Shown piece after piece: positions 1-64,000 of a DNA stretch of 64,000 nucleotides. The first letter of the stretch is position 1. Each line of letters starts with the position of its first letter. The stretch is from Promethearchaeota archaeon (lineage in GTDB: Archaea > Asgardarchaeota > Lokiarchaeia > Sigyniarchaeales > SOKP01), in contig JAHPZE010000005.1 in the NCBI GenBank assembly GCA_019058365.1, forward strand, positions 160,001 through 224,000, given 5' to 3'. A model generated the notes under the pieces. It did no database searches and was not told the origin of the DNA. It was given only the letters and a program-made list of their open reading frames with translations. The translations under genes and the position numbers were made by a program.

Positions 1-585
1 CATATTTTCTTTTAGGAATCTAATGAATTTAATCCAAGCCAATCCTCTATGAGATATGCTATTTTTTTCTTCAGTTGTTAATTCCGCAAATGTCATACTG
101 GGCATAACATTAGGTAAAAAAACAGGATCAAATCCAAAACCACCTGAACCTCTTATTGTTCGTGAGATTTTCCCTTGAATCTTCCCTTCAAAAAAGTAGT
201 TTTTGTTATGGGGTTTAAAATAAAGAGCTATAACTGAAGTAAAATGAGCTTCAGTATTCTCAAAATCATCTATCAATCTCAATAATCCTTTATTACCAAT
301 GGTTTTCATAATGTAGGAAGAATAAACTCCCGGGAAACCATTTAGGGGTGTATCAACAAAAAATCCAGCATCTTCTACGAAATATGTTCCATCTATTTGG
401 CCTTTTATGCTATTTAATTTAAATGAAGCCACTTCTTTTATATTGATTGCCTGGATTTCTATTGTTTTAATATTATTTTGTTTTAAATTATATTTTACAT
501 GTTCTTTTGAGAAAAGATCCAAAATCTCGTTAAATTTATACCCATTTCCAGTTACAAAATAGATCATATTTTCTTCTTGTTTCAT
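1..585 (-). CDS. rdgB: RdgB/HAM1 non-canonical purine NTP pyrophosphatase (3' end runs off window)
   Basis: Manual translation from ATG at 585: IYFVTGNGYKF...FVEDAGFFV..LNGFPGVYS...GSGGFGFDPVF...SISHRG; not in the ORF track. Confidence 0.93.
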   Translation of the reverse strand, partial: MKQEENMIYFVTGNGYKFNEILDLFSKEHVKYNLKQNNIKTIEIQAINIKEVASFKLNSIKGQIDGTYFVEDAGFFVDTPLNGFPGVYSSYIMKTIGNKGLLRLIDDFENTEAHFTSVIALYFKPHNKNYFFEGKIQGKISRTIRGSGGFGFDPVFLPNVMPSMTFAELTTEEKNSISHRGLAWIKFIRFLKENM

Positions 586-767
586 AATTATTATAATTTT
601 AAATAATTAATAATCAAAACTAATTGAGCAAGCAAGATTATATTGGATTTGTCTTTTACAACAACAAAATTACAAAATTTTATTTTGTATATTTCTTTAA
701 TTATTTTAAATCGTTATATTTTTAATCTCAATATTAATCTGTAAAACACAGGAGAATTAAAAAAGAA

Positions 768-1226
768 ATGGCCCGGATGCACAGTAGAAAAAAGGGGAGT
801 AGTGGGTCAACTAGACCTGCCAGATTGGAGAAACCAGAATGGATAGAACTCGCACCAGAGGAAGTTGAAAGCGAAGTAGTTAAACTGGCAAGAAGAGGAC
901 ACTCAAAATCTATGATCGGAACAATAATGAGAGATTCTCGGGGTGTACCGCTAGTTAAAGTTGTAGCTGGTAAAAAAATTAGTCAGATTCTCAAAGAAAA
1001 TGAGATTGATACACCTTTGCCAGAAGAATTAGCAAATTTAGTACGAAAAGCCTTAGCTATAAGAAAACATCTCGAGTCAAATCATAAAGACTTAGAAGCG
1101 AAAAAAGGTCTTAATAGAACAGAATCGAAAATCTACCGATTAATAAAATACTACAAAAAGAAAAAGATAATGCCTCAAGATTTCAAATACGACGTTGAAA
1201 AGATAAGAACATTAGTAGCAAGATAA
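768..1226 (+). CDS. rps15: 30S ribosomal protein uS15 (S15P/S13e)
   Basis: MARMHSRKKGSSGS N-terminus; HLESNHKD..ESKIYRLIKYYK. Confidence 0.97.
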   Translation: MARMHSRKKGSSGSTRPARLEKPEWIELAPEEVESEVVKLARRGHSKSMIGTIMRDSRGVPLVKVVAGKKISQILKENEIDTPLPEELANLVRKALAIRKHLESNHKDLEAKKGLNRTESKIYRLIKYYKKKKIMPQDFKYDVEKIRTLVAR

Positions 1227-1240
1227 ATGGAGGATTTAAA

Positions 1241-2056
1241 GTGAGTTCAAAAGCAAGGAAAAAAAAAGTAAAAACAAAGAAAGTTACTTTCAAAGATAAA
1301 AACTGGTACTCTGTTGTAGCCAGTAAGAACTTTAACTTTAAACCTATTGGTGAAGTTATTGGTTTGGAAGATAATTTGATTGGAAGAACCCTAGAGACTT
1401 TATTATATGATTTTACGGGAAAATATTCTGATATAAGTTTAAAGTTAAAATTTCAAATTACAGATATCCATGAAGAAGCGAAAAAATGTAATACCGTATT
1501 CCAAGGTCATAGTTACACAAACGATTTTATTCGATCCCTTATTGGAAGGGGGAGCACAAAAATCCAGACGATAAAAAATTTAACAACAAAGGATGGATAT
1601 ATTTTTCGAATTACGATGTTATGTACTACTATAAAGAGAGCTAGAAGTAGTCAACAGATATTAATTAGAAAAATAATGAGAGAGATATTAGCAGAGTTCG
1701 CAAAAAGTTTAAATCATGAAAAATTTATTGCTGGAATCATTTTCGGTGAGTTTCAAAATCAAATTCAACGTGTTGCAAAAACAATATATCCATTATCCAA
1801 CGCCGTCTTAATTAAGAGCAAATTAGTTTCAATGCCTGAAGGAGGGAAGGATAAGGAAATTCCCGATGACCAATTTGAGATTGTAGAAGTTGATGTTAAA
1901 AGATCTAGAAAATCAGAAATTAAAAGATCTGAAAGAATTAACGTAAAAAAGTTAGCACAATCTTCAAATAGAACTCGAAGCGATAGTTCACAAGGGTTGG
2001 ACTCCCCTACAGAAGAAATTGATGATGAAGAATCGGAAGAACCTAGCCTTGAATAA
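1241..2056 (+). CDS. rps3ae: 30S ribosomal protein eS1 (S3Ae), with acidic low-complexity C-terminal extension
   Basis: KNWYSVVA, GRTLETLL, IYPL motifs; follows uS15 as is usual in archaea; GGAGG upstream of GTG start. Confidence 0.93.
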   Translation: MSSKARKKKVKTKKVTFKDKNWYSVVASKNFNFKPIGEVIGLEDNLIGRTLETLLYDFTGKYSDISLKLKFQITDIHEEAKKCNTVFQGHSYTNDFIRSLIGRGSTKIQTIKNLTTKDGYIFRITMLCTTIKRARSSQQILIRKIMREILAEFAKSLNHEKFIAGIIFGEFQNQIQRVAKTIYPLSNAVLIKSKLVSMPEGGKDKEIPDDQFEIVEVDVKRSRKSEIKRSERINVKKLAQSSNRTRSDSSQGLDSPTEEIDDEESEEPSLE

Positions 2057-2199
2057 TAATTTTTTTATATTTATACATAAGAAGCTTATTAATTTTTGAG
2101 AAAGAAGGTTTAATTTATGAAGATTAATCCATTAATTACATATATTAAGAATATTTTTTAAAATCCAAGTAATAAGTGTCTTATAATTAACTCTAATAA

Positions 2200-3957
2200 G
2201 TGGTAAATTTGTCTGCTCAAGAAGGAAATCGGAATAATCCATACGCTTTTGATGATTTTTTATTTGTTAGGAATCATTTTAATTATTATGAAGATGATGA
2301 GTTTCTACAAACTCTTGTTAAAAAATATGCCCCTATAGATGAGTATGCTAAAATTGATAGAGATCTTCGAGCTCTTTCAGATTATGTTTCGTTTAGATTT
2401 CGAAATCTTGCTGATAAAGCGAATGAACTTGAAAATAGGGTAAAAGTTACAAAGCTGAAACATTATGATGCTCATAATCATAGGATAGACCGCATTGAAC
2501 GATGTTTAGAGACTGAAATTTTAGAACGTGAAGTTTTCAGTCTTGGACTTTTTGATCCCGCGAGAAATACAGCATGGAGTAGATTTTTTAAAATGTTTTT
2601 GTTATATGAAAACGGAGAAGCAGGAGTTATGTGTCCTGTTGCATGTACCCATGGAGCTGTTGAACTGATGCAAAAATATGAAGATACTTTGAGTTCTGAA
2701 GCAAAAAATATCCTTACTTCCATTAGAGATGGTGCAAATGGTGAATACAGTTTAGGATCCCAATTTGTTAGTGAAATTCAGGGAGGAAGCGATGTGCCCG
2801 CGAACTTAGTTGAAGCTATATTTGAAGAAGAAGAAGGTCCAGATGGTTGTTCAAATGTGTGGCGTCTTTATGGTCAGAAGTTTTTTTGTTCTGCAATACA
2901 AGCAGATCATCAAATAGTAACTGCAAAACCCAAAGGAACTCAATCATCAACAAGAGTAGCAGCATTTGCTGTTCCTGCTTGGCTTCCAGGGAATAAAGAA
3001 AAAGAAATAAGAAATTCCTACACAATTGATAGACTTAAACAGAAATTAGGAACTGCTGAACTACCAACAGCAGAAATTACTTATAATGGTACTATAGCAT
3101 ACCCTGTAGGACCACTCGAAATGGGTCTTGCTGATATAGTTGGGATTGTTCTTTCTTTATCGAGACTCCATGTTGCTTTTGGAATGGCCTCAGGAGCGCT
3201 GCGAGTAGCAAGAGAAGCGATATTATATTCACAATTTAGAACTGCCTTTGATGTACCTATATCTTCCTTTCCAATGATGATAAATCAAATAAATGATTTA
3301 GATTATTATGCAAAAAGAACTGTTGCTGGTACTTTCAAAATCTATTATGAATACATTCATTTTAAAGAACATTTAGTTAGTGGGATTAGAGATTTAGAAA
3401 AGATTGAAAATCTTGAGGAGCGTAAACGCCGATTTAGATTACGTGAATTGATTATGCTCCAAAAAATCGTTGTAGCTGATGAAGCACCGAAAATGATAAG
3501 AAAAGCAATTTCCTTTTATGGGGGACATGGTATAATGGAAGATTTCTTATCATCGCCACGATTGCATCGCGATTCTATGATTATGGAATTGTGGGAAGGG
3601 CCAAGAAATGTACTTCTCACTCAAATTCATCGAGATTTCTCAAGAGTAAAAGATTGGTATCCTGCTGATGATTTTTGTAGAGATTTACTTATGGGGAGAG
3701 ATTCAGATCTTATTGAAGATTATGCATCAGTGTTTACCAGATTAATGTCTCATGACAGTCTTCTAAGAAATGATGAAGAAACTTTAAAAATTTGTCAAAA
3801 TTGGGAGGATTTTTCAAATAAACTCTTCATTGCATTTCAAGAACAAGCATTGATGGAACTTAATTATACTGGTAAACCATTAAAATTTTCGAGACTATTA
3901 CGAAAACTTAGAAAAAGAGATCTACCAAAAATGCTAGAAAAAATAAAAATTCAATGA
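2200..3957 (+). CDS. Acyl-CoA dehydrogenase family protein (AidB-like)
   Basis: CPVACT, SEIQGGSDV, WRLYGQKFFCS, RLKQKLGT, GGHG..E, ELWEGPRNV motifs. Confidence 0.9.
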   Translation: MVNLSAQEGNRNNPYAFDDFLFVRNHFNYYEDDEFLQTLVKKYAPIDEYAKIDRDLRALSDYVSFRFRNLADKANELENRVKVTKLKHYDAHNHRIDRIERCLETEILEREVFSLGLFDPARNTAWSRFFKMFLLYENGEAGVMCPVACTHGAVELMQKYEDTLSSEAKNILTSIRDGANGEYSLGSQFVSEIQGGSDVPANLVEAIFEEEEGPDGCSNVWRLYGQKFFCSAIQADHQIVTAKPKGTQSSTRVAAFAVPAWLPGNKEKEIRNSYTIDRLKQKLGTAELPTAEITYNGTIAYPVGPLEMGLADIVGIVLSLSRLHVAFGMASGALRVAREAILYSQFRTAFDVPISSFPMMINQINDLDYYAKRTVAGTFKIYYEYIHFKEHLVSGIRDLEKIENLEERKRRFRLRELIMLQKIVVADEAPKMIRKAISFYGGHGIMEDFLSSPRLHRDSMIMELWEGPRNVLLTQIHRDFSRVKDWYPADDFCRDLLMGRDSDLIEDYASVFTRLMSHDSLLRNDEETLKICQNWEDFSNKLFIAFQEQALMELNYTGKPLKFSRLLRKLRKRDLPKMLEKIKIQ

Positions 3958-3980
3958 GAAATAGAGAGATATAGAAAAAA

Positions 3981-4225
3981 ATTATATTTATCAATTCCAT
4001 TGTCGAAATATTCTTTAATTAAATCTTCTTTATACCCTACAATAAGTAAGATTTCTTCTATTCCAGCATCCTTTAAACCTTAATAGAATGTTCAAGTAAT
4101 GGTTTTTCAGCAATAGGTATTAATGGCTTAGGGCGAGTTGATGTAATAGGTCTTAACCTATTTCCTTCTCCCGCAGCAAGAATAACAGCTTTCTTGATTA
4201 TTTATAAAAAAAGAGCATTATTCAT
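3981..4225 (-). pseudogene. N-terminal remnant of a sugar-phosphate nucleotidyltransferase (GlmU/RmlA-like)
   Basis: Manual translation: [47 protein letters not shown], then a frameshift near 4080, then [28 protein letters not shown]; rest of gene missing. Confidence 0.85.
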
Positions 4226-4236
4226 ATTTTAGGAGA

Positions 4237-5130
4237 TTAATTTATTTGGTCAAATCCTTTTACAACTTCATCAAGATAATATTTTAAATGTTTAAATGGT
4301 CTTAAATCTCCTGAAAATTCATTTTTAAAAGCCGAATCTAAAGCCATTTTTGACTTAAGTTGTTTAAAGACCGATTTTATTTTATAAAAATTACCAGTAG
4401 CTATGAAATCTATTGAATAACCATGAATATTTCCAAATAATATAACTTTTTTACTATTATGAGTTTCATCGTCGGTAGTATCATCTAAATGAATCTCTTT
4501 TATTTTTGTTTTAGCACGGATTTGGGTGTTCATAGAAATAGTTGCTAGTTTCGCTGAAAGATCTGAGCTAAATAATTCTATATTTTCAAAAGTTTTTTCT
4601 TTTTGTAAAGTACTCAATAGATTATTATCATATAACTGAGAAATAATTGGTAATCCTTGAGCAGAAATACCAGCATATAATATTGCATTTCCTCCATTAT
4701 TATTATCTTTATCATAAATAATTTCTTCTTCTAAAAGATCTAAATACTTGTCTTTTAAATACTCTATTATAAGATTAATAACTTGATTAAACGTAGGTTC
4801 TTCTGAAGTAAATTTTAACCGAGCAAGATCCTTGTATTGAGTTTTTACTTGATTGCGAAATTCTTTTAACATTTTAAAAGATTCCTGTGATCCTACGCTA
4901 AAATTACCTACACAACAAAAGAATAAATTTTGACCTGCGTTTGTAATAACGTGCTCAACGATAATGTGTTCTTTTTTTTTCTTACTTTTCAAACATATGT
5001 TTTTTAGTCGCCATCTAAAAAATTTCATGAGTTTTTCTACAAATAATACTATTTCGAATGCTTTGTATTTATTTTCATCTGAACAATATAGAACATCATT
5101 CTCTAAGATAATACTGAAAGAAGAGATCAT
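4237..5130 (-). CDS. Asgard hypothetical protein, probably tandem longin-like domains
   Basis: Two beta-beta-alpha-beta-beta-beta-alpha-like units (SFSIILENDVLY...; LYAGISAQGLPIIS...); fold inferred. Confidence 0.5.
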   Translation of the reverse strand: MISSFSIILENDVLYCSDENKYKAFEIVLFVEKLMKFFRWRLKNICLKSKKKKEHIIVEHVITNAGQNLFFCCVGNFSVGSQESFKMLKEFRNQVKTQYKDLARLKFTSEEPTFNQVINLIIEYLKDKYLDLLEEEIIYDKDNNNGGNAILYAGISAQGLPIISQLYDNNLLSTLQKEKTFENIELFSSDLSAKLATISMNTQIRAKTKIKEIHLDDTTDDETHNSKKVILFGNIHGYSIDFIATGNFYKIKSVFKQLKSKMALDSAFKNEFSGDLRPFKHLKYYLDEVVKGFDQIN

Positions 5131-5313
5131 GTAGAAAAACTTTAAGAAGTTAGCTTTTATGAATGTTAGAATTATTGAATATATTAATTTTTTTTGATTT
5201 CATGTAAAAAAAAATAAGTAAATTCTAGAAGATTGTATTAATTTAATCTATAAGTATAAATTTTATTAAAATTAAATACATTAACATCTTAAACATTATC
5301 ATTCAAATTAAAA

Positions 5314-6114
5314 ATGGATTCATTAGAACAGATAGAAAGAGAAAGTATTACTAAAGCTGCTGAATTACTCTTAAATTCTAAAAATGCAGTAGTATTAACT
5401 GGTGCGGGAATTTCAACAGAATCGGGAATTCCTGATTTTAGAGGAGAAAGTGGAATTTGGATGAAATATAAACCCAAAATTTATGGAAGTATACAGTCGT
5501 TTTTAAAAGATCCATCAAAATTTTGGAAAATGGCTGAAGATATTGCACCAACTTTATTCAGCGCAGAACCAAATCCTGGTCATTATGCAATTGCTGCTCT
5601 AGAGAAAATGAATATACTTAAAGCAATAATTACACAAAATATAGATGAATTACACCAAAAAGCAGGATCTATTATTATATATGAAGTGCATGGTAATATA
5701 AATAGATTTACTTGTTTAGGATGTCGCGCGAGTTATAATAAAGAACAAATAGTACGTAAGATAAAAAAGGAGAAAAATCCTGCATGTGATTATTGTGCAG
5801 CACCTTTAAAACCTTCAGTAGTATTATTTGGAGAAAATCTGCCTAATTTTGAAAAATATATGTCAATAGATTTAGCTAAGAAAGCAGATATTATGCTAAT
5901 AGCAGGATCGTCACTTACTGTGGCACCAGTATGTGATTTACCTCTTTATACTTTAAGTGAAGGAGGAAAATTAATAATTGTTAACGATCAACCAACCTAT
6001 TTAGATGATCGTGCTGAAATTGTGATCAATCATAAAACTGGAATTATTTTACCATTAATCGTGAAAGAAATTAAGAAAATTAAAGTAGAGCATGAATCTG
6101 AAACTGATATTTAA
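5314..6114 (+). CDS. cobB: NAD-dependent protein deacylase (sirtuin)
   Basis: TGAGISTESGIPDFRG, ITQNIDELH, EVHG, CxxC...CxxC, LKPSVVLFGE, GSSL. Confidence 0.96.
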   Translation: MDSLEQIERESITKAAELLLNSKNAVVLTGAGISTESGIPDFRGESGIWMKYKPKIYGSIQSFLKDPSKFWKMAEDIAPTLFSAEPNPGHYAIAALEKMNILKAIITQNIDELHQKAGSIIIYEVHGNINRFTCLGCRASYNKEQIVRKIKKEKNPACDYCAAPLKPSVVLFGENLPNFEKYMSIDLAKKADIMLIAGSSLTVAPVCDLPLYTLSEGGKLIIVNDQPTYLDDRAEIVINHKTGIILPLIVKEIKKIKVEHESETDI

Positions 6115-6151
6115 CCAATTTTTATAAAATTAGTTTTTAAAGTTTTTTTAT

Positions 6152-7741
6152 ATGATTACAGAGAATGTTATTATTAAGGATTGGCGCAAAATTGATATTT
6201 CTTTCGGATTAATTTACCCAAATAAATATACACTTGGTATGTCTTCATATTCTATTAGACTTCTTTATTTCTTAATAAATTCTTTTGATAATATTGCCTG
6301 TGAACGGATTTTCCTTCCGGATAATTTATACATAAAATTTCCTGCTTCTAAAGATTATTCTTCAAAGAATAATTTGAGATCCCTTGAAAATAAAGTATTA
6401 CCAGAAGATTTTGATATTTTAGGATTTTCATTGCATTTTGAAAATGATTTTAAAAATGTATTATGGATCTTAGAAAAAGCAGAGATTCCCATAACTTTTC
6501 AGGAACGTCTAAAAATGATCAGTAAAGATAAAGCTCAATTTCCATTATTAATAGCCGGAGGTCCGGTAGTAACCTCAAATCCAATTCCATTGAGTAAATT
6601 CTTTGACATTTTATTTATCGGGGATTCAGAGCAAAATTTGAAATATTTCTTTGATTTGTATCAAGTTTATAATATTCAAAAAATACAATTTAAAGAATTT
6701 TTAGAAAGAGCAAAAAATATAGAAGGGCTTTTTATTCCTGCTCTTCAAAATAATGCAAAAAGAGTTATACTCAAAAATCTTGATGATTCACCTACACCTA
6801 TTTTTCAATTAATTTCTAATCAATCTAGTGTAGAATCTATTTTTGAAAATTATTTTTTTATAGAAATAAACCGTGGTTGTCCATTTAAGTGTAAATTTTG
6901 CATCTCTTCTTTTCATAATCATCCATTCCGGAACAGAAGTTATGAAAACATAATTAATTCTATTCAAAAAAGTATAAAATATTCTAAATTTGAAACAATT
7001 AGTCTTATAGGATCTTGTGTATCATCACATCCTAAATTTGAGCAAATTTGTGAATATATAATAGATAATGGTAAAAGATTAGCTGTTCCTTCAATTCGAG
7101 TAGAACATTTAACTCAAAATATAATTACCATATTTGAAAAAGCGGAAATTAAGACAATCACAATTGCACCAGAAGCTGGTTCAGAAAGATTAAGATATAA
7201 TCTTGGAAAAAAAATCGCAAATGAAAAAATCCTTTCAATTTTGGCTCAAATTAAAGATTCTCAAATCAAAAATGTAAAATTTTATTTTCTAATAGGATTA
7301 CCTAATGAAAAAGATGAAGACATTGATGCAATAATTAATTTATTAAAATCAATAAATCGATTAGGTTTTAGAAAGAATTCATTAAGAGTAAATATTAACC
7401 CGTTTATTCCAAAACTTAACACCCCTTACGAAAAAGAGACAACCTTCTACTTGGATGAAAATTTACCCAAATTAACAAAGAAATATCAAAAATTGGATAA
7501 GGAACTTAAAAACATAGAGTCAATAAAGTTGAGGTTTAAAAATTTCAAATCAATTATTAAAAATGCTAGACTTCAAGCAATGATTTCTTTAGGAAATAAA
7601 CAGGTTTCTGATTTACTTTTAGAGTATTATAAAGATGGAGCCACTTTTAGTACTCTACAAAAAGCAGAAAAAGAATTAAAGTTCTCTCTAAATGATTATC
7701 TATTAAAAATTAAAGAATGCTATAGTCCTTGGATTATATAA
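6152..7741 (+). CDS. B12-binding-like radical SAM protein
   Basis: RGCPFKCKFC (CxxxCxxC), IAGGP..TSNP, TIAPEAGSERLR, FLIGLP. Confidence 0.88.
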   Translation: MITENVIIKDWRKIDISFGLIYPNKYTLGMSSYSIRLLYFLINSFDNIACERIFLPDNLYIKFPASKDYSSKNNLRSLENKVLPEDFDILGFSLHFENDFKNVLWILEKAEIPITFQERLKMISKDKAQFPLLIAGGPVVTSNPIPLSKFFDILFIGDSEQNLKYFFDLYQVYNIQKIQFKEFLERAKNIEGLFIPALQNNAKRVILKNLDDSPTPIFQLISNQSSVESIFENYFFIEINRGCPFKCKFCISSFHNHPFRNRSYENIINSIQKSIKYSKFETISLIGSCVSSHPKFEQICEYIIDNGKRLAVPSIRVEHLTQNIITIFEKAEIKTITIAPEAGSERLRYNLGKKIANEKILSILAQIKDSQIKNVKFYFLIGLPNEKDEDIDAIINLLKSINRLGFRKNSLRVNINPFIPKLNTPYEKETTFYLDENLPKLTKKYQKLDKELKNIESIKLRFKNFKSIIKNARLQAMISLGNKQVSDLLLEYYKDGATFSTLQKAEKELKFSLNDYLLKIKECYSPWII

Positions 7742-7777
7742 AATAATGAGATTTAAAATATAAAATTTAAAAAAAAA

Positions 7778-8281
7778 TTAAGTAATTTGTCTAAAAACCT
7801 TTTTTGCTGCTCCACAAACTGGGCAATTATCAGGTGGATCTCCTTCATGAGTATATCCACAAATAGGACATATGTATACGTCTTTTTTCTCTAAATCCTT
7901 GCCATTCTCAACTGCTCCAAGAGCAGTAGAATATAATTTGTGGTGAACTTTTTCTACTTCGTTAGCATAAGTAAATGTTCTTTCTGCATCCTTGTTTCCT
8001 TCTTTTTTGGCTGCTTCAAGAAACTCAGGATACATTTTTGTAAATTCATAATGCTCCCCTTCTATAGCAGCTTGTACATTTTCTTTTGTTGATTTAATTC
8101 CACCAAGGACTTTAAGATGATTATGGGCATGAACCGTTTCTGCGGCAGCAGCAGCTCTAAAGACTTTTGCTATTTGAGGAAACCCTTCTTGATCTGCCTT
8201 TTGAGCAAAAGCTAAATATTTACGGTTTGCTTGTGATTCCCCTGCAAATGCTTCTTTTAAACCTTCTTCTGTTTTTGACAT
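7778..8281 (-). CDS. rbr: Rubrerythrin
   Basis: AFAGESQANRKY, ETVHA, EKVH; C-terminal CPICGY...CPVCGA. Confidence 0.96.
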   Translation of the reverse strand: MSKTEEGLKEAFAGESQANRKYLAFAQKADQEGFPQIAKVFRAAAAAETVHAHNHLKVLGGIKSTKENVQAAIEGEHYEFTKMYPEFLEAAKKEGNKDAERTFTYANEVEKVHHKLYSTALGAVENGKDLEKKDVYICPICGYTHEGDPPDNCPVCGAAKKVFRQIT

Positions 8282-8441
8282 GTTATATTCACATTACATT
8301 TTACTTTAAAATTATATTAGGAGATTTTTTAACTTAGTCTTTATAAATCATAAATTTGAAACTTAATCTAAGATTTCTAAATTGTGATAAAGATTTTTAA
8401 ATTTAAATAATTCGACAAAAGATTTTAACCTTAAAATCCAA

Positions 8442-9242
8442 TTAATCTAAAAGGATTTTTTTAACAGCATTTACGATGCGAGTTAAATAATGTTCGGCCA
8501 TTCCAAATTTAATATGTGAATGAAAAACCAATATGATGAAATATTTACTCTGAACATATTCTGAAAATATGAATCTTTTATCTTTTAATGTATAAAAGAG
8601 CTTTAAAATGGAATTATTATGAATTTTAACACGAAATTCAACTTCTTTTAAAAAATTCTTCAAATCTAATTTGTTATAGGAAGAATATATTACCTTTCCT
8701 CTGTCAGTTAAAAGAATAGTCCCATCAATTTCGTCAAATCCAGTAACTTTTTTCATATATTCTATAATTTGCTCTTCAATCTTTGAATTGAACTCACTAC
8801 TAAATGTATCAGCAATAATTTCTTCAATAACGCCATTTAATTCAACGTCAAATACGATTTGTTTATCTATATTTATGTTCTTTTTACTCATATAGATAGA
8901 AAGTCGTTTATTAATTTTTGAAATTGCATCCTCCAAAAAATTTTCATTTTCAATTGTATCACATAAAATATTATAATTTAAAAGACCTTTTTCAAAAATT
9001 ACAAATTTTACATCACCCATTTCTAATGTTTTGAATTTTTTTCCAATCATTTCTTTAGAAAAGGACATTAAAGCTGTGATGAAGGGAGAGACAAGATTTT
9101 TCTCAACCTTAAAATAATCTGTAAAATTTTTACCATAAAAGCACACTCCAGATCTATTAAATATAAATAGATTGTGAATGTTTGTATTATCAAAAGATCT
9201 CTTAATTATTGACGACAAGGGTAGTTTGTCTTGTATTCCCAT
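8442..9242 (-). CDS. Longin-like plus roadblock/profilin-like two-domain Asgard protein
   Basis: IHNLFIFNRSGVCFY...LVSPFITALMSFSKEM (longin pattern); second module IDGTILLTDRGKVIYSS. Confidence 0.55.
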   Translation of the reverse strand: MGIQDKLPLSSIIKRSFDNTNIHNLFIFNRSGVCFYGKNFTDYFKVEKNLVSPFITALMSFSKEMIGKKFKTLEMGDVKFVIFEKGLLNYNILCDTIENENFLEDAISKINKRLSIYMSKKNINIDKQIVFDVELNGVIEEIIADTFSSEFNSKIEEQIIEYMKKVTGFDEIDGTILLTDRGKVIYSSYNKLDLKNFLKEVEFRVKIHNNSILKLFYTLKDKRFIFSEYVQSKYFIILVFHSHIKFGMAEHYLTRIVNAVKKILLD

Positions 9243-9299
9243 GATAAAGTATTAAAAAATAACTATAAAAAGCACTGACTTTTCAGTTTTATGCCAATT

Positions 9300-10319
9300 T
9301 TAAAAATTAATATTATCTAACTCGTCTGTCCAGGTTTGAACACCTTTAAAATTTAATTTTACTGGTAGTAGTTGAAACCCTTCCTTAATTATTTTTTTTT
9401 TTAATATGTATTCAGATCCTATTCCAGCTAAGATCGTAGCAGATCCGCCCCCTCCAGCACCATTTAATTTGAATCCTATAGCTCCATTTTTTTCTGCGAG
9501 CTTTTCTATTTTTTTAATAGTCGGACTAACCATAAGAGGATGTAAATTCTTTTGAGCATCCCAATTCTTATTCATAACCTTTCCCATTAATTCAAGATTC
9601 TTTGAATTAATTGCCTTTTCCATTTCATATGCACAATTTTTTATGATTTCTAAAGATTTTAATGTAGATTTATCACCTTGTCTGTAATTACTTATTACAG
9701 CTTTATGCATTATATTTGAACTTCTTGAATTTAAATAAACTAAAATCAATTGATTTTCAAGTTCCCAACGTCTATCTTCATTAATATCCAGCGGAGATAC
9801 TTTTACGGAAGGATAATCAATCTCCATAAGGTTTACGCCACCATAAGCTGCAGCATACTGATCTTGAACTCCACTTTCTAACTTTAATTCATCAATCTCA
9901 AGTTTATGAGCTAATTCTGCAACTTTTCCTTGCTTTAAGTCTTTATGTGAAAAACGAGCTAATGCAGCAATTAAAGCTACAGCCACACTAGCACTTGTTC
10001 CTGTTCCACAACCAGGAGGAGCTTCTGCTTTAACATAAATGTCTATACCTTTCTCAATATCCATTCTTTTTATTGCTGCTTTTAACAAATCAAGATTACC
10101 ATCATACTTTATATTATGAAAATCTTGGAGTTCTGTATGTAAATTAAGATTCTCTGAAAAAATATTGATTCTATTTGATGAATTTGGGAAAATCCTAACA
10201 TAACTACATAGATCAATACAAATGGTAAAAACAGCACCGTTTGGATAAAACCACGTGTCAGTCCAGCCTCCAATATCACATATTCGGACTGGAGCTTTTG
10301 AGTAGATTACATTTTTCAA
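9300..10319 (-). CDS. GHMP kinase (HddA-like sugar kinase)
   Basis: KAPVRICDIGGWTD, PPGCGTGTSAS, GVQDQYAAAYGG, KLNGAGGGG. Confidence 0.9.
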   Translation of the reverse strand: MKNVIYSKAPVRICDIGGWTDTWFYPNGAVFTICIDLCSYVRIFPNSSNRINIFSENLNLHTELQDFHNIKYDGNLDLLKAAIKRMDIEKGIDIYVKAEAPPGCGTGTSASVAVALIAALARFSHKDLKQGKVAELAHKLEIDELKLESGVQDQYAAAYGGVNLMEIDYPSVKVSPLDINEDRRWELENQLILVYLNSRSSNIMHKAVISNYRQGDKSTLKSLEIIKNCAYEMEKAINSKNLELMGKVMNKNWDAQKNLHPLMVSPTIKKIEKLAEKNGAIGFKLNGAGGGGSATILAGIGSEYILKKKIIKEGFQLLPVKLNFKGVQTWTDELDNINF

Positions 10320-10358
10320 TTTTTTTCGTAATTTTAAATTTAATTTCGAGATTAAAAA

Positions 10359-12167
10359 TTAAAAACTCTCTTTCTTTACGCGATGTTCTAAAAATTGATT
10401 CATCATGCGTGTGAATAGAAGATATGAGAATGGAAAAGAAATAATCCATAAAAGTATTCCTAATATTTTTGTATTATAGGTTTTTCTTTTTATATTAATA
10501 ATCTTTGGAATTCTGTAATATATTAGCTTTTTTTCATTATTTTTCTCACTCACTATACCTTTTCTATTATATCCTTTTTGGAATTTATTTAGCCTTTGAG
10601 GAGCGCGAAAATCCCTATAAATCCAAATAAACCAACCAGCAAAATAGTCTTTTGAATTAATAGTTCTAATGGTATAATCTAACACCTGCAATTGCTTTTC
10701 TTCGCTAAATTTCACCTGTTTATCCCAATCAGCATGGAATCCATATTTTGCCCCAGCTCCAAATTCCGTATAAATCCATGGTTTATTAAAAACGGGGGTT
10801 CTAATTAAATCTAAAATGAAACTAATCATCCTTTCATGTGGAAAATACCAACCAAAATAGGAATTAATCGTAGCAATATCCACCGATTTCCTTATTAAAT
10901 CAGGGATTAATTTCCTAGAAACAACTGTTACAATCCTAGTATTATCAATCTTTCTTGCTAAATCCATCAAGGATTTGATAAATTTAGAACATGCCATATT
11001 ATGCAGGGGAACTTCATTTCCAACGCTCCACCATATCACAGAGGGATGATTGATATCTCGCCAAATTAATTCCTTCAACATATTTGCTGCGGTTTTATAT
11101 GTTTGAGGATTTTTGAAATCACAAGACCAATATACAGGAATTTCTTCAAGTATTAGGATCCCAACCTTATCTGCAATATCGATTAAATCCGCATCATGAG
11201 AATAATGAGCTGTTCTAATAGCATTAAAACCAAGGGATTTGAAATTCAGAACATCTTCTTTTCGCTTTTCATGGGGAATTGTTCTTCCATAGGGCATATA
11301 TTCTTCATGTAAACTAACACCTTTCAAAACAATTTTTTCTTTATTTAAAATTAAATTGATTCCATTGATTTCAATTTGGCGTATGCCAAAATGGGTATCA
11401 AAAATCAATAATTCTTCAGTTTTTTGAGAAATATCATAAATTCTTAAATAATATAGATTAGGAGTGTTTGGAGACCATAATTTAGGATTATTTATGATTA
11501 AATTAAAATATCCTTTTCCAGATCTCTCAGGAACGTTTCCTTCATATAAAATATATGTCTTGGTGTCATCAAATATTTGCCATTTCAACGAAATTTCCCC
11601 TTTAATATTATAGGAAACGTCAATTCTACTCTTTTGCTTTGTGATTAATATAGTTTTGATAGTGACATTATTTAACCTATTCTTATATAAGATTGATAAA
11701 TCAACGTCCCTGTAGATTCCACCCCAATTAAACCAATCAAAATAAATCGCTGGTATTTGATCTTTTTTTCTTGTATTATCAATTCGAACGACAAGAAAAT
11801 TATCTCTTTCTTTAATTAAATTATTAACAATAAAAGAGAAGGGTGTAAACCCTCCATTATGTTCACCTAAAAATCTACCATTTAACCATACTTTCGAATT
11901 ATAATTAGTACCTTTAAATCTAATTTGATAATCGTTATTTTTAAGATCTTTTTCTTCATTTAATTCAAATTGATAAAAGTGCCAAAAAATGCCTTCAAAG
12001 TTCTCAAATCCATTTAAAAAATTAAAACTTTTAGGAATTTCAATATCCTTTAAATTTTTATCATTAAGATTATAATTTTCTGGAATGTACCATTTATTTT
12101 GAATACCAATATTCTCAATATCAGATTTGCATTTCCATTTTCCATTAAGAGAAATAGTTTTCATCAA
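10359..12167 (-). CDS. Glycoside hydrolase family 2 (beta-glucuronidase/galactosidase-like)
   Basis: ISLNGKW, HNGGFTPF, GGIYRDV, NAIRTAHY, WSVGNE (acid/base), YTEFGA (nucleophile); hydrophobic C-terminal segment. Confidence 0.92.
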   Translation of the reverse strand: MMKTISLNGKWKCKSDIENIGIQNKWYIPENYNLNDKNLKDIEIPKSFNFLNGFENFEGIFWHFYQFELNEEKDLKNNDYQIRFKGTNYNSKVWLNGRFLGEHNGGFTPFSFIVNNLIKERDNFLVVRIDNTRKKDQIPAIYFDWFNWGGIYRDVDLSILYKNRLNNVTIKTILITKQKSRIDVSYNIKGEISLKWQIFDDTKTYILYEGNVPERSGKGYFNLIINNPKLWSPNTPNLYYLRIYDISQKTEELLIFDTHFGIRQIEINGINLILNKEKIVLKGVSLHEEYMPYGRTIPHEKRKEDVLNFKSLGFNAIRTAHYSHDADLIDIADKVGILILEEIPVYWSCDFKNPQTYKTAANMLKELIWRDINHPSVIWWSVGNEVPLHNMACSKFIKSLMDLARKIDNTRIVTVVSRKLIPDLIRKSVDIATINSYFGWYFPHERMISFILDLIRTPVFNKPWIYTEFGAGAKYGFHADWDKQVKFSEEKQLQVLDYTIRTINSKDYFAGWFIWIYRDFRAPQRLNKFQKGYNRKGIVSEKNNEKKLIYYRIPKIINIKRKTYNTKILGILLWIISFPFSYLLFTRMMNQFLEHRVKKESF

Positions 12168-12421
12168 AAGATCCCTACTTTACTAATTAATTCAATTATT
12201 TCCAATATGGAATTTATTATATCTTACTAAATTTATGATTACTTTTGAAACCTGCCCCCATTTTTACAAAATTTTGTCATTATAAAAATTGCATTTAGGG
12301 AGTTATTATTCATCGTTTAAGATGATATGATCTTAAAGTTTAAAAATAAGGAAGACAGATTAATATTTAAAATATAATTTTATTTAAATCATTTTTAAAA
12401 CATTATAGGAGGAATAAAAAA

Positions 12422-12622
12422 ATGGCTAAAAAAGCAGCAGGTGTTGAGGCTCTTTTTGTAAAAAGTAAAGTCCGAGAATATATTAAAGGTAAAGGATGCA
12501 ACACAAGTGGGGATTTGATTGATGGTCCTGCACTTAACGATGCTATCATTGGTGTTCTCGACAAAGCAATTGGAAGAGCCAAGGCAAATAATAGGAAAAC
12601 AGTCCAAGAAAAAGATTTATAA
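12422..12622 (+). CDS. Short histone-fold protein of the alpha3-truncated class (face-to-face / Bd0055-like)
   Basis: LFVKSKVREYIK...NTSGD...LDKAIGRAKANNRKTVQEKDL; RKTV..KD histone signature with very short alpha3; GGAGG upstream. Confidence 0.82.
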   Translation: MAKKAAGVEALFVKSKVREYIKGKGCNTSGDLIDGPALNDAIIGVLDKAIGRAKANNRKTVQEKDL

Positions 12623-12884
12623 TCTAAAATTTTTAATTTAGTTTTTTTTTCTTAATTCTTCTTTTTATTTTTACTACTATCTATTGGTGAAAATTACTAA
12701 TTTACTACTCTTTAGACATTTAAATTTGTTAAATTAGATTTTATAATTAGCACACATAACCCACTTAAAATAAAGAATAAAAATTCCTACCCAAATCGCC
12801 TTATACCTTATCCTCCTTTTAAAGGAAAAGGAATATTTTATTCTTATTTTATCTCTTCCCTCAAATTATATTATTTTTTTATAC

Positions 12885-13403
12885 TTAAGGAATTTCTTTA
12901 TCAATAATAAAGAAACCTGTAGAAAATACGCTTTTTAATCTTTGAAGAGAATCTTTAAGTTTTTTAACGTCTTTATAGGGACCAGATACAGCAATTATTT
13001 CTAAACATTTCTTATATTCTAAATGAACATGCATTGTAGAAATAATAATTTCATGGAAATGATGTTGAATATCATTTTTTAAGATTTCATCAGTTTGTTG
13101 GACATTTGCATAGATAGATCTTGAGCTATAATCATGATCATGGTGTGTATCATCCAAGTGTTCATGAGAATGCTCATGATTCAGAGTAACATGTTCATGA
13201 GCCATCATTATTGTTATACATCCTACCACATTTTCAGATACAACAGAAATGTTTTCTTCTTGTATCATAAAAAGATGCATAGCCTTCCGTATAGCATCAG
13301 ATCTTGAAATTCCTAATTTATCTCTAAATTCCTCAAATTTATCATATAGATCTTGAGGAAGAGAAACTGTAAAACGTTTGTATTCTTCCATATTAAACAA
13401 CAA
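12885..13403 (-). CDS. nikR: Nickel-responsive regulator NikR with His-rich insertion
   Basis: N-terminal RHH (RFTVSLP...SRSDAIRKA); QHHFH..IISTMHVHL...CLEIIAV Ni site. Confidence 0.9.
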   Translation of the reverse strand: MLFNMEEYKRFTVSLPQDLYDKFEEFRDKLGISRSDAIRKAMHLFMIQEENISVVSENVVGCITIMMAHEHVTLNHEHSHEHLDDTHHDHDYSSRSIYANVQQTDEILKNDIQHHFHEIIISTMHVHLEYKKCLEIIAVSGPYKDVKKLKDSLQRLKSVFSTGFFIIDKEIP

Positions 13404-13435
13404 AATTTAATGAAATTAAAATAGGATAAAAAAAA

Positions 13436-14170
13436 TTATTTTCTAATTAGGATCGCAATTGGTACACTAGCCTCACGCCACTGAGCGATTTTACCAGAAT
13501 ACTCGAGATCTAGCTTTACTCTACCATGATCTCCAATAATCATCATCAATGAATTAGGTCTAAGTTGTTTATAATTACCCAAAATCCACTTATCGGTTCT
13601 ATTTATCAACTTTTCAATCAAATCTTCTGGAGTTCTTTGCTTTAATTGTTGTTGTTGGTTATGCAGATTCTCAAAATCTAAATAATGCATCCAGGAAAGG
13701 TGGTGAGTATTTATAACTTTTGCACTTTCAACCCAAGTACTCATATCTGTATCTTTTGGAATAGATTTTGTTCCTCCATCATATCTATCTAAATCTTTTT
13801 TTCTGCCAATAAAACATGATGTTTTACCTGCATTGTTTATAGCCTTTAATAAATGAAATCCATTAGGTTCAATATTAAAACCACCATATATTATTTGATG
13901 TAATACTCCTAAAGTGTAAGGGTTCTTAGTGCTTAATAATAACATTACTTCAGAGTTAGTTATCATAAATTGTGGCTTAAGATAAGTAATCTCAAAAAGT
14001 CCGAAATTATCTATTAAATTTATGCTAATACGTTCGATGCCTTGATATAACTCTAAAATATGTTGAACTGGTTCTGGGATTGTACCATGTGGAGGCTCAA
14101 TATCTAATAATTTTAGCAGAGTTGCTGGTAATTGGTTAAGATAAGCCTTAATAGTTTGCAGTTCTGACAT
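13436..14170 (-). CDS. Divergent alkaline-phosphatase-superfamily (nucleotide pyrophosphatase-like) protein
   Basis: QLPATLLKLL, NLIDNFG, YLDFENLH, IIGDHG and VPIAIL resemble AP-superfamily core; catalytic state uncertain. Confidence 0.5.
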   Translation of the reverse strand: MSELQTIKAYLNQLPATLLKLLDIEPPHGTIPEPVQHILELYQGIERISINLIDNFGLFEITYLKPQFMITNSEVMLLLSTKNPYTLGVLHQIIYGGFNIEPNGFHLLKAINNAGKTSCFIGRKKDLDRYDGGTKSIPKDTDMSTWVESAKVINTHHLSWMHYLDFENLHNQQQQLKQRTPEDLIEKLINRTDKWILGNYKQLRPNSLMMIIGDHGRVKLDLEYSGKIAQWREASVPIAILIRK

Positions 14171-14288
14171 ATCTGTGCCCTAATGTTGAAAATGTAATTT
14201 ATTTTTTATAATTCTTAATATTATTAAAAAGATGATATAATTATAAAATTGTTATTACTTTAACTAATGAGTTTTATACTAATTTTAA

Positions 14289-15587
14289 ATGAAGAATAAA
14301 ATGAGAATATTATATATTGATTTACAAAATTCTGGAATTTCTGGAGATATATTTCTAGCGGCTCTTTTAGGATTAGTTCCTGAGTCTAATAAAATTGTGA
14401 AAGAATTAGAGGAATTAAAAAATATTTTACCTGGGGTTTCGAAATTAGAAATTAAATTAGTTAAAGCAGAAATCACTGGAATTCAAGTAAACAAATTAAA
14501 AATAGAAATTAAAGAAACCAAGGATCACCGGACAGCAACTATTCTTCAAAAAGCTTTAAAGGATTTTTTAGTAAATTCTCAAATTTCTGATTCTGCAAAG
14601 GATTATGCGAATAAAGTCTTGAATTCTTTGATTCTAGCAGAAGCAGAGGTTCATGATGAATTAGCTAAGAATATTCATTTGCACGAACTTAGTTCTGTTG
14701 ATACTTTAATAGATGTTATTGGAGTAGCAACTGCTCTTGATAGATTTAATGCTTTTAATAATAATGATTTAAGGATTTTTTGTAGTAAAATCCCTTTAGG
14801 TAGCGGTACTATTAATACAAAACATGGCATCTTAGCTATTCCAGCCCCCGCTACTTTAAAGATTTTAGAAAAATCAAATCTAATAACATATGGAGGACCA
14901 GTAGAATCTGAACTGACTACACCAACTGGAGCAGCATTATTAGCAAATTTAGAACCCCAAATTCTCCAATATCTTCCAGATATGAGAATTTTAAAAACTA
15001 ATTATAGCACAGGTCAGAAGATATTTGAAAATTTCCTGAATGTTTTAAGGCTATTTTATGGTGAAGATAAAGAATCAGATTTTTCTAATTTAAACCACCC
15101 ATTACAAAAATATGTCGAACAAGTCACTATATTAGAAACTGATGTCGATGATATATCTGGAGAAATTCTTGGAAATTTTATTTCAACTTTTGAGCATGAA
15201 GAAATTTTAGATGTTCAGATTTTACCTAGTATTACGAAAAAAAACAGACCCGGACATATCATTAAAGTCCTATGCTATCCAGAATATACTTTTAAGTTTA
15301 TTAAAAGAATGGTAGAAGAATTAGGGACACTAGGTGTAAGATTTAACATTATTAACCGTGTTTGCATTAATAGAAGAATTGAAAGAAAAAGTATTGATGT
15401 AAATGAAAAAACTTATGAGATAAACTATAAAATCTCATTTATAGAATCAGAGAAGGGAAAGGAAATGATTAATATCAAGCCAGAATATAAAGATCTAAAA
15501 AAAATTAGCGAGGAGACTGGTATAACTGTAAAAAAAATTCAGCTCTTAGTGAATTCTAAAATAAAACAAATCTACAACAATTTTTAG
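14289..15587 (+). CDS. larC: Nickel-pincer cofactor biosynthesis protein LarC
   Basis: GISGDIFLAAL, HLHELSSVDTLID, HGILAIPAPAT, ELTTPTGAA, ETDVDD, KKNRPG, TLGVR, KPEY. Confidence 0.93.
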   Translation: MKNKMRILYIDLQNSGISGDIFLAALLGLVPESNKIVKELEELKNILPGVSKLEIKLVKAEITGIQVNKLKIEIKETKDHRTATILQKALKDFLVNSQISDSAKDYANKVLNSLILAEAEVHDELAKNIHLHELSSVDTLIDVIGVATALDRFNAFNNNDLRIFCSKIPLGSGTINTKHGILAIPAPATLKILEKSNLITYGGPVESELTTPTGAALLANLEPQILQYLPDMRILKTNYSTGQKIFENFLNVLRLFYGEDKESDFSNLNHPLQKYVEQVTILETDVDDISGEILGNFISTFEHEEILDVQILPSITKKNRPGHIIKVLCYPEYTFKFIKRMVEELGTLGVRFNIINRVCINRRIERKSIDVNEKTYEINYKISFIESEKGKEMINIKPEYKDLKKISEETGITVKKIQLLVNSKIKQIYNNF

Positions 15588-15661
15588 TCATGAAATTGTA
15601 CTTTGATAAGAATAATAAGAAAAAAAAATAGGTAGAAAACAAGTCTCAATGTTATGGCGAT

Positions 15662-16204
15662 TTAATATTTATCAACATTAAACTTGTGTAATATATACTC
15701 ATCTTCAACCATTTCTTTTGAAAAAGCTTTTAGTCTCGTAATTTCCTTTTTAATCTCCTTAACATTTCTTAATTTACCCAACTCTTGAAATAATTCGGAT
15801 GCTTCTTGGAAAGTCTGAATACATGTATCAAAGTTTCCCGATACTTCAAGATCTTCAGCTAGAAATACCAATCCTTCTGCAGTTTCTAATTTTTTACCTA
15901 ATTTTTTCTGTATTTTTAATGATTGGTAATGATATTTCATACTTTCAGGATATAGTTTAAAAAGAGAATAAGTTCTTCCTAATGTCCTTAAAACAAGTGC
16001 TTCTTCTTCGGGTAAATTATTTTCTCTGCAATGTGTTAAAATATCTTCTAGAAATTGAATATATTCAGATTTATTTTTAATTTGCGTTCGATCAATGCGT
16101 TCCATTGCTTTTTGGAAGTTCTCTAAAGTGTTAAGGATATCACCACTTTCAAAAAATTTCTTAGATTTCTCAAAAAGTTCAGTATGATTAATAGATGCGA
16201 CCAT
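15662..16204 (-). CDS. Tetratricopeptide-repeat protein
   Basis: EALVLRTLGRTY...SMKYHYQSLKI; AEGLVFLAEDLEVSGNFD...FQEASELF. Confidence 0.75.
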   Translation of the reverse strand: MVASINHTELFEKSKKFFESGDILNTLENFQKAMERIDRTQIKNKSEYIQFLEDILTHCRENNLPEEEALVLRTLGRTYSLFKLYPESMKYHYQSLKIQKKLGKKLETAEGLVFLAEDLEVSGNFDTCIQTFQEASELFQELGKLRNVKEIKKEITRLKAFSKEMVEDEYILHKFNVDKY

Positions 16205-16463
16205 CGGGGTCTCAACTACTTATTCTTAGATTTTTTTTTTTAGATATTATTAATTGAAAAATAAGTTCAATATTAATTATATTGATTTACCTATTTATAG
16301 TTATCTATCTTAAATTAAAGGACAAGAGATATCAAAAAGGGATAAAACAATGAATAATCTAATCGTTCACTTGAAGTAAAAAATTCATTAAATGAACATT
16401 TGATTAAATATATGTTTGATTAAATGGACTAGAACAAAAAAAAAAAAAGTAAAGTTAAAATAT

Positions 16464-17138
16464 TTAAAAATTGATTATTCCCGCAATACCCAGTGGTAAA
16501 AAGATGGCTAAAAGCACAATTCCTATAGCATAGATTATCCCGACTATTTTCACTTTAGACTTTCTATCTGGTAAATCATACACATAAAAAGCTCCTACAA
16601 AAAAATACAAGTATCCTATTAGAAATATAAGAATTGGATTATACCAATTCCACCACCAATACTCCCATATTAAATAATTTCCTAAATTCAAGAAAATTTC
16701 CACAATTACACAGAATAGTGCAAAACCGATTGCCATCGCCCATCGATTAGGGAGACCAAGTATTTTTTTATTTTTATCATCAGGTAAAAACTTTGCGAAG
16801 ATTATACCTGCGATAGAAAACATAAATGCAATTTCAATATTCCACCCAATTAAAATAATATATGCACTTGCTCCAGGCGTAGTCCAAAAAGCGGAGTAAT
16901 TGGTAAAGACAAATACCAGTCCATTCCATATTTCATTAATTAAATCTAGACCTAATACAGTTAATCCTGCAAAAATTGTACTCCAATTTCCTGTTTCTCT
17001 AGCATTTTTAATTTCTACGCCATAAATATATAGTACTATAGCAAGTAATGGAATAACATACCATCCTAATTCAGAATTTAATATTCGAAGATTAGTAAGA
17101 GCGTCTAATGAAGCTTGTGTTGGAGGCATAAAATTCAC
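16464..17138 (-). CDS. Conserved multi-pass membrane protein, function unknown
   Basis: About 6 hydrophobic segments; NEIWN and GWNIEI motifs. Confidence 0.7.
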   Translation of the reverse strand: MNFMPPTQASLDALTNLRILNSELGWYVIPLLAIVLYIYGVEIKNARETGNWSTIFAGLTVLGLDLINEIWNGLVFVFTNYSAFWTTPGASAYIILIGWNIEIAFMFSIAGIIFAKFLPDDKNKKILGLPNRWAMAIGFALFCVIVEIFLNLGNYLIWEYWWWNWYNPILIFLIGYLYFFVGAFYVYDLPDRKSKVKIVGIIYAIGIVLLAIFLPLGIAGIINF

Positions 17139-17302
17139 TCTCGATTTATTATTTATATTTTTTTATGATTAATTAAGAGAAATTTAAACCGGAATATATA
17201 AATAATTTTACTAATTGGATGTACACTAAAGTGAGAAGACTCGATTTTTATCATATTAATGATTCTTAGGAATCTTACAGAATCTTAAGATACGAGTAAA
17301 AA

Positions 17303-18082
17303 TTATTCGGCAATTTTATTAGCGATAATAGCTGCGGAAGACCCCGCACCAAATCCATTATCAATATTTACAACTAGTAATCCCGGAGAACATGACTGAA
17401 GCATAGTAATTAATGCACCCTTCCCTTTTTCACCAATCCCATATCCACTTGAGATAGGAACCCCAATGACTGGAACATCTACAAGAGCTGCAACAACACC
17501 AGGTAATGTTCCCTCCATTCCAGCACATACTATTATTACATGAACTCCTCTCTTTATCATGTCACTTAACGGAGCAAAAATTCGATGAATCCCAGCAATT
17601 CCTACATCAAAGCTTGTTTCAACCTTACATCCCATTGCTTCGGCAATAACTTTCGCCTCAATAGCTACAGGTATATCTGAACTACCTGCAGTAATAATTC
17701 CTACCATTCCTCCTTTTTTTTTAAAACTAAATGAGACTTCTTTAATAACTAGGATTTTCCCTAACTCATATATATCGATTAAAAATTGTTTATCAGTGCT
17801 ATATTTTTCAAGGATTAATTTTTTTTGTGCTTCATGATAGCGTGATATAATTGCGAATTTTTTACGGTCTAAAAGTTTAGAGATAATGTCAATTAGAATT
17901 TGAGGATCTTTATTTTGGGCAAAAATAACTTCGGGTATTCCCGTTCTTGTTTTACGAAAAATATCTAATTTTGCTATATCTCCAACTTCTTCAACTAAAT
18001 TCGCTTTCAATAATTTTTCCGCGTCATCTAATGAAATTTTCTTTTCAAGTAATTTTTGTAGAATATCTTTTATCTCAATCAT
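17303..18082 (-). CDS. larB: Nickel-pincer cofactor biosynthesis protein LarB
   Basis: RTGIPEVIF, TAGSSDIPVA, DVGIAGIHR, AGMEGTLP, PVIGVP.S.GYG, VVNIDNGFGA. Confidence 0.94.
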   Translation of the reverse strand: MIEIKDILQKLLEKKISLDDAEKLLKANLVEEVGDIAKLDIFRKTRTGIPEVIFAQNKDPQILIDIISKLLDRKKFAIISRYHEAQKKLILEKYSTDKQFLIDIYELGKILVIKEVSFSFKKKGGMVGIITAGSSDIPVAIEAKVIAEAMGCKVETSFDVGIAGIHRIFAPLSDMIKRGVHVIIVCAGMEGTLPGVVAALVDVPVIGVPISSGYGIGEKGKGALITMLQSCSPGLLVVNIDNGFGAGSSAAIIANKIAE

Positions 18083-18227
18083 TTAGTTTTTCCTTTAGTT
18101 AATAATGATTATATTAAAATCAATAAAACTCCATGAATTTTGTATTTTACTAATTTATGAAAAAACATAATAACTACTTAAAATAATTATAAATTACAAT
18201 TATATTAATTTTAATTCCTAATCTAAA

Positions 18228-19463
18228 GTGAAGAAATTTATGAAAATTGACTATACATCTTTCAAAGATGTTAAATTAAAAGGTAAAAAAATCTTAATGC
18301 GAGTAGATATCAACTCTAATATTGATTTAGAGAAAATGGAAATTAGAGACTCTCCTCGAATCCGAGCACTTGTACCAGCTTTGAATGAATACTTCAAAAA
18401 GAGTGCAGTAATTATTTTAGCTCACCAATCTCGACCTGGAGATAAAGATTTTACTGATTTAGATATACATGCGAAAGAGATACAAAAGCAGCTTGGCCGT
18501 CCAGTAAAATTTGTAAAAGATATTTTTGGTCAAAAAGCTGTTCAAGCAATTAAAGATCTTAAACCAGGAGAAGTACTAGTTCTTGATAATGTTCGAAAAT
18601 TTGAAGGAGAAATGAAAGAATATAAAGATTTTTCCGAAGCAGAAAAAACTGAAATGATACAAACTCTTTATCCTCTAGTTGATTATGTTATTGTTGACGC
18701 TTTTGGTGCTGCTCATCGAGCGCACGCATCTATAGTAGGGTGGCCAAAGATGATGGCAGGACCAATAACTGATGAAGAGTTATATGCTTTAAAAAAAATA
18801 ATGCAAGAACCTGAAAAGCCTATGGCAATGTTAATAGGTGGAGCAAAAGCAATAGATAAATTTAAAGCAATGAAATATAATTTTGATAATGAAAAATTGG
18901 ATTACGCCTTATGTTCAGGATTGACTGCGATTTTAATTTTTGAAGCTTTAGGAAAAAATATGGGAGAACCAAACCATAAAATAATCGCTGAAGATTTAGA
19001 AGCAAATAAAGATATGATAATAGATACATATGAAAAATATAAAGAAAAAATTATTCTTCCAGTAGATTTAATTATCGATGATAATGGTAATAGAAAAACT
19101 ATCGGAATAGACGAAGCGGGTACTTATAATACAACAACAGGTGATATTGGCCAAAAAACAGTTGACAAATTTAATGAAATCCTCATGAAGTGCAAAACCA
19201 TTATCGCAAATGGTCCACCAGGAATTTTTGAGAAAGAAGTATTTAGAAAATCCACAAATGAAATTATAGATACTATGGTTACTGCTACTAAGAAAAATAA
19301 GGCTCTTACAATAATAGGGGGCGGTGAAATGGGTGCTGCAGCTTCAATGGCCGGTAAAGCAGATGGTGTTTCATTTATTTCGACAGCAGGAGGAGCAATG
19401 CTCGAAATTCTTTCTGGAAACGATTTACCAATGATTAGAGCTTTACGAGAGAAAAAATTATAA
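18228..19463 (+). CDS. pgk: Phosphoglycerate kinase
   Basis: RVDINS, AHQSRPG, DAFGAAHRAHAS, GGAK, NGPPGIFE, STAGGAML. Confidence 0.95.
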   Translation: MKKFMKIDYTSFKDVKLKGKKILMRVDINSNIDLEKMEIRDSPRIRALVPALNEYFKKSAVIILAHQSRPGDKDFTDLDIHAKEIQKQLGRPVKFVKDIFGQKAVQAIKDLKPGEVLVLDNVRKFEGEMKEYKDFSEAEKTEMIQTLYPLVDYVIVDAFGAAHRAHASIVGWPKMMAGPITDEELYALKKIMQEPEKPMAMLIGGAKAIDKFKAMKYNFDNEKLDYALCSGLTAILIFEALGKNMGEPNHKIIAEDLEANKDMIIDTYEKYKEKIILPVDLIIDDNGNRKTIGIDEAGTYNTTTGDIGQKTVDKFNEILMKCKTIIANGPPGIFEKEVFRKSTNEIIDTMVTATKKNKALTIIGGGEMGAAASMAGKADGVSFISTAGGAMLEILSGNDLPMIRALREKKL

Positions 19464-19600
19464 TAATTGAATCTTTCTATTTTTTTATTTTTTTTTTATC
19501 ACGAATTTATACTAGAACTCAATAATTTTAATAAAATATTTATTTTTTAATATTATAAATTACTTACGAGTAATTGTATTATTCATTAAATTATACAAAA

Positions 19601-19677
19601 GGGCCCGTGGTCTAGCTCGGTATGACGTCCGCTTGACGTGCGGAAGGTCGTGCGTTCAAATCGCGCCGGGCCCACCA
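19601..19677 (+). tRNA. tRNA-Val(GAC), 3' CCA encoded
   Basis: Acceptor GGGCCCG/CGGGCCC-A-CCA; anticodon arm TCCGC-TTGACGT-GCGGA; T-loop TTCAAAT. Confidence 0.96.
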
Positions 19678-19701
19678 TTTAATAATTAGGGTAACAGAAA
19701 G

Positions 19702-20181
19702 ATGCCAATAAGAATTCGATGGACTTCAAAGGAGTATTTTGGTTTCCTCCTGCTTTTATTAGGAATGAGTGGAATGTTCCAATTATTTTTTATATTTATA
19801 GGTCAATATTTCTTAGCGATGGGAAATCATATCGTAGTAATTTTAATTCCAATTGGAATTTGGGTGGCAATATTCTATGCGACTCTTATTATATTTGAAA
19901 GTTATGCTCAAGTTGAGAGAAGAGAAAAATTGAGGTCTCAATTTCTTAAATCAAAAATCAAGAGTTCTACTCTAAATAGATTTTTAAGTGCTCCAATAAC
20001 TAAACCGTTATTAATAATTCTCATCTTTTTTAGCATTTTTTTCTTTAGTATTTTCTCTATCTCTATATTATTCTTAGATAATACTATAGCATTTTTAACC
20101 GCGGAAATTCTAAGTGCGATATTTTGTCTACTTATTGCAAATTTAATAGAAAAAAATTACGGTCGAGTTAAAAGATATTAA
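19702..20181 (+). CDS. Four-TM membrane protein, unknown function
   Basis: Hydrophobic segments separated by a basic loop. Confidence 0.65.
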   Translation: MPIRIRWTSKEYFGFLLLLLGMSGMFQLFFIFIGQYFLAMGNHIVVILIPIGIWVAIFYATLIIFESYAQVERREKLRSQFLKSKIKSSTLNRFLSAPITKPLLIILIFFSIFFFSIFSISILFLDNTIAFLTAEILSAIFCLLIANLIEKNYGRVKRY

Positions 20182-20319
20182 ACCTATGCTCTAATTTAAA
20201 CGACCTATTATTTTAGAGCAAATTTATTAAGTAATAAGACAATATTTGTTGTATAAAAATAAGATTGTAAAAGATCAATCTTTTAAATATAACTCTATTC
20301 AATTACTTTTTTTCAAAAT

Positions 20320-21168
20320 ATGGCGAGAATCGAAATACGCTGTCCAATTTGTGCGCAATGGGAATATATAGAGATTGCAGATGATGCTACCAAAAATGTT
20401 ACAAAAGGTCTTTTAGCGATTAACATTGCAGCGGGAATGATATGCGAACATTCGTTTATTGCATATGTAGATAAAAATTTAATTGTGAGAGATTGTTTAG
20501 TAGCAGACTTCAAAATCGAACTATCAGAAAGTGCCCCAACAGCAGATGATAAAGAAATTGTTATTCCAGAAACTGAAACTATTAAACTTGATTTAATTAA
20601 GTTAAATATTCCTGATATATTAATGGTGAATATTATCAAAACCATCTTTTTAGGAAAGAGAGTAGTAATACTTTCAGATCAGGAATTCCTCTATAATCAC
20701 CTTATAAATTTCTTTAAATCAATAATGGAAAATACATTTAAATTTGATTTAAAAATTATTTCTGAGTTAGAATATAAAAAAAAAAAGAAAGAATACAAGG
20801 AACATCTTGTCTTTAAGAATCGTGAAATAGTTAGAGATAAGGAAAAAATTATTAATCCGAAAAAGTTAGAATTCGAGAAAGCAATGGTACAAAAGTTCAC
20901 AAATGAATACGATTTAATGGCGGGGGTTATCATATTAAGAAACGAAATAAAAAAATGCTATGAGTTTTCTAAATCCATAGCTGAACTCATTCAAAATAAA
21001 GAAGGAAAAGCAATAACATCTAAATTAATTATCGACCATATCTTAAAAAAACACGGGGAACGAATACAAAAACCCTATATATCTTCTTTAATTGACATCA
21101 TTCATAACTATTTTAAAGTCGAAGTTCCTAAAATTAGTGGAGTGACAGATCTACTTGGATTTCTATAG
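20320..21168 (+). CDS. Zn-ribbon plus possible DENN-core-like Asgard protein
   Basis: CPIC...CEH N-terminus; IIKTIFLGKRVVILSDQEFLYNHLINFF resembles the cDENN helix-strand-helix. Confidence 0.5.
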   Translation: MARIEIRCPICAQWEYIEIADDATKNVTKGLLAINIAAGMICEHSFIAYVDKNLIVRDCLVADFKIELSESAPTADDKEIVIPETETIKLDLIKLNIPDILMVNIIKTIFLGKRVVILSDQEFLYNHLINFFKSIMENTFKFDLKIISELEYKKKKKEYKEHLVFKNREIVRDKEKIINPKKLEFEKAMVQKFTNEYDLMAGVIILRNEIKKCYEFSKSIAELIQNKEGKAITSKLIIDHILKKHGERIQKPYISSLIDIIHNYFKVEVPKISGVTDLLGFL

Positions 21169-21302
21169 ATCTCAACGAAAGGGATTATAAGTTATATTTA
21201 TGAATTAAAAAAAGAAATAAAGGTAAATAGACGTAGATTATTTTCAATAATGAGAAATTTCTTACATCTAATTTAATAAGACTAATTGATATTTATACAA
21301 TA

Positions 21303-21650
21303 ATGATCCAAAAAGTTAAAATGCTTAAGAAGAAGCATTTAAAAGAACTAAAACAAGAATTAAGACGTGTCCTCTCAGAATTAATTAAATTGGGTGCCTT
21401 AAAAATTATACAATTTGGATCATCTGTTAAAGAGGAATTAAGTTTAACTAGTGATATTGATTTAATTGTAATTATTGAAACAAAACAAAATTATATCGAA
21501 CGATCAGCAGAAATTTATAAAAAAGTAAAACCTAAGGAGATTGATTTGCTAGTCTATACCCCAATTGAGTTTAAACGCATGGCAGGGGAAAATTTATTTA
21601 TTCAACATATTTTAAAAGAAGGAAAGGTGATTTATGAGCAAAATAAATAA
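21303..21650 (+). CDS. Minimal nucleotidyltransferase (MNT/MntA-type antitoxin)
   Basis: IIQFGSS...SDIDLIVI, IDLLVYTP.EF, EGKVIYE. Confidence 0.9.
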   Translation: MIQKVKMLKKKHLKELKQELRRVLSELIKLGALKIIQFGSSVKEELSLTSDIDLIVIIETKQNYIERSAEIYKKVKPKEIDLLVYTPIEFKRMAGENLFIQHILKEGKVIYEQNK

Positions 21651-22046
21651 ATATTCTAAGGAAGCAAATAGATGGTTTGAACAAGCATTAGAAGATTTGA
21701 AAAGTGCTAAAATTTTATTTGAAAATGAACGCTATTACCTTGTCTGTTTTATATCTCAACAAATTGTTGAAAAAGCTTTAAAATCTGTGATTTATTTTAA
21801 TAAAGAAGATCTTGTTCTAGGACATTCAGTTAAGAAATTAGCAGACTGGGCTGGCACTTTCGATAAAAGTTTATAAATTTAGGGGAGGATATATCTATCT
21901 TAGATAGTTATTATATTCCGACTAAATATCCTAATGGATTACCCGAGGGAATACCTGCTGAAGTATTTAATAGGAGAGCAGCTAATTATCCATTAGATTT
22001 AGCTGAAAGGACTATTAAAATAGTAAAATCTTATCTAAACTTATAA
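21634..22046 (+). pseudogene. HEPN-domain protein of an MNT-HEPN pair, frameshifted near 21865-21876
   Basis: WFEQALEDL..A, CFISQQIVEKALK, GHSV; after a 1-nt shift in GATAAAAGTTT the frame continues [24 protein letters not shown]...YLNL* to 22046. Confidence 0.85.
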
Positions 22047-22071
22047 AAACACAGTCATTTTCGTGAAACAA
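22012..22071 (+). repeat. 60-bp direct repeat, copy 1
   Basis: CTATTAAAATAGTAAAATCTTATCTAAACTTATAAAAACACAGTCATTTTCGTGAAACAA; 59/60 identical to 23396-23455. Confidence 0.92.
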
Positions 22072-22284
22072 GAATTATAGTTTAAAAGAAGTATAAAATT
22101 GATACTCTAATTAACCACTTTCTTTAACTGAATTTGTAAATTCACAAAATAGAGCCAAAATTTAATTTTATAAAAGGTAATATTATTAAAAAGATTTTTT
22201 TAAAAATTTGAAAATTAGAGAACGGTATTTGTTTATTTAAATACAAATAAAATATACAAAGAATAAGGTATCACATTAAAACTA

Positions 22285-22506
22285 GTGATTTATTTGAAGT
22301 TACCGAAAGAACTACAAGAAAAATTAAATAGAAAAAAAATTATTCCACTGATTCCAAAAAAACATTATTATCCAGTCTGTAATATTGAAATACATTGGAC
22401 TCCTACAAATATTCCAAACATTTTCAAAGGAAATTGTCCTAAATGCAATATGGAATTTACTCATGTTAATGGAAATATTATCGGTGGCATAAAAGTTTCA
22501 CAGTGA
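22285..22506 (+). CDS. Small Zn-ribbon-like hypothetical protein, possibly degenerate
   Basis: YPVC...CPKC; first Cys of the expected first CxxC is missing. Confidence 0.4.
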   Translation: MIYLKLPKELQEKLNRKKIIPLIPKKHYYPVCNIEIHWTPTNIPNIFKGNCPKCNMEFTHVNGNIIGGIKVSQ

Positions 22507-22638
22507 GAATTTTAAGGTATAAGAATAAGAAATTAATACCAGAAAAGTTTATATCTATTTCAATGTATAGAAATATATAAATAAGTATTGTTTTAGAAAG
22601 ATTTAAAGGTAAAAATTAAAAGAATGGGTTGAAAAAGT

Positions 22639-22938
22639 ATGGGAGAAAGCTTATACGGAAAATGTGGCATCGCTACAGTTTCTTCTGGGCTTATAATTTT
22701 TATTATTGCTTTTTTTGTTTCTTCGACATTTGGTTGGTTAATGCCTGAAATTGTTATTATGCTTTTGGTATTTGGGTTTATAATTGATATTGGAGGAATT
22801 GTCTTAGGAAAAATTGGTATTAAAAAAGATGATTTAAGAGAAAATGCAATAAGAGCATTAATTGCTGGAATTATTTTTTTGATTGTAGGAATTTTATTAA
22901 TTATTATTAATATAAATATTAGAGCAATGTTAGGGTAA
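22639..22938 (+). CDS. Small three-TM membrane protein
   Basis: Three hydrophobic segments; GIVLGKIGIKKD. Confidence 0.65.
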   Translation: MGESLYGKCGIATVSSGLIIFIIAFFVSSTFGWLMPEIVIMLLVFGFIIDIGGIVLGKIGIKKDDLRENAIRALIAGIIFLIVGILLIIININIRAMLG

Positions 22939-23180
22939 TTAATGTTTTAAAATAAATTTTTAATAATATTACGATTTATAAGAAAGAATTTTTGTTCTAC
23001 TCAGTAAATTCAAATACTAAGCTAAGGAAAATATTACCAATTATAAAGAAAGGTAATATTATCAAATTAAATGGTAAATTTACTAACACTCAGAAATATT
23101 ATTTTAATTTAAAAATATAGTCTTTGAGAATTATTCTAAGTAATTTTAATTATTATGATTTGAATCAATCTATAATGCTA

Positions 23181-23399
23181 TTAATTTAAAAGCCTGCATT
23201 TTTTTAATTTTATTGACAATCCATTCTTTTCCATGTACTTTATCATGAGGGGGTTCTTTTCCGAATATATACCATATTTATATACAACATCGGTCATAGC
23301 TTGCACATTCTCATGCTTAGCTTTATTAGGAATGCCCAAAACACCACAATCTACAAGATATCCTTCACCATTCTTACAATCTTCAATACATTTTTCTAT
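23181..23399 (-). pseudogene. C-terminal fragment of a uroporphyrinogen decarboxylase / methylcobamide methyltransferase family gene
   Basis: Manual translation IEKCIEDCKNGEGYLVDCGVLGIPNKAKHENVQAMTDVVYKYGIY; cut off at the repeat copy. Confidence 0.7.
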
Positions 23400-23455
23400 T
23401 AAAATAGTAAAATCTTATCTAAACTTATAAAAAAACAGTCATTTTCGTGAAACAA
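23396..23455 (+). repeat. 60-bp direct repeat, copy 2
   Basis: One mismatch (A for C) relative to 22012-22071. Confidence 0.92.
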
Positions 23456-23612
23456 ACCTTTTACGTTGTTTACTATATTTCTCTTTAATATGGAATGAAA
23501 GCAAAATTTTATGGTATATGGGGAGAATCGGAAAATTTTTGGGATTAACAAATATATTTATACAGAATTCCCTTAATATTCCTTATATTCAAATTAGAAT
23601 TCCTTTTAAAAA

Positions 23613-23867
23613 ATGAGATTTCATAAAGATTATCCAAAAATGCCATTCGTATATCATCAAGAAATTTTTGAATGCTTTTCTGAGCCCCATTCTTTAATTA
23701 ACACCTCTTTAGATAGAAATCAGTTTGATTGTGCGCATTGTGGTAAACCACTACACGGAAAAAGATTAAAACGTCATATAAATATATGCCAAAAAACAGC
23801 GATACATTTTTTTTGTTCTAAAGAGTGTAAAAATATGTGGTGTTTCGATACCCAAAAAGGGAGATAA
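23613..23867 (+). CDS. Small TRASH/MYM-like zinc-finger protein
   Basis: CAHCGKPL...HFFCSKECK. Confidence 0.65.
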   Translation: MRFHKDYPKMPFVYHQEIFECFSEPHSLINTSLDRNQFDCAHCGKPLHGKRLKRHINICQKTAIHFFCSKECKNMWCFDTQKGR

Positions 23868-23903
23868 ATTTAAAAATATTTTTTATCTTTTTATAAAAAA
23901 AAC

Positions 23904-24920
23904 TTATAGATGAAATTCAGTTCCAACTATTCCAAAAGTATGAGATGGATGTCTCGACATGATTTTATTAAATTCAAAACCAGTGCAGTGCATTCCACAC
24001 GTTATTTCTGGATTTAATCCTTCAATAAACCGAACTGATTCTTCAATATCTTCCGTTTTTTCCCATTCTTTATGAAATCCACCGATTATGGCATAAATTT
24101 TGTTAATCCCAGTTAATTTCTGCCCATGTTTTATAGTATTTACTATCCCTGTGTGTCCACATCCCGTAATTACTACAAGTCCTTTGTCCTTAACATTAAT
24201 ATAGATTGATATTTCGTCTCTAAATGTATTTTCTTCAAATTCTTTTCTACTTTTCATCAAATAGATCCCTTTTGTTAGTTCTCTGTCATCAAAAACTTCA
24301 ATTTCTCCACTTGTAGCGATCCCGGCTGATAATTTAATAGGATTTTGAGCCTCAATGATTTTAAGTTTATATTGCTTGACTAAATTTTCAATAATATTTC
24401 TATTCAAGGAGGGTAATTTAATACTAAAAAGAAATGCATTTTGTTTTTGTAATTCACTAAATTTCTCTGTTAATGTTTCTGGAGAGTAAAACTCTTGATT
24501 TGATTTAGGAACTAGAATTGTGTTTTGATTATAAGAATTTGGAGTTAAAATTATCTCGCATCCTTCTTTTAATTTAGGAAGGACATTTATCAATCCACCA
24601 AAATGATCCATGTGCCCATGACTTAAGATCAGTTTATCATAATCCTTGAAATCTATACTCATGCCTTCTGCGTTAGATATTATAGAATTTTTGGGTCCTC
24701 CCGTATCTAATAGATACTTTTTTGTCTCCTCTCCTTGTTTTATTTCAATACTCATAGCAAGCCCATGTTCTGCTAAATATTTACTTGCATTAGTATGAGG
24801 TTGTATAACTTTTCCTCCAAATTTTTCTTCAGTTAATAATGTTGAAAGAGTTGTATTTGTGGTCAAAATTCTAATCGTTAAATTACCACTTTCAATACCA
24901 TCTGATATATTTATACTCAT
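23904..24920 (-). CDS. MBL-fold metallo-hydrolase
   Basis: AEHGLA, LLDTG, LSHGHMDHFGG, ITGCGHTG, IGGFH, MHCTG. Confidence 0.9.
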   Translation of the reverse strand: MSINISDGIESGNLTIRILTTNTTLSTLLTEEKFGGKVIQPHTNASKYLAEHGLAMSIEIKQGEETKKYLLDTGGPKNSIISNAEGMSIDFKDYDKLILSHGHMDHFGGLINVLPKLKEGCEIILTPNSYNQNTILVPKSNQEFYSPETLTEKFSELQKQNAFLFSIKLPSLNRNIIENLVKQYKLKIIEAQNPIKLSAGIATSGEIEVFDDRELTKGIYLMKSRKEFEENTFRDEISIYINVKDKGLVVITGCGHTGIVNTIKHGQKLTGINKIYAIIGGFHKEWEKTEDIEESVRFIEGLNPEITCGMHCTGFEFNKIMSRHPSHTFGIVGTEFHL

Positions 24921-25138
24921 TTTAGACTCCTAATTATTAGATTAATATTTTATAATATCATCTATTTTTTTTATATTTAATTCAATTCATCTCTTCTTTT
25001 ATTAAAAAGAAGCCTATTTTTTTGATTATTATTTTCCAGACTTCTTCTCTTTCTTCCTTGAAAGAAGTATTCAATTTGTCTTATAATATCTTAATTTCTT
25101 CATGGAGTTATATCCCTTTTTAAAACGAATAAGATAGA

Positions 25139-25240
25139 TGCGCCGCCCGGGAATTGAACCCGGGTCGCCAGGTAATTGCGAACAATGCCTTTTTCATGGT
25201 TCATGGCAACCTGGCATACTTACCACTATACTAGCAGCGC
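25139..25240 (-). tRNA. tRNA-Gly(GCC) with 30-nt intron at position 37/38 (25174-25203)
   Basis: Minus strand GCGCTGC...CCAGG-TTGCCA-[TGAACC...GCAATT]-A-CCTGG...CCGGG TTCAATT CCCGG GCGGCGC A; TTGC/GCAA central helix of a bulge-helix-bulge. Confidence 0.93.
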
Positions 25241-25303
25241 ATAATTATTAATAATAAGAATATATTAAAAAATTAAAATTTAATGATTCTTTGAAAATCT
25301 GAG

Positions 25304-26332
25304 TTATTGTACAATTTCGGATATAACTTGTTTGATAGTGTTATTGTTTACAAAATCCTCTAATTCTTGGAGACTCTTAGGTAAACCCTCTCGGACACCT
25401 ATTTCCAAACATTCTAAGTAAGACATAGCAGTTGCCATTTTTGATGTTTTCTCAAGAGAGAAATTATTTAGTCGGGAGATTAAGATTCCAGTTAGAAACG
25501 CGTCTCCCGCTCCCGTTGTATCCATAATTGAATCTTCTGCACTATAAACTCCACTATTTATAATAGTCTTTCCATCTGAGATAATTGAACCATTAGGGCC
25601 ATCAGTTATAGAGATTAATTTAATTCCCATGTCCAAGAAATTTTTAATCATAAGAGTTTTTTTATTTTCTCCAGTAAATTCTTGGGCTTCTTCTAAATTC
25701 ATAGATACTACATCAGAATTGGAAATTAGAATTTTTGCCCAATGTGAAGCATTTTTTATAATTGACATACTAGGAGCAGCAAAAACCATACCACCCTTGT
25801 CTTTTGTCAATGTTATTGCTTTTTCTATAGCTTTACACCCATCATCAGAAGTTAAAGATGTCCAAGCGAATGCTTTAACATTCCCAAATAATTTTTCGTT
25901 AATATCTGAAGGTTCTAATAGATTATTAGCACCTTTATAAGCAAGAATACTTCGATCTTTTCCCCATGGAGTTCTTAATATTATGGATAACGCTGTTGTA
26001 TCTCTCTCAGTTTGAATTACTTGAGATAGGTCTACACCCCGCTTCCTTAAATCGGTAAGACAAATTTCTGCTGAAAAATCGTTACCCATTACGCCAATAT
26101 AAGCACTATTTAATCCTAGCATTGAACCATTTGCAGCAATATTAGCACCTGACCCGCCTGGTACAAATCTAACACTTTTAACATTCAATTTACGAGAGTA
26201 TTCAATCGCTGTATACTTTTTAATAATATCTTTATCGAATAATTCAAAACGTAATATATCGTCAATCTCAATCATAATATCTAAAGTGTTACTCCCAATC
26301 GCAATTAATTCTGGGAAATTCATATTTATCAC
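25304..26332 (-). CDS. PfkB-family carbohydrate kinase
   Basis: PGGSGANIA, IGVMGND, SMNLEEA, DTTGAGDAF. Confidence 0.92.
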   Translation of the reverse strand: MINMNFPELIAIGSNTLDIMIEIDDILRFELFDKDIIKKYTAIEYSRKLNVKSVRFVPGGSGANIAANGSMLGLNSAYIGVMGNDFSAEICLTDLRKRGVDLSQVIQTERDTTALSIILRTPWGKDRSILAYKGANNLLEPSDINEKLFGNVKAFAWTSLTSDDGCKAIEKAITLTKDKGGMVFAAPSMSIIKNASHWAKILISNSDVVSMNLEEAQEFTGENKKTLMIKNFLDMGIKLISITDGPNGSIISDGKTIINSGVYSAEDSIMDTTGAGDAFLTGILISRLNNFSLEKTSKMATAMSYLECLEIGVREGLPKSLQELEDFVNNNTIKQVISEIVQ

Positions 26333-26462
26333 TTAAAAAATACAAAATTTTGATTTGTAGAATAAGTTTAAAATAGACATAAATCTTTTAATAATTTTGC
26401 TAAGAAATAATTTTTAGAAAATTTGAAGATTAGATTTATTCGTTGTTTTTCATTTATTGGTA

Positions 26463-27041
26463 TCATGATTCTTCTTTACTTTTGCTAACAAGCTTTCCCA
26501 TTTTTTTTGTCATGCGATGTGTAAGCTCTAGAAAGGCTTTTTCAACATTATCTCCACTTTTAGCTGATGTTTCAATATACAAACAGCCTTCTTTTTTAGC
26601 ATATTCCTCTACTTCACTCCTATCTATTATTTGACCAATTTCTGGAATTAAATCGGATTTATTCCCTATTATTACACTGGGGATATCATCAATTACTAGA
26701 CTCCGCATTTCTGAAAGCCATTCTTTCATACTTGAAAATGTTTGATGTCTTGAAAGATCAAATACAACCAATGCTCCAAATGCGCCTTCGTAAAAGCTAT
26801 GATGGAGAAATTTAAATTTTTCCTGACCTCCTATATCCCATATATGGAGTTTTACAAATTTTTCTGGTACGTATTCTATAGTTTTAGTTAAAAAATCAAC
26901 ACCAATAGTCAATTTATATTTTAAAGTAAATTCATTGTGCACGAACCTGTTTAATAGACTCGTTTTTCCTACTGCACCGGGCCCAATAATAATAACTTTG
27001 AAGCTTAAGATGGTGCTTGTTGCATTTGAGTTGTTATTCAT
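26463..27041 (-). CDS. Rab-like small GTPase
   Basis: GPGAVGKT, TIGVDF, WDIGGQE, GNKSD, ETSAK; no C-terminal Cys. Confidence 0.93.
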   Translation of the reverse strand: MNNNSNATSTILSFKVIIIGPGAVGKTSLLNRFVHNEFTLKYKLTIGVDFLTKTIEYVPEKFVKLHIWDIGGQEKFKFLHHSFYEGAFGALVVFDLSRHQTFSSMKEWLSEMRSLVIDDIPSVIIGNKSDLIPEIGQIIDRSEVEEYAKKEGCLYIETSAKSGDNVEKAFLELTHRMTKKMGKLVSKSKEES

Positions 27042-27313
27042 TATATATCACCAGTTGGTGCAGTAATAGACTAACCAAATTAATGGAACATTTCCTAGAG
27101 TGATACATTTTTAATGCTAATTTTAATTTTATATTAGATCTATAATTATTTGTTATGTTTTTAAGTTTAATCAAAAGTATATTATTTTTTTGAAAATATC
27201 GGGATATTGAATTATCATCTTTACAAATAGATATTAATTAAATACTGACAATAGAATCAATTTTTATAAATTTTTGTTAAAAATATAAGCAAGTGAAAAA
27301 CAAAAAAATAATT

Positions 27314-28021
27314 TTATTCGTCTGATTTCAGTCGATTTAACTCTTTCTCTAATTCGGCTATCTTTTGATCAGATGTACCAGAAGCGGCACTAGGTAAGGC
27401 AACTCCCATTTCTACTTGGATTTCGGCATCAATTTCCCCTAAAACGTCCTTGACATCAGTATCGGTAACTGCTGTATCGACCATTATGTCACTTATTCCA
27501 TCAGTTGTGATTTCCTCGGTAACAGCAAAGTCTTCCATATCAACTCCAATAGAGGTCATCATTTCTGTAAGTTGAGGTATAGAAAGTTGGTTCTTTAATG
27601 CGCCTAGGCTTGCTGCAATCCCTTTCATTACTTCAGCAACATCCTTTACTGCATGAGCTTGTTCCAATTTAAACACCATTCCTTCAAGGTTTGTTCTGAA
27701 AAGGTCAATTGCTCTAGCTTGTTTTTTTACTTGTAAATAGTTACGAGCATGAAATTCTGAACCTTGCAAATCACCTTGTTTTCGAAGATTTACAGCCTTA
27801 TCTCTAGCTAGTTTTGCTGACATTTCCATTTTTTTAGTCTGTCTCGTCAGACGTTTGTTAAAAACTTTCAATTTAACTGTAGCAGTGCGGACATTATCAG
27901 TTTTTTTTCCACCAGACAGCCATTTTGAGATATCTTTTAGAAAACCCATCTTTATCAAATCTAATAAGTAATTATATAATATATAAATGCTATGATTGGT
28001 ATTTAATTTTTTGGAGACCAA
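27314..28021 (-). CDS. ESCRT-III subunit, Vps2/24/46 (CHMP1-like); true start probably MGFLKD near 27949
   Basis: Amphipathic MGFLKDISKWL; basic helical hairpin; acidic half; C-terminal ELEKELNRLK (MIM1-like). Confidence 0.88.
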   Translation of the reverse strand: MVSKKLNTNHSIYILYNYLLDLIKMGFLKDISKWLSGGKKTDNVRTATVKLKVFNKRLTRQTKKMEMSAKLARDKAVNLRKQGDLQGSEFHARNYLQVKKQARAIDLFRTNLEGMVFKLEQAHAVKDVAEVMKGIAASLGALKNQLSIPQLTEMMTSIGVDMEDFAVTEEITTDGISDIMVDTAVTDTDVKDVLGEIDAEIQVEMGVALPSAASGTSDQKIAELEKELNRLKSDE

Positions 28022-28137
28022 TCATTATTCTCCTTAGGTTAAAGAGTAAATTTGATATATGCTGATAAAATTATTAATATTACTAATTGTTAAATTAGAT
28101 TAGCTATAAATAATAAAATTATTTTTATGAAGTTATT

Positions 28138-29355
28138 ATGTCGTCAGTTGATTCGAAACTTTATCAATATGCTGTTCAAACGGCAAAGGAGGCAGTTGCT
28201 TTAGATAGCCAAGGAAAATTTCGTCAAGCAATAAATAAATACAATAGAGCTTCAGAAATTCTAATGCAGTTCATGAAATACAACAAAAATCCTCAGATGA
28301 GGATTTTATGTCAAAAAAATATCGAAGAATATGTTGAACGAGCAAAAATATTAAAATCTCAACTTGGAGGAGTTAGACCTAGAGGTGCAAGACCTAGTAC
28401 AAGTTCTGGTGCGGCGGGGGATGTTGATAGTGGTAAAACTGAGGTGGGTGTATCATCCGAAGAACAAGAACTCATTGATATGATATCGGGAACAATCGTT
28501 ACAGAATCTCCTAATGTAAAATGGAATGATATTGCTGGATTAGAAAATGTTAAACAAGCAGTAAGAGAAGCCATAGTATTACCAATGGCAAAACCAGAAT
28601 TATTTACTGGTGCGAGAAAGCCTTGGTCTGGTATATTACTATTTGGTCCTCCTGGATGCGGTAAAACATTATTAGCTAAAGCAGCTGCAACTGAATGTAA
28701 CGCTACTTTTTTTAGTGCATCTTCTGCTGATTTACTAAGTAAATGGTTAGGTGAAAGTGAAAAATTAATCAGTTCTTTATTTAAAGTTGCGAGGTTAAAA
28801 GCTCCTAGTTTAATATTTATGGATGAAATTGACTCAGTAGCAACAAAACGGGGAGAGGGTTCTGAGAGTGGTGGCGAGCGAAGAGTCAAAACACAGCTAT
28901 TAAGTGAAATACAAGGATTAAAATCGTCTCATGAAAAACTATTATTGGTATTAGGGGCAACAAATCGCCCTTGGGATATCGACAATGCTATGTTAAGTAG
29001 ATTTGAAAAAAGGGTGCATGTACCTCTTCCAGATTTAAAAGGTAGAGCGGGGATTTTTAAAATCCACACTGAAGGTGTAAATACAGCATTAACAGATGAA
29101 GATTTTGTAGAATTAGCAGTAAGGAGTGAAGGTTATTCTGGAAGAGATATTGCAAATGTATGTCGCGAAGTTATAATGTTGCCTGTACGTGAGTTAGATA
29201 TGAGCGGACTTTTAGAAGATTCAAATAAAGAAGTTACTGTTAGAGACATCACATTAAAAGATTTCAAAAAAACACTTAAAAAAGTAAAACCGATGACCAA
29301 TGCTGCATTATTAAGACAATATAATGCTTGGGCAGAAGAATTCGGAGAATTTTAA
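28138..29355 (+). CDS. vps4: Vps4 AAA+ ATPase (MIT plus AAA)
   Basis: MIT (AKEAVALDSQG...EYVERAKILK), GPPGCGKT, SKWLGESEK, DEID, ATNRPW, FGE C-terminus. Confidence 0.95.
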   Translation: MSSVDSKLYQYAVQTAKEAVALDSQGKFRQAINKYNRASEILMQFMKYNKNPQMRILCQKNIEEYVERAKILKSQLGGVRPRGARPSTSSGAAGDVDSGKTEVGVSSEEQELIDMISGTIVTESPNVKWNDIAGLENVKQAVREAIVLPMAKPELFTGARKPWSGILLFGPPGCGKTLLAKAAATECNATFFSASSADLLSKWLGESEKLISSLFKVARLKAPSLIFMDEIDSVATKRGEGSESGGERRVKTQLLSEIQGLKSSHEKLLLVLGATNRPWDIDNAMLSRFEKRVHVPLPDLKGRAGIFKIHTEGVNTALTDEDFVELAVRSEGYSGRDIANVCREVIMLPVRELDMSGLLEDSNKEVTVRDITLKDFKKTLKKVKPMTNAALLRQYNAWAEEFGEF

Positions 29356-29364
29356 ACAACTAAA

Positions 29365-30267
29365 ATGATAAAGATGGAAAGACACAGAGAAGAATCAAGT
29401 GAAATACCAAAGGAAATTAAAGTAAAAGCTGAAAAAGAGCTAAAAGAATTAAGGAATGAGCTTGCTAGGTTAAGACAGTTAAAAAAAGAAAAAGAACAAT
29501 TGGAAACAGAAGCAACTCAAAAACAAATCATTAAGCAAGAAGAGATTAAGACTACAGAATTAGACTATATAGAAGACCAATTTGACAAACTTGAAGAAAT
29601 TTTATCATCTAAGCGAGGTGAGATTGATAATAAAGTCTATCAACAACATGCTGATCAAATCGAAGCAGATTTGCAATCTCTTGAAGAAGAAATTATCGGA
29701 GAAAAGGGTTTAATAGAAAAAAAATTAACTGCTTATGATAATTTATTAGATGCTTATCCTTGGCTTGAGGAGGAAAGGAAAAAGTTTATGTATACGATGC
29801 CAGACAAAAATAAAGCCAAAATGGATTATATATCTTGGAAAACAGAATGGGCAAAAGTTCTCTTTGATTATGTGAGGTTTGCTGTACTTCACATTATTTA
29901 TACTAGAGAATTAATTACTCATAAACCATTTTCGAGTTTCACTCAGCGAGAGCATTACATTATAGAAATCGCTGAACAATTAATTAGTCAAAACCAAGCC
30001 AAATGGCTCTCAAAAAAGAAAGATAAATTAAGAGTCTATTGGAAAACACTTGATGTATGGTCAGATGAAATATATAATTGGGCATATGAAAATGGAAAAA
30101 TCGAGCCAATTATGATATATGAATTAAGAGAAGCAAAACAAGAAGACTTTAGTTCACTTCCATTAGAAGATTTGGAAGAGATTTTTAAGATTCTAGCAAA
30201 AAACCGTAAAGCAAAAGTTATGAAATTAGAGAATGGACAAATGGCTTTTAAAATAAAATTAGAATAA
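29365..30267 (+). CDS. vps25: ESCRT-II Vps25-like protein with N-terminal coiled coil
   Basis: SWKTEWAKVLFDY, VYWKTLDVWSDEIYNWA winged-helix pattern; adjacent to vps4. Confidence 0.82.
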   Translation: MIKMERHREESSEIPKEIKVKAEKELKELRNELARLRQLKKEKEQLETEATQKQIIKQEEIKTTELDYIEDQFDKLEEILSSKRGEIDNKVYQQHADQIEADLQSLEEEIIGEKGLIEKKLTAYDNLLDAYPWLEEERKKFMYTMPDKNKAKMDYISWKTEWAKVLFDYVRFAVLHIIYTRELITHKPFSSFTQREHYIIEIAEQLISQNQAKWLSKKKDKLRVYWKTLDVWSDEIYNWAYENGKIEPIMIYELREAKQEDFSSLPLEDLEEIFKILAKNRKAKVMKLENGQMAFKIKLE

Positions 30268-30272
30268 AATTC

Positions 30273-30986
30273 TCATATTGAGGGAAAGTACCATTGTTTC
30301 CCAGTTAAGATATTTTCCCTGAATTTAGCAATACCACTTTTTTCTAGGGATTCTAAAGCACGGAGAGTACGATCTTGTGACCATTCCAAGCTAGCACATA
30401 CATCTTCTAAAGTAAGAACACCTTTCTTTCTGGCTAAATCAACAACCTTTGCTTCATCACTCGTATATTCAATAGGAAAAAATTTTACAATGATTGCTCC
30501 TGAATCTAATTGGTTTATATCCTCAATTACCTTCGTTTTTTTCAACAATCTTAAAGATTTCTCGACATCTTTTACTTCAATATTTCCATTTAAAATTCCC
30601 GTATTTACTAATTCAAAGACTTCTGATAAGGGGATAATTCCTCCAGTTTCCTCTTTACTCATTAATACTCTTTGGTATGCTAACATTCCTAACTTTTGAT
30701 GATCAATTTTCGAGAATTTTCTCAATACATCATGCTCGGTTATTTGCTCAGTAATAATTTTTGAAGAGGGAATATTATATTTATTCTGTAATTGTTTTAC
30801 TTCTTTTCTTAATTCTGGTGTTAATGCTAATAAAACACCATGCTTCTTCGCTAATTCTCGCAGTTTATCTTTTGTAAATTTTTCAACAGACGCTTTTGCT
30901 TGCATATCTTTCATTTTCAGCTCAGTAGCTTTTTTTTTCATCGCTTCTTTTAGATCAATCTCATCTTCTATCTTTCGAATACCCAT
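30273..30986 (-). CDS. ESCRT-II Vps22/36 (EAP30)-like protein
   Basis: MGIRKI, ETGGIIPLSEV, tandem winged helices ending LEWSQDRTLRALESL...QWYFPS. Confidence 0.85.
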   Translation of the reverse strand: MGIRKIEDEIDLKEAMKKKATELKMKDMQAKASVEKFTKDKLRELAKKHGVLLALTPELRKEVKQLQNKYNIPSSKIITEQITEHDVLRKFSKIDHQKLGMLAYQRVLMSKEETGGIIPLSEVFELVNTGILNGNIEVKDVEKSLRLLKKTKVIEDINQLDSGAIIVKFFPIEYTSDEAKVVDLARKKGVLTLEDVCASLEWSQDRTLRALESLEKSGIAKFRENILTGKQWYFPSI

Positions 30987-31022
30987 TTTTAGATAACACT
31001 ATTTTTTAATACCTTTATTGAT

Positions 31023-31049
31023 TAATTATAGAATCTTTCATATAATTAT
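31023..31049 (+). repeat. Left terminal quasi-palindromic site of the integrated element
   Basis: TAATTATAGAATCTTTCATATAATTAT; 24/27 identical to the reverse complement of 44978-45004. Confidence 0.55.
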
Positions 31050-31467
31050 TTCTAACTATATAATTGAACTCCTTTCTTAACCAGATCTTTTCTATAATAT
31101 AATAATTTATTCTAATAATTAATTTGATTTACTTACTCTTATAATATAATAATATTTCTTTAATTTAATTGTTATGAATTACTTTCATTAACAAGAATTT
31201 AGAAAAAAATCTTAAAATTTCTTTTTCCACTAAAAATTTGGATAAACATAAAAAACTCATTAAATATATAAACTCTTAAATTAGATATAAGAATTTCTTA
31301 TTTCAAAATGAATATTAATTCTTTTGTATTTCAGCTAGATTCTAAATTTAAAACAAATTTAAAAGTATTAAATATTACTTAAATATTAGATAATTTTAAA
31401 TTGTTAAGAAATTAAAAAGAATAGATGAAAATCTTTTTTATATTAAAATATTAGAGAAGATTATATT

Positions 31468-32175
31468 ATGACATTAGTAGTTTGTTTAAAAGGGAAGGAT
31501 GGTCTAGTTCTTGCTGCTGATAGTCGTGGTACAATAGGAGATCCTAGAGGCTTAACAGCAATTAATGATTCAATGATTAAACTTTTTAAACTTAGTAATT
31601 ATGTAGGAGTTTTATCCTACGGTCAGGCAGAATTAGCTGCTCAATTAATACAAGAAATTAGAAATATATTAACGCCAGAAGATCATTACATCTCTCAAAT
31701 TGTAGCCAAAACAAGAAATATATTAAGAGCTAAATTTAATGAATGGTTTAAAAATATACCAATTGATAAAAGAGATAAAATTGTTGCTATAGGCTTTATT
31801 ATAGCTGGTCTTGAAGATGATAATACTGTAAAAACTTATTATTTAAATAGCGTTCTTGATTTTGCTCCTCAATTAGTAGTAACTGGTATAGCACTGGGAG
31901 GCGTACCACAATATGCGACATATTTAACTCATCGACTTTTTAATCCTGATATGTCAATTGAAGAATTGGTGAGTTTAGCACATTATGTTATAACTGAAAC
32001 AGCAACTCAAGATCCTAAAGTAGGTGGACCTGTTAAAGTAGTCAAAATAACAATAGAAAATGGTTATGAATCATTAAGTCAATCTGATTTAGATGAAATT
32101 AAAAAAAATAATGAAAAAATTAATAAAACATTGCAACATTGTTTTTATGTGGGTGATGATAGTGAAGAAGAATAA
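31468..32175 (+). CDS. Proteasome-beta-like Ntn protease without propeptide
   Basis: (M)TLVV..GKDGLVLAADSR gives Thr1, Asp17, Arg19; IKLF (Lys33 equivalent); FIIAG; QDPKVGGP. Confidence 0.85.
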   Translation: MTLVVCLKGKDGLVLAADSRGTIGDPRGLTAINDSMIKLFKLSNYVGVLSYGQAELAAQLIQEIRNILTPEDHYISQIVAKTRNILRAKFNEWFKNIPIDKRDKIVAIGFIIAGLEDDNTVKTYYLNSVLDFAPQLVVTGIALGGVPQYATYLTHRLFNPDMSIEELVSLAHYVITETATQDPKVGGPVKVVKITIENGYESLSQSDLDEIKKNNEKINKTLQHCFYVGDDSEEE

Positions 32176-32326
32176 ATACGAAGAAAAGCCTGTAGTTTAT
32201 AGCTATGATACATCTACTATAACACCTAATTTTTCAACTTATAATATTTGCTATTCATACCAAGAAATCTTAGAGGAACCTACAAATAAAAACATTTTAC
32301 CATTCATCAAAAAGGAAAGAAAATAG
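32153..32326 (+). CDS. Small ORF overlapping the protease stop
   Basis: MIVKKNKYEE... preceded by GGGTG; start estimated. Confidence 0.35.
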   Translation: MMIVKKNKYEEKPVVYSYDTSTITPNFSTYNICYSYQEILEEPTNKNILPFIKKERK

Positions 32327-32504
32327 ATTTAATCTCCTTATTTTTAATTAATTTTTCCATAAAATTATTAATTTCACAAATTATTTCCTATATTTTTTCC
32401 CTATATTTAACCCTTTTTTATATAACAATTAATTTGGTGATTTTTCACACTTAAAAGGGTTGATTAAATCTCTTTAATAAATAATATTTGGGATAAATCT
32501 TGAT

Positions 32505-32774
32505 TTAAAAAATATCTATTCCTCCTCCCCAATGTTTTTGATAATATCTCTTAATCACAATATATTTTTTCTTATATTCCTTATCTTTATCTTTCCATTT
32601 AAAATCTTTAGATAAATCCATTAGTACTTGATAATTATGATAAAAATCTTCTTCTGCTGTATTTGTTACAATCGCCAATATCATATTATTTATCAGTCTC
32701 TTAACTTTCTTTCTTTTACTTATACCTTTGGATAAATCTTTTACAATATCATATCCATCTTTAATTTTACCCAT
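32505..32774 (-). CDS. Small basic hypothetical protein
   Basis: Open 89-codon frame with GTGAG upstream. Confidence 0.55.
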   Translation of the reverse strand: MGKIKDGYDIVKDLSKGISKRKKVKRLINNMILAIVTNTAEEDFYHNYQVLMDLSKDFKWKDKDKEYKKKYIVIKRYYQKHWGGGIDIF

Positions 32775-32815
32775 ATAATACTCACTTACTACTTTTTATT
32801 CTTATTATCTTTATA

Positions 32816-33597
32816 TTAGTGTTTTATAACTATGCATCTTATTATCGTATCTCCGTCTTGGTTAAAATCTTTTACAAAGCATCTATATCTCTAATATTTC
32901 CTCCTTTATCATACACTAAGAATAGGATATTCTTCCACTTCTTAGAGTATGGTTGTATATCAGCAGACATCTCTTCAATTATTTGCTTTATTTTATCTTT
33001 TTTATCTAGAAATTTAACCTCTATTGCTATAATTAATTTCTTTTGCGTAAAATCAGGAAAGAAAGTTTTTTCTGAAAATTCAATATTTTCTTTTTCTCTT
33101 AAAAAATCATATTCTTTAACATCCAAGAAAGTTTCTAAATAGTCTTGAACATCCCTTTCATTTTCAGGATCGCTTTTTACTATTTTTCTAAAATTCTTCT
33201 CAATATCTTTAATAATCTCAAAGAAATCAATTTTAACTATAGTTTTCTTTAAATCTTCGGGATTTTCTATTAATTCCTCAACTTCCTGTAAATATATTAA
33301 TAATATCTGTTTTACAGTAGGGATTAACTCTATAGCCTCATCTTTTAATCCATGAGTAACTAACATGAATGGAAAGTTAGCTATAATTTGATAATTATGA
33401 AATACTTCTATTCCACATGGTCTTCTATAATAAATAGTTCCGTGTCCTAATTTTTGCATCTCTTTTTGCAAAATTCCAGCATTTGCTTGAATATATTCGA
33501 ATTCCTCTTTTGTAGCTTCCCTATTTTCAATCTTTCTTACAATATTAAGATATATTTCGGCTCTTTCTAGACTTTTTTTTAAGTTTTTTAAGTTCAT
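32816..33597 (-). pseudogene. PD-(D/E)xK nuclease (DpnII/MboI-like REase domain), frameshifted near its C-terminus
   Basis: NERDVQD, RE, PDF...AIEVK, EMSADI..Y, LFLVYD; adding 1 nt near 32875 gives FVKDFNQDGDTIIRCIVIKH* ending at 32816. Confidence 0.78.
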
Positions 33598-34110
33598 TGA
33601 GATAATGGTTTTTTAATTTTTTCTTACTATATTATTTTATTTTTTGTCTGTTAATTCAATCCCTAACTCGATTATTGTACTTCTTAATTTTAAAATAATC
33701 AAATAAATATTTAAATTGATTTATTAAATTATTAAATTACTAATATTATCCTTCTATGAATAAAGAAATTTCTAATTATTTCCTTTAAAACACAAATTAG
33801 CATTTATTTTTTATTAATATTTTTCCTTTCTATTTTTCAATTTTATAACCAAATATTAACATCAGATTTCACACACAAGAGGTTAAGAATTCAATAAATT
33901 AGAACTCTATTTTATTTAAAATAGAAGATAATTACTTTATTAATTAAACCATAATAGGCGATTCAAATTAGAAATAATAGAAAAAAGAGATGTTATAGAC
34001 ACTTATCCTATTCATCCATTATCATTCTTTAATAAATGTTATATAGCTGGAATAGAAGTAAAGGTGCGGGATAAGACAACATTAGTAAAAGTCTGGGAAT
34101 GTAAATAATA

Positions 34111-34386
34111 ATGTTAGCTGAAGTTTTAAGTATTATTACTGTTAGTGTTGTTGTAGCTCATTTGATAAAAGATTTTATAACTGATAGGCGTCAGAAGAAA
34201 TTAGACCAACAAAAACTTCAATTAGAACAGAGTAAGGCAAATGTGGATATGATAACAAAATTACCAGATATATTGGAATCCTTATTTGGTAATTCTCTTA
34301 TTAAAAATCCCAAAGAATTAAAAACAAAGATTAAAGAAATTACAGAAGCATATAAAGATTTTAAAGTAGAAGATATAAAGAAATAA
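34111..34386 (+). CDS. Small protein with N-terminal TM helix and coiled coil
   Basis: MLAEVLSIITVSVVVAHLI followed by a heptad-rich segment. Confidence 0.6.
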   Translation: MLAEVLSIITVSVVVAHLIKDFITDRRQKKLDQQKLQLEQSKANVDMITKLPDILESLFGNSLIKNPKELKTKIKEITEAYKDFKVEDIKK

Positions 34387-34446
34387 TTACTAATATTGAA
34401 GATTCTCACATATGTAGAATGTATAGGTAGTTCATTTTATCATTAT

Positions 34447-34650
34447 TTATTTTTCACCATTATTGTTAAGTTTAGATTTTATGAACAATTCTAACCTTTC
34501 TCGATATGTATCAAACGTATTTAATATATCATCTATTCCAAGACATATCTCTGAATTCTCAAAGATTGGGACAGCAGATAAAGCATCTTCATCTTCTATG
34601 TATTCTCTTATTTCCAATTTTATGTCAAATTTCTTTCTGTTTGATGGCAT
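34447..34650 (-). CDS. Small hypothetical protein
   Basis: Directly follows the RHH gene, with GGAGG-like site upstream. Confidence 0.55.
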   Translation of the reverse strand: MPSNRKKFDIKLEIREYIEDEDALSAVPIFENSEICLGIDDILNTFDTYRERLELFIKSKLNNNGEK

Positions 34651-34653
34651 TGA

Positions 34654-34836
34654 TTAATCCTCTTTCTCTTCCATAATTGGAAATAAGATTCTTCGAACAT
34701 AATGGGAAACTGTTGTATCTTCTTTTTTAGCTTTCTCTTCTAACTCTTTCTTTTGTTTTTTGGTTGAAACACATGAAATTACTTTTTCCAGTCTTTCTTC
34801 ATCTAATTTTTTTTTATTTACCATTTTTAATATCAT
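34654..34836 (-). CDS. Ribbon-helix-helix DNA-binding protein
   Basis: KVISCVSTKKQKKELEEKAKKEDTTVSHYVRRIL. Confidence 0.7.
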   Translation of the reverse strand: MILKMVNKKKLDEERLEKVISCVSTKKQKKELEEKAKKEDTTVSHYVRRILFPIMEEKED

Positions 34837-35241
34837 AAATTTGTTATTAAAAATTATTAAATGTTAATTAAATAATAATTTATTTTTCTATTATTTAAAT
34901 GGAGTGATTTATTTAAAGATTACTGGATTTGTTCTTTATGTCAGGAAGAGTTTATGATTTCTATAGATTATATAAATTATTATTCTGAATCCATTTAAAG
35001 AATTTCAGATTATAGTATTAAGGGAATATTAAGTCATATATAGATAATTTTAGGTCAATATTTAGTTAATATTAAGTAATCTATAAAATTATAATTCCAC
35101 CCAAAGAAAATCTATATATTCTTTAGCTGAAATTTAGAAATAAAGTTTCTATTAACTTTTAATATATTAAATTATATCATATTCACTATAAAAATAATAA
35201 ACATTAAATTCTTTTTTCATACAATTAAATATTTATAAAAA

Positions 35242-36009
35242 TTAAGGTTCGATCATTAATAGTGTATTATAATCAATTTCATTTAGTTTTTTTGCTAATT
35301 TATATAATTCTTGCCTAATTGAAGTTAAATCTAATTCATCTGTGCAAATCTCCTGAAATTTTTTAAAGATTTTAAATAAAAGTCCATACAATAAATCCAG
35401 ATTATTATTATGATAAAAAGCTCTCAGTAAATCCCATTTACTAAATATAAAAAATCGTTCAGCAATGTATAAATTATTTCTTAAATATTTTGATATATTT
35501 TCTAAAAATTCTGGACTTTTAAAAATTTCTCTTTTTACACTCAAACCTATAGCCCATTGTTCAATATATTTTTGTGGTACTTCATCAAAATTTTTATTCA
35601 CAAACCAGTCAGCATAAAACTCTTTGAATATTCCTAAAAGAGTATAACAAAGCTTTTGAATAGAATCATTAGGAAAATTGGTTTTATCAAAAATATTATC
35701 TATTCTTAGGAGTTGCGAATGTCCAAACTCGTGTCTAGCAAAATAATGAAAAATATCTTTTAGATCTTCGTGTGAATAATTAGAATCATCAAAAATTTCT
35801 TTCTTTAATATATTTTCGTTATATTTAATCTCGAAATAATTATTTTCAGACATACATAAAAAAAATTCTTCATATAATGGATACGTAATTAATTTTCCTT
35901 TTTCATCATTTTTTAATATTTTATAGGTTTTTTTAGGAGAAAATTTCTTATTTAAATGCTCTATTTCTAATTTAAAATTGTTTATCATTTCATCTAAAGA
36001 GGATTCCAT
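35242..36009 (-). CDS. HEXXH zincin-like metallopeptidase domain protein
   Basis: ARHEFGHS plus downstream KEFYAD (ExxA, third ligand). Confidence 0.65.
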   Translation of the reverse strand: MESSLDEMINNFKLEIEHLNKKFSPKKTYKILKNDEKGKLITYPLYEEFFLCMSENNYFEIKYNENILKKEIFDDSNYSHEDLKDIFHYFARHEFGHSQLLRIDNIFDKTNFPNDSIQKLCYTLLGIFKEFYADWFVNKNFDEVPQKYIEQWAIGLSVKREIFKSPEFLENISKYLRNNLYIAERFFIFSKWDLLRAFYHNNNLDLLYGLLFKIFKKFQEICTDELDLTSIRQELYKLAKKLNEIDYNTLLMIEP

Positions 36010-37167
36010 TTTAATCTTTTAATCTTTTTTAAATTTTAAAATTAACTATTTAGATTCATTATATTTAACATTGTTCTGAATCTTTCTGTCTTAAAGTCTT
36101 TTTTATCTATTATCTCCCTCCTCTCTGCTGTTCCTTCTAAATAATTAGCTGTATTTAATATTTAAAAAATATCCCGTTTTAGGTTATTTTAGGTATGGAA
36201 AAATTTTAATTAATAAGAAATTACATAAAATTAAAAAAAATATAATTTTGGTATATTCTCTTAATTTTGATACCCTATTTACAACCTATTAAATCTATAT
36301 ACCATGATATATTAGTCTTATACCTCTATTAACTTAAATTTAGATTAAAGCAATTTAATTTACTTTTTTTTCTTTTTTTTCCTTCTAAATATTCTATTTT
36401 AAGATTTGATTCCAATATTATGTTGGAGTCTTCTTTTTCTCCTTATAGATTCATGGAAAACATGAAATTTATAAAGGAAATAAAAAATGATCAAATTACC
36501 CTTAAATAAAATAAAAATAATAGAAAAAGAGTGATGAAAAAATGCCTTATGATAGTGATGGTTTTCCTGCTTCAGGAAATACCTATTTTGAAATTTCTAA
36601 AGATGTCTATTTTAAGATTTTAAAGGTCTTAAAAAAGATTACGAAAAGGAAATAGAAGCAATATTGAAACCAACGAAGACTATAACCTATATAGAACCCT
36701 TAACAAAACAGGATATTCTTGGGATTGTATCCCTTTTTGGTTGGAAAAGAATTTCCCTAATGTTAATGGAGAAAAATTTGAAGATTTAAGAGCTTCTTTT
36801 AAGATATTTGTAGAAGGTTCTAAAAACAATACCAAACTTAAGAAATATTTAAATGAAGAAGGGATTCATGGCAACGCAGTTAACTTAAAAAGAAAGAAAA
36901 TTGAAACTACAACAATTACTCATAACTAAGAAAATAATGAATTTCCTCTTAATGAAATGTCTTAATCTTAAATTGAAATAAAAGAATAATCAATTCATTT
37001 ATTCTTTACTTTTTTTATTTAATAATTAGAATCATTAAGTTGAAAATTAAAACAATTTTTTTATTTGTCTGTGTAATTTGTTAATGATTTCTCTAGTCAA
37101 ATTATTTGGGTATTAAAATAATAGACTAACAATATATTTATTATTCTAACGTGTCTATAATTTTAAT

Positions 37168-37821
37168 ATGTCAAGATTCGATATTTCTGAATTAAAAATT
37201 TCTGCTTATTGTCCTCATTGTAATCAATATACATTAATTACAAGAGTAGAGAATAATGTTCAATGGGAAATAAGACAAAATTGTGGTATTATAGCGTTGT
37301 GTGTCTATAAAATAAGAAATATTGAACATTATTGGTGGATAGGAGAATGCCATAATTGTAATGGAGTAGTTTTAGTTCTAAATCAAGGTATTGAGATTTA
37401 TCCAAGACCAAAACCAGAAGAAAGTGATAAAAGGATTCCAAGAAACGTTAAAGAAGACTTTGATGAAGCGAAAATGTGTTTTAGTGTTAATTGCTATCGC
37501 GCTAGTGCTGCGATATCTCGAAGAGCATTAGAGACTTGCTGTATTGATAAAGGAGCCGATAAAAACAAAAACTTACAAGGAATGATAGAAGATTTATTCA
37601 ATTTAGGCATAATTACGAAAGAAGTAAAGGAATGGGCAGATACAGTTCGATGGATTGGAAATGACGCAGTTCATGTAAATGCTAATAATGTAGTAAGAGA
37701 AGATGCTGAAGACATATTGGATTTAGCTAAACAGATATTTCATATTGTTTATATTGCTCCTGCTATAGCTAAATCAAGACAACAAAAAAGAAAACAAAGT
37801 AAATCAGGAAAAACACCCTAA
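37168..37821 (+). CDS. Zn-ribbon plus DUF4145 (HEPN-superfamily) protein
   Basis: CPHC...CHNC; DFDEA..C, ASAAISRRALE, VRWIGNDAVH (Rx4-6H). Confidence 0.85.
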   Translation: MSRFDISELKISAYCPHCNQYTLITRVENNVQWEIRQNCGIIALCVYKIRNIEHYWWIGECHNCNGVVLVLNQGIEIYPRPKPEESDKRIPRNVKEDFDEAKMCFSVNCYRASAAISRRALETCCIDKGADKNKNLQGMIEDLFNLGIITKEVKEWADTVRWIGNDAVHVNANNVVREDAEDILDLAKQIFHIVYIAPAIAKSRQQKRKQSKSGKTP

Positions 37822-38584
37822 CAGCCATAGAATGGCTTAGCAACCTTATTAATTAATCATTAACTTATATCAATACAATAATGAATTTTTGAGTAAATAT
37901 TAAATTAAAAAAAAATAATATAGAAATAGTGGAGGAATACAATTTAGGCGGTGCTTAATCACGAAGCCATCTGTCTAAATTTATTCTTCCCAATTCTATA
38001 TTTGTTTTTAGTTCTTTTCTAGTTTCCCGACTAATTAATATTACAATCTTTTGTCGGGAAGAGTCCGTGTATGATATTTTTATGTCTATCATAACAAGAT
38101 TTGGATATTTCACATTATTTAAAATAAAAATTATTAACCTGTTAAATAACTTAAATACTTGGATAAACATTTATCATTTTTTCATCAAATAATTAAAATA
38201 TTTTTAGGTAAAATTCTATCCATTTTTGTATGTATCCCACACACCTCCTATTCGTAGCATATATTTGAAGGTAGTCTCATATTATTTTTTTCATGTAAGT
38301 CCGCAATGGTTTGGTTAAAAGGGTACTACACATATGTCCATTAATGTGGGATTTCACACATTTTCAAATATTCATGAATTATTCATTATAATTGAAGGAA
38401 TCTCATATACTTTAACCAGCTTCCAAGAAAATATTGTGAGATCTGTATAAATTATGTATAGAGAGTTATTATGTTCTTATAGTTAGTTGTTAAAAGAAAG
38501 CCATTAAGTAATCTTACCCCAATACCTATTTTCAACACCCTCTTTATGAATTAAGTGTAAAAATAATAATCTCTGAATACTTTC

Positions 38585-39544
38585 TTAGTTAAGAGTTATT
38601 ATTCTATTAGGTTTACACACTATCTTATCTCCATCATTGAATGGATCAATTTCTTTAATTAAAATCTTCTGATTCCAAGTTGGATTAAGAAACACAAAGA
38701 AATATTTACATTTATTTTTAATGGCTTCTTCATATTCAAATCTCAAAGAATTTGAACCATTTTCTTTTGATTGATAAAATGTTAATGATGCTTCACGTGA
38801 AAATCGTAATTTTAAGGAATAATTCTTGTTATTCCATATTATATCTGAAACATGTTCATTATGAGCAACTATCTCATGTAGAAATTCTTTTGGAATTCCT
38901 AATTTTAAAGCATACCAATCTTCAAATAAATCGCATAACCTATACTTTTCATGTCTATGATTTCTCATTAATTTAGCATGTTTATCTATAAAAGATTATG
39001 TAATATCAACATTTTCATCATCTATCTGCTGGTATGTTTTATCGAAACATAATCCCTCTGCTATTCTTGCTATTCTATCATCTTTAATTGACTTTCTCAC
39101 ATAAGCAGGAAAAGTTAATTCTTTCCTGTCGTACTCCTTTTTATTTTCCTCTATTAGAAATAGTAAAAATCCTAATTGATAAGTTATAAGATTTCCTTGT
39201 TCTAAGGCTTCTTCTTAATGAATAATAATTTCATTAATCTCTTTAAATTTGGATTTATGAATACTTTTTATCTCCTTTTTAACGTATTCAATTATTTCTT
39301 TTTGTAATTCAACTATGTCTTTATTAAATATATCGTCTGCTATTACCTCTGAATGACCTCTTATGTTCCAATAATCATTTCTTAATCTTGCCTCATTAAA
39401 ACAATGTTTTTCTTTTTTGTCGATTGCTTTATCATCTTCTTTGGCAATTTTTATTTGTTCTTCTATCTCATCACTAGGACGTCCTAAAATCCTGTAATAT
39501 TCTTCATACCATTTATCTGGTTTAATATTTGATGAATTCAACAT
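38585..39544 (-). pseudogene. Single ~320-codon gene (possible HTH plus nuclease-like C-terminus) broken by two in-frame TAA codons
   Basis: Track ORFs 39215-39544 and 38585-38968 share a frame; the 82 codons between them are open except TAA at 38996-38998. Confidence 0.75.
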
Positions 39545-39613
39545 TATTATTTATTTATTTTTTAATTTCTTTATAATATGATCAATATATTTTTTACAAA
39601 ATTTGCTATTCTT

Positions 39614-40077
39614 TTAATTCAAATACTCATTAAATCTTTCCAAACTCTCTATTAAATCCTTTTTACTTTCTAACTTTACATATTTCTTTTCTATCATTTG
39701 CCCTCTTGCGTCTACAACAATTTTTGTAAATATGAAAGTAACTATTTTTATGATTAAATAGCTTAAAACTAATGTATAGGTTGTATCTTTACCAAAAATT
39801 TTTTCTTGGAGAATAACTACCAATCCAATTGAAAATGTTATTGAAATAATTAATGTAGAAAATAAAAATCTAATTCCAAATTTGTTTATTCCAATAGAGT
39901 TTAGTTCCCAAATAGTCTTTGGTGCTGAATTCTTATATATATACCTCTTAATATAAGATATGCGAAAAATCGGCTAATTATGCTGATTATAACAGAAACT
40001 AAGAATATTGCTATTATAACAATAAAGAAATTCAAAATATGATGGGTTTTTACTATTACTTTTTTTCTTTTTTGCAA
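39614..40077 (-). pseudogene. Three-TM membrane protein frameshifted at an (AT)n tract near 39934-39943
   Basis: Manual translation from TTG at 40077: ..LNFFIVIIAIFLVSVIISIISRFFAYLILRGIY, then a 2-nt shift, then KNSAPKTIWELN...LVVILQEK (joins track ORF). Confidence 0.65.
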
Positions 40078-40253
40078 TTTTTCAACTCTTCCTGAATTAT
40101 TTTTTCAAATTTATCTGTATTTTTCATAAAATAATTTAACAATTTTCTCAATATTTCTGAACGGGATGATTTAAGTTCATATTTCTTATCATTAATGAAT
40201 TTAATCTGCTCATCATATAAATGAAAAGATGTACGCTCTGTTATTTTAATCAT
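40056..40253 (-). CDS. CopG/RHH DNA-binding protein
   Basis: RTSFHLYDEQIKFI...SSRSEILRKLL; GAGG upstream. Confidence 0.8.
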   Translation of the reverse strand: MIKITERTSFHLYDEQIKFINDKKYELKSSRSEILRKLLNYFMKNTDKFEKIIQEELKNCKKEKK

Positions 40254-40593
40254 ATCCTCTATTTATTTATTTTTTTATTTTCCTATTATTTTATTAATTT
40301 TATAATCGAAAAAGGTTATATTTAAATGGAATTATTTAATCAAAGCTATATATAGATTAGGAAGATTAAATTCATGAAATATATATCTTTCATAAATAAT
40401 CTCTATTCTAAGATTTCTATAGTTATTTTAGCTTTCTTATTTTTCACTAATTCATATTCTCTCGTAATTTTGATAGGAAAACACAAATAAATCATATTTT
40501 ATATATGGTTTAAAATTCAATCTATCAGAATAAGGATAATTTTATAACAATGTAAATGAAATATTAATTATAAAAGAAAAAAATCTGTCTTAA

Positions 40594-43401
40594 ATGTATA
40601 AATCATTCTGTCCATTTCCAACTGATAATTCTAAAGTCCTTATCGGAGATTCTGATGGTAAATTGTATATTGGTAAATTAAAAGATTTTTCAACAAAAAA
40701 CTTAACAGATCAAGAATTTTGGGAATGTTTAGTGGAACTAGAATCACCTGAGTTGATTCAACTTGATTATGTTAGTTCATCAATTCGAAATTTAATCAAA
40801 ATAAGCAATCATGAAATTGTTGGACATTCTTATATGGGAGATGTATTTCTATTTGATTGTCTTAACTATGAATTTTACCAGATAAGGAAGGGTTATGCTA
40901 GTTCAAGAAGCAATATGTATCAGATAGCGTCTGTTGATTCTAACCAATTTGTTACTTGTGGAAATTATGGAAGGTTTTGGTTTTTTAACAGAAGAAGTGA
41001 TGGATCTTGGGAAAGTACTTCTGTTAACTTTTCATCTCAACACGCTCATTTTGCTCTTGAAGTATACAATAAGGAATTAAAATCCTATATCATAAACAAT
41101 TATGTAGGTTCTACAAACCTTATGGATAATTCAGGTTCTGTTATTAAAAATCTAGGAACATTCGATAGCAATCTACAAAATTTAATAATTCAAGAAGATG
41201 TAATTGTTGCTGTTGATTATTTTGGTAATGCTCATTTATATTCAAAAAGTACATCAGGTGAGTTTATTTATAGAAAAATCCAGACTATTGATTGTGATTC
41301 AAAAACAGGAATTTATCCCCATATTGTTTTCATAAATGGCTTTTTTTTTGCAGCGTTTCCAAATTTTTTATGGAAATTTGACCCAGCATTAACTAGTATT
41401 CAAAAAATGGATATTTTTTGCCAAGACATTTGTGTTATTAATAATGAAGCTGTAATACTTACAAAAAATAGTATTATTTTAGTAAATTCAGATAAATTCT
41501 TTACACCAATAGATTTTATAAATTATGAATATATTACTATCGGTATTATTGGATATACAGATAGTGGGAAGTCAACATTTTGTTATCGTCTAATTTATAA
41601 TGAATATAAAGATGACCTTAGTACTACTTCAGGTACATTGACTTGGAATTTAGATTTAGATGATGATAAAAAAATATTCATTAAAGATATTCCAGGACAG
41701 CATGATGAGATTGGATTTTATTTTCCCAAATTAAAAAGATGTGATTTAGTAGTAGGAATGTGCAAAATTAAGGATTCTATTAAACCGTGGAGAGAAACTA
41801 TTGAAATGTGTGATACCATAAGAAAGAATTATGGTGTTAAGAACTTTATCTTTCTTAGATCTAAGAGTGATGATAAAGTAAAAGCACGAGAAGAAGCAAT
41901 TAAAGAAGAATTACAAAAATATAGATTCAATCCAAAATTATTGTTTGATGTTAGCGCGAAAGATAATACCGGTATAACTCAAGTTAAAGAAATCTTAAAG
42001 ACTCCATCTTTCTGGGAAAATAGCAAGATTTCGACTGAAAATAAAATAAAGACAAAATTAATGTTAAAAATTGGTGAAGTGAGAGCTTCAAAACAAAAAA
42101 TGATTAAACTTGAACATCTTAAAGTTCCAAATTATGAAGGTATCAATCCTAAATTATTAGAGAAAATAATTATTAAATTAGCTGAAGAAGATCAAATTTA
42201 TTATATTACAACTCAAAAGCAAATACTACTTGATACAGAGGAAATGGGAGAAGTTGAATCATATATTTTAAATTTATTTTCTGAAGGTGAGGGTTTATAT
42301 CATGGAAAGAAACTTCAAGCATTATTAAAGGATTATTTTAATCTTATGGAAAAAAAAGAGTTAGATTACTATTATGATCAATTTATTAAATATTTACTTG
42401 ATGAAAATAAATTGACCGAAATACTTCCAGATATATATGTATTAAATGATAAGTTAAAAACAACTCTTGAGATTCCAGATGAACATTTATGCACTGAAAT
42501 TAAAATAGAAAAACCCATATTAGTATCAGAAATTATCGATAATTTTGTATCTAAAAATATGACTTTGAAAGATTTAAGTCAGAATAAAATATTATTCACA
42601 GATTCTTCAGAGAACGGTATGATTTTCATTGATTTACCAGAAATAAGTGAGTTTAATAAAAATTTTGCATGCAAACACTTAAAAGTCTTTTTTAAATACT
42701 CTAATGAAGTAGAAAACGCATTCATATTTTTCTATGAAAACATAAGAAGTCATATTTTAACAGCATTACCTAGAATTTTGAATTTTGAAAATAAATCTGG
42801 AACTCCGATTGAAAATTGCTTAGAACTATTTCATTACGTTAATGAAGCACCAAATATTGATTTTAAGACTATTATAAATTATAAGAAAGGTAAAAAAGGA
42901 GTTCACACAGCAATTCAGAAGGAGATTATAAAGGATATAATTGCATTAGGTAATTCCTCATTTTACTTTAATAACATTTCATATTATATAATTGGGGTCA
43001 AAGAAAAAGACGGAAAGTTTAAAAATTTACAAAATATTGAGAATCAAGACACCATTTTTCAGCAAATCGCATTTTTATGTAGGAAATATATTCAGGTAGG
43101 TTTTAATTTAAACCATATTCAAATTAAGGTTTATGAACTCTATAAAATGATTGATAATGGGAAAATAGACTTAGAAATTCCCTTTAGTGAATCGCAAAAA
43201 AAAAATACGTGTAAAGATAAATTATTTATAATTCAAATTACTCGAGAAACAAATGCGTGTCTAGAACTTAGAGAAGAGCTGAATTGGAGAAATTCTAAAG
43301 GTTTTATAAACCATATATCAAAAGGTACTAGTTGGATCAGAATTGGAAGTCATACATTTGGACTATTGAATGAAGAAAGAAAGACCTTATTATTAAATTA
43401 G
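40594..43401 (+). CDS. Beta-propeller / Roc-like small GTPase / winged-helix (COR-like) / Schlafen AlbA_2 fusion protein
   Basis: WD40-like blades aa ~1-300; G1 GYTDSGKS, G2 T, G3 DIPGQ, G4 SKSD, G5 SAK at aa ~313-470; EAPNIDFK..KDIIALGNS..YIIGVKE from aa ~750. Confidence 0.8.
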   Translation: MYKSFCPFPTDNSKVLIGDSDGKLYIGKLKDFSTKNLTDQEFWECLVELESPELIQLDYVSSSIRNLIKISNHEIVGHSYMGDVFLFDCLNYEFYQIRKGYASSRSNMYQIASVDSNQFVTCGNYGRFWFFNRRSDGSWESTSVNFSSQHAHFALEVYNKELKSYIINNYVGSTNLMDNSGSVIKNLGTFDSNLQNLIIQEDVIVAVDYFGNAHLYSKSTSGEFIYRKIQTIDCDSKTGIYPHIVFINGFFFAAFPNFLWKFDPALTSIQKMDIFCQDICVINNEAVILTKNSIILVNSDKFFTPIDFINYEYITIGIIGYTDSGKSTFCYRLIYNEYKDDLSTTSGTLTWNLDLDDDKKIFIKDIPGQHDEIGFYFPKLKRCDLVVGMCKIKDSIKPWRETIEMCDTIRKNYGVKNFIFLRSKSDDKVKAREEAIKEELQKYRFNPKLLFDVSAKDNTGITQVKEILKTPSFWENSKISTENKIKTKLMLKIGEVRASKQKMIKLEHLKVPNYEGINPKLLEKIIIKLAEEDQIYYITTQKQILLDTEEMGEVESYILNLFSEGEGLYHGKKLQALLKDYFNLMEKKELDYYYDQFIKYLLDENKLTEILPDIYVLNDKLKTTLEIPDEHLCTEIKIEKPILVSEIIDNFVSKNMTLKDLSQNKILFTDSSENGMIFIDLPEISEFNKNFACKHLKVFFKYSNEVENAFIFFYENIRSHILTALPRILNFENKSGTPIENCLELFHYVNEAPNIDFKTIINYKKGKKGVHTAIQKEIIKDIIALGNSSFYFNNISYYIIGVKEKDGKFKNLQNIENQDTIFQQIAFLCRKYIQVGFNLNHIQIKVYELYKMIDNGKIDLEIPFSESQKKNTCKDKLFIIQITRETNACLELREELNWRNSKGFINHISKGTSWIRIGSHTFGLLNEERKTLLLN

Positions 43402-43680
43402 CTTAGCAATCATTTTTTTCTTTATTTTAAATCCTATAAATAAATAACCTACTTATTATATTTCTATTATTCTCCTCCCCTGTAATGACTCCTCCTAAAG
43501 ACATTAATGAATAGGAATTTCAAATTTTTGAAAATTAATATCTTTGTTTCTTCTTAATATCCTTTTAGGTGGAATCTTTTTTAAAATTGGGTGAAATCTT
43601 GTATGAAAATGTAAAATTTCTTTTCAAAATTTTTATATTTTTTTTTAACCTCTTAATTATTCTATAGGATAATAATCAGA

Positions 43681-44970
43681 TTACAGAATATCAGGATTTT
43701 TTTTTGGAATATCTTTAATCATCATCTGCTTTACAATTGTGAACAATTGTGGAGATATCTCAACTAATTGTTCTACTTTTTGCTTTAAATTTTTTATTTC
43801 TTTTTTCAATTCTTTATTTTCTTCTTTAATTTCATCAATTTTATATGGTTGGGCTAATAACTCAATACCAATCTCTTTTTTGTTTCCTTCTTTAATATTA
43901 TTACCACATTTCCAGCAAAAGAGATTTTCTTGAGCGTTCTCAGTTTTACATATTGAACAGAGTTTAGGTTTCTTTTCTTTTCTTTTTTTGCTTTCTTTCT
44001 TTTCAATATAATCTGGAGCTAACACTTCCTCTAAATCAGAATCATCTAAATGGAAATAGGTCTCAGGCATATTAGAGCCTCCTGTCCATCCCGCGAATTT
44101 TCTAATCTGTGGCTCGTTTAATTTAGTTAATGCTAATTCTGTTAATCTAGAATGCCTAAATAGGTGTGGATAAAGTTTCTTACCGTTCCATTTTTTAGGA
44201 TGATTCTTAGCTATCTTATTTCCTACATATAGCAAATGTGAATTTAATGTATTATCGTTTTTATAATTGAAAAGTTTATCATTTGGTTTAAATTCACTTC
44301 TACTAAGATACTCTCGTATATATGGCAAACTCTCGTATAAAGGAATGTCTCTTTTCTTCGTCATTGATTCTGATATTTTTAAAATTCCATAATCTCCTTT
44401 AATTTCTATATCCTTCTTTTTTATATTAAGAACTTCACCTTTTCGTAAAGCCCCTTCATACATTATCATAAGCAATGTCCTTAATTTAATGCCACAATTT
44501 TTTAAAATAAGATCTAATTCATCTCGAGATATTAAATCAACTTTGCTTATTTGCTTCCTTTTAATCTTAATTCTATTTGGAATAAAATCAATTAAATCTT
44601 CTCTGTTAGAAAATTGTAAGTAAGTCTTAATTCTACTAAGAAAATTCTTTTGGGTTGATTTTGATAAATTTTTCCACCATCTACAATTAAAAAGCTCTTT
44701 AGTTTCTTTCTCTGTTAACAATCTTATATTAGAATGCTTCAATCGAAATTTATCATCATGTGGTGTTTTGTTGTTTCTTTGTTCATTTGATTCAAATAAT
44801 TTACTGATTGAAGCTAAATGATTATAAATAGTACTTTCTGAAAGTCCATATAGTTGTTTCAAGTAATAGTTTTCAATATTACTTTCTTTAGATGCTAGTA
44901 AGTTTCTATAGAATTCAATTTCTTTATATAAAATTAAATTATTCATAATCATATTATTTAAATAAAACAT
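43681..44970 (-). CDS. Tyrosine recombinase/integrase with C-terminal Zn ribbon and coiled coil
   Basis: YEGALRKGEV (R), HLFRHS (HxxR), AGW, ETYFH (Y); CSIC...CWKC; true start may be a few codons downstream. Confidence 0.93.
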   Translation of the reverse strand: MFYLNNMIMNNLILYKEIEFYRNLLASKESNIENYYLKQLYGLSESTIYNHLASISKLFESNEQRNNKTPHDDKFRLKHSNIRLLTEKETKELFNCRWWKNLSKSTQKNFLSRIKTYLQFSNREDLIDFIPNRIKIKRKQISKVDLISRDELDLILKNCGIKLRTLLMIMYEGALRKGEVLNIKKKDIEIKGDYGILKISESMTKKRDIPLYESLPYIREYLSRSEFKPNDKLFNYKNDNTLNSHLLYVGNKIAKNHPKKWNGKKLYPHLFRHSRLTELALTKLNEPQIRKFAGWTGGSNMPETYFHLDDSDLEEVLAPDYIEKKESKKRKEKKPKLCSICKTENAQENLFCWKCGNNIKEGNKKEIGIELLAQPYKIDEIKEENKELKKEIKNLKQKVEQLVEISPQLFTIVKQMMIKDIPKKNPDIL

Positions 44971-44977
44971 AATATTT

Positions 44978-45004
44978 ATAATTATATGAAAATTTCAATA
45001 ATTA
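44978..45004 (-). repeat. Right terminal quasi-palindromic site of the integrated element
   Basis: ATAATTATATGAAAATTTCAATAATTA; inverted relative to 31023-31049. Confidence 0.55.
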
Positions 45005-45046
45005 TTAATTAATAATAATAAATCTTCTTAATTCTTTCTATTTTAA

Positions 45047-45634
45047 TTGAATATGATTGAATCTACAAATTTCAGGCAAATTAATGAAATCGAGAAAGAA
45101 ATCATATCTAAATCGTTATCTAAAATTTCTCCTAAAATTATGCAAATTTTAATAAGATCTAAGAAAAAGTTATATATTTCACTAATCGAGTCAAATTTGA
45201 AAACAAATTACCCTACTATTTACTTGATATCCAATGAATCTTTAAACCGATTAGATTTAATTGAATTTAAAACTAAGATTTATTCAGCGGGGTTATACTT
45301 TGGGTTCATAAAAAAGGGAGATTTTTATTTTAGCTTAGAAGGTGCAGAATTTCTATACAAACAAGGAATTTTTTCTGAATTTAAACGTCTACATCTAAAT
45401 ATTAAGGGAGAAAAATCAGTTTTATATGGAAACAATATTTTAAAGAATATGGTTATTAAGACGCCCTCTAATCTACAAAAAGGGGATTTCTTATTAATTT
45501 TTAACAATATGAACGAAATTCTAGCTATAGCACAATCTAAAGTTGATAGCATAGTTATACAACATCTTAAACCTAATGATATTATTGCTTTTACTTTAAA
45601 CGATAAGGGTATCTATTTGAGAGAAAAGCAATGA
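45047..45634 (+). CDS. nip7: NIP7-like ribosome biogenesis protein (PUA domain)
   Basis: IYSAGLYFGFI..F.FSLEGAEFL, EKSVLYGNNI, DKGIYLRE. Confidence 0.8.
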   Translation: MNMIESTNFRQINEIEKEIISKSLSKISPKIMQILIRSKKKLYISLIESNLKTNYPTIYLISNESLNRLDLIEFKTKIYSAGLYFGFIKKGDFYFSLEGAEFLYKQGIFSEFKRLHLNIKGEKSVLYGNNILKNMVIKTPSNLQKGDFLLIFNNMNEILAIAQSKVDSIVIQHLKPNDIIAFTLNDKGIYLREKQ

Positions 45635-45910
45635 ATAAAAAAAATAGATTTCTTGTTTATTTATTAAATATTATAAAAGGGAGGATTTCACCCACTAATA
45701 CTCCCTTTCAACCTTTAATAATATTAGTATATGAATTTTTTTATCTTCTGTATATTTAAAATTAATAGGACCAAATTTCTACAAAATTTTCATATAAAAA
45801 AATACCAATTATTTCAAAATCTCGATTTGGATAGAATAGTAGCTCAAAATCTTGTCGATATAGGTTGTTATCTTAGGGATCATCAGTGATAAATGAAAAA
45901 CGGAAAAATT

Positions 45911-47239
45911 TTAAAGCTCCTCTTTAGGTTCATAGTTCAAAGATTTAGGATCTTCAGAGTTTATTTCTTTCATTTCATTTTCTAACTCATTATACAGTGA
46001 AAAAAACTCTGTACTCACATTTATAGGAGATTTCTGCAACTCTGTTTTAATAAAATTATACTCCATCTCATCGAGGAAAATCTCTTTAAAAGCACTTTCT
46101 AACTCTAAAGGTATTTTTGCATATTCTCCCGATAGATTTAAGGTTTGCTTTTTACTAGTAATCATCTTGCTTGGAAAATTTGAGAAGTATTTTTCTATCA
46201 ATTCATAGGCAGAATCATATTTTTCCCTATCTATACATGATTCCTTTAACTCCTTTTCGAAATTCGTTTGAAACTCTTTTGAAAATCCAACAACAGATTC
46301 TCTTAATAATTTAGATGATTTAGACGAAACTAAACCAACAGAGATCAATTCAGACTCATATAATATAATGATACCTTCTTCTAATTTGATATCCAATAAC
46401 CCACCCATATTTATAACTTCTTTGCTCATAAGTTGCACAGCATTCAGAAATCCTGTAAAAATTGATTCACTTAAGCTAGAACGAAACCAATCATGACAGA
46501 ATAATGGATTTCCTTTTTGATCTCTTACAACAATCCTATTTACTGTAAATGGTAAAATGTAAAGGAGTTTAGGCTCTTTTAATATTCCTAAACACACAAC
46601 TAAGTTTCCTAAACCGGTAGTTCCATAAGCAAATAGAATATAAATTGGATTCCAATAATAGAAAAGGTATATAATTAAAGTTAAAGGGCCATTTATTATA
46701 GTTCCTATAAAAAATATGAGCGCATTTCTTTTTATCAAAAATGGAGCATTCAACCAAGTTTTTAATCCCCAATAAAACGATGCACTACCAACAAAGAATA
46801 TAAAAAATGAACCCCCCAATTCATATAATCCCATCCAATTCATATTTAAATATCCTCCCTCAATTTCAATTCCGACAGCTCCAGGTTGAAATGCGAGGTA
46901 ATAATATAAAACACCTAAACCAACTGCTATAACTAAGAAAGGTGAATTAGATGTTTCTTTAATCGTGTAATTGATCCCAATCGCAAAAAACATTGCACTA
47001 GGAAATAGCATAAGGCCACAAATCCGAGAAAGTAGTGTGTTTAAAAAAAGATTTGCTAGCAAGTCAAAAGTAAAGAGCATGCCCATAAAAAAGAGAGCTA
47101 ATCTAATATAAGATAAAGATCTTACTTTCTTTGTTCTCGGAGTAATGTACATTAATAGAGTAGCTATTAGGATAATTACACTCGTGAAGATTTCAACAAT
47201 TACTTCAGGCGTCCAATTTAATATCATATTCCCTTTCAC
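45911..47239 (-). CDS. Seven-TM membrane protein with cytoplasmic longin-like domain
   Basis: Seven hydrophobic segments in aa ~10-222, then RIVVRDQKGNPLF...IFTGFLNAVQLMSKEV...SVGLVSSK. Confidence 0.65.
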   Translation of the reverse strand: MKGNMILNWTPEVIVEIFTSVIILIATLLMYITPRTKKVRSLSYIRLALFFMGMLFTFDLLANLFLNTLLSRICGLMLFPSAMFFAIGINYTIKETSNSPFLVIAVGLGVLYYYLAFQPGAVGIEIEGGYLNMNWMGLYELGGSFFIFFVGSASFYWGLKTWLNAPFLIKRNALIFFIGTIINGPLTLIIYLFYYWNPIYILFAYGTTGLGNLVVCLGILKEPKLLYILPFTVNRIVVRDQKGNPLFCHDWFRSSLSESIFTGFLNAVQLMSKEVINMGGLLDIKLEEGIIILYESELISVGLVSSKSSKLLRESVVGFSKEFQTNFEKELKESCIDREKYDSAYELIEKYFSNFPSKMITSKKQTLNLSGEYAKIPLELESAFKEIFLDEMEYNFIKTELQKSPINVSTEFFSLYNELENEMKEINSEDPKSLNYEPKEEL

Positions 47240-47263
47240 ATTATTAATTAATTTAAATCAATT

Positions 47264-48181
47264 TTAATTTAAACTTATTTTGGTATTATTTAATATATTA
47301 ATAATATCCTCTTGTTTATGAGGGTTTAAATAAACCTCTTTACTTAGATCTTCTCTAGAGCAAATTAAATCGTATTTAATTAAACTTTTTAGTCTGTAAT
47401 TGACTAATTCTCGTTTCTCATCTATTAATTTAAAAATTTCTGAATTTTTAATTGAATTTTGTGTTGTTAATAAGTCTATAATTTTCCTATTTATCTCATC
47501 TCTTAATAAAAAACTAATTATTCCTAACTCAACTTCCATCTCAATGGGAAGAAACACTGTATAATTTCCTACTTTAATTTTATTGATATAATTAAATTTT
47601 AATAACATCTCTAAATGCCATACTAATTGTCCTGAACTTCCTGAATCAGCAGATAACGCCTTCTTTCTTAAAATTGAAAAGTGTATACCAGGATTCACCC
47701 TAATATAATTATAAATCCCTCTTCTAGTAGGATTTGAAAGAACAGTTTCCCTTGAAAACTTTGAACCTTCAACCAAGATTTTTTTATTTATTAAAAATTG
47801 TATTATAAATAAGAGTCCAGTTCTAGGTAATTTCAATCTTTTTTTTGCTATATTGTAGAGAGTTTCCACATCTAATATTTTGTTTTTTTTCATAATCTCC
47901 TCAGCTATCCCTATAACACTCTTCACACTAGGATGCTCTAATCCTATAGGCTTAGATGTAATCTGGGGTTTCATAATAGAGATAACCAAATGTATTATTT
48001 GATTGAGTCTTACGCAGTATTCTTGAAATTCAGGGGTTTCAAGAATTTCAAGTTTTAATAATTTCCTAATATTGGCGTCTTTTATACTTCTGTTAAGAAT
48101 TCTATAAAGATTGCTACTTAATAAATATAGACATAAAACATCACTGAAAACATGTAAATTAGAAATAACTCTTAACTTCAT
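47264..48181 (-). CDS. Multi-winged-helix transcriptional regulator (true start probably MKPQ near 47973)
   Basis: NPTRRGIYNYIRVNPGIHFS...QLVWHLEML; second wHTH LVNYRLKSL. Confidence 0.78.
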   Translation of the reverse strand: MKLRVISNLHVFSDVLCLYLLSSNLYRILNRSIKDANIRKLLKLEILETPEFQEYCVRLNQIIHLVISIMKPQITSKPIGLEHPSVKSVIGIAEEIMKKNKILDVETLYNIAKKRLKLPRTGLLFIIQFLINKKILVEGSKFSRETVLSNPTRRGIYNYIRVNPGIHFSILRKKALSADSGSSGQLVWHLEMLLKFNYINKIKVGNYTVFLPIEMEVELGIISFLLRDEINRKIIDLLTTQNSIKNSEIFKLIDEKRELVNYRLKSLIKYDLICSREDLSKEVYLNPHKQEDIINILNNTKISLN

Positions 48182-48226
48182 TGTTTATTAGACTCAAAAT
48201 AACAAGGAGGATTCCTTTAAAACTGC

Positions 48227-48249
48227 AATTTACAAATTATTTGTAATTT
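48227..48249. promoter_or_regulatory. Palindromic putative operator upstream of the wHTH gene
   Basis: TTACAAAT-T-ATTTGTAA at 48230-48246, just downstream of a minus-strand TTTATA box. Confidence 0.45.
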
Positions 48250-48293
48250 ATTTTATCCTATAAATTCATATAGACCAAATTTCACTAAATGTA

Positions 48294-49199
48294 TCAGTCT
48301 TCCTTTTTAATAAGACAGAAATAAAAACCTATGGTATCATGAAGGTGAGGATACAAACGTTGTGAGAACTTTAAATCTTCTAATAAATCAACTCCAAAAA
48401 CGTTAGTTAATCCTCTCATGCCGTAATTTTTAGAAATTTCAATAATATCAAAACCATTGAACTTGTTCAATATTTCATTAATAACTAACTCATTTTCTTC
48501 GGGGGCAATAGTACATGTACAATATAAAAGCATCCCTCCTGAATTTAATGCTTTCAATCCTGCAGTTAATAATCTTTTTTGAATTAAAGACATTTTTTCA
48601 ATATCTTTCATTTGTTTACTTTTTTTCCTACTTGGATCTTGTCTTATTAATCCTTCTCCTGTACATGGAGCATCTAATAGAATTTTATCGGCTTTAATAT
48701 TTAAATCTGATAAATTTATAGCATCCATATTAATTACAATTGAATTGGTAATTCCCATTCTTCTTAAATTAACTTCTAAAGCGGGAATTCGATTGGTATT
48801 TTTATCAATTAAAATAAGTATACCTTCATTTCCCATAAGTTGAGCTAAATGAGTTGATTTGCTTCCAGGAGCTGCACACATGTCAATTACTATATCATTT
48901 GGTTTAGGATCGAGAATAATAGCTGAAAACATTGAAGCTACATTTTGTAAATAATAATAACCTTGTAGAAATTCATGAGAAGATCCTAAATTGGAACCTT
49001 CTTTAACAACATTAAACCCATAAGGAATCCATTCAATTGATTCTAACTCGTTTCCTTTCTTTTCGAGGCGCTTTTTTAAATCTAAAACGGATATTTTTAT
49101 AGTATTAACTCTTATCGAGAGCTTTAACGGAAGTTCATTTGCTTCTAATAATTTTATTGTTTCATCTATTCCTAAAAATTGGATATACCTATCTATCAT
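48294..49199 (-). CDS. NOL1/NOP2/Sun RNA m5C methyltransferase
   Basis: IRVNTIK, GYYYLQ, DMCAAPGSK, LLDAPCTGEG, YCTCTIAPEENE, GFYFC. Confidence 0.95.
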   Translation of the reverse strand: MIDRYIQFLGIDETIKLLEANELPLKLSIRVNTIKISVLDLKKRLEKKGNELESIEWIPYGFNVVKEGSNLGSSHEFLQGYYYLQNVASMFSAIILDPKPNDIVIDMCAAPGSKSTHLAQLMGNEGILILIDKNTNRIPALEVNLRRMGITNSIVINMDAINLSDLNIKADKILLDAPCTGEGLIRQDPSRKKSKQMKDIEKMSLIQKRLLTAGLKALNSGGMLLYCTCTIAPEENELVINEILNKFNGFDIIEISKNYGMRGLTNVFGVDLLEDLKFSQRLYPHLHDTIGFYFCLIKKED

Positions 49200-49341
49200 A
49201 TAAGGTAAATAGTTATATTTTCCAGCGAGTCTTCTAATAATATTAAGCGATTCTGAAATAATTATTTCAACTCGAGTTTAATCCATTAATACTAATAAAA
49301 AATAGTTAATTATATTTATTATCAGAAATGAAAAAAATAGT

Positions 49342-49941
49342 ATGATTGAAGTAGAAATTAAAGTTAGAATTTCAGATCCAGCAATAATTAGAAAAAAATT
49401 CGAAGAAAATAAAAGTATATATAAAGTATCATTATTACATGAAGATACCTATTTTAATATGCCAAAAGGATTAAGAGATTTTAAAGAAACAGATGAAGCT
49501 TTAAGATTAAGGAAATCTATTGAATTTAATAAAATTAAGGAAGCTAATAAACAGATAATTAACTATTACATTACTTATAAAGGCAAAAAATTAGATAATT
49601 CTACAAAAACTCGTGAAGAGATAGATATTAAGATTGAAGATATTGAAAGAATGAAGATTTTATTGAAAGAACTAGGTTTCCAAGAGATTCTTACTGTTAA
49701 AAAGGAAAGAGAACTATATGAATTTGAATTTAAAACCTATCATATTGAAGCTTTAATAGATTATTTGCCAATTTTAGACCAATATTATATAGAAATTGAA
49801 TGTTTGTTGAATACTTCTCAAAATATTGAAGCCTCTAAAGAAGTTTTATTCGATTTTTTGAGTTTATTTGGAATTAAAAAGGAAGAATCAATACGAAAAT
49901 CATATTTAGAACTAATTGCTGACAACTTAAAAACAATTTAA
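49342..49941 (+). CDS. cyaB: CYTH-domain protein (class IV adenylate cyclase-like)
   Basis: IEVEIK, DTYFN, EALRLR, TYKG, REE, VKKER, EIE, SYLEL. Confidence 0.9.
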   Translation: MIEVEIKVRISDPAIIRKKFEENKSIYKVSLLHEDTYFNMPKGLRDFKETDEALRLRKSIEFNKIKEANKQIINYYITYKGKKLDNSTKTREEIDIKIEDIERMKILLKELGFQEILTVKKERELYEFEFKTYHIEALIDYLPILDQYYIEIECLLNTSQNIEASKEVLFDFLSLFGIKKEESIRKSYLELIADNLKTI

Positions 49942-49946
49942 AGAAA

Positions 49947-49978
49947 AATTGAGTATATTCATAAGAATATACTCAATT
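49947..49978. terminator. Perfect 14-bp inverted repeat between convergent genes
   Basis: AATTGAGTATATTC-ATAA-GAATATACTCAATT. Confidence 0.5.
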
Positions 49979-50014
49979 AGGAAATGGAAAAGATATAATC
50001 TTGATTTTTAGTTT

Positions 50015-50203
50015 TTATTTAGTTAGTAATTTATCTAGAAATGCTATTTTTTTATCTATTTCGTGCTTAACCTTAGAAATATCATAATTCTCATATATAG
50101 TTTTTATAAGATTTTTTTGAATAGATTTTGAATTCTTGGATATATCTTGAACTAAATCCAAAAATTCTAAGTAATTGGTATCTATTCGAACTCTAGCTTC
50201 CAT
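50015..50203 (-). CDS. Small hypothetical protein
   Basis: 62-codon ORF with GTGAG upstream. Confidence 0.5.
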   Translation of the reverse strand: MEARVRIDTNYLEFLDLVQDISKNSKSIQKNLIKTIYENYDISKVKHEIDKKIAFLDKLLTK

Positions 50204-50330
50204 TATATCTCACTACTTACAAGATAATCAAAAAAGAATAAAAATGAAATGGGGTCCAATTTTTAGAATTAAACTTGAATTATAGAAAGCTATTAATTAA
50301 GATATTAATAAAGATAGATTTTTTCGAATT

Positions 50331-51050
50331 TTATTTATGTCTTTTATTTTTACGTGGGGGTGATTTTGGTGGTTTTGGTGATGGGGGTGATGCAGGAGAC
50401 GCTGGTGGTGCTGGTGGTTTCCCAATTTCTTCGATTACTTGTTTCAAGGGCATTCCATAGGTAAAAACAAAATAAGGCTTTTCAACCTGGATACCGTTAA
50501 ATTCAATGTCTATTTTATTCAATTTATCAGCAAATTCTTTATAGAGCTGCATTGCCTTTTTAAATTGCTCTTTGTTAAAAAAGAACATAGTACTAAAACC
50601 ATCATCTTCCTGCATAAATTCTTTTAAATGTTCATATCCTTTCTTTTCTTTTTCAAGTTTTTCAAAGAATTTCTTGTAAAATTTAAGAATTCTAATAGCA
50701 GAGTTCAAATATGTCACGTAAAAATCAAACATATCTTTGTTTACTTCTTCTAAACTAGAGTCAGTGTTTTCAAGCATTTTTTGATATCCAGGTTTTAAAG
50801 AAAAAAATTTTTTCAAAATATTACCTCTTACTTTTTCCTCTCGGGAGACCTCAATTAGACCCGCTCCCATCAATTTTTCTAAATGATGATGGATAGTAGA
50901 TTTACTTCTACTCAGTATATCCGTTAGCTCAGTCAAACTCAATTCAGGATAAAGATTGAATAATGTAAAGATACGGAATCGAATTTCACTTTTTAAAACA
51001 TTGATAATTGAAGAATCATTACCATTGGATTTTTTATCATTAATAGTCAT
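50331..51050 (-). CDS. ArsR-like wHTH regulator with Pro-rich C-terminal tail
   Basis: RFRIFTL...LSLTELTDILSRSKSTIHHHLEKL..AGLI; tail PPAPPASPASPPSPKPPKSPPRK. Confidence 0.85.
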   Translation of the reverse strand: MTINDKKSNGNDSSIINVLKSEIRFRIFTLFNLYPELSLTELTDILSRSKSTIHHHLEKLMGAGLIEVSREEKVRGNILKKFFSLKPGYQKMLENTDSSLEEVNKDMFDFYVTYLNSAIRILKFYKKFFEKLEKEKKGYEHLKEFMQEDDGFSTMFFFNKEQFKKAMQLYKEFADKLNKIDIEFNGIQVEKPYFVFTYGMPLKQVIEEIGKPPAPPASPASPPSPKPPKSPPRKNKRHK

Positions 51051-51133
51051 TTTACTAAATATATATGTTTTATATTATTTATATTTTTCGAACATTAGAA
51101 AAATTTTGAAAAACGAAACATTTAAATATATTA

Positions 51134-51158
51134 CGTTCTATAATATTATTATAAAACG
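51134..51158. promoter_or_regulatory. Putative operator palindrome beside a TATA box
   Basis: CGTTCTATAAT-ATT-ATTATAAAACG (10/11 arms), after TTTAAATA at 51121. Confidence 0.45.
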
Positions 51159-51288
51159 AACGTTTGAAAAAAATGAAAAGAATCGAATAAAAAAATGGTG
51201 AAAAAAGAAATGAATACAAAAAAATTAGAAGGAAAAGAATTAATAATTATTAGAAATATGTATTTTGCTATAATTCATTAAATTTTTT

Positions 51289-51570
51289 TTATTTTTTTTT
51301 TAAATCGCTGTATTCCCCATCCATAATTCTTGCCATATATTGTCTCCCTTTTATTATCCACATGATCTTATGTCCTTCCCTTGCCTTCTTGCCCCATTCT
51401 GATTTTTTATTGCGGTTTTGTTCGATATATCGATATCCAAAAAGATCCACATATTTTACTCCACTTGAAAACTTTTTAATTAGATATTCAATCTCATCAA
51501 TTTCAACGCTTTTTTTACGTTCAAATATAGCCTTAAATATTTTCAATCCATTTTCTTTTAAATTTTCCAT
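51289..51570 (-). CDS. Small hypothetical protein
   Basis: YIEQN..KSEWGK.A..GHKIMW looks like a conserved small domain; GGGTGG upstream. Confidence 0.65.
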   Translation of the reverse strand: MENLKENGLKIFKAIFERKKSVEIDEIEYLIKKFSSGVKYVDLFGYRYIEQNRNKKSEWGKKAREGHKIMWIIKGRQYMARIMDGEYSDLKKK

Positions 51571-51923
51571 ATTTTTGACCCACCCTAAATAATTATCGTG
51601 TCTTGTACTATGATTTTTTCTTTCTATTCTTATCTTTCATAATTTCAATATATTGAAAATGAATTAGTGTTTTCTTCTATTTTCTGATCTCTAAAGTTTA
51701 ATTTCTTAACAAGTATTAACTTTTAAACGGTAATATTATTTATTGATTCAAAATATTAAGTATTTTTTAATATTATCTTTTAAATATTATTTTGTCTAAA
51801 AATTTAAATGTTTGTTAAGTTATGTTAAACCAAATGAAAAAAGAAAGAAGTAAAATTCTTAAAACGGATTGTTAAATTTCATCTAATTTTTCTTCAAAAA
51901 ATATCTTAAAACTGAAGTATTTT

Positions 51924-53297
51924 ATGGTTTATTTTGAGATTAATAGCTTAGGATTTAATTGTGGCAAAATTAAGGAAAAGTGTTCAAAATACCCTAAATT
52001 CTGTATGCCTTGCATTAAAAATAAATTAAAGCAATTAGGGTTTGAAATAGATTCTAATTTAAAAGTATTTGAAGTTGATTCTCACGAACGTCGCGCTAAA
52101 ATGAAACAAGAATTAATCTGGCGCAAATTTTTAGATGTTTTAAATATAAAACATGTTATAGTTATAGATAAAGAATCCGGGTTAACATTACTGAATTATC
52201 CGGTTTCGGGAGAAGAAATTAATGCAGATTTGTTGAGTGGATTCATTCAAGCAAATATAACATTCTCTGAGTCACACAAAGGTTCATATAAAAATTTAAA
52301 ATCAGTAAGATCTTATAATTTTTATGAATTTCAATACCAAAACTTCAATATTCTTTTGAGAGATGGAGAATTTATAAGACTCTGCTTAATGCTTGATAAC
52401 CAAGCCTCTGAAAATATGAGAAATCAAGTTTTACATTTCATCCCAGAATTTGAAGAAATATTCCAGCAAGAATTAATCAATTTTAGAACAGCTGGAATGT
52501 TTTATTTTAAAAATATGATTGATTACATTATTGATTCCTTTGAAATTAAATTAATTTTTCCCATGACTTTGACTCAATCGATCGCTCCAAATATTTTAGA
52601 TAGTATTAATCAAAATCAAATTCAAAACGCTACTTTTAATATTGCTAAGGATTTACTCGCTTCAAAATCATTCTTTTTTATAAACAATTTACTAAATCAA
52701 GTAAAGAAAATTGTTAACTTAGAGACGAATGTTATTTTATATGAGATATATCAATTATTAGAGAATAAGATCATAATTCCTACAAAATTAGAAGCAGCTG
52801 TGAGTAATTTGGAAATGCTTCAAGAAACTAAAGAAGAAAAAATTGCAAAGTATAAACCTATTTCGTCTATAATCATAACAGATTTAGATTTTGAAGAATT
52901 AAAAGAAAAAGTTGAAGATATGGATGAGAGTTCAGCAATTAATGTTATTATGGAACTAGTCAATAAAGGTAAAGCTGCTGAGAAGGCTCTAGCTTATCAA
53001 ATAGGAGAGAAGGAATATAAGAAAGCTCTATTTCTTGCAAGAGAATTTAATTTAAAAAGCGAAATTGACCGGATTTCAAACATGTTGCTGGAATTAAATA
53101 AACAAGTTAAACAAATAGAGCTAAACTTTAATATAAAAGCAGGAGAAAATGCTGAAAAAAGTGGTGATTACATTAATAGCATTCAGCGTTATCAAAAAGC
53201 ATTAAAAATACTCGAAGGTTTTTTAATATATAATATTTCTGATTCTCGAATTAAAAAATTGAAAAAAAAAATTATTAAACTCCGTGAAGCGATATAA
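51924..53297 (+). CDS. Cys-rich N-terminus, longin-like domain, wHTH and TPR/MIT-like C-terminus
   Basis: HVIVIDKESGLTLL..LLSGFIQANITFS (longin pattern); AENAEKSGDYINSIQRYQKAL-type helical repeats. Confidence 0.6.
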   Translation: MVYFEINSLGFNCGKIKEKCSKYPKFCMPCIKNKLKQLGFEIDSNLKVFEVDSHERRAKMKQELIWRKFLDVLNIKHVIVIDKESGLTLLNYPVSGEEINADLLSGFIQANITFSESHKGSYKNLKSVRSYNFYEFQYQNFNILLRDGEFIRLCLMLDNQASENMRNQVLHFIPEFEEIFQQELINFRTAGMFYFKNMIDYIIDSFEIKLIFPMTLTQSIAPNILDSINQNQIQNATFNIAKDLLASKSFFFINNLLNQVKKIVNLETNVILYEIYQLLENKIIIPTKLEAAVSNLEMLQETKEEKIAKYKPISSIIITDLDFEELKEKVEDMDESSAINVIMELVNKGKAAEKALAYQIGEKEYKKALFLAREFNLKSEIDRISNMLLELNKQVKQIELNFNIKAGENAEKSGDYINSIQRYQKALKILEGFLIYNISDSRIKKLKKKIIKLREAI

Positions 53298-53306
53298 CTA
53301 ATTAGA

Positions 53307-54443
53307 TTATTCTACATCCAATCTCACAACATCATGATGACAAACTGATAACGATGATTCAGAGGGAGCAATTAACCTCACATTATCTAAAACTTCCACA
53401 AAAGAAGAAAGAATTACCAAGTTCTCATTATTTCCAACTATCTGGACATCATCATGAAGTAGACAATTATCTGCTATTATAGCTTTTTCACATTTAACAT
53501 TTTCAGAGATGTAAGTCCCGTTATAAATTAACGTGTCTTTAATTTCTGTATTTGCTCCAATATACACATTATTTCCAATTATTGTATTTGGTCCGATTTG
53601 ACAATTTTTTCTTATAACAACATTTTCTCCAATAGCGACGGGTGGTTTTATCAAAACTTTACCCTCAACATCTAGATTCTTTCCAATTAGATTTTCATTT
53701 TTCGATTGTTGGTTTTTTAACAATTCATTCATTAATTGAATATTACCTTCCAATAATTCTTCTGGTTTGCCAATATCTCTCCAAACACCTGATATTGAAT
53801 AATAATGTAATTTATTTTCTCTCGCAAGATTTGGAAATACATTCCTTTCAATTGATACTTTCTTTTGAGGTTCAATATATTGAAATACCTCGGGTTCTAA
53901 AAGGTAAATGCCTGCATTGATATGCATCGGGATACATTTACCATCTGTGGGATTATATTCATTTTTTTCAAGAAATTGTAATATTTTGTTTGTATCTTCT
54001 TCTACAATTAAAACACCATATCTAGAGGGATCAGGAACAACTCTGCTTCCAATTAAGCCTACTCCTTTATGTTTTTCATGAGCTTTGATCATTTCTTTAA
54101 GATCAAAGTTTAATATAATATCTCCATTCAACATGAAGAAGTTTTCATCTTTTAGGTAGTCTTCAGCTAATTTTATAGCTCCAGCAGTTCCTAAAGGATT
54201 TTTCTCATCAGTATATTTTATATTTACTCCAAGTCTTTCTCCATTTTTAAAGTAATTCTTAAGCACATCAGACATTACACTGACAGCTAAGATTATTTCA
54301 TCAATCCCAACAGTTTTTAATAACAAGATTTGTCTTTCTATCACTGGTTTATTAACCACAGGTATCAAGCTCTTAGGGATAGTACAAGTTAAAGGACGTA
54401 AACGGGTTCCCCAGCCTCCAGATACAATTATTCCTTTTGTCAT
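53307..54443 (-). CDS. NDP-sugar pyrophosphorylase (mannose-1-phosphate guanylyltransferase-like)
   Basis: GGWGTRLRPLT..PK, PLGTAG, NGD, YG, EK, NAGIY, WRDIG; C-terminal hexapeptide repeats. Confidence 0.92.
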   Translation of the reverse strand: MTKGIIVSGGWGTRLRPLTCTIPKSLIPVVNKPVIERQILLLKTVGIDEIILAVSVMSDVLKNYFKNGERLGVNIKYTDEKNPLGTAGAIKLAEDYLKDENFFMLNGDIILNFDLKEMIKAHEKHKGVGLIGSRVVPDPSRYGVLIVEEDTNKILQFLEKNEYNPTDGKCIPMHINAGIYLLEPEVFQYIEPQKKVSIERNVFPNLARENKLHYYSISGVWRDIGKPEELLEGNIQLMNELLKNQQSKNENLIGKNLDVEGKVLIKPPVAIGENVVIRKNCQIGPNTIIGNNVYIGANTEIKDTLIYNGTYISENVKCEKAIIADNCLLHDDVQIVGNNENLVILSSFVEVLDNVRLIAPSESSLSVCHHDVVRLDVE

Positions 54444-54553
54444 TTCTATAATTTAGTGTGGATTTATAAAAATCTTGTTTTCTAATATATTTTTAAGGAA
54501 TTAACACAGAAATTAAAATTTATTTAATACTCATCTAAAGGAATAAAAGAAGT

Positions 54554-55846
54554 TTATAATTCAATTTGCTCGGGTCTTAGCCTTATTTCGTCTGGTTTTT
54601 TTTTCATTTCTTCTATTGATTCCTCATGAATAATTTTTTTAATATCAGTAAAATACCATGTTATAACAACGCTTACGGCTTGTAAATATAGAACAATAAT
54701 AAATAGAAGCCGAATTCCAAAAAACACTGCTAATGGACCAGATATTATCATTCCAAGGGGTGTAATAGCAGCAGCAATGCTAGTAACAATTGAAAATACT
54801 CTACCTTGAGTCTCTGGAGGTACTTTCGTTTGGAGTATTGTAAGAAACATGGTATTCGCTATAGGGATCATAGATGCATGAATCAATGATCCAATACCCA
54901 TCAATAGAAAATAGCCTTTTGGTGCAAGGGCTGTAATTAAATACCCACCTACTCCTATAAATACAGAATATAAAATTATTAATTCCTTATGTTTCCAATG
55001 TTTTCTAGTTGAAGCTATTATGGCACCAATAACAATACCAATCTGTAAAAATGCGCTAACAAGAGCAAAATCTAGTTCTCCTCCAGAGTGATCTATTAAA
55101 ACAAATAATGACATCTGGGTTGTAAAGGGCATATTTAAAAGGTTAATAACTGAAATGAATATAATTAAAATTAGAAAACTCCTCACAGATTTTAAGATAG
55201 TTAAACCATCCTTAAATTCCTTAAAATATGAAACTTTTTTAGTTTTTTCCGATTTTGACAAGATCGAGGGAATTTTAATTAATAATAATGGAATGATTGC
55301 TATAAAAAAAGTGAAAATGTCAACCCAAAGTATTTTTTCAATTTCAAAGAAAGCTAATAAGGTTGCTCCTACTATAGGACCAATTACCTGAATAACACCT
55401 GTGAATAAATAGTTAATAGCATTCATTCTACTTAGATGTTTCTTAGGGATCATTATTGGGATAATAGCATTCACGGTCGGGTAATGAATCGCTTGAAAAA
55501 CTCCCCGAAAAATATTCATAACCATTACAAGCCAGACATTTGCAATTCCAGTAAGAAAAAACAATATTATTAAAAAAGTTAGAAACGCTTGAAGGGAATC
55601 AGCTAATGCAATAACAATTTTTCTATTCCATCTATCGATAAACACTCCTACAATAGGTGGAATGATGACCATTGGAAGTGAACCTAAAAAAAATGCAATA
55701 GATACAGTTATCGGATTTAAGGTTTCTTCCGCAATCCACCAAATAATAACAAACCGAATAATAGAGGAGCCTAATATCGAAAATAATTGACCTCCCCAAA
55801 AAAATAAATATGCACGAAAGGTGTTTTCAGATGTGGTTGCATCCAT
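54554..55846 (-). CDS. MFS transporter (MefA/DHA3-like)
   Basis: GQLFSILGS, GVFIDRWNRK, QGRVFS; 12-TM pattern. Confidence 0.9.
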   Translation of the reverse strand: MDATTSENTFRAYLFFWGGQLFSILGSSIIRFVIIWWIAEETLNPITVSIAFFLGSLPMVIIPPIVGVFIDRWNRKIVIALADSLQAFLTFLIILFFLTGIANVWLVMVMNIFRGVFQAIHYPTVNAIIPIMIPKKHLSRMNAINYLFTGVIQVIGPIVGATLLAFFEIEKILWVDIFTFFIAIIPLLLIKIPSILSKSEKTKKVSYFKEFKDGLTILKSVRSFLILIIFISVINLLNMPFTTQMSLFVLIDHSGGELDFALVSAFLQIGIVIGAIIASTRKHWKHKELIILYSVFIGVGGYLITALAPKGYFLLMGIGSLIHASMIPIANTMFLTILQTKVPPETQGRVFSIVTSIAAAITPLGMIISGPLAVFFGIRLLFIIVLYLQAVSVVITWYFTDIKKIIHEESIEEMKKKPDEIRLRPEQIEL

Positions 55847-55942
55847 GAAATGTAAAATTAATCATTATTTCAAAAGGTTAGGAAATTAATAAAATAATTT
55901 TGGAGATTCAAGACTTCTAAAAAAAGTAAAAAAAAAAAAATT

Positions 55943-57709
55943 TTATTTTTTAAATAGTGGATCTGCTTCTTGAAGAGTACGTCTCTCGACTTTTCCCATG
56001 ATACTTTTAGGAATTTCGTCGATTATATCAATCATAGCGGGGCATTTCCATTTTGCCATATTCTTTTCAGTCCAAGCTATTAAATCTGTTCCTGTAATTT
56101 TGCCTTTGTACTCAGGTCTTAAAGCTACCCATGCTTTTGTGATTTCTCCTACTTTTCCTGCTGGATCGGGTAAACCCGCAACAGCTGCCTCAGAAACAGC
56201 CTCATGACTCATAAGTAAACTTTCAACTTCAGCGGGGAACACTGAATGACCCGCAACTTTAATTAATTGTTTCTTTCTATCCCTTATAGCAATTGTTCCA
56301 TCTTCATTCATAAATCCGATATCACCAGTTAGAAGCCATGTTCGACCATCCCATTTTTTCAATGTATCTGCTGTTTCTCCCGGTTGATTTAGATATCCTT
56401 TCATAACTTGAGGACCACAAACACATATTTCTCCAGTATTTTCTTCTCCATATTTTGATCCAGATGAGCCATTTGTTATTAATCCTTTCTCAAATTCGTC
56501 TGCATCAAAAATTCCCCAATCCGTACCTGTCAATGGCATCCCAATGGTTCCAACCGGGCTCTCACCGAATAGATTCCCGGCACTTACTACAGGACTAGCT
56601 TCTGAAAGCCCATATCCCTCCACAATTCTTCCTTGAGTATTTTCTTGGAAAGATTTTTGCACAGGAGCATGCAAAGGTCCAGCCCCTGAAATACAAAGTC
56701 TTAACTTACCCATTACATTCGGGAACTTTTTTAAATTTGGAAAATCTGCGATCCTCTTGAATAATATTTCAGCACCCGCATAAAAAAGACCTTTTGGAGC
56801 ATCAATATGCGTTATTTCTTTTAAAAATTCATCCGTAGGTGGAGGTCTTGGAAAAAGCATCATCCATCCTCCTAATCCTATGGCTACATTCATAACAGCT
56901 GTCATTGCAAATGAATGATACAATGGAATTGCCCCAATATCACCTACTCCAGGATCTTCACCACCTACCCATAGAACGCATTGAATTGCATTAGAAACTA
57001 AGTTGAAATGTGTTAAAACTGTTGCTTTAGGAACCCCTGTAGTTCCACCGGTCATAATAAACGTAGCTGTATGCTCAGTAGGATCAAAATCAACATTTGG
57101 CAGATCTACTTCAGTATTAAGAAGATCCATAAAATTTATTGCACTAGGAAAATCAACTTTTCCTGTGGGTATCTTTCCAACCATTTTCCCTAACTTCTTC
57201 TTCATTCCTGATAACCCCGAAGCTAAATCTGCGATATTTGTATAAATCACCATCTCAATATTAGTTCTACTAATAATTGGACGTGCTAATTCTCCATATA
57301 ATGCATCCAAGGTAATTAAAACCTTTGAGTTAGTCATTTTAAGTTGATGTAATACTTCTAGAGGTTTGTAGGTAGGATTTATTCCAGAGGCAATTGCTCC
57401 TAATTTTACGGTTGCATAAAAACAAATAACATATTGAAAACAATTTGGCATCAAAAATGCAACAACATCTCCTTTTTTCACTCCTAATTTATCTAAAGCT
57501 GTTGCTAAAGAATCAATGTACTTTCCTGCTTCCTCGTATGTCATCCAACTTTCGATGAACCACATCATCCTTTCATTAGCATATTTTTTTCTTTGCCTTT
57601 CGAAAAACTCTCCTAATGAAATTTTTTCAAACTTATGATTCTTTGGAGTTTTTGATGGCCAATACTTCTTAAACCATGCTTTATCTTCTTTAACTTGCCA
57701 TTCTGACAT
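55943..57709 (-). CDS. Long-chain fatty acid-CoA ligase
   Basis: MTGGTTGVPK, EGYGLSE, GPQVMKGY, TGDIG, DRKKQLI, PKSIMGK. Confidence 0.93.
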   Translation of the reverse strand: MSEWQVKEDKAWFKKYWPSKTPKNHKFEKISLGEFFERQRKKYANERMMWFIESWMTYEEAGKYIDSLATALDKLGVKKGDVVAFLMPNCFQYVICFYATVKLGAIASGINPTYKPLEVLHQLKMTNSKVLITLDALYGELARPIISRTNIEMVIYTNIADLASGLSGMKKKLGKMVGKIPTGKVDFPSAINFMDLLNTEVDLPNVDFDPTEHTATFIMTGGTTGVPKATVLTHFNLVSNAIQCVLWVGGEDPGVGDIGAIPLYHSFAMTAVMNVAIGLGGWMMLFPRPPPTDEFLKEITHIDAPKGLFYAGAEILFKRIADFPNLKKFPNVMGKLRLCISGAGPLHAPVQKSFQENTQGRIVEGYGLSEASPVVSAGNLFGESPVGTIGMPLTGTDWGIFDADEFEKGLITNGSSGSKYGEENTGEICVCGPQVMKGYLNQPGETADTLKKWDGRTWLLTGDIGFMNEDGTIAIRDRKKQLIKVAGHSVFPAEVESLLMSHEAVSEAAVAGLPDPAGKVGEITKAWVALRPEYKGKITGTDLIAWTEKNMAKWKCPAMIDIIDEIPKSIMGKVERRTLQEADPLFKK

Positions 57710-57844
57710 CTTTTTTCACTTATAATAGTTCTTATTGGATAAAAGTATATATTTTTATGTTTAAACATTAAGTAAAATTAGCTTAAATTTATAAAGTTTT
57801 TAAAAAATAACATTCATCAAGATAAATAGACACAGTTCATAGAA

Positions 57845-58624
57845 TTATGAAGTCGCTCGCAAATTTAATATACAATATAACTCTTTTAAACGTGAAATAG
57901 TCTTGAAAGGCATCATCCTTGAATATTGGTTAACTTTTTCTTTTACTTTTGCTTTCCTTTTTAAAATATAATCATTAACTATCATTCTTCTCTTCAAGCT
58001 TTCACGTTGAATTAATATAGGTTTTATTCCAATGTTTAAAGCTCCTTCAATATCTTCTTTACTATCTCCGATAAATATAACTTCTTGGGGTTTTAAATCA
58101 AGTTTTTCAAGAGTAATATCAAAAATCTGTGGCTCGGGTTTTTTATAACCAATTTCTCCTGAAATAGCTAAATATTTAAAATATTCTGTGAGCTGATATC
58201 TGGATAAAACTGAATATATAAAAGGAGGATGATCAAAATTAGTTATCAAGGCAAGATATTTCTGATTTCTTAAAATTCTTAATAAGGGAATCGCTTCTGA
58301 ATCAAGTTTTACGTACTTATGCCAAGAATTAACGCATTCATTAGCAATTTTTTTAATCTCATGTGTTTGAAGCTCCAATTTTAAATCCATTGCAAAATCC
58401 TTAATTCTACTCTCATATATTGTTAAGTTTTTATCCTTCTCTATGGGTTCTTCTCTTGTAAAAAAACCACTACATAGATTTGCAAAATCTTTTTTAGATA
58501 GTGTTAGACCATTCTTTTTCATGAGGATATAAAATGTTGATAACCAACTATTCCATGCTTTATTATTATTTTTAGGTATTAATATTGTACCATATAGATC
58601 AAAAAAAACCCCTTTTATCAACAT
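57845..58624 (-). CDS. HAD-superfamily hydrolase
   Basis: FDLYGT, ITN, KPEPQIF, IGDSKEDI. Confidence 0.92.
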   Translation of the reverse strand: MLIKGVFFDLYGTILIPKNNNKAWNSWLSTFYILMKKNGLTLSKKDFANLCSGFFTREEPIEKDKNLTIYESRIKDFAMDLKLELQTHEIKKIANECVNSWHKYVKLDSEAIPLLRILRNQKYLALITNFDHPPFIYSVLSRYQLTEYFKYLAISGEIGYKKPEPQIFDITLEKLDLKPQEVIFIGDSKEDIEGALNIGIKPILIQRESLKRRMIVNDYILKRKAKVKEKVNQYSRMMPFKTISRLKELYCILNLRATS

Positions 58625-58765
58625 AATTATTAACTTTAGTAATTCTTTTTAGTTCATTTAAGAAGTTTGTTTTTTAAAAGTATATTAAAATTATAATAAT
58701 AAAAGATAAATGATACTATTAATTCAAAATATTTAGATTTAGAAAAAATAACAATTATTGAAAAA

Positions 58766-59128
58766 ATGTTATGTATTCACGGTTTAGACGACACTAATTG
58801 CCCGACTTGTCGAATATTAAAATCCACTGTACCATTAAAGGGTATTAGTTTTAAAAAGACAAATTTTCTTAATATAAATAATTTACTTTCTAAAAAAAAT
58901 ATAAATCTTGAAAAGAAATTAAAAGATGAAATAACATCTAAAAAAGGCAGTTTACATCCTCCTAATCTTATTTTAAAACCCTTATTAATAAATCAAATCC
59001 CTAATTTTAGAAATGAATTTTTCTTAAAGAGATTTAAAGATCTCGATATATCCAAAGAAGATAAGTATGGAATTACTAAAAAAATGCATTTGGAAAACCC
59101 TGAACGAGAATTTGAGGAAGAAGACTAA
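58766..59128 (+). CDS. Hypothetical protein with N-terminal CxH...CxxC Zn motif
   Basis: CIHGLDDTNCPTC. Confidence 0.6.
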   Translation: MLCIHGLDDTNCPTCRILKSTVPLKGISFKKTNFLNINNLLSKKNINLEKKLKDEITSKKGSLHPPNLILKPLLINQIPNFRNEFFLKRFKDLDISKEDKYGITKKMHLENPEREFEEED

Positions 59129-59243
59129 ACGCTTCTCGAAAAATTATTATAACCTTTGATTCACTTCTTATTTATTACATTATTATTTTAAGGGATTATA
59201 TCATAATTATAAATTATAACTTCATCTACGAAATAATTAAATA

Positions 59244-59903
59244 GTGAAATTAATGACTCAAATGGAAATTACCTGGCTTGGTCATGCGGCTTTCAAAATT
59301 AAAACTCATAGCGGAAGAATTATTTATCTTGATCCTTACCAGATTAAAAAAGGAGAAGAGAAAGCAGATATAATTGTTTCTACACATTCTCATGGAGATC
59401 ATTTTGATTCGAGTAGTATACAAAGTCTTATGAAGGATAATACGATTGTCATAGGACCTGAGAGTATTGCTAGCAGCCTACAAAAATTTGATGGTACACC
59501 ATTGAAATTAGGACAATTGTTCGCCTATAAAGACCTTTCAATCGAGTTAGTTCCAGCATATAATATTAAGAAGCCTAACCATCCTAAACGTAATGAATGG
59601 GCAGGAATAATTGTAACATCAGAAGATAAAAGTGTATATCATGCTGGAGATACCGAACGAATCCCTGAAATGAAAGATTTAGCAAGTCGAAATATTACTG
59701 TAGCAATGATGCCCTGTGGTGGAACATATACAATGGATTTTGATGAAGCTACTGACTCTATAATAGATGTTAAACCTGAGATCGCAATCCCAATGCATAA
59801 TTGGGGCAAGGATTTAACTAAATTTAAAGAACTCGTAGAAAAGAAAGATCCAAGTATTAAAGTGGAGATTTTAGAAGAAGGCGGTGAACCTCTAAAAATT
59901 TAA
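59244..59903 (+). CDS. MBL-fold metallo-hydrolase
   Basis: WLGHAAF, DPY, THSHGDH, YHAGDT, IPMH. Confidence 0.92.
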   Translation: MKLMTQMEITWLGHAAFKIKTHSGRIIYLDPYQIKKGEEKADIIVSTHSHGDHFDSSSIQSLMKDNTIVIGPESIASSLQKFDGTPLKLGQLFAYKDLSIELVPAYNIKKPNHPKRNEWAGIIVTSEDKSVYHAGDTERIPEMKDLASRNITVAMMPCGGTYTMDFDEATDSIIDVKPEIAIPMHNWGKDLTKFKELVEKKDPSIKVEILEEGGEPLKI

Positions 59904-60149
59904 ATTTTATTTATTTTTATAATCTCTTTTATTATTTCTTTTTTTATTGAATTCTTTTAAATTGATCATACATACAACATTATGATATATAATAATTTAG
60001 TAGATCGTCAATAAACACATTTTTAAGGTGGATTTCCGATCTTAAGAAATTTCTTAAAAAAGATTTTATATTATAGGATTTTAAAACTAATATATTAAAT
60101 TCTTAATTTTCAATAAAATTTGCGAATATACATCAAAATGTGATGAAAA

Positions 60150-61868
60150 ATGGAAATTGATGAAGAGTTAAGAGCCAATACTAACGTAGCATATATCTCT
60201 ATGGAGATTGCTATTGATAGTAACATTCCTACATATTCTGGAGGATTAGGTGTATTGTCGGGAGATACTGTAAGGTCAGCTGCAGATCTAGAAATTCCCA
60301 TGGTTGGCATTTGTTTGTGTTACAGTTCTGGATATTTTTATCAATTTTTTAATGAATTTGGTGAACAAAAAGAGAAGGAAATTGCGTGGAATTTCTATTA
60401 TGAATTTGATAAAGTAGAAAAACCAATTACGGTTAAAATTGAAAATAAGGACGTTCTTGTAAGTGCTTGGCTTTATCGTGTGATTGGTCAATCGGGTCAT
60501 ATCCTTCCGATTTATCTTTTAACTACTGATGTTGAGGGTAATGAAGAATGGATGAAAAAAATGACTGGCTCTTTATATGATAGTACGAGTCGTTGGAATC
60601 GAATAGTCCAAGAAATGATCTTAGGGATTGGAGGAGTTAAGCTTTTAAAATCTTTGGGATATAATAACATTGAAACTTATCACCTTAATGAAGGTCATGG
60701 TTCGTTTTCAACTCTTGAATTGTATAACGAATTAGGTAATATTGAAAAAGTAAAAGAAAAATTTGCTTTTACAACACACACCCCAGTTCCGGCTGGTCAT
60801 GATCGATTTAAGAACGATTTAGTTAAAAAAGTATTTGAAAATAGAATGCCTTCTGAAATTCAAAAACTTGCAGATGACAATGGAGAATTCAATATGACTT
60901 TTCTTGGTATGGCTCTTTCTAGGTACAGAAATGCTGTTGCGAAAAAACATGGTGATATCTCAAGGAAGATGTTCCCTCAATATGAAATTGATTATATTAC
61001 TAATGGCGTTCACTTACCTTTTTGGGTTTCTAAACCTCTTCGAAAAATGTTTGGAAGAAAATGGCCCAATTGGCGGGCAAATCCCTCTGTGCTCGAGAAT
61101 GCAATAGAACTAGATGACTTAGATCTTTTTGATGCTCATATTGAGAACAAATTCAATCTCATTAATTATCAAAAAGGTCATAGTTGGAACTTGCTTGACG
61201 AAGAATTAATAACAATTGGTTTTGCGAGACGTTTCGCGACTTACAAGAGAGCAACACTCATATTTCATGATATTGATAGACTAGGTAAAATCTGTAAAAA
61301 TAGGGTTCAATTTATTTTCGCCGGAAAAGCTCATCCAAAAGACCAAATGGGAAAAGATTATATTAAAGAAATTCACGAATCAGGAGAATACTTATATAAT
61401 AATTATGGTGTAAAAGTTGTAATGATGGAAAATTATAATATGGATCTCGCTCATATGCTTGTATCTGGAGTAGATATCTGGCTTAATACACCTAATAGAT
61501 ATCGTGAAGCTAGCGGTACTAGTGGGATGAAGGCTGCATTAAACGGTGTTCCTAATTTTAGTGTTCTAGATGGTTGGTGGTTAGAAGGTTACAAGATGAA
61601 CGCACTCTCTGGTTGGGCTATTGGTCCTGATGATTCAAATCCTAATGACCCTGGTGTTTCAAATGACTGGGACATTGATTCTAATGCACTCTATGAAACA
61701 CTAGAGAACGAAATTTTACCTACATATCTAAACCACGATGAATGGATCTTTAGACAGAAAAACGCAATATCATTAGCTGCATATTTTAATACACATAGAA
61801 TGATAATGGAATATGCTGATCGTGCTTATCGTTTAAGAAGGCAAAGACCTTGGAAATATATTAAATAA
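60150..61868 (+). CDS. glgP: Alpha-glucan phosphorylase
   Basis: YSGGLGVLSGD, HLNEGH, TTHTP, TNGVH, ARRFATYKR, EASGTSGMKA, DGWW. Confidence 0.96.
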   Translation: MEIDEELRANTNVAYISMEIAIDSNIPTYSGGLGVLSGDTVRSAADLEIPMVGICLCYSSGYFYQFFNEFGEQKEKEIAWNFYYEFDKVEKPITVKIENKDVLVSAWLYRVIGQSGHILPIYLLTTDVEGNEEWMKKMTGSLYDSTSRWNRIVQEMILGIGGVKLLKSLGYNNIETYHLNEGHGSFSTLELYNELGNIEKVKEKFAFTTHTPVPAGHDRFKNDLVKKVFENRMPSEIQKLADDNGEFNMTFLGMALSRYRNAVAKKHGDISRKMFPQYEIDYITNGVHLPFWVSKPLRKMFGRKWPNWRANPSVLENAIELDDLDLFDAHIENKFNLINYQKGHSWNLLDEELITIGFARRFATYKRATLIFHDIDRLGKICKNRVQFIFAGKAHPKDQMGKDYIKEIHESGEYLYNNYGVKVVMMENYNMDLAHMLVSGVDIWLNTPNRYREASGTSGMKAALNGVPNFSVLDGWWLEGYKMNALSGWAIGPDDSNPNDPGVSNDWDIDSNALYETLENEILPTYLNHDEWIFRQKNAISLAAYFNTHRMIMEYADRAYRLRRQRPWKYIK

Positions 61869-61909
61869 TCCTTTTTAATTTTTCTTTTTTTGTTTATTTG
61901 GGCAAAAAT

Positions 61910-62437
61910 TTAAAGAGATTTATTACAATCAGTTAACTTAAAAGGACGGATTTTGATATAATCGTTGAATCTTTTTTGATTTGTGAAGTCTTCCAGAACT
62001 TGCTTTAAAATTGTTTCTAAGGTATCTATGCCTGAAATTAACCCTTCCATATTACGTGAAAGGAGTAACGTAAAATCTGTATTTGATTCAAGATAAAAAC
62101 AACCAGGATTTAATTCAATATTTAAATTGGGTTCGATAATTTCATTGGTTTTTTTTATTATATTAGAGATAGTGAATAGAATTATCAAAAATTTTTTCGA
62201 ATAGTCTTCTTTTAAATAGGAGTCTCTGATACCAGCAGCTTGTAACGGTACATTAGTATACGATTTGATTAAATATTGGAGTCGATTGAGTTCTTTTCTA
62301 AATTTATTTTTATTATGATAAAAAATAAATTCACTAGTCAATTTTAAAGGTTCTTTATCGAGATATGTAATTTTAAGAGGAGATTTTTCAAACTTAAATT
62401 CTTTGAGAAAATTAGACATTTTACTAAACGTATACAA
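61910..62437 (-). CDS. Stand-alone GH20 domain-2-like (zincin-like) protein
   Basis: GCFYLES...LLSRNMEGLISGIDTL..IL.Q...IRPFKLTD ends where the GH20 catalytic barrel would begin. Confidence 0.5.
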   Translation of the reverse strand: MYTFSKMSNFLKEFKFEKSPLKITYLDKEPLKLTSEFIFYHNKNKFRKELNRLQYLIKSYTNVPLQAAGIRDSYLKEDYSKKFLIILFTISNIIKKTNEIIEPNLNIELNPGCFYLESNTDFTLLLSRNMEGLISGIDTLETILKQVLEDFTNQKRFNDYIKIRPFKLTDCNKSL

Positions 62438-62526
62438 TAGTATTATTTAATTATAGATAATTTCATTTACTAAAAAAACTTCATGATTTTAGATTTTAAG
62501 TAAAAATCGAGATAAACTTTGGATTT

Positions 62527-63522
62527 ATGAAGCTGGGATCACTTAATTTAGAGAATAGATATATTTTAGCCCCAATGCTAAATGTAACTACAAGTCCTTA
62601 TAGAAGATTTTGTAGGTATTTTTTTAATATTGGCTTAGTTAGTTGCCCTATGATATATACAAAAAGAATTGCAAAAAATCCGGAATCTGTAGAAAAAGAT
62701 TTATTCAAGATTGAAGAAGAGAATCCTATTAGTGTGCAGTTAATTGGTTCTGATTTAGAAGCTCTCAAAAAAACTATAGACTATCTTGAAAGCTATAAGT
62801 TTGATGTATTAGATTTAAACGCAGGATGTCCATCTAAAAGAGCAATTAAAGCCAAAGAAGGTGGATATTTAATGAAAGACTTGAAGAATCTAAAAATACT
62901 AATCCAAATCGCGGTAAAATACTCTGCGAAGCCAATTTCCCTTAAAATCAGAACTGGATATGAAAAACCTTTTAATATTAAAGAGATGGCAAAATTGGTA
63001 AATGATTCTGGATTAGATTTTATAATTATTCATGCTAGATTAGTAAAAAGTAATTTTTCTAAGGGAACCTTAGATTTAGAGACTGTAAAGGAATTAAAAG
63101 AGAGTATAACAATTCCCTTGGTTGGAAATGGTGACATTATCAATCCTATTAGTGCTAAACATTTTATAGATTATACTAATGTTGATGCGTTTATGATTGG
63201 TAGAGAATCCATGGGACATCCAGAGATTTTTAAGCAAATTAATGAGTATTTAGTAAATAATAAGATGGTATCCTTTAAAAGTAATAGAAAAACAATGGAA
63301 AAGTATTTTAAAATTTATGAGAATATCATTGATGAGTTCCTTGATGGAATATCACACCCATTAGATAATGAAGAAATTAAATTTATAGAATTAAAAAGAA
63401 ATGCAATATGGTTATCAAAAAATATTGATAAATCAACTAATATTAGAAATCAACTAAGCAAAACTAAAAATCTTATTCAACTTAAAGAGATTTTAGGCAA
63501 CTTTTTTAGTTTTAAATCTTAA
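62527..63522 (+). CDS. dus: tRNA-dihydrouridine synthase
   Basis: LAPML, VQLIG, DLNAGCP, KIRTG, IHAR, GNGDI, MIGR. Confidence 0.93.
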   Translation: MKLGSLNLENRYILAPMLNVTTSPYRRFCRYFFNIGLVSCPMIYTKRIAKNPESVEKDLFKIEEENPISVQLIGSDLEALKKTIDYLESYKFDVLDLNAGCPSKRAIKAKEGGYLMKDLKNLKILIQIAVKYSAKPISLKIRTGYEKPFNIKEMAKLVNDSGLDFIIIHARLVKSNFSKGTLDLETVKELKESITIPLVGNGDIINPISAKHFIDYTNVDAFMIGRESMGHPEIFKQINEYLVNNKMVSFKSNRKTMEKYFKIYENIIDEFLDGISHPLDNEEIKFIELKRNAIWLSKNIDKSTNIRNQLSKTKNLIQLKEILGNFFSFKS

Positions 63523-63549
63523 AAAAAAAATTAATTTTTTAAGATTATT

Positions 63550-63777
63550 TTAGATTTTTTTAATAAAATATAAAGCAATCAATAGACATGCTAAAATTCC
63601 GCCTATTATAGAAGAAACAATTAAAATCAAACTAATAATTTCAATAGCAGATAAAAACAGGGGACTTCCAGTATAATATGCATTTGCCACTACTGAAATA
63701 ATAATAAATATTAATAGACATAAAATTGTTAAAACGATACAAAGTAAACCAATTTGAAGATACTTCTTTCTTTCCAT
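63550..63777 (-). CDS. Small two-TM membrane protein
   Basis: Two hydrophobic helices. Confidence 0.55.
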   Translation of the reverse strand: MERKKYLQIGLLCIVLTILCLLIFIIISVVANAYYTGSPLFLSAIEIISLILIVSSIIGGILACLLIALYFIKKI

Positions 63778-63821
63778 TAAATAAACCTAAGAAAATGTGT
63801 AAAGAAAATAATTTTGTATAA

Positions 63822-64000
63822 TTATTTATACTTTTTTAAAAGTTCTTCAGGGGTATAAACGCCATCCTCAGTAATTATTCCTGTTACAAGTCTGAAAGGA
63901 GTAATATCAAATGCATAATTCAAGCACTCTACTCCATTCGGAACAATTTGAAGCTTTCCAAGAATATTACTGACTTCTGAACTGTCTCTTTGTTCGATGG
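63822..64000 (-). CDS. mtnA: Methylthioribose-1-phosphate isomerase / eIF-2B-like protein, C-terminal part (5' end outside window)
   Basis: Manual translation IEQRDSSEV...LNYAFDITPFRLVTGIITEDG. Confidence 0.85.
   Translation of the reverse strand, partial: IEQRDSSEVSNILGKLQIVPNGVECLNYAFDITPFRLVTGIITEDGVYTPEELLKKYK

Follow-up and report, generated by a model that had tools for sequence, protein, structure and literature searches.

A 14-kb integrase-bearing insert separates the ESCRT-II gene vps22/36 from nip7 in the window, i.e., the whole 64-kb stretch of Lokiarchaeial DNA analyzed here. The insert is very probably a "cryptic integrated element": a plasmid-like, partly decayed element that entered when its integrase recombined attP with a host site, and one member of a mosaic family. 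The element is of a known kind, and its family is new. Sequence-level searches of the window element and of the sibling element G008:C43 found an integrase-bearing insert without virion, conjugation or transposase families. The coordinates of the features are collected in the table.

The empty site defines the insertion. In about 16 genomes of the same genus, vps22/36 and nip7 are adjacent, divergent and 73–121 bp apart, close to the roughly 100 bp expected by the original prediction. Vps22/36 orthologs in these genomes are 78–97% identical, and NIP7 orthologs adjoin vps22/36 in relatives; the ATG at 45053 is likely the NIP7 start, as it matches the start in relatives. Junctions were mapped against the empty sites of G005, the nearest relative, and of eight other genomes. 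The 73-bp empty site of G005 splits, to the base, at both window junctions, 31026/31027 and 45013/45014. The left junction lies 40 bp from the Vps22/36 start codon, and the sequence beside the vps22/36 and nip7 start codons is the same after insertion as in the empty site. The boundaries became clear only because of the empty sites, after a generic repeat search of the region had found no convincing terminal direct repeat in AT-rich DNA. Positions 31036 and 44991, first proposed as the edges, bound a 14-bp inverted repeat on its outer side and are not the junctions; the insertion itself stands.

The composition of the insert is also deviant. Its GC content is 24.7%, versus 29.5% for the genome, which places it at the 0.5th percentile of 14-kb windows. 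ORFs of at least 100 aa cover 55% of it, versus a genome mean of 77%, bearing out the long non-coding gaps that had been noted. Thus, empty sites, direct repeat and GC agree that core genes are interrupted by a 14-kb integrase element, and relatives that lack these genes between vps22/36 and nip7 argue against a stable core region. No tRNA is found at the element ends, the sole tRNA of the window being at 19601–19677. The target is the vps22/36–nip7 intergenic region and not a tRNA, as had been proposed.

Table. Features of the integrated element and its host flanks (window coordinates).
Feature	Position	Strand	Evidence or remark
Vps4 (left flank)	28138–29355		
Vps25, ESCRT-II (left flank)	29365–30267		
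Vps22/36 (EAP30), ESCRT-II, left host flank	30273–30986	-	PF04157 E 1.7e-14
attL copy of 12-bp direct repeat	31015–31026		TTATTGATTAAT, host-type, G at position 6; empty-site comparison
Integrated element	31027–45013		13,987 bp including right-hand repeat copy; junctions from empty sites
Conserved non-coding left end of element family	31027–31316	+	
Left sub-terminal inverted repeat	31036–31049		TTTCATATAATTAT; palindrome ATAATTAT at 31042–31049
Slot 1, proteasome-beta-like protein, 235 aa	31468–32175	+	PF00227 E 8.6e-12
Backbone gene, 89 aa, no assigned function	32505–32774	-	84% aa identity to sibling; dN/dS 0.16
Backbone gene, 241 aa, C-terminal DpnII-MboI-type restriction-endonuclease (REase) domain	32872–33597	-	PF18742 E 1.9e-13
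Conserved stretch without long ORF	33598–34110		75% identical to sibling 4989–5494
91-aa ORF at place of sibling's 692-aa helicase gene	34111–34386	+	
Two small backbone genes, 67 and 60 aa	34447–34836	-	55% and 64% identical to sibling
Slot 2, 255-aa protein, HEFGH (HEXXH) motif	35242–36009	-	Translation; absent from sibling
Remnant of 76-aa backbone gene, frameshifted	36542–36705	+	tblastn with sibling ORF
Small backbone gene, 62 aa (sibling: 81 aa)	36741–36929	+	87% identical; dN/dS 0.24
DUF4145 backbone protein, 217 aa	37168–37821	+	PF13643 E 5.2e-22
Small backbone gene, 71 aa	37955–38170	-	Common to sibling and metagenome loci L060 and L061
B8 pseudogene (335 aa if intact)	38579–39544	-	Single-frame alignment to sibling protein
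B9 membrane-protein remnant (239 aa if intact)	39704–39958	-	tblastn, frame inspection
Small RHH candidate, 65 aa	40056–40253	-	PF01402 (RHH_1) E 0.0039, sub-threshold
Slot 3, 935-aa protein, central GTPase	40594–43401	+	PF01926 E 1.4e-6
Tyrosine integrase, 429 aa, intact	43681–44970	-	PF00589 E 1.5e-15; phrog_1 E 2.4e-26
Right sub-terminal inverted repeat	44978–44991		ATAATTATATGAAA
attR copy of 12-bp direct repeat	45002–45013		TTATTAATTAAT, element-type, A at position 6; empty-site comparison
NIP7, right host flank	45047–45634	+	PF03657 E 5.5e-11

Site-specific integration is indicated by the G005 empty site together with a direct repeat of 12 bp flanking the insert. The two repeat copies agree at 11 of 12 positions and share their last six bases, ATTAAT, most likely the strand-exchange region. 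Short, imperfect and set in a context of 75% A+T, the repeat convinces only together with the empty sites. Between its two copies lie the perfect 14-bp inverted repeats, which none of 2000 shuffles matched; the sibling has a 17-bp inverted repeat at the equivalent place. The palindrome ATAATTAT occurs three times in the attP region of each of the two elements with identical spacings of 20 and 31 bp, the genome rate being 0.23 per kb. The copies at 44978 and 44998 account for the 20-bp spacing, which is the same in the sibling. The ATAATTAT copies are probably integrase binding sites. An 11-7-11 site was rejected, as its proposed spacers, at ~31032–31038 and ~44989–44995, are off the empty-site junctions; the palindromes are nevertheless real and conserved. 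The non-coding left end of the element is 79–86% identical to sequences in G008:C10, G008:C43 and G024:C20, and is single copy in G000, the window genome.

The integrase gene adjoins attR, its ORF whole and 31 bp from the right repeat copy. In addition to the PF00589 match, the protein has the R...HxxR...[H/W]...Y residues of a tyrosine recombinase, and its catalytic domain aligns to the XerA structure 4a8e. R176, H269, R272, W295 and Y305, plus four Cys, are invariant in an alignment of the 13-member clade. The C-terminus consists of a zinc ribbon and a coiled coil. The integrase clade holds at least 167 clusters, the named members of which all belong to the Promethearchaeota/Lokiarchaeia. 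Integration of the SSV type splits the integrase gene, as the gene itself contains attP. The window integrase, in contrast, is unsplit and acts as the non-partitioning type. Nor is the element an integron: integron-integrase models score 16.6 bits against a cut-off of 265, and no attC-like repeats were found flanking the slots. Domestication, as was first thought, gains no support, since the integrase has every invariant catalytic residue and the insert keeps its two att sites.

The sibling element sits in another species, upstream of pyrD, between perfect 21-bp direct repeats. It is collinear with the window element at 69–86% nucleotide identity, and the pyrD site is empty in the window genome, which provides a reciprocal control. 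By sequence comparison, the two elements belong to a small mosaic family that is previously undescribed. The family backbone consists of the REase-domain protein, DUF4145, B8, B9 and small DNA-binding proteins, to which intact members add a replicative helicase (DUF927/Cch-like). Four further loci (G008:C28, G014:C121, G016:C76 and G018:C19) have related integrases; the integrase alone is common to them and the window element, and they were left out of the backbone definition. Metagenome relatives share only sub-modules with the window element, so "family" is a loose term here, and no such integrase lies near them within flanks of up to ~10 kb per side. All targets examined (nip7, pyrD and panB) adjoin the start of a housekeeping gene; base-level mapping of two of them puts these at the centers of short divergent intergenic regions.

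Comparison with the sibling also shows that the window copy is partly decayed. At least three broken genes had been noted, and three, i.e., B8, B9 and the 76-aa gene, are indeed damaged relative to the intact sibling. B8 has two in-frame TAA codons, at 39215–39217 and 38996–38998. Recoding of these stops was rejected, TAA being the commonest terminator of the neighboring genes. A nuclease-like fold for B8 is a low-confidence lead. Of B9, just the C-terminal 85 residues (154–238) are left, the N-terminal 153 and the start codon being gone. By tblastn, the 76-aa ORF of the sibling aligns to the window in two separate frames, with a frameshift near 36622–36637. The primase-helicase gene, present in the sibling, is missing; the 91-aa ORF in its place is absent from the sibling and matches a frame of metagenome locus L060 at 82% identity. 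The sibling's 692-aa helicase itself gave no HMM match, and its assignment as a DUF927/Cch-like primase-helicase is predicted from language-model and predicted-structure similarity.

Other backbone genes are under constraint, with dN/dS values of 0.16–0.30 in the genes common to window and sibling. The REase-domain protein is 74% identical to its sibling counterpart (dN/dS 0.24), and the DUF4145 protein is 80% identical (dN/dS 0.16). In the conserved stretch at 33598–34110, neither a shared ORF with a start codon nor an Rfam match was found, and the stretch is possibly an origin or regulatory region. Rfam yielded nothing credible in the island as a whole, its one match being far under threshold. 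Of the two RHH genes proposed earlier, both are seen as candidates, and both Pfam matches are below cut-off. The 60-aa gene (34654–34836) is a NikA-like candidate (PF21983, E 2.4e-5, 24.8 bits versus a cut-off of 27), and the 65-aa candidate (E 0.0039) has a 42% match beside B9 in metagenome locus L059.

Between the backbone genes are three variable slots, where the cargo differs between window and sibling. The larger ORFs said to be intact, i.e., the protease, the HEXXH protein and DUF4145, are all open. In slot 1, the proteasome-beta-like protein scores 38 bits, far under the archaeal PsmB equivalog cut-off of 224; the sibling has a TIR-AbiTii gene there. The sibling's other slots hold the 692-aa helicase and, in slot 3, an AriA/HEC-01A-like fusion of an ABC ATPase to a Schlafen domain. 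The HEXXH protein of slot 2 has no family match in Pfam, PADLOC or NCBIfam. For the slot 3 protein, originally called a Schlafen fusion, the intact ORF is confirmed as a 935-aa GTPase protein, and the Schlafen link is weak and indirect, through homologs. The C-terminal domain is Schlafen AlbA_2-like in some homologs, PF04326 being matched by 3 of 11 full-length ones (47–57% identity; best E 6.4e-7). PF04326 does not match the C-terminal part of the window protein even at E 1, and direct comparison of this part with the sibling's Schlafen fusion is not significant. A PDB sequence search with the protein and its family profile gave no match. The gene occurs in 1 of 151 genomes of the order, and a search of genome contigs for loci of the family found none.

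Defence genes were sought with the PADLOC 2.0 HMMs. The only match to a named system in the window is that of DUF4145 (PD-T7-4, E 1.6e-16), plus a partial match of the REase-domain protein to Aga_Helical-REase (E 2.6e-9). The sibling adds TIR-AbiTii and the ATPase-Schlafen fusion. The proteasome-like, HEXXH and GTPase proteins are at most putative defence cargo. From domain content, and from the clear defence genes that occupy the corresponding slots of the sibling, a defence-island role may be proposed, and the slots of the family appear to exchange cargo, mostly of immune type.

The vps22/36–nip7 site is used repeatedly, as four scattered species (G000, G008, G023 and G024) carry an insertion at this position. 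In the flank-gene tree, the occupied genomes are scattered, their sisters are empty at 100/100 support, and at least four changes of occupancy are required. The G008 and G024 remnants at the site are without integrase and carry MCP-signal proteins. A contig break in G014 was rejected as a fifth occupied site, as both contig ends overlap an empty site.

The insert had been called a provirus or plasmid remnant. The plasmid side is supported by the sibling's helicase. The viral side would make it a decayed temperate Asgard virus with structural genes lost or too divergent, which we consider improbable. It is true that the integrase best matches phrog_1 integrases, that several ORFs are without any family, that the atlas neighbors of the sibling's helicase are mostly viral records, and that many Asgard virus capsid proteins are unrecognizable by sequence. 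Nevertheless, capsid, portal, terminase and tail families are absent from both the window and the intact sibling by Pfam and PHROGs, and no packaging ATPase was detected in either at the sequence level. B8 and the helicase have no relative on IMG/VR contigs, where relatives of the integrase reach no more than 29% identity. The window genome has three CRISPR arrays (custom scan), and none of their ~107 spacers matches the island or its relatives at near full length. Finally, a size of 14–16 kb and a Cch-like helicase are typical of plasmid-like integrated elements (PMC6563490). In line with the earlier claim, searches of the insert with Pfam, PHROGs and NCBIfam found no family for capsid, terminase, replication or conjugation. 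An integrative conjugative element is likewise at odds with the searches: VirB4/VirD4-type ATPases and a relaxase were not found, only the sub-threshold NikA-like RHH.

Could the region instead be ancestral and deleted in relatives, or simply be variable and prone to recombination, with no connection to the integrase? Different DNA at one position in four species and the integrase-free remnants might be taken that way. This is very improbable given the scar-free, near-identical empty sites across the genus, the empty sisters and repeated changes in the tree, the insert's own integrase, flanking repeats and deviant GC, and a sibling whose own, unrelated locus is empty in the window genome. A transposon, with inverted repeats at its termini and duplication of the target site, is hardly credible either, despite the significant 14- and 17-bp inverted repeats near the ends and the short direct repeats at the junctions. 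No transposase was found with Pfam or PHROGs, the inverted repeats are sub-terminal, 9–10 bp inside the junctions, and direct repeat length varies by insertion (12, 21 and ~45 bp). The empty pyrD site already contains one copy of the sibling's 21-bp core, and this core is homologous to attP of the window element; such a pattern is what att identity would give, rather than duplication upon insertion. An assembly chimera, in which contaminating or other foreign DNA became part of the contig, would fit the 6.6% contamination estimated for the genome bin and the deviant GC of the island. It is hardly tenable, as base-precise junctions resolve the empty site well inside a 249,750-bp contig, and three other genomes, assembled independently, have the same element ends at this position.

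For the cryptic integrated element, the following course is proposed. The element's own tyrosine integrase, encoded at its right end, would have carried out recombination between attP and a short, AT-rich site of the host that lies centrally in the 73-bp divergent vps22/36–nip7 intergenic region, leaving the imperfect 12-bp direct repeat. The window copy has lost the helicase, and three of its backbone genes are broken; autonomous replication was probably lost. The element may still be able to excise, since the integrase is intact, the two att sites are kept and the cargo genes are open. Most likely, the host maintains it as a set of accessory genes, probably directed against viruses.

Bacterial defence islands on integrative elements have hot-spot slots beside an integrase. 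The window element is like them in having a conserved frame and exchangeable slots with different immune genes: slot 1 is TIR-AbiTii or proteasome-like, and slot 3 is ATPase-Schlafen or GTPase. It differs in being archaeal and in its unrelated backbone genes, and the cargo is not always defence, as the MCP-signal proteins of the G008 and G024 remnants indicate. We know of no helper virus.

In archaea, cryptic integrated elements as a class, and intergenic targets, are established (PMC6563490; PMC11529989). In the Thaumarchaeota elements, the tyrosine integrase is the only universal gene, the median size is 17 kb, targets are intergenic in 15 of 68 elements, and repeated or tandem site use is known (PMC6563490). 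The window element resembles these in its integrase, near-median size and short att repeats, in a possible primase/helicase-type protein, in cargo that includes nucleases, and in the absence of virion and conjugation genes (PMC6563490). It differs in its Promethearchaeota/Lokiarchaeia host, in the lineage clade of its integrase with the C-terminal zinc ribbon and coiled coil, and in targets that, among those examined, are all beside housekeeping gene starts. The Yucahu-i-type elements of Atabeyarchaeia have an 11-bp att motif, an SF3-type helicase and coexisting circular forms (PMC11529989). Like them, the window element is plasmid-like and has an Asgard host, a tyrosine integrase and a short AT-rich att (11 versus 12–21 bp); the att motif and gene content differ, and the window element is known from sequence alone.

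Asgard archaea are the archaeal lineage closest to eukaryotes, and Lokiarchaeial integrated elements are poorly catalogued. The present analysis adds a base-precise, cross-validated Asgard mobile element, together with its family, its att sites, a motif that may bind the integrase, and a reused landing site beside an ESCRT operon. The integrase clade could mark further Lokiarchaeial integrated elements and their accessory immune genes, the GTPase protein being one of the unusual fusions among these. A caution for ESCRT biology follows: the genes adjoining vps22/36 here are mobile cargo and not part of the ESCRT system. A bolder proposal, which we regard as unlikely though worth stating, is that a Lokiarchaeia-specific integrase clade is specialized for the centers of short bidirectional housekeeping promoters (vps22/36–nip7, pyrD, perhaps panB), with attP rebuilding the promoter-proximal sequence on both sides. 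If so, the ESCRT-II/nip7 promoter would have served on at least four occasions as a landing pad for exchangeable immune and signaling cassettes, and its occupancy might alter ESCRT-II/nip7 expression or give the cargo read-through from a host promoter.

The insert between vps22/36, an ESCRT-II gene, and nip7 is bounded by an empty site found in relatives. Vps22/36 and NIP7 were queried against 40 relatives, and in about 16 same-genus genomes their genes are divergent neighbours separated by 73–121 bp, in agreement with the adjacency at about 100 bp expected in the original prediction. In the closest relative, G005 (Vps22/36 97% identical), the empty intergenic region reads ...TTTATTGATTAAT|AATAATAAATC..., where the left half ends at window position 31026 and the right half resumes at 45014. 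Therefore, the insert extends from 31027 to 45013 (13,987 bp). The predicted element is thus confirmed at this locus, with its ends, placed at 31036 and 44991, off by 9 and 22 bp. Those two positions mark the outer limits of a perfect inverted repeat of 14 bp, set 9–10 bp inward of the junctions. This repeat is not due to chance: none of 2000 shuffles, nor any of 3000 randomly drawn island 60-mer pairs, matched it. At the junctions themselves is a 12-bp direct repeat whose two copies, TTATTGATTAAT (31015–31026) and TTATTAATTAAT (45002–45013), differ at a single base. The host-type G is retained on the left, whereas the right copy bears the element-type A, so the exchange region is most likely ATTAAT, the six junction-side bases on which both copies agree. 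Neither end has a tRNA gene, and the target is the intergenic region, as proposed.

The window lies on a contig of 249,750 bp in a 4.74 Mb genome (G000) of 29.5% GC; the database names of the nearest homologs point to Promethearchaeota/Lokiarchaeia. The insert has a GC content of 24.7%, the 0.5th percentile among the 14-kb windows of G000, and ORFs of at least 100 aa cover 55% of it versus a genome mean of 77%. The region was described accurately from the outset.

Coordinates of features in the window and in related loci (L-numbers, extracted loci; L055 holds the sibling element)
Feature	Location	Strand	Remark
Vps4	28138–29355		left flank of insert
Vps25/ESCRT-II	29365–30267		left flank of insert
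Vps22/36	30273–30986	minus	left flank of insert
Proteasome-beta-like protein	31468–32175		
DpnII-MboI-type nuclease-domain protein, 241 aa	32872–33597		
255-aa protein	35242–36009		HEFGH motif
DUF4145 protein	37168–37821		
935-aa GTPase	40594–43401		
Tyrosine integrase	43681–44970	minus	PF00589; zinc ribbon, residues 338–355; coiled coil, residues ~370–410
Several small ORFs	in insert		two with sub-threshold ribbon-helix-helix matches
NIP7	45047–45634		right flank of insert
TIR-AbiTii fusion	L055 2331–3308		sibling
692-aa DUF927/Cch-like helicase candidate	L055 5913–7991		sibling
AAA_15/AAA_21-Schlafen AlbA_2 fusion	L055 13891–15819		sibling
Related integrase	L039 (G014:C121) 2167–3444		directly beside pyrD start; broken by TGA
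Related integrase	L038 (G008:C28) 8354–9622		adjoins panB
Remnant, 1.5 kb	L032 (G008:C10) 2496–3966		vps22/36-nip7 site
Remnant, 2.6 kb	L033 (G024:C20) 2363–4991		vps22/36-nip7 site

The non-coding left end of the element (290 bp, one copy in G000) was found again on contig C43 of relative G008, at a distance of about 14 kb from an integrase 54–55% identical to that of the window. This sibling element (L055 1994–17769) is collinear with the window element over most of its length, at 69–86% nucleotide identity. Its ends are marked by a perfect direct repeat of 21 bp, an inverted repeat of 17 bp occupies the place corresponding to that of the 14-bp repeat in the window, and the insertion lies upstream of pyrD, in a short intergenic region between divergent genes. 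In G000, the pyrD site is empty, a 78-bp intergenic region with a single copy of the 21-bp core. The two genomes thus serve as reciprocal empty-site controls for the two insertions.

Gene-by-gene comparison with the sibling reveals the decay of the window copy. The gene of backbone protein B8, which spans 335 aa in its intact form, has become a pseudogene interrupted by in-frame TAA codons at 39215–39217 and 38996–38998; of B9, a 239-aa backbone membrane protein, only the last 85 residues are left, without a start codon; a 76-aa gene is frameshifted; and the sibling's 110-aa and 692-aa genes are missing. The 692-aa protein is similar to DUF927/Cch-type primase-helicases (atlas feature score 0.96–0.98, with 211–219 features in common); structurally, its neighbours are PriCT_2, Prim-Pol, and DnaG-type proteins. 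Because no HMM library searched gives a match, this identity is a good lead, not proof. The intact genes common to both copies have dN/dS values of 0.16–0.30, and inactivation of B8 looks recent, since its dN/dS between the copies is 0.30. Two ORF-free stretches, 33598–34110 and ~36341–36740, are conserved as well as genes, and Rfam finds nothing in them. A conserved open frame of ~50 codons (window 33944–34108, L055 5345–5494, plus strand in both) shares the residues ...PIHP...AG.E.K..DKTT.VKVW.CK, and neither copy offers it an ATG, GTG, or TTG start. It may be what is left of a gene, a small protein that starts in an unusual way, or merely conserved DNA.

Three slots between conserved blocks carry unrelated genes in the two elements. 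Slot 1, adjoining the left end, holds the proteasome-beta-like protein in the window and the TIR-AbiTii fusion in the sibling; slot 2, a 91-aa ORF and the HEXXH protein versus the helicase; and slot 3, adjoining the integrase, the 935-aa GTPase versus the ATPase-Schlafen fusion. This last fusion matches AriA, HEC-01A, and Gabija-type PADLOC models. In the backbone, the DUF4145 protein matches PD-T7-4, a single-gene system (E 1.6e-16), and the 241-aa protein matches a PADLOC Argonaute-associated nuclease domain. Homologs of the 935-aa protein form 13 clusters in 5.8 billion, and among 151 sampled genomes of the order only one was found to have its gene; a Schlafen model is reached by 3 of 11 aligned family members, but not by the window's own copy. 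Domain content and neighbouring genes suggest a defence role for the window cargo. At the same site, G008 and G024 have short remnants in which the family left end leads into small genes for MCP-signalling domains; the cargo is thus not always immune-related. B8 occurs in 2 of 54 genus genomes, and four metagenome loci with B8 relatives have only sub-modules in common with the element (RHH-B9-B8, a 71-aa gene with B8, or helicase with B8), so that the family is a mosaic.

The window integrase keeps R176, H269, R272, W295, and Y305, which are invariant in a 13-member alignment, as are the cysteines of a C-terminal CxxC...CxxC zinc ribbon followed by a coiled coil. We know of no description of such a C-terminus for archaeal integrases. 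The clade comprises at least 167 clusters, the named members of which are all Promethearchaeota/Lokiarchaeia, and IMG/VR contigs yield only generic integrase relatives of at most 29% identity. The related integrases in L038 and L039 show 46–50% identity, with unrelated cargo including large CBM96 and DUF2341-like proteins. The attP regions reconstructed for the window element and sibling are homologous. In both, the palindrome ATAATTAT, an 8-mer with a genome-wide frequency of 0.23 per kb, occurs three times with start-to-start distances of 20 and 31 bp, and these copies are candidate integrase-binding sites.

Foreign DNA begins at the identical position, with the same ~24-bp terminus, in G000, G008, G023, and G024. 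In a maximum-likelihood tree of the adjacent vps25-vps22/36 DNA from 17 genomes, these occupied genomes are scattered, requiring at least four changes, and G000 and G008 are each paired with an empty-site sister at 100/100 support. This pattern implies several insertions at the site or several precise excisions, both of which are integrase behaviour. A contig break in G014, considered as a further occupied site, was rejected as an ordinary empty site. In the G008 and G024 remnants, the family left end precedes one or two small MCP-signalling-domain genes of the two-TM type. A ~45-bp direct repeat copying the vps22/36 promoter bounds the G008 remnant; in G024, a 38-bp left-end piece repeated ahead of the second gene suggests tandem integration. 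In G023 (L036, G023:C1 ~2058–2400), the junction and terminus after vps22/36 give way to unrelated DNA and a scaffold gap filled with Ns; the genome is 81% complete, and no nip7 was located in it.

The insertion point lies 40 bp from the vps22/36 start codon and 33–39 bp from that of nip7. The sequence from each start codon to the junction is unchanged, and the repeat restores 12 more bp (11 identical) on the nip7 side; AT-rich boxes, read by eye as putative TATA elements, would therefore remain in place. The altered ESCRT-II expression once proposed is possible, and nothing in the analysis points to it. The 73-bp intergenic region (window 30987–31026 plus 45014–45052; L002–L020) is near-invariant genus-wide despite the divergence of NIP7 itself to 43–68% amino acid identity, which suggests a tightly constrained bidirectional promoter.

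Of the two origins envisaged, provirus or plasmid remnant, the plasmid-like one is supported, and nothing found speaks for a provirus. No viral or conjugative gene is recognisable in the window element or sibling, and B8 and the 692-aa helicase have no relatives on viral contigs. Spacer matches, suggested as a check, were not obtained: no spacer of the G000 arrays matches the element. Those arrays are C24:49205–57171, C24:73703–73932, and C30:43655–44028; one is large (~100 spacers, 37-bp repeat), and the small C30 array, with a G+C-rich 29-bp repeat out of keeping with a 29.5% GC genome, may belong to a contaminant contig, the bin having an estimated contamination of 6.6%. Domestication is without support; because neither the integrase nor the att sites are damaged, the element may still be able to excise. 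It fits the cryptic integrated elements, an established archaeal class defined by an integrase only. Its members often carry accessory nucleases and a primase/helicase; their median size is 17 kb, and 15 of 68 have an intergenic target (PMC6563490). Asgard integrated elements with 11-bp AT-rich att motifs are known in Atabeyarchaeia (PMC11529989).

The analysis thus supports a plasmid-like element that is integrated and partly decayed and carries immune-type cargo, the first defined family within a known kind of element. Of moderate interest are its slot structure and lineage-specific integrase clade, its base-precise reciprocal controls, and a landing site next to the ESCRT operon that has been used repeatedly.
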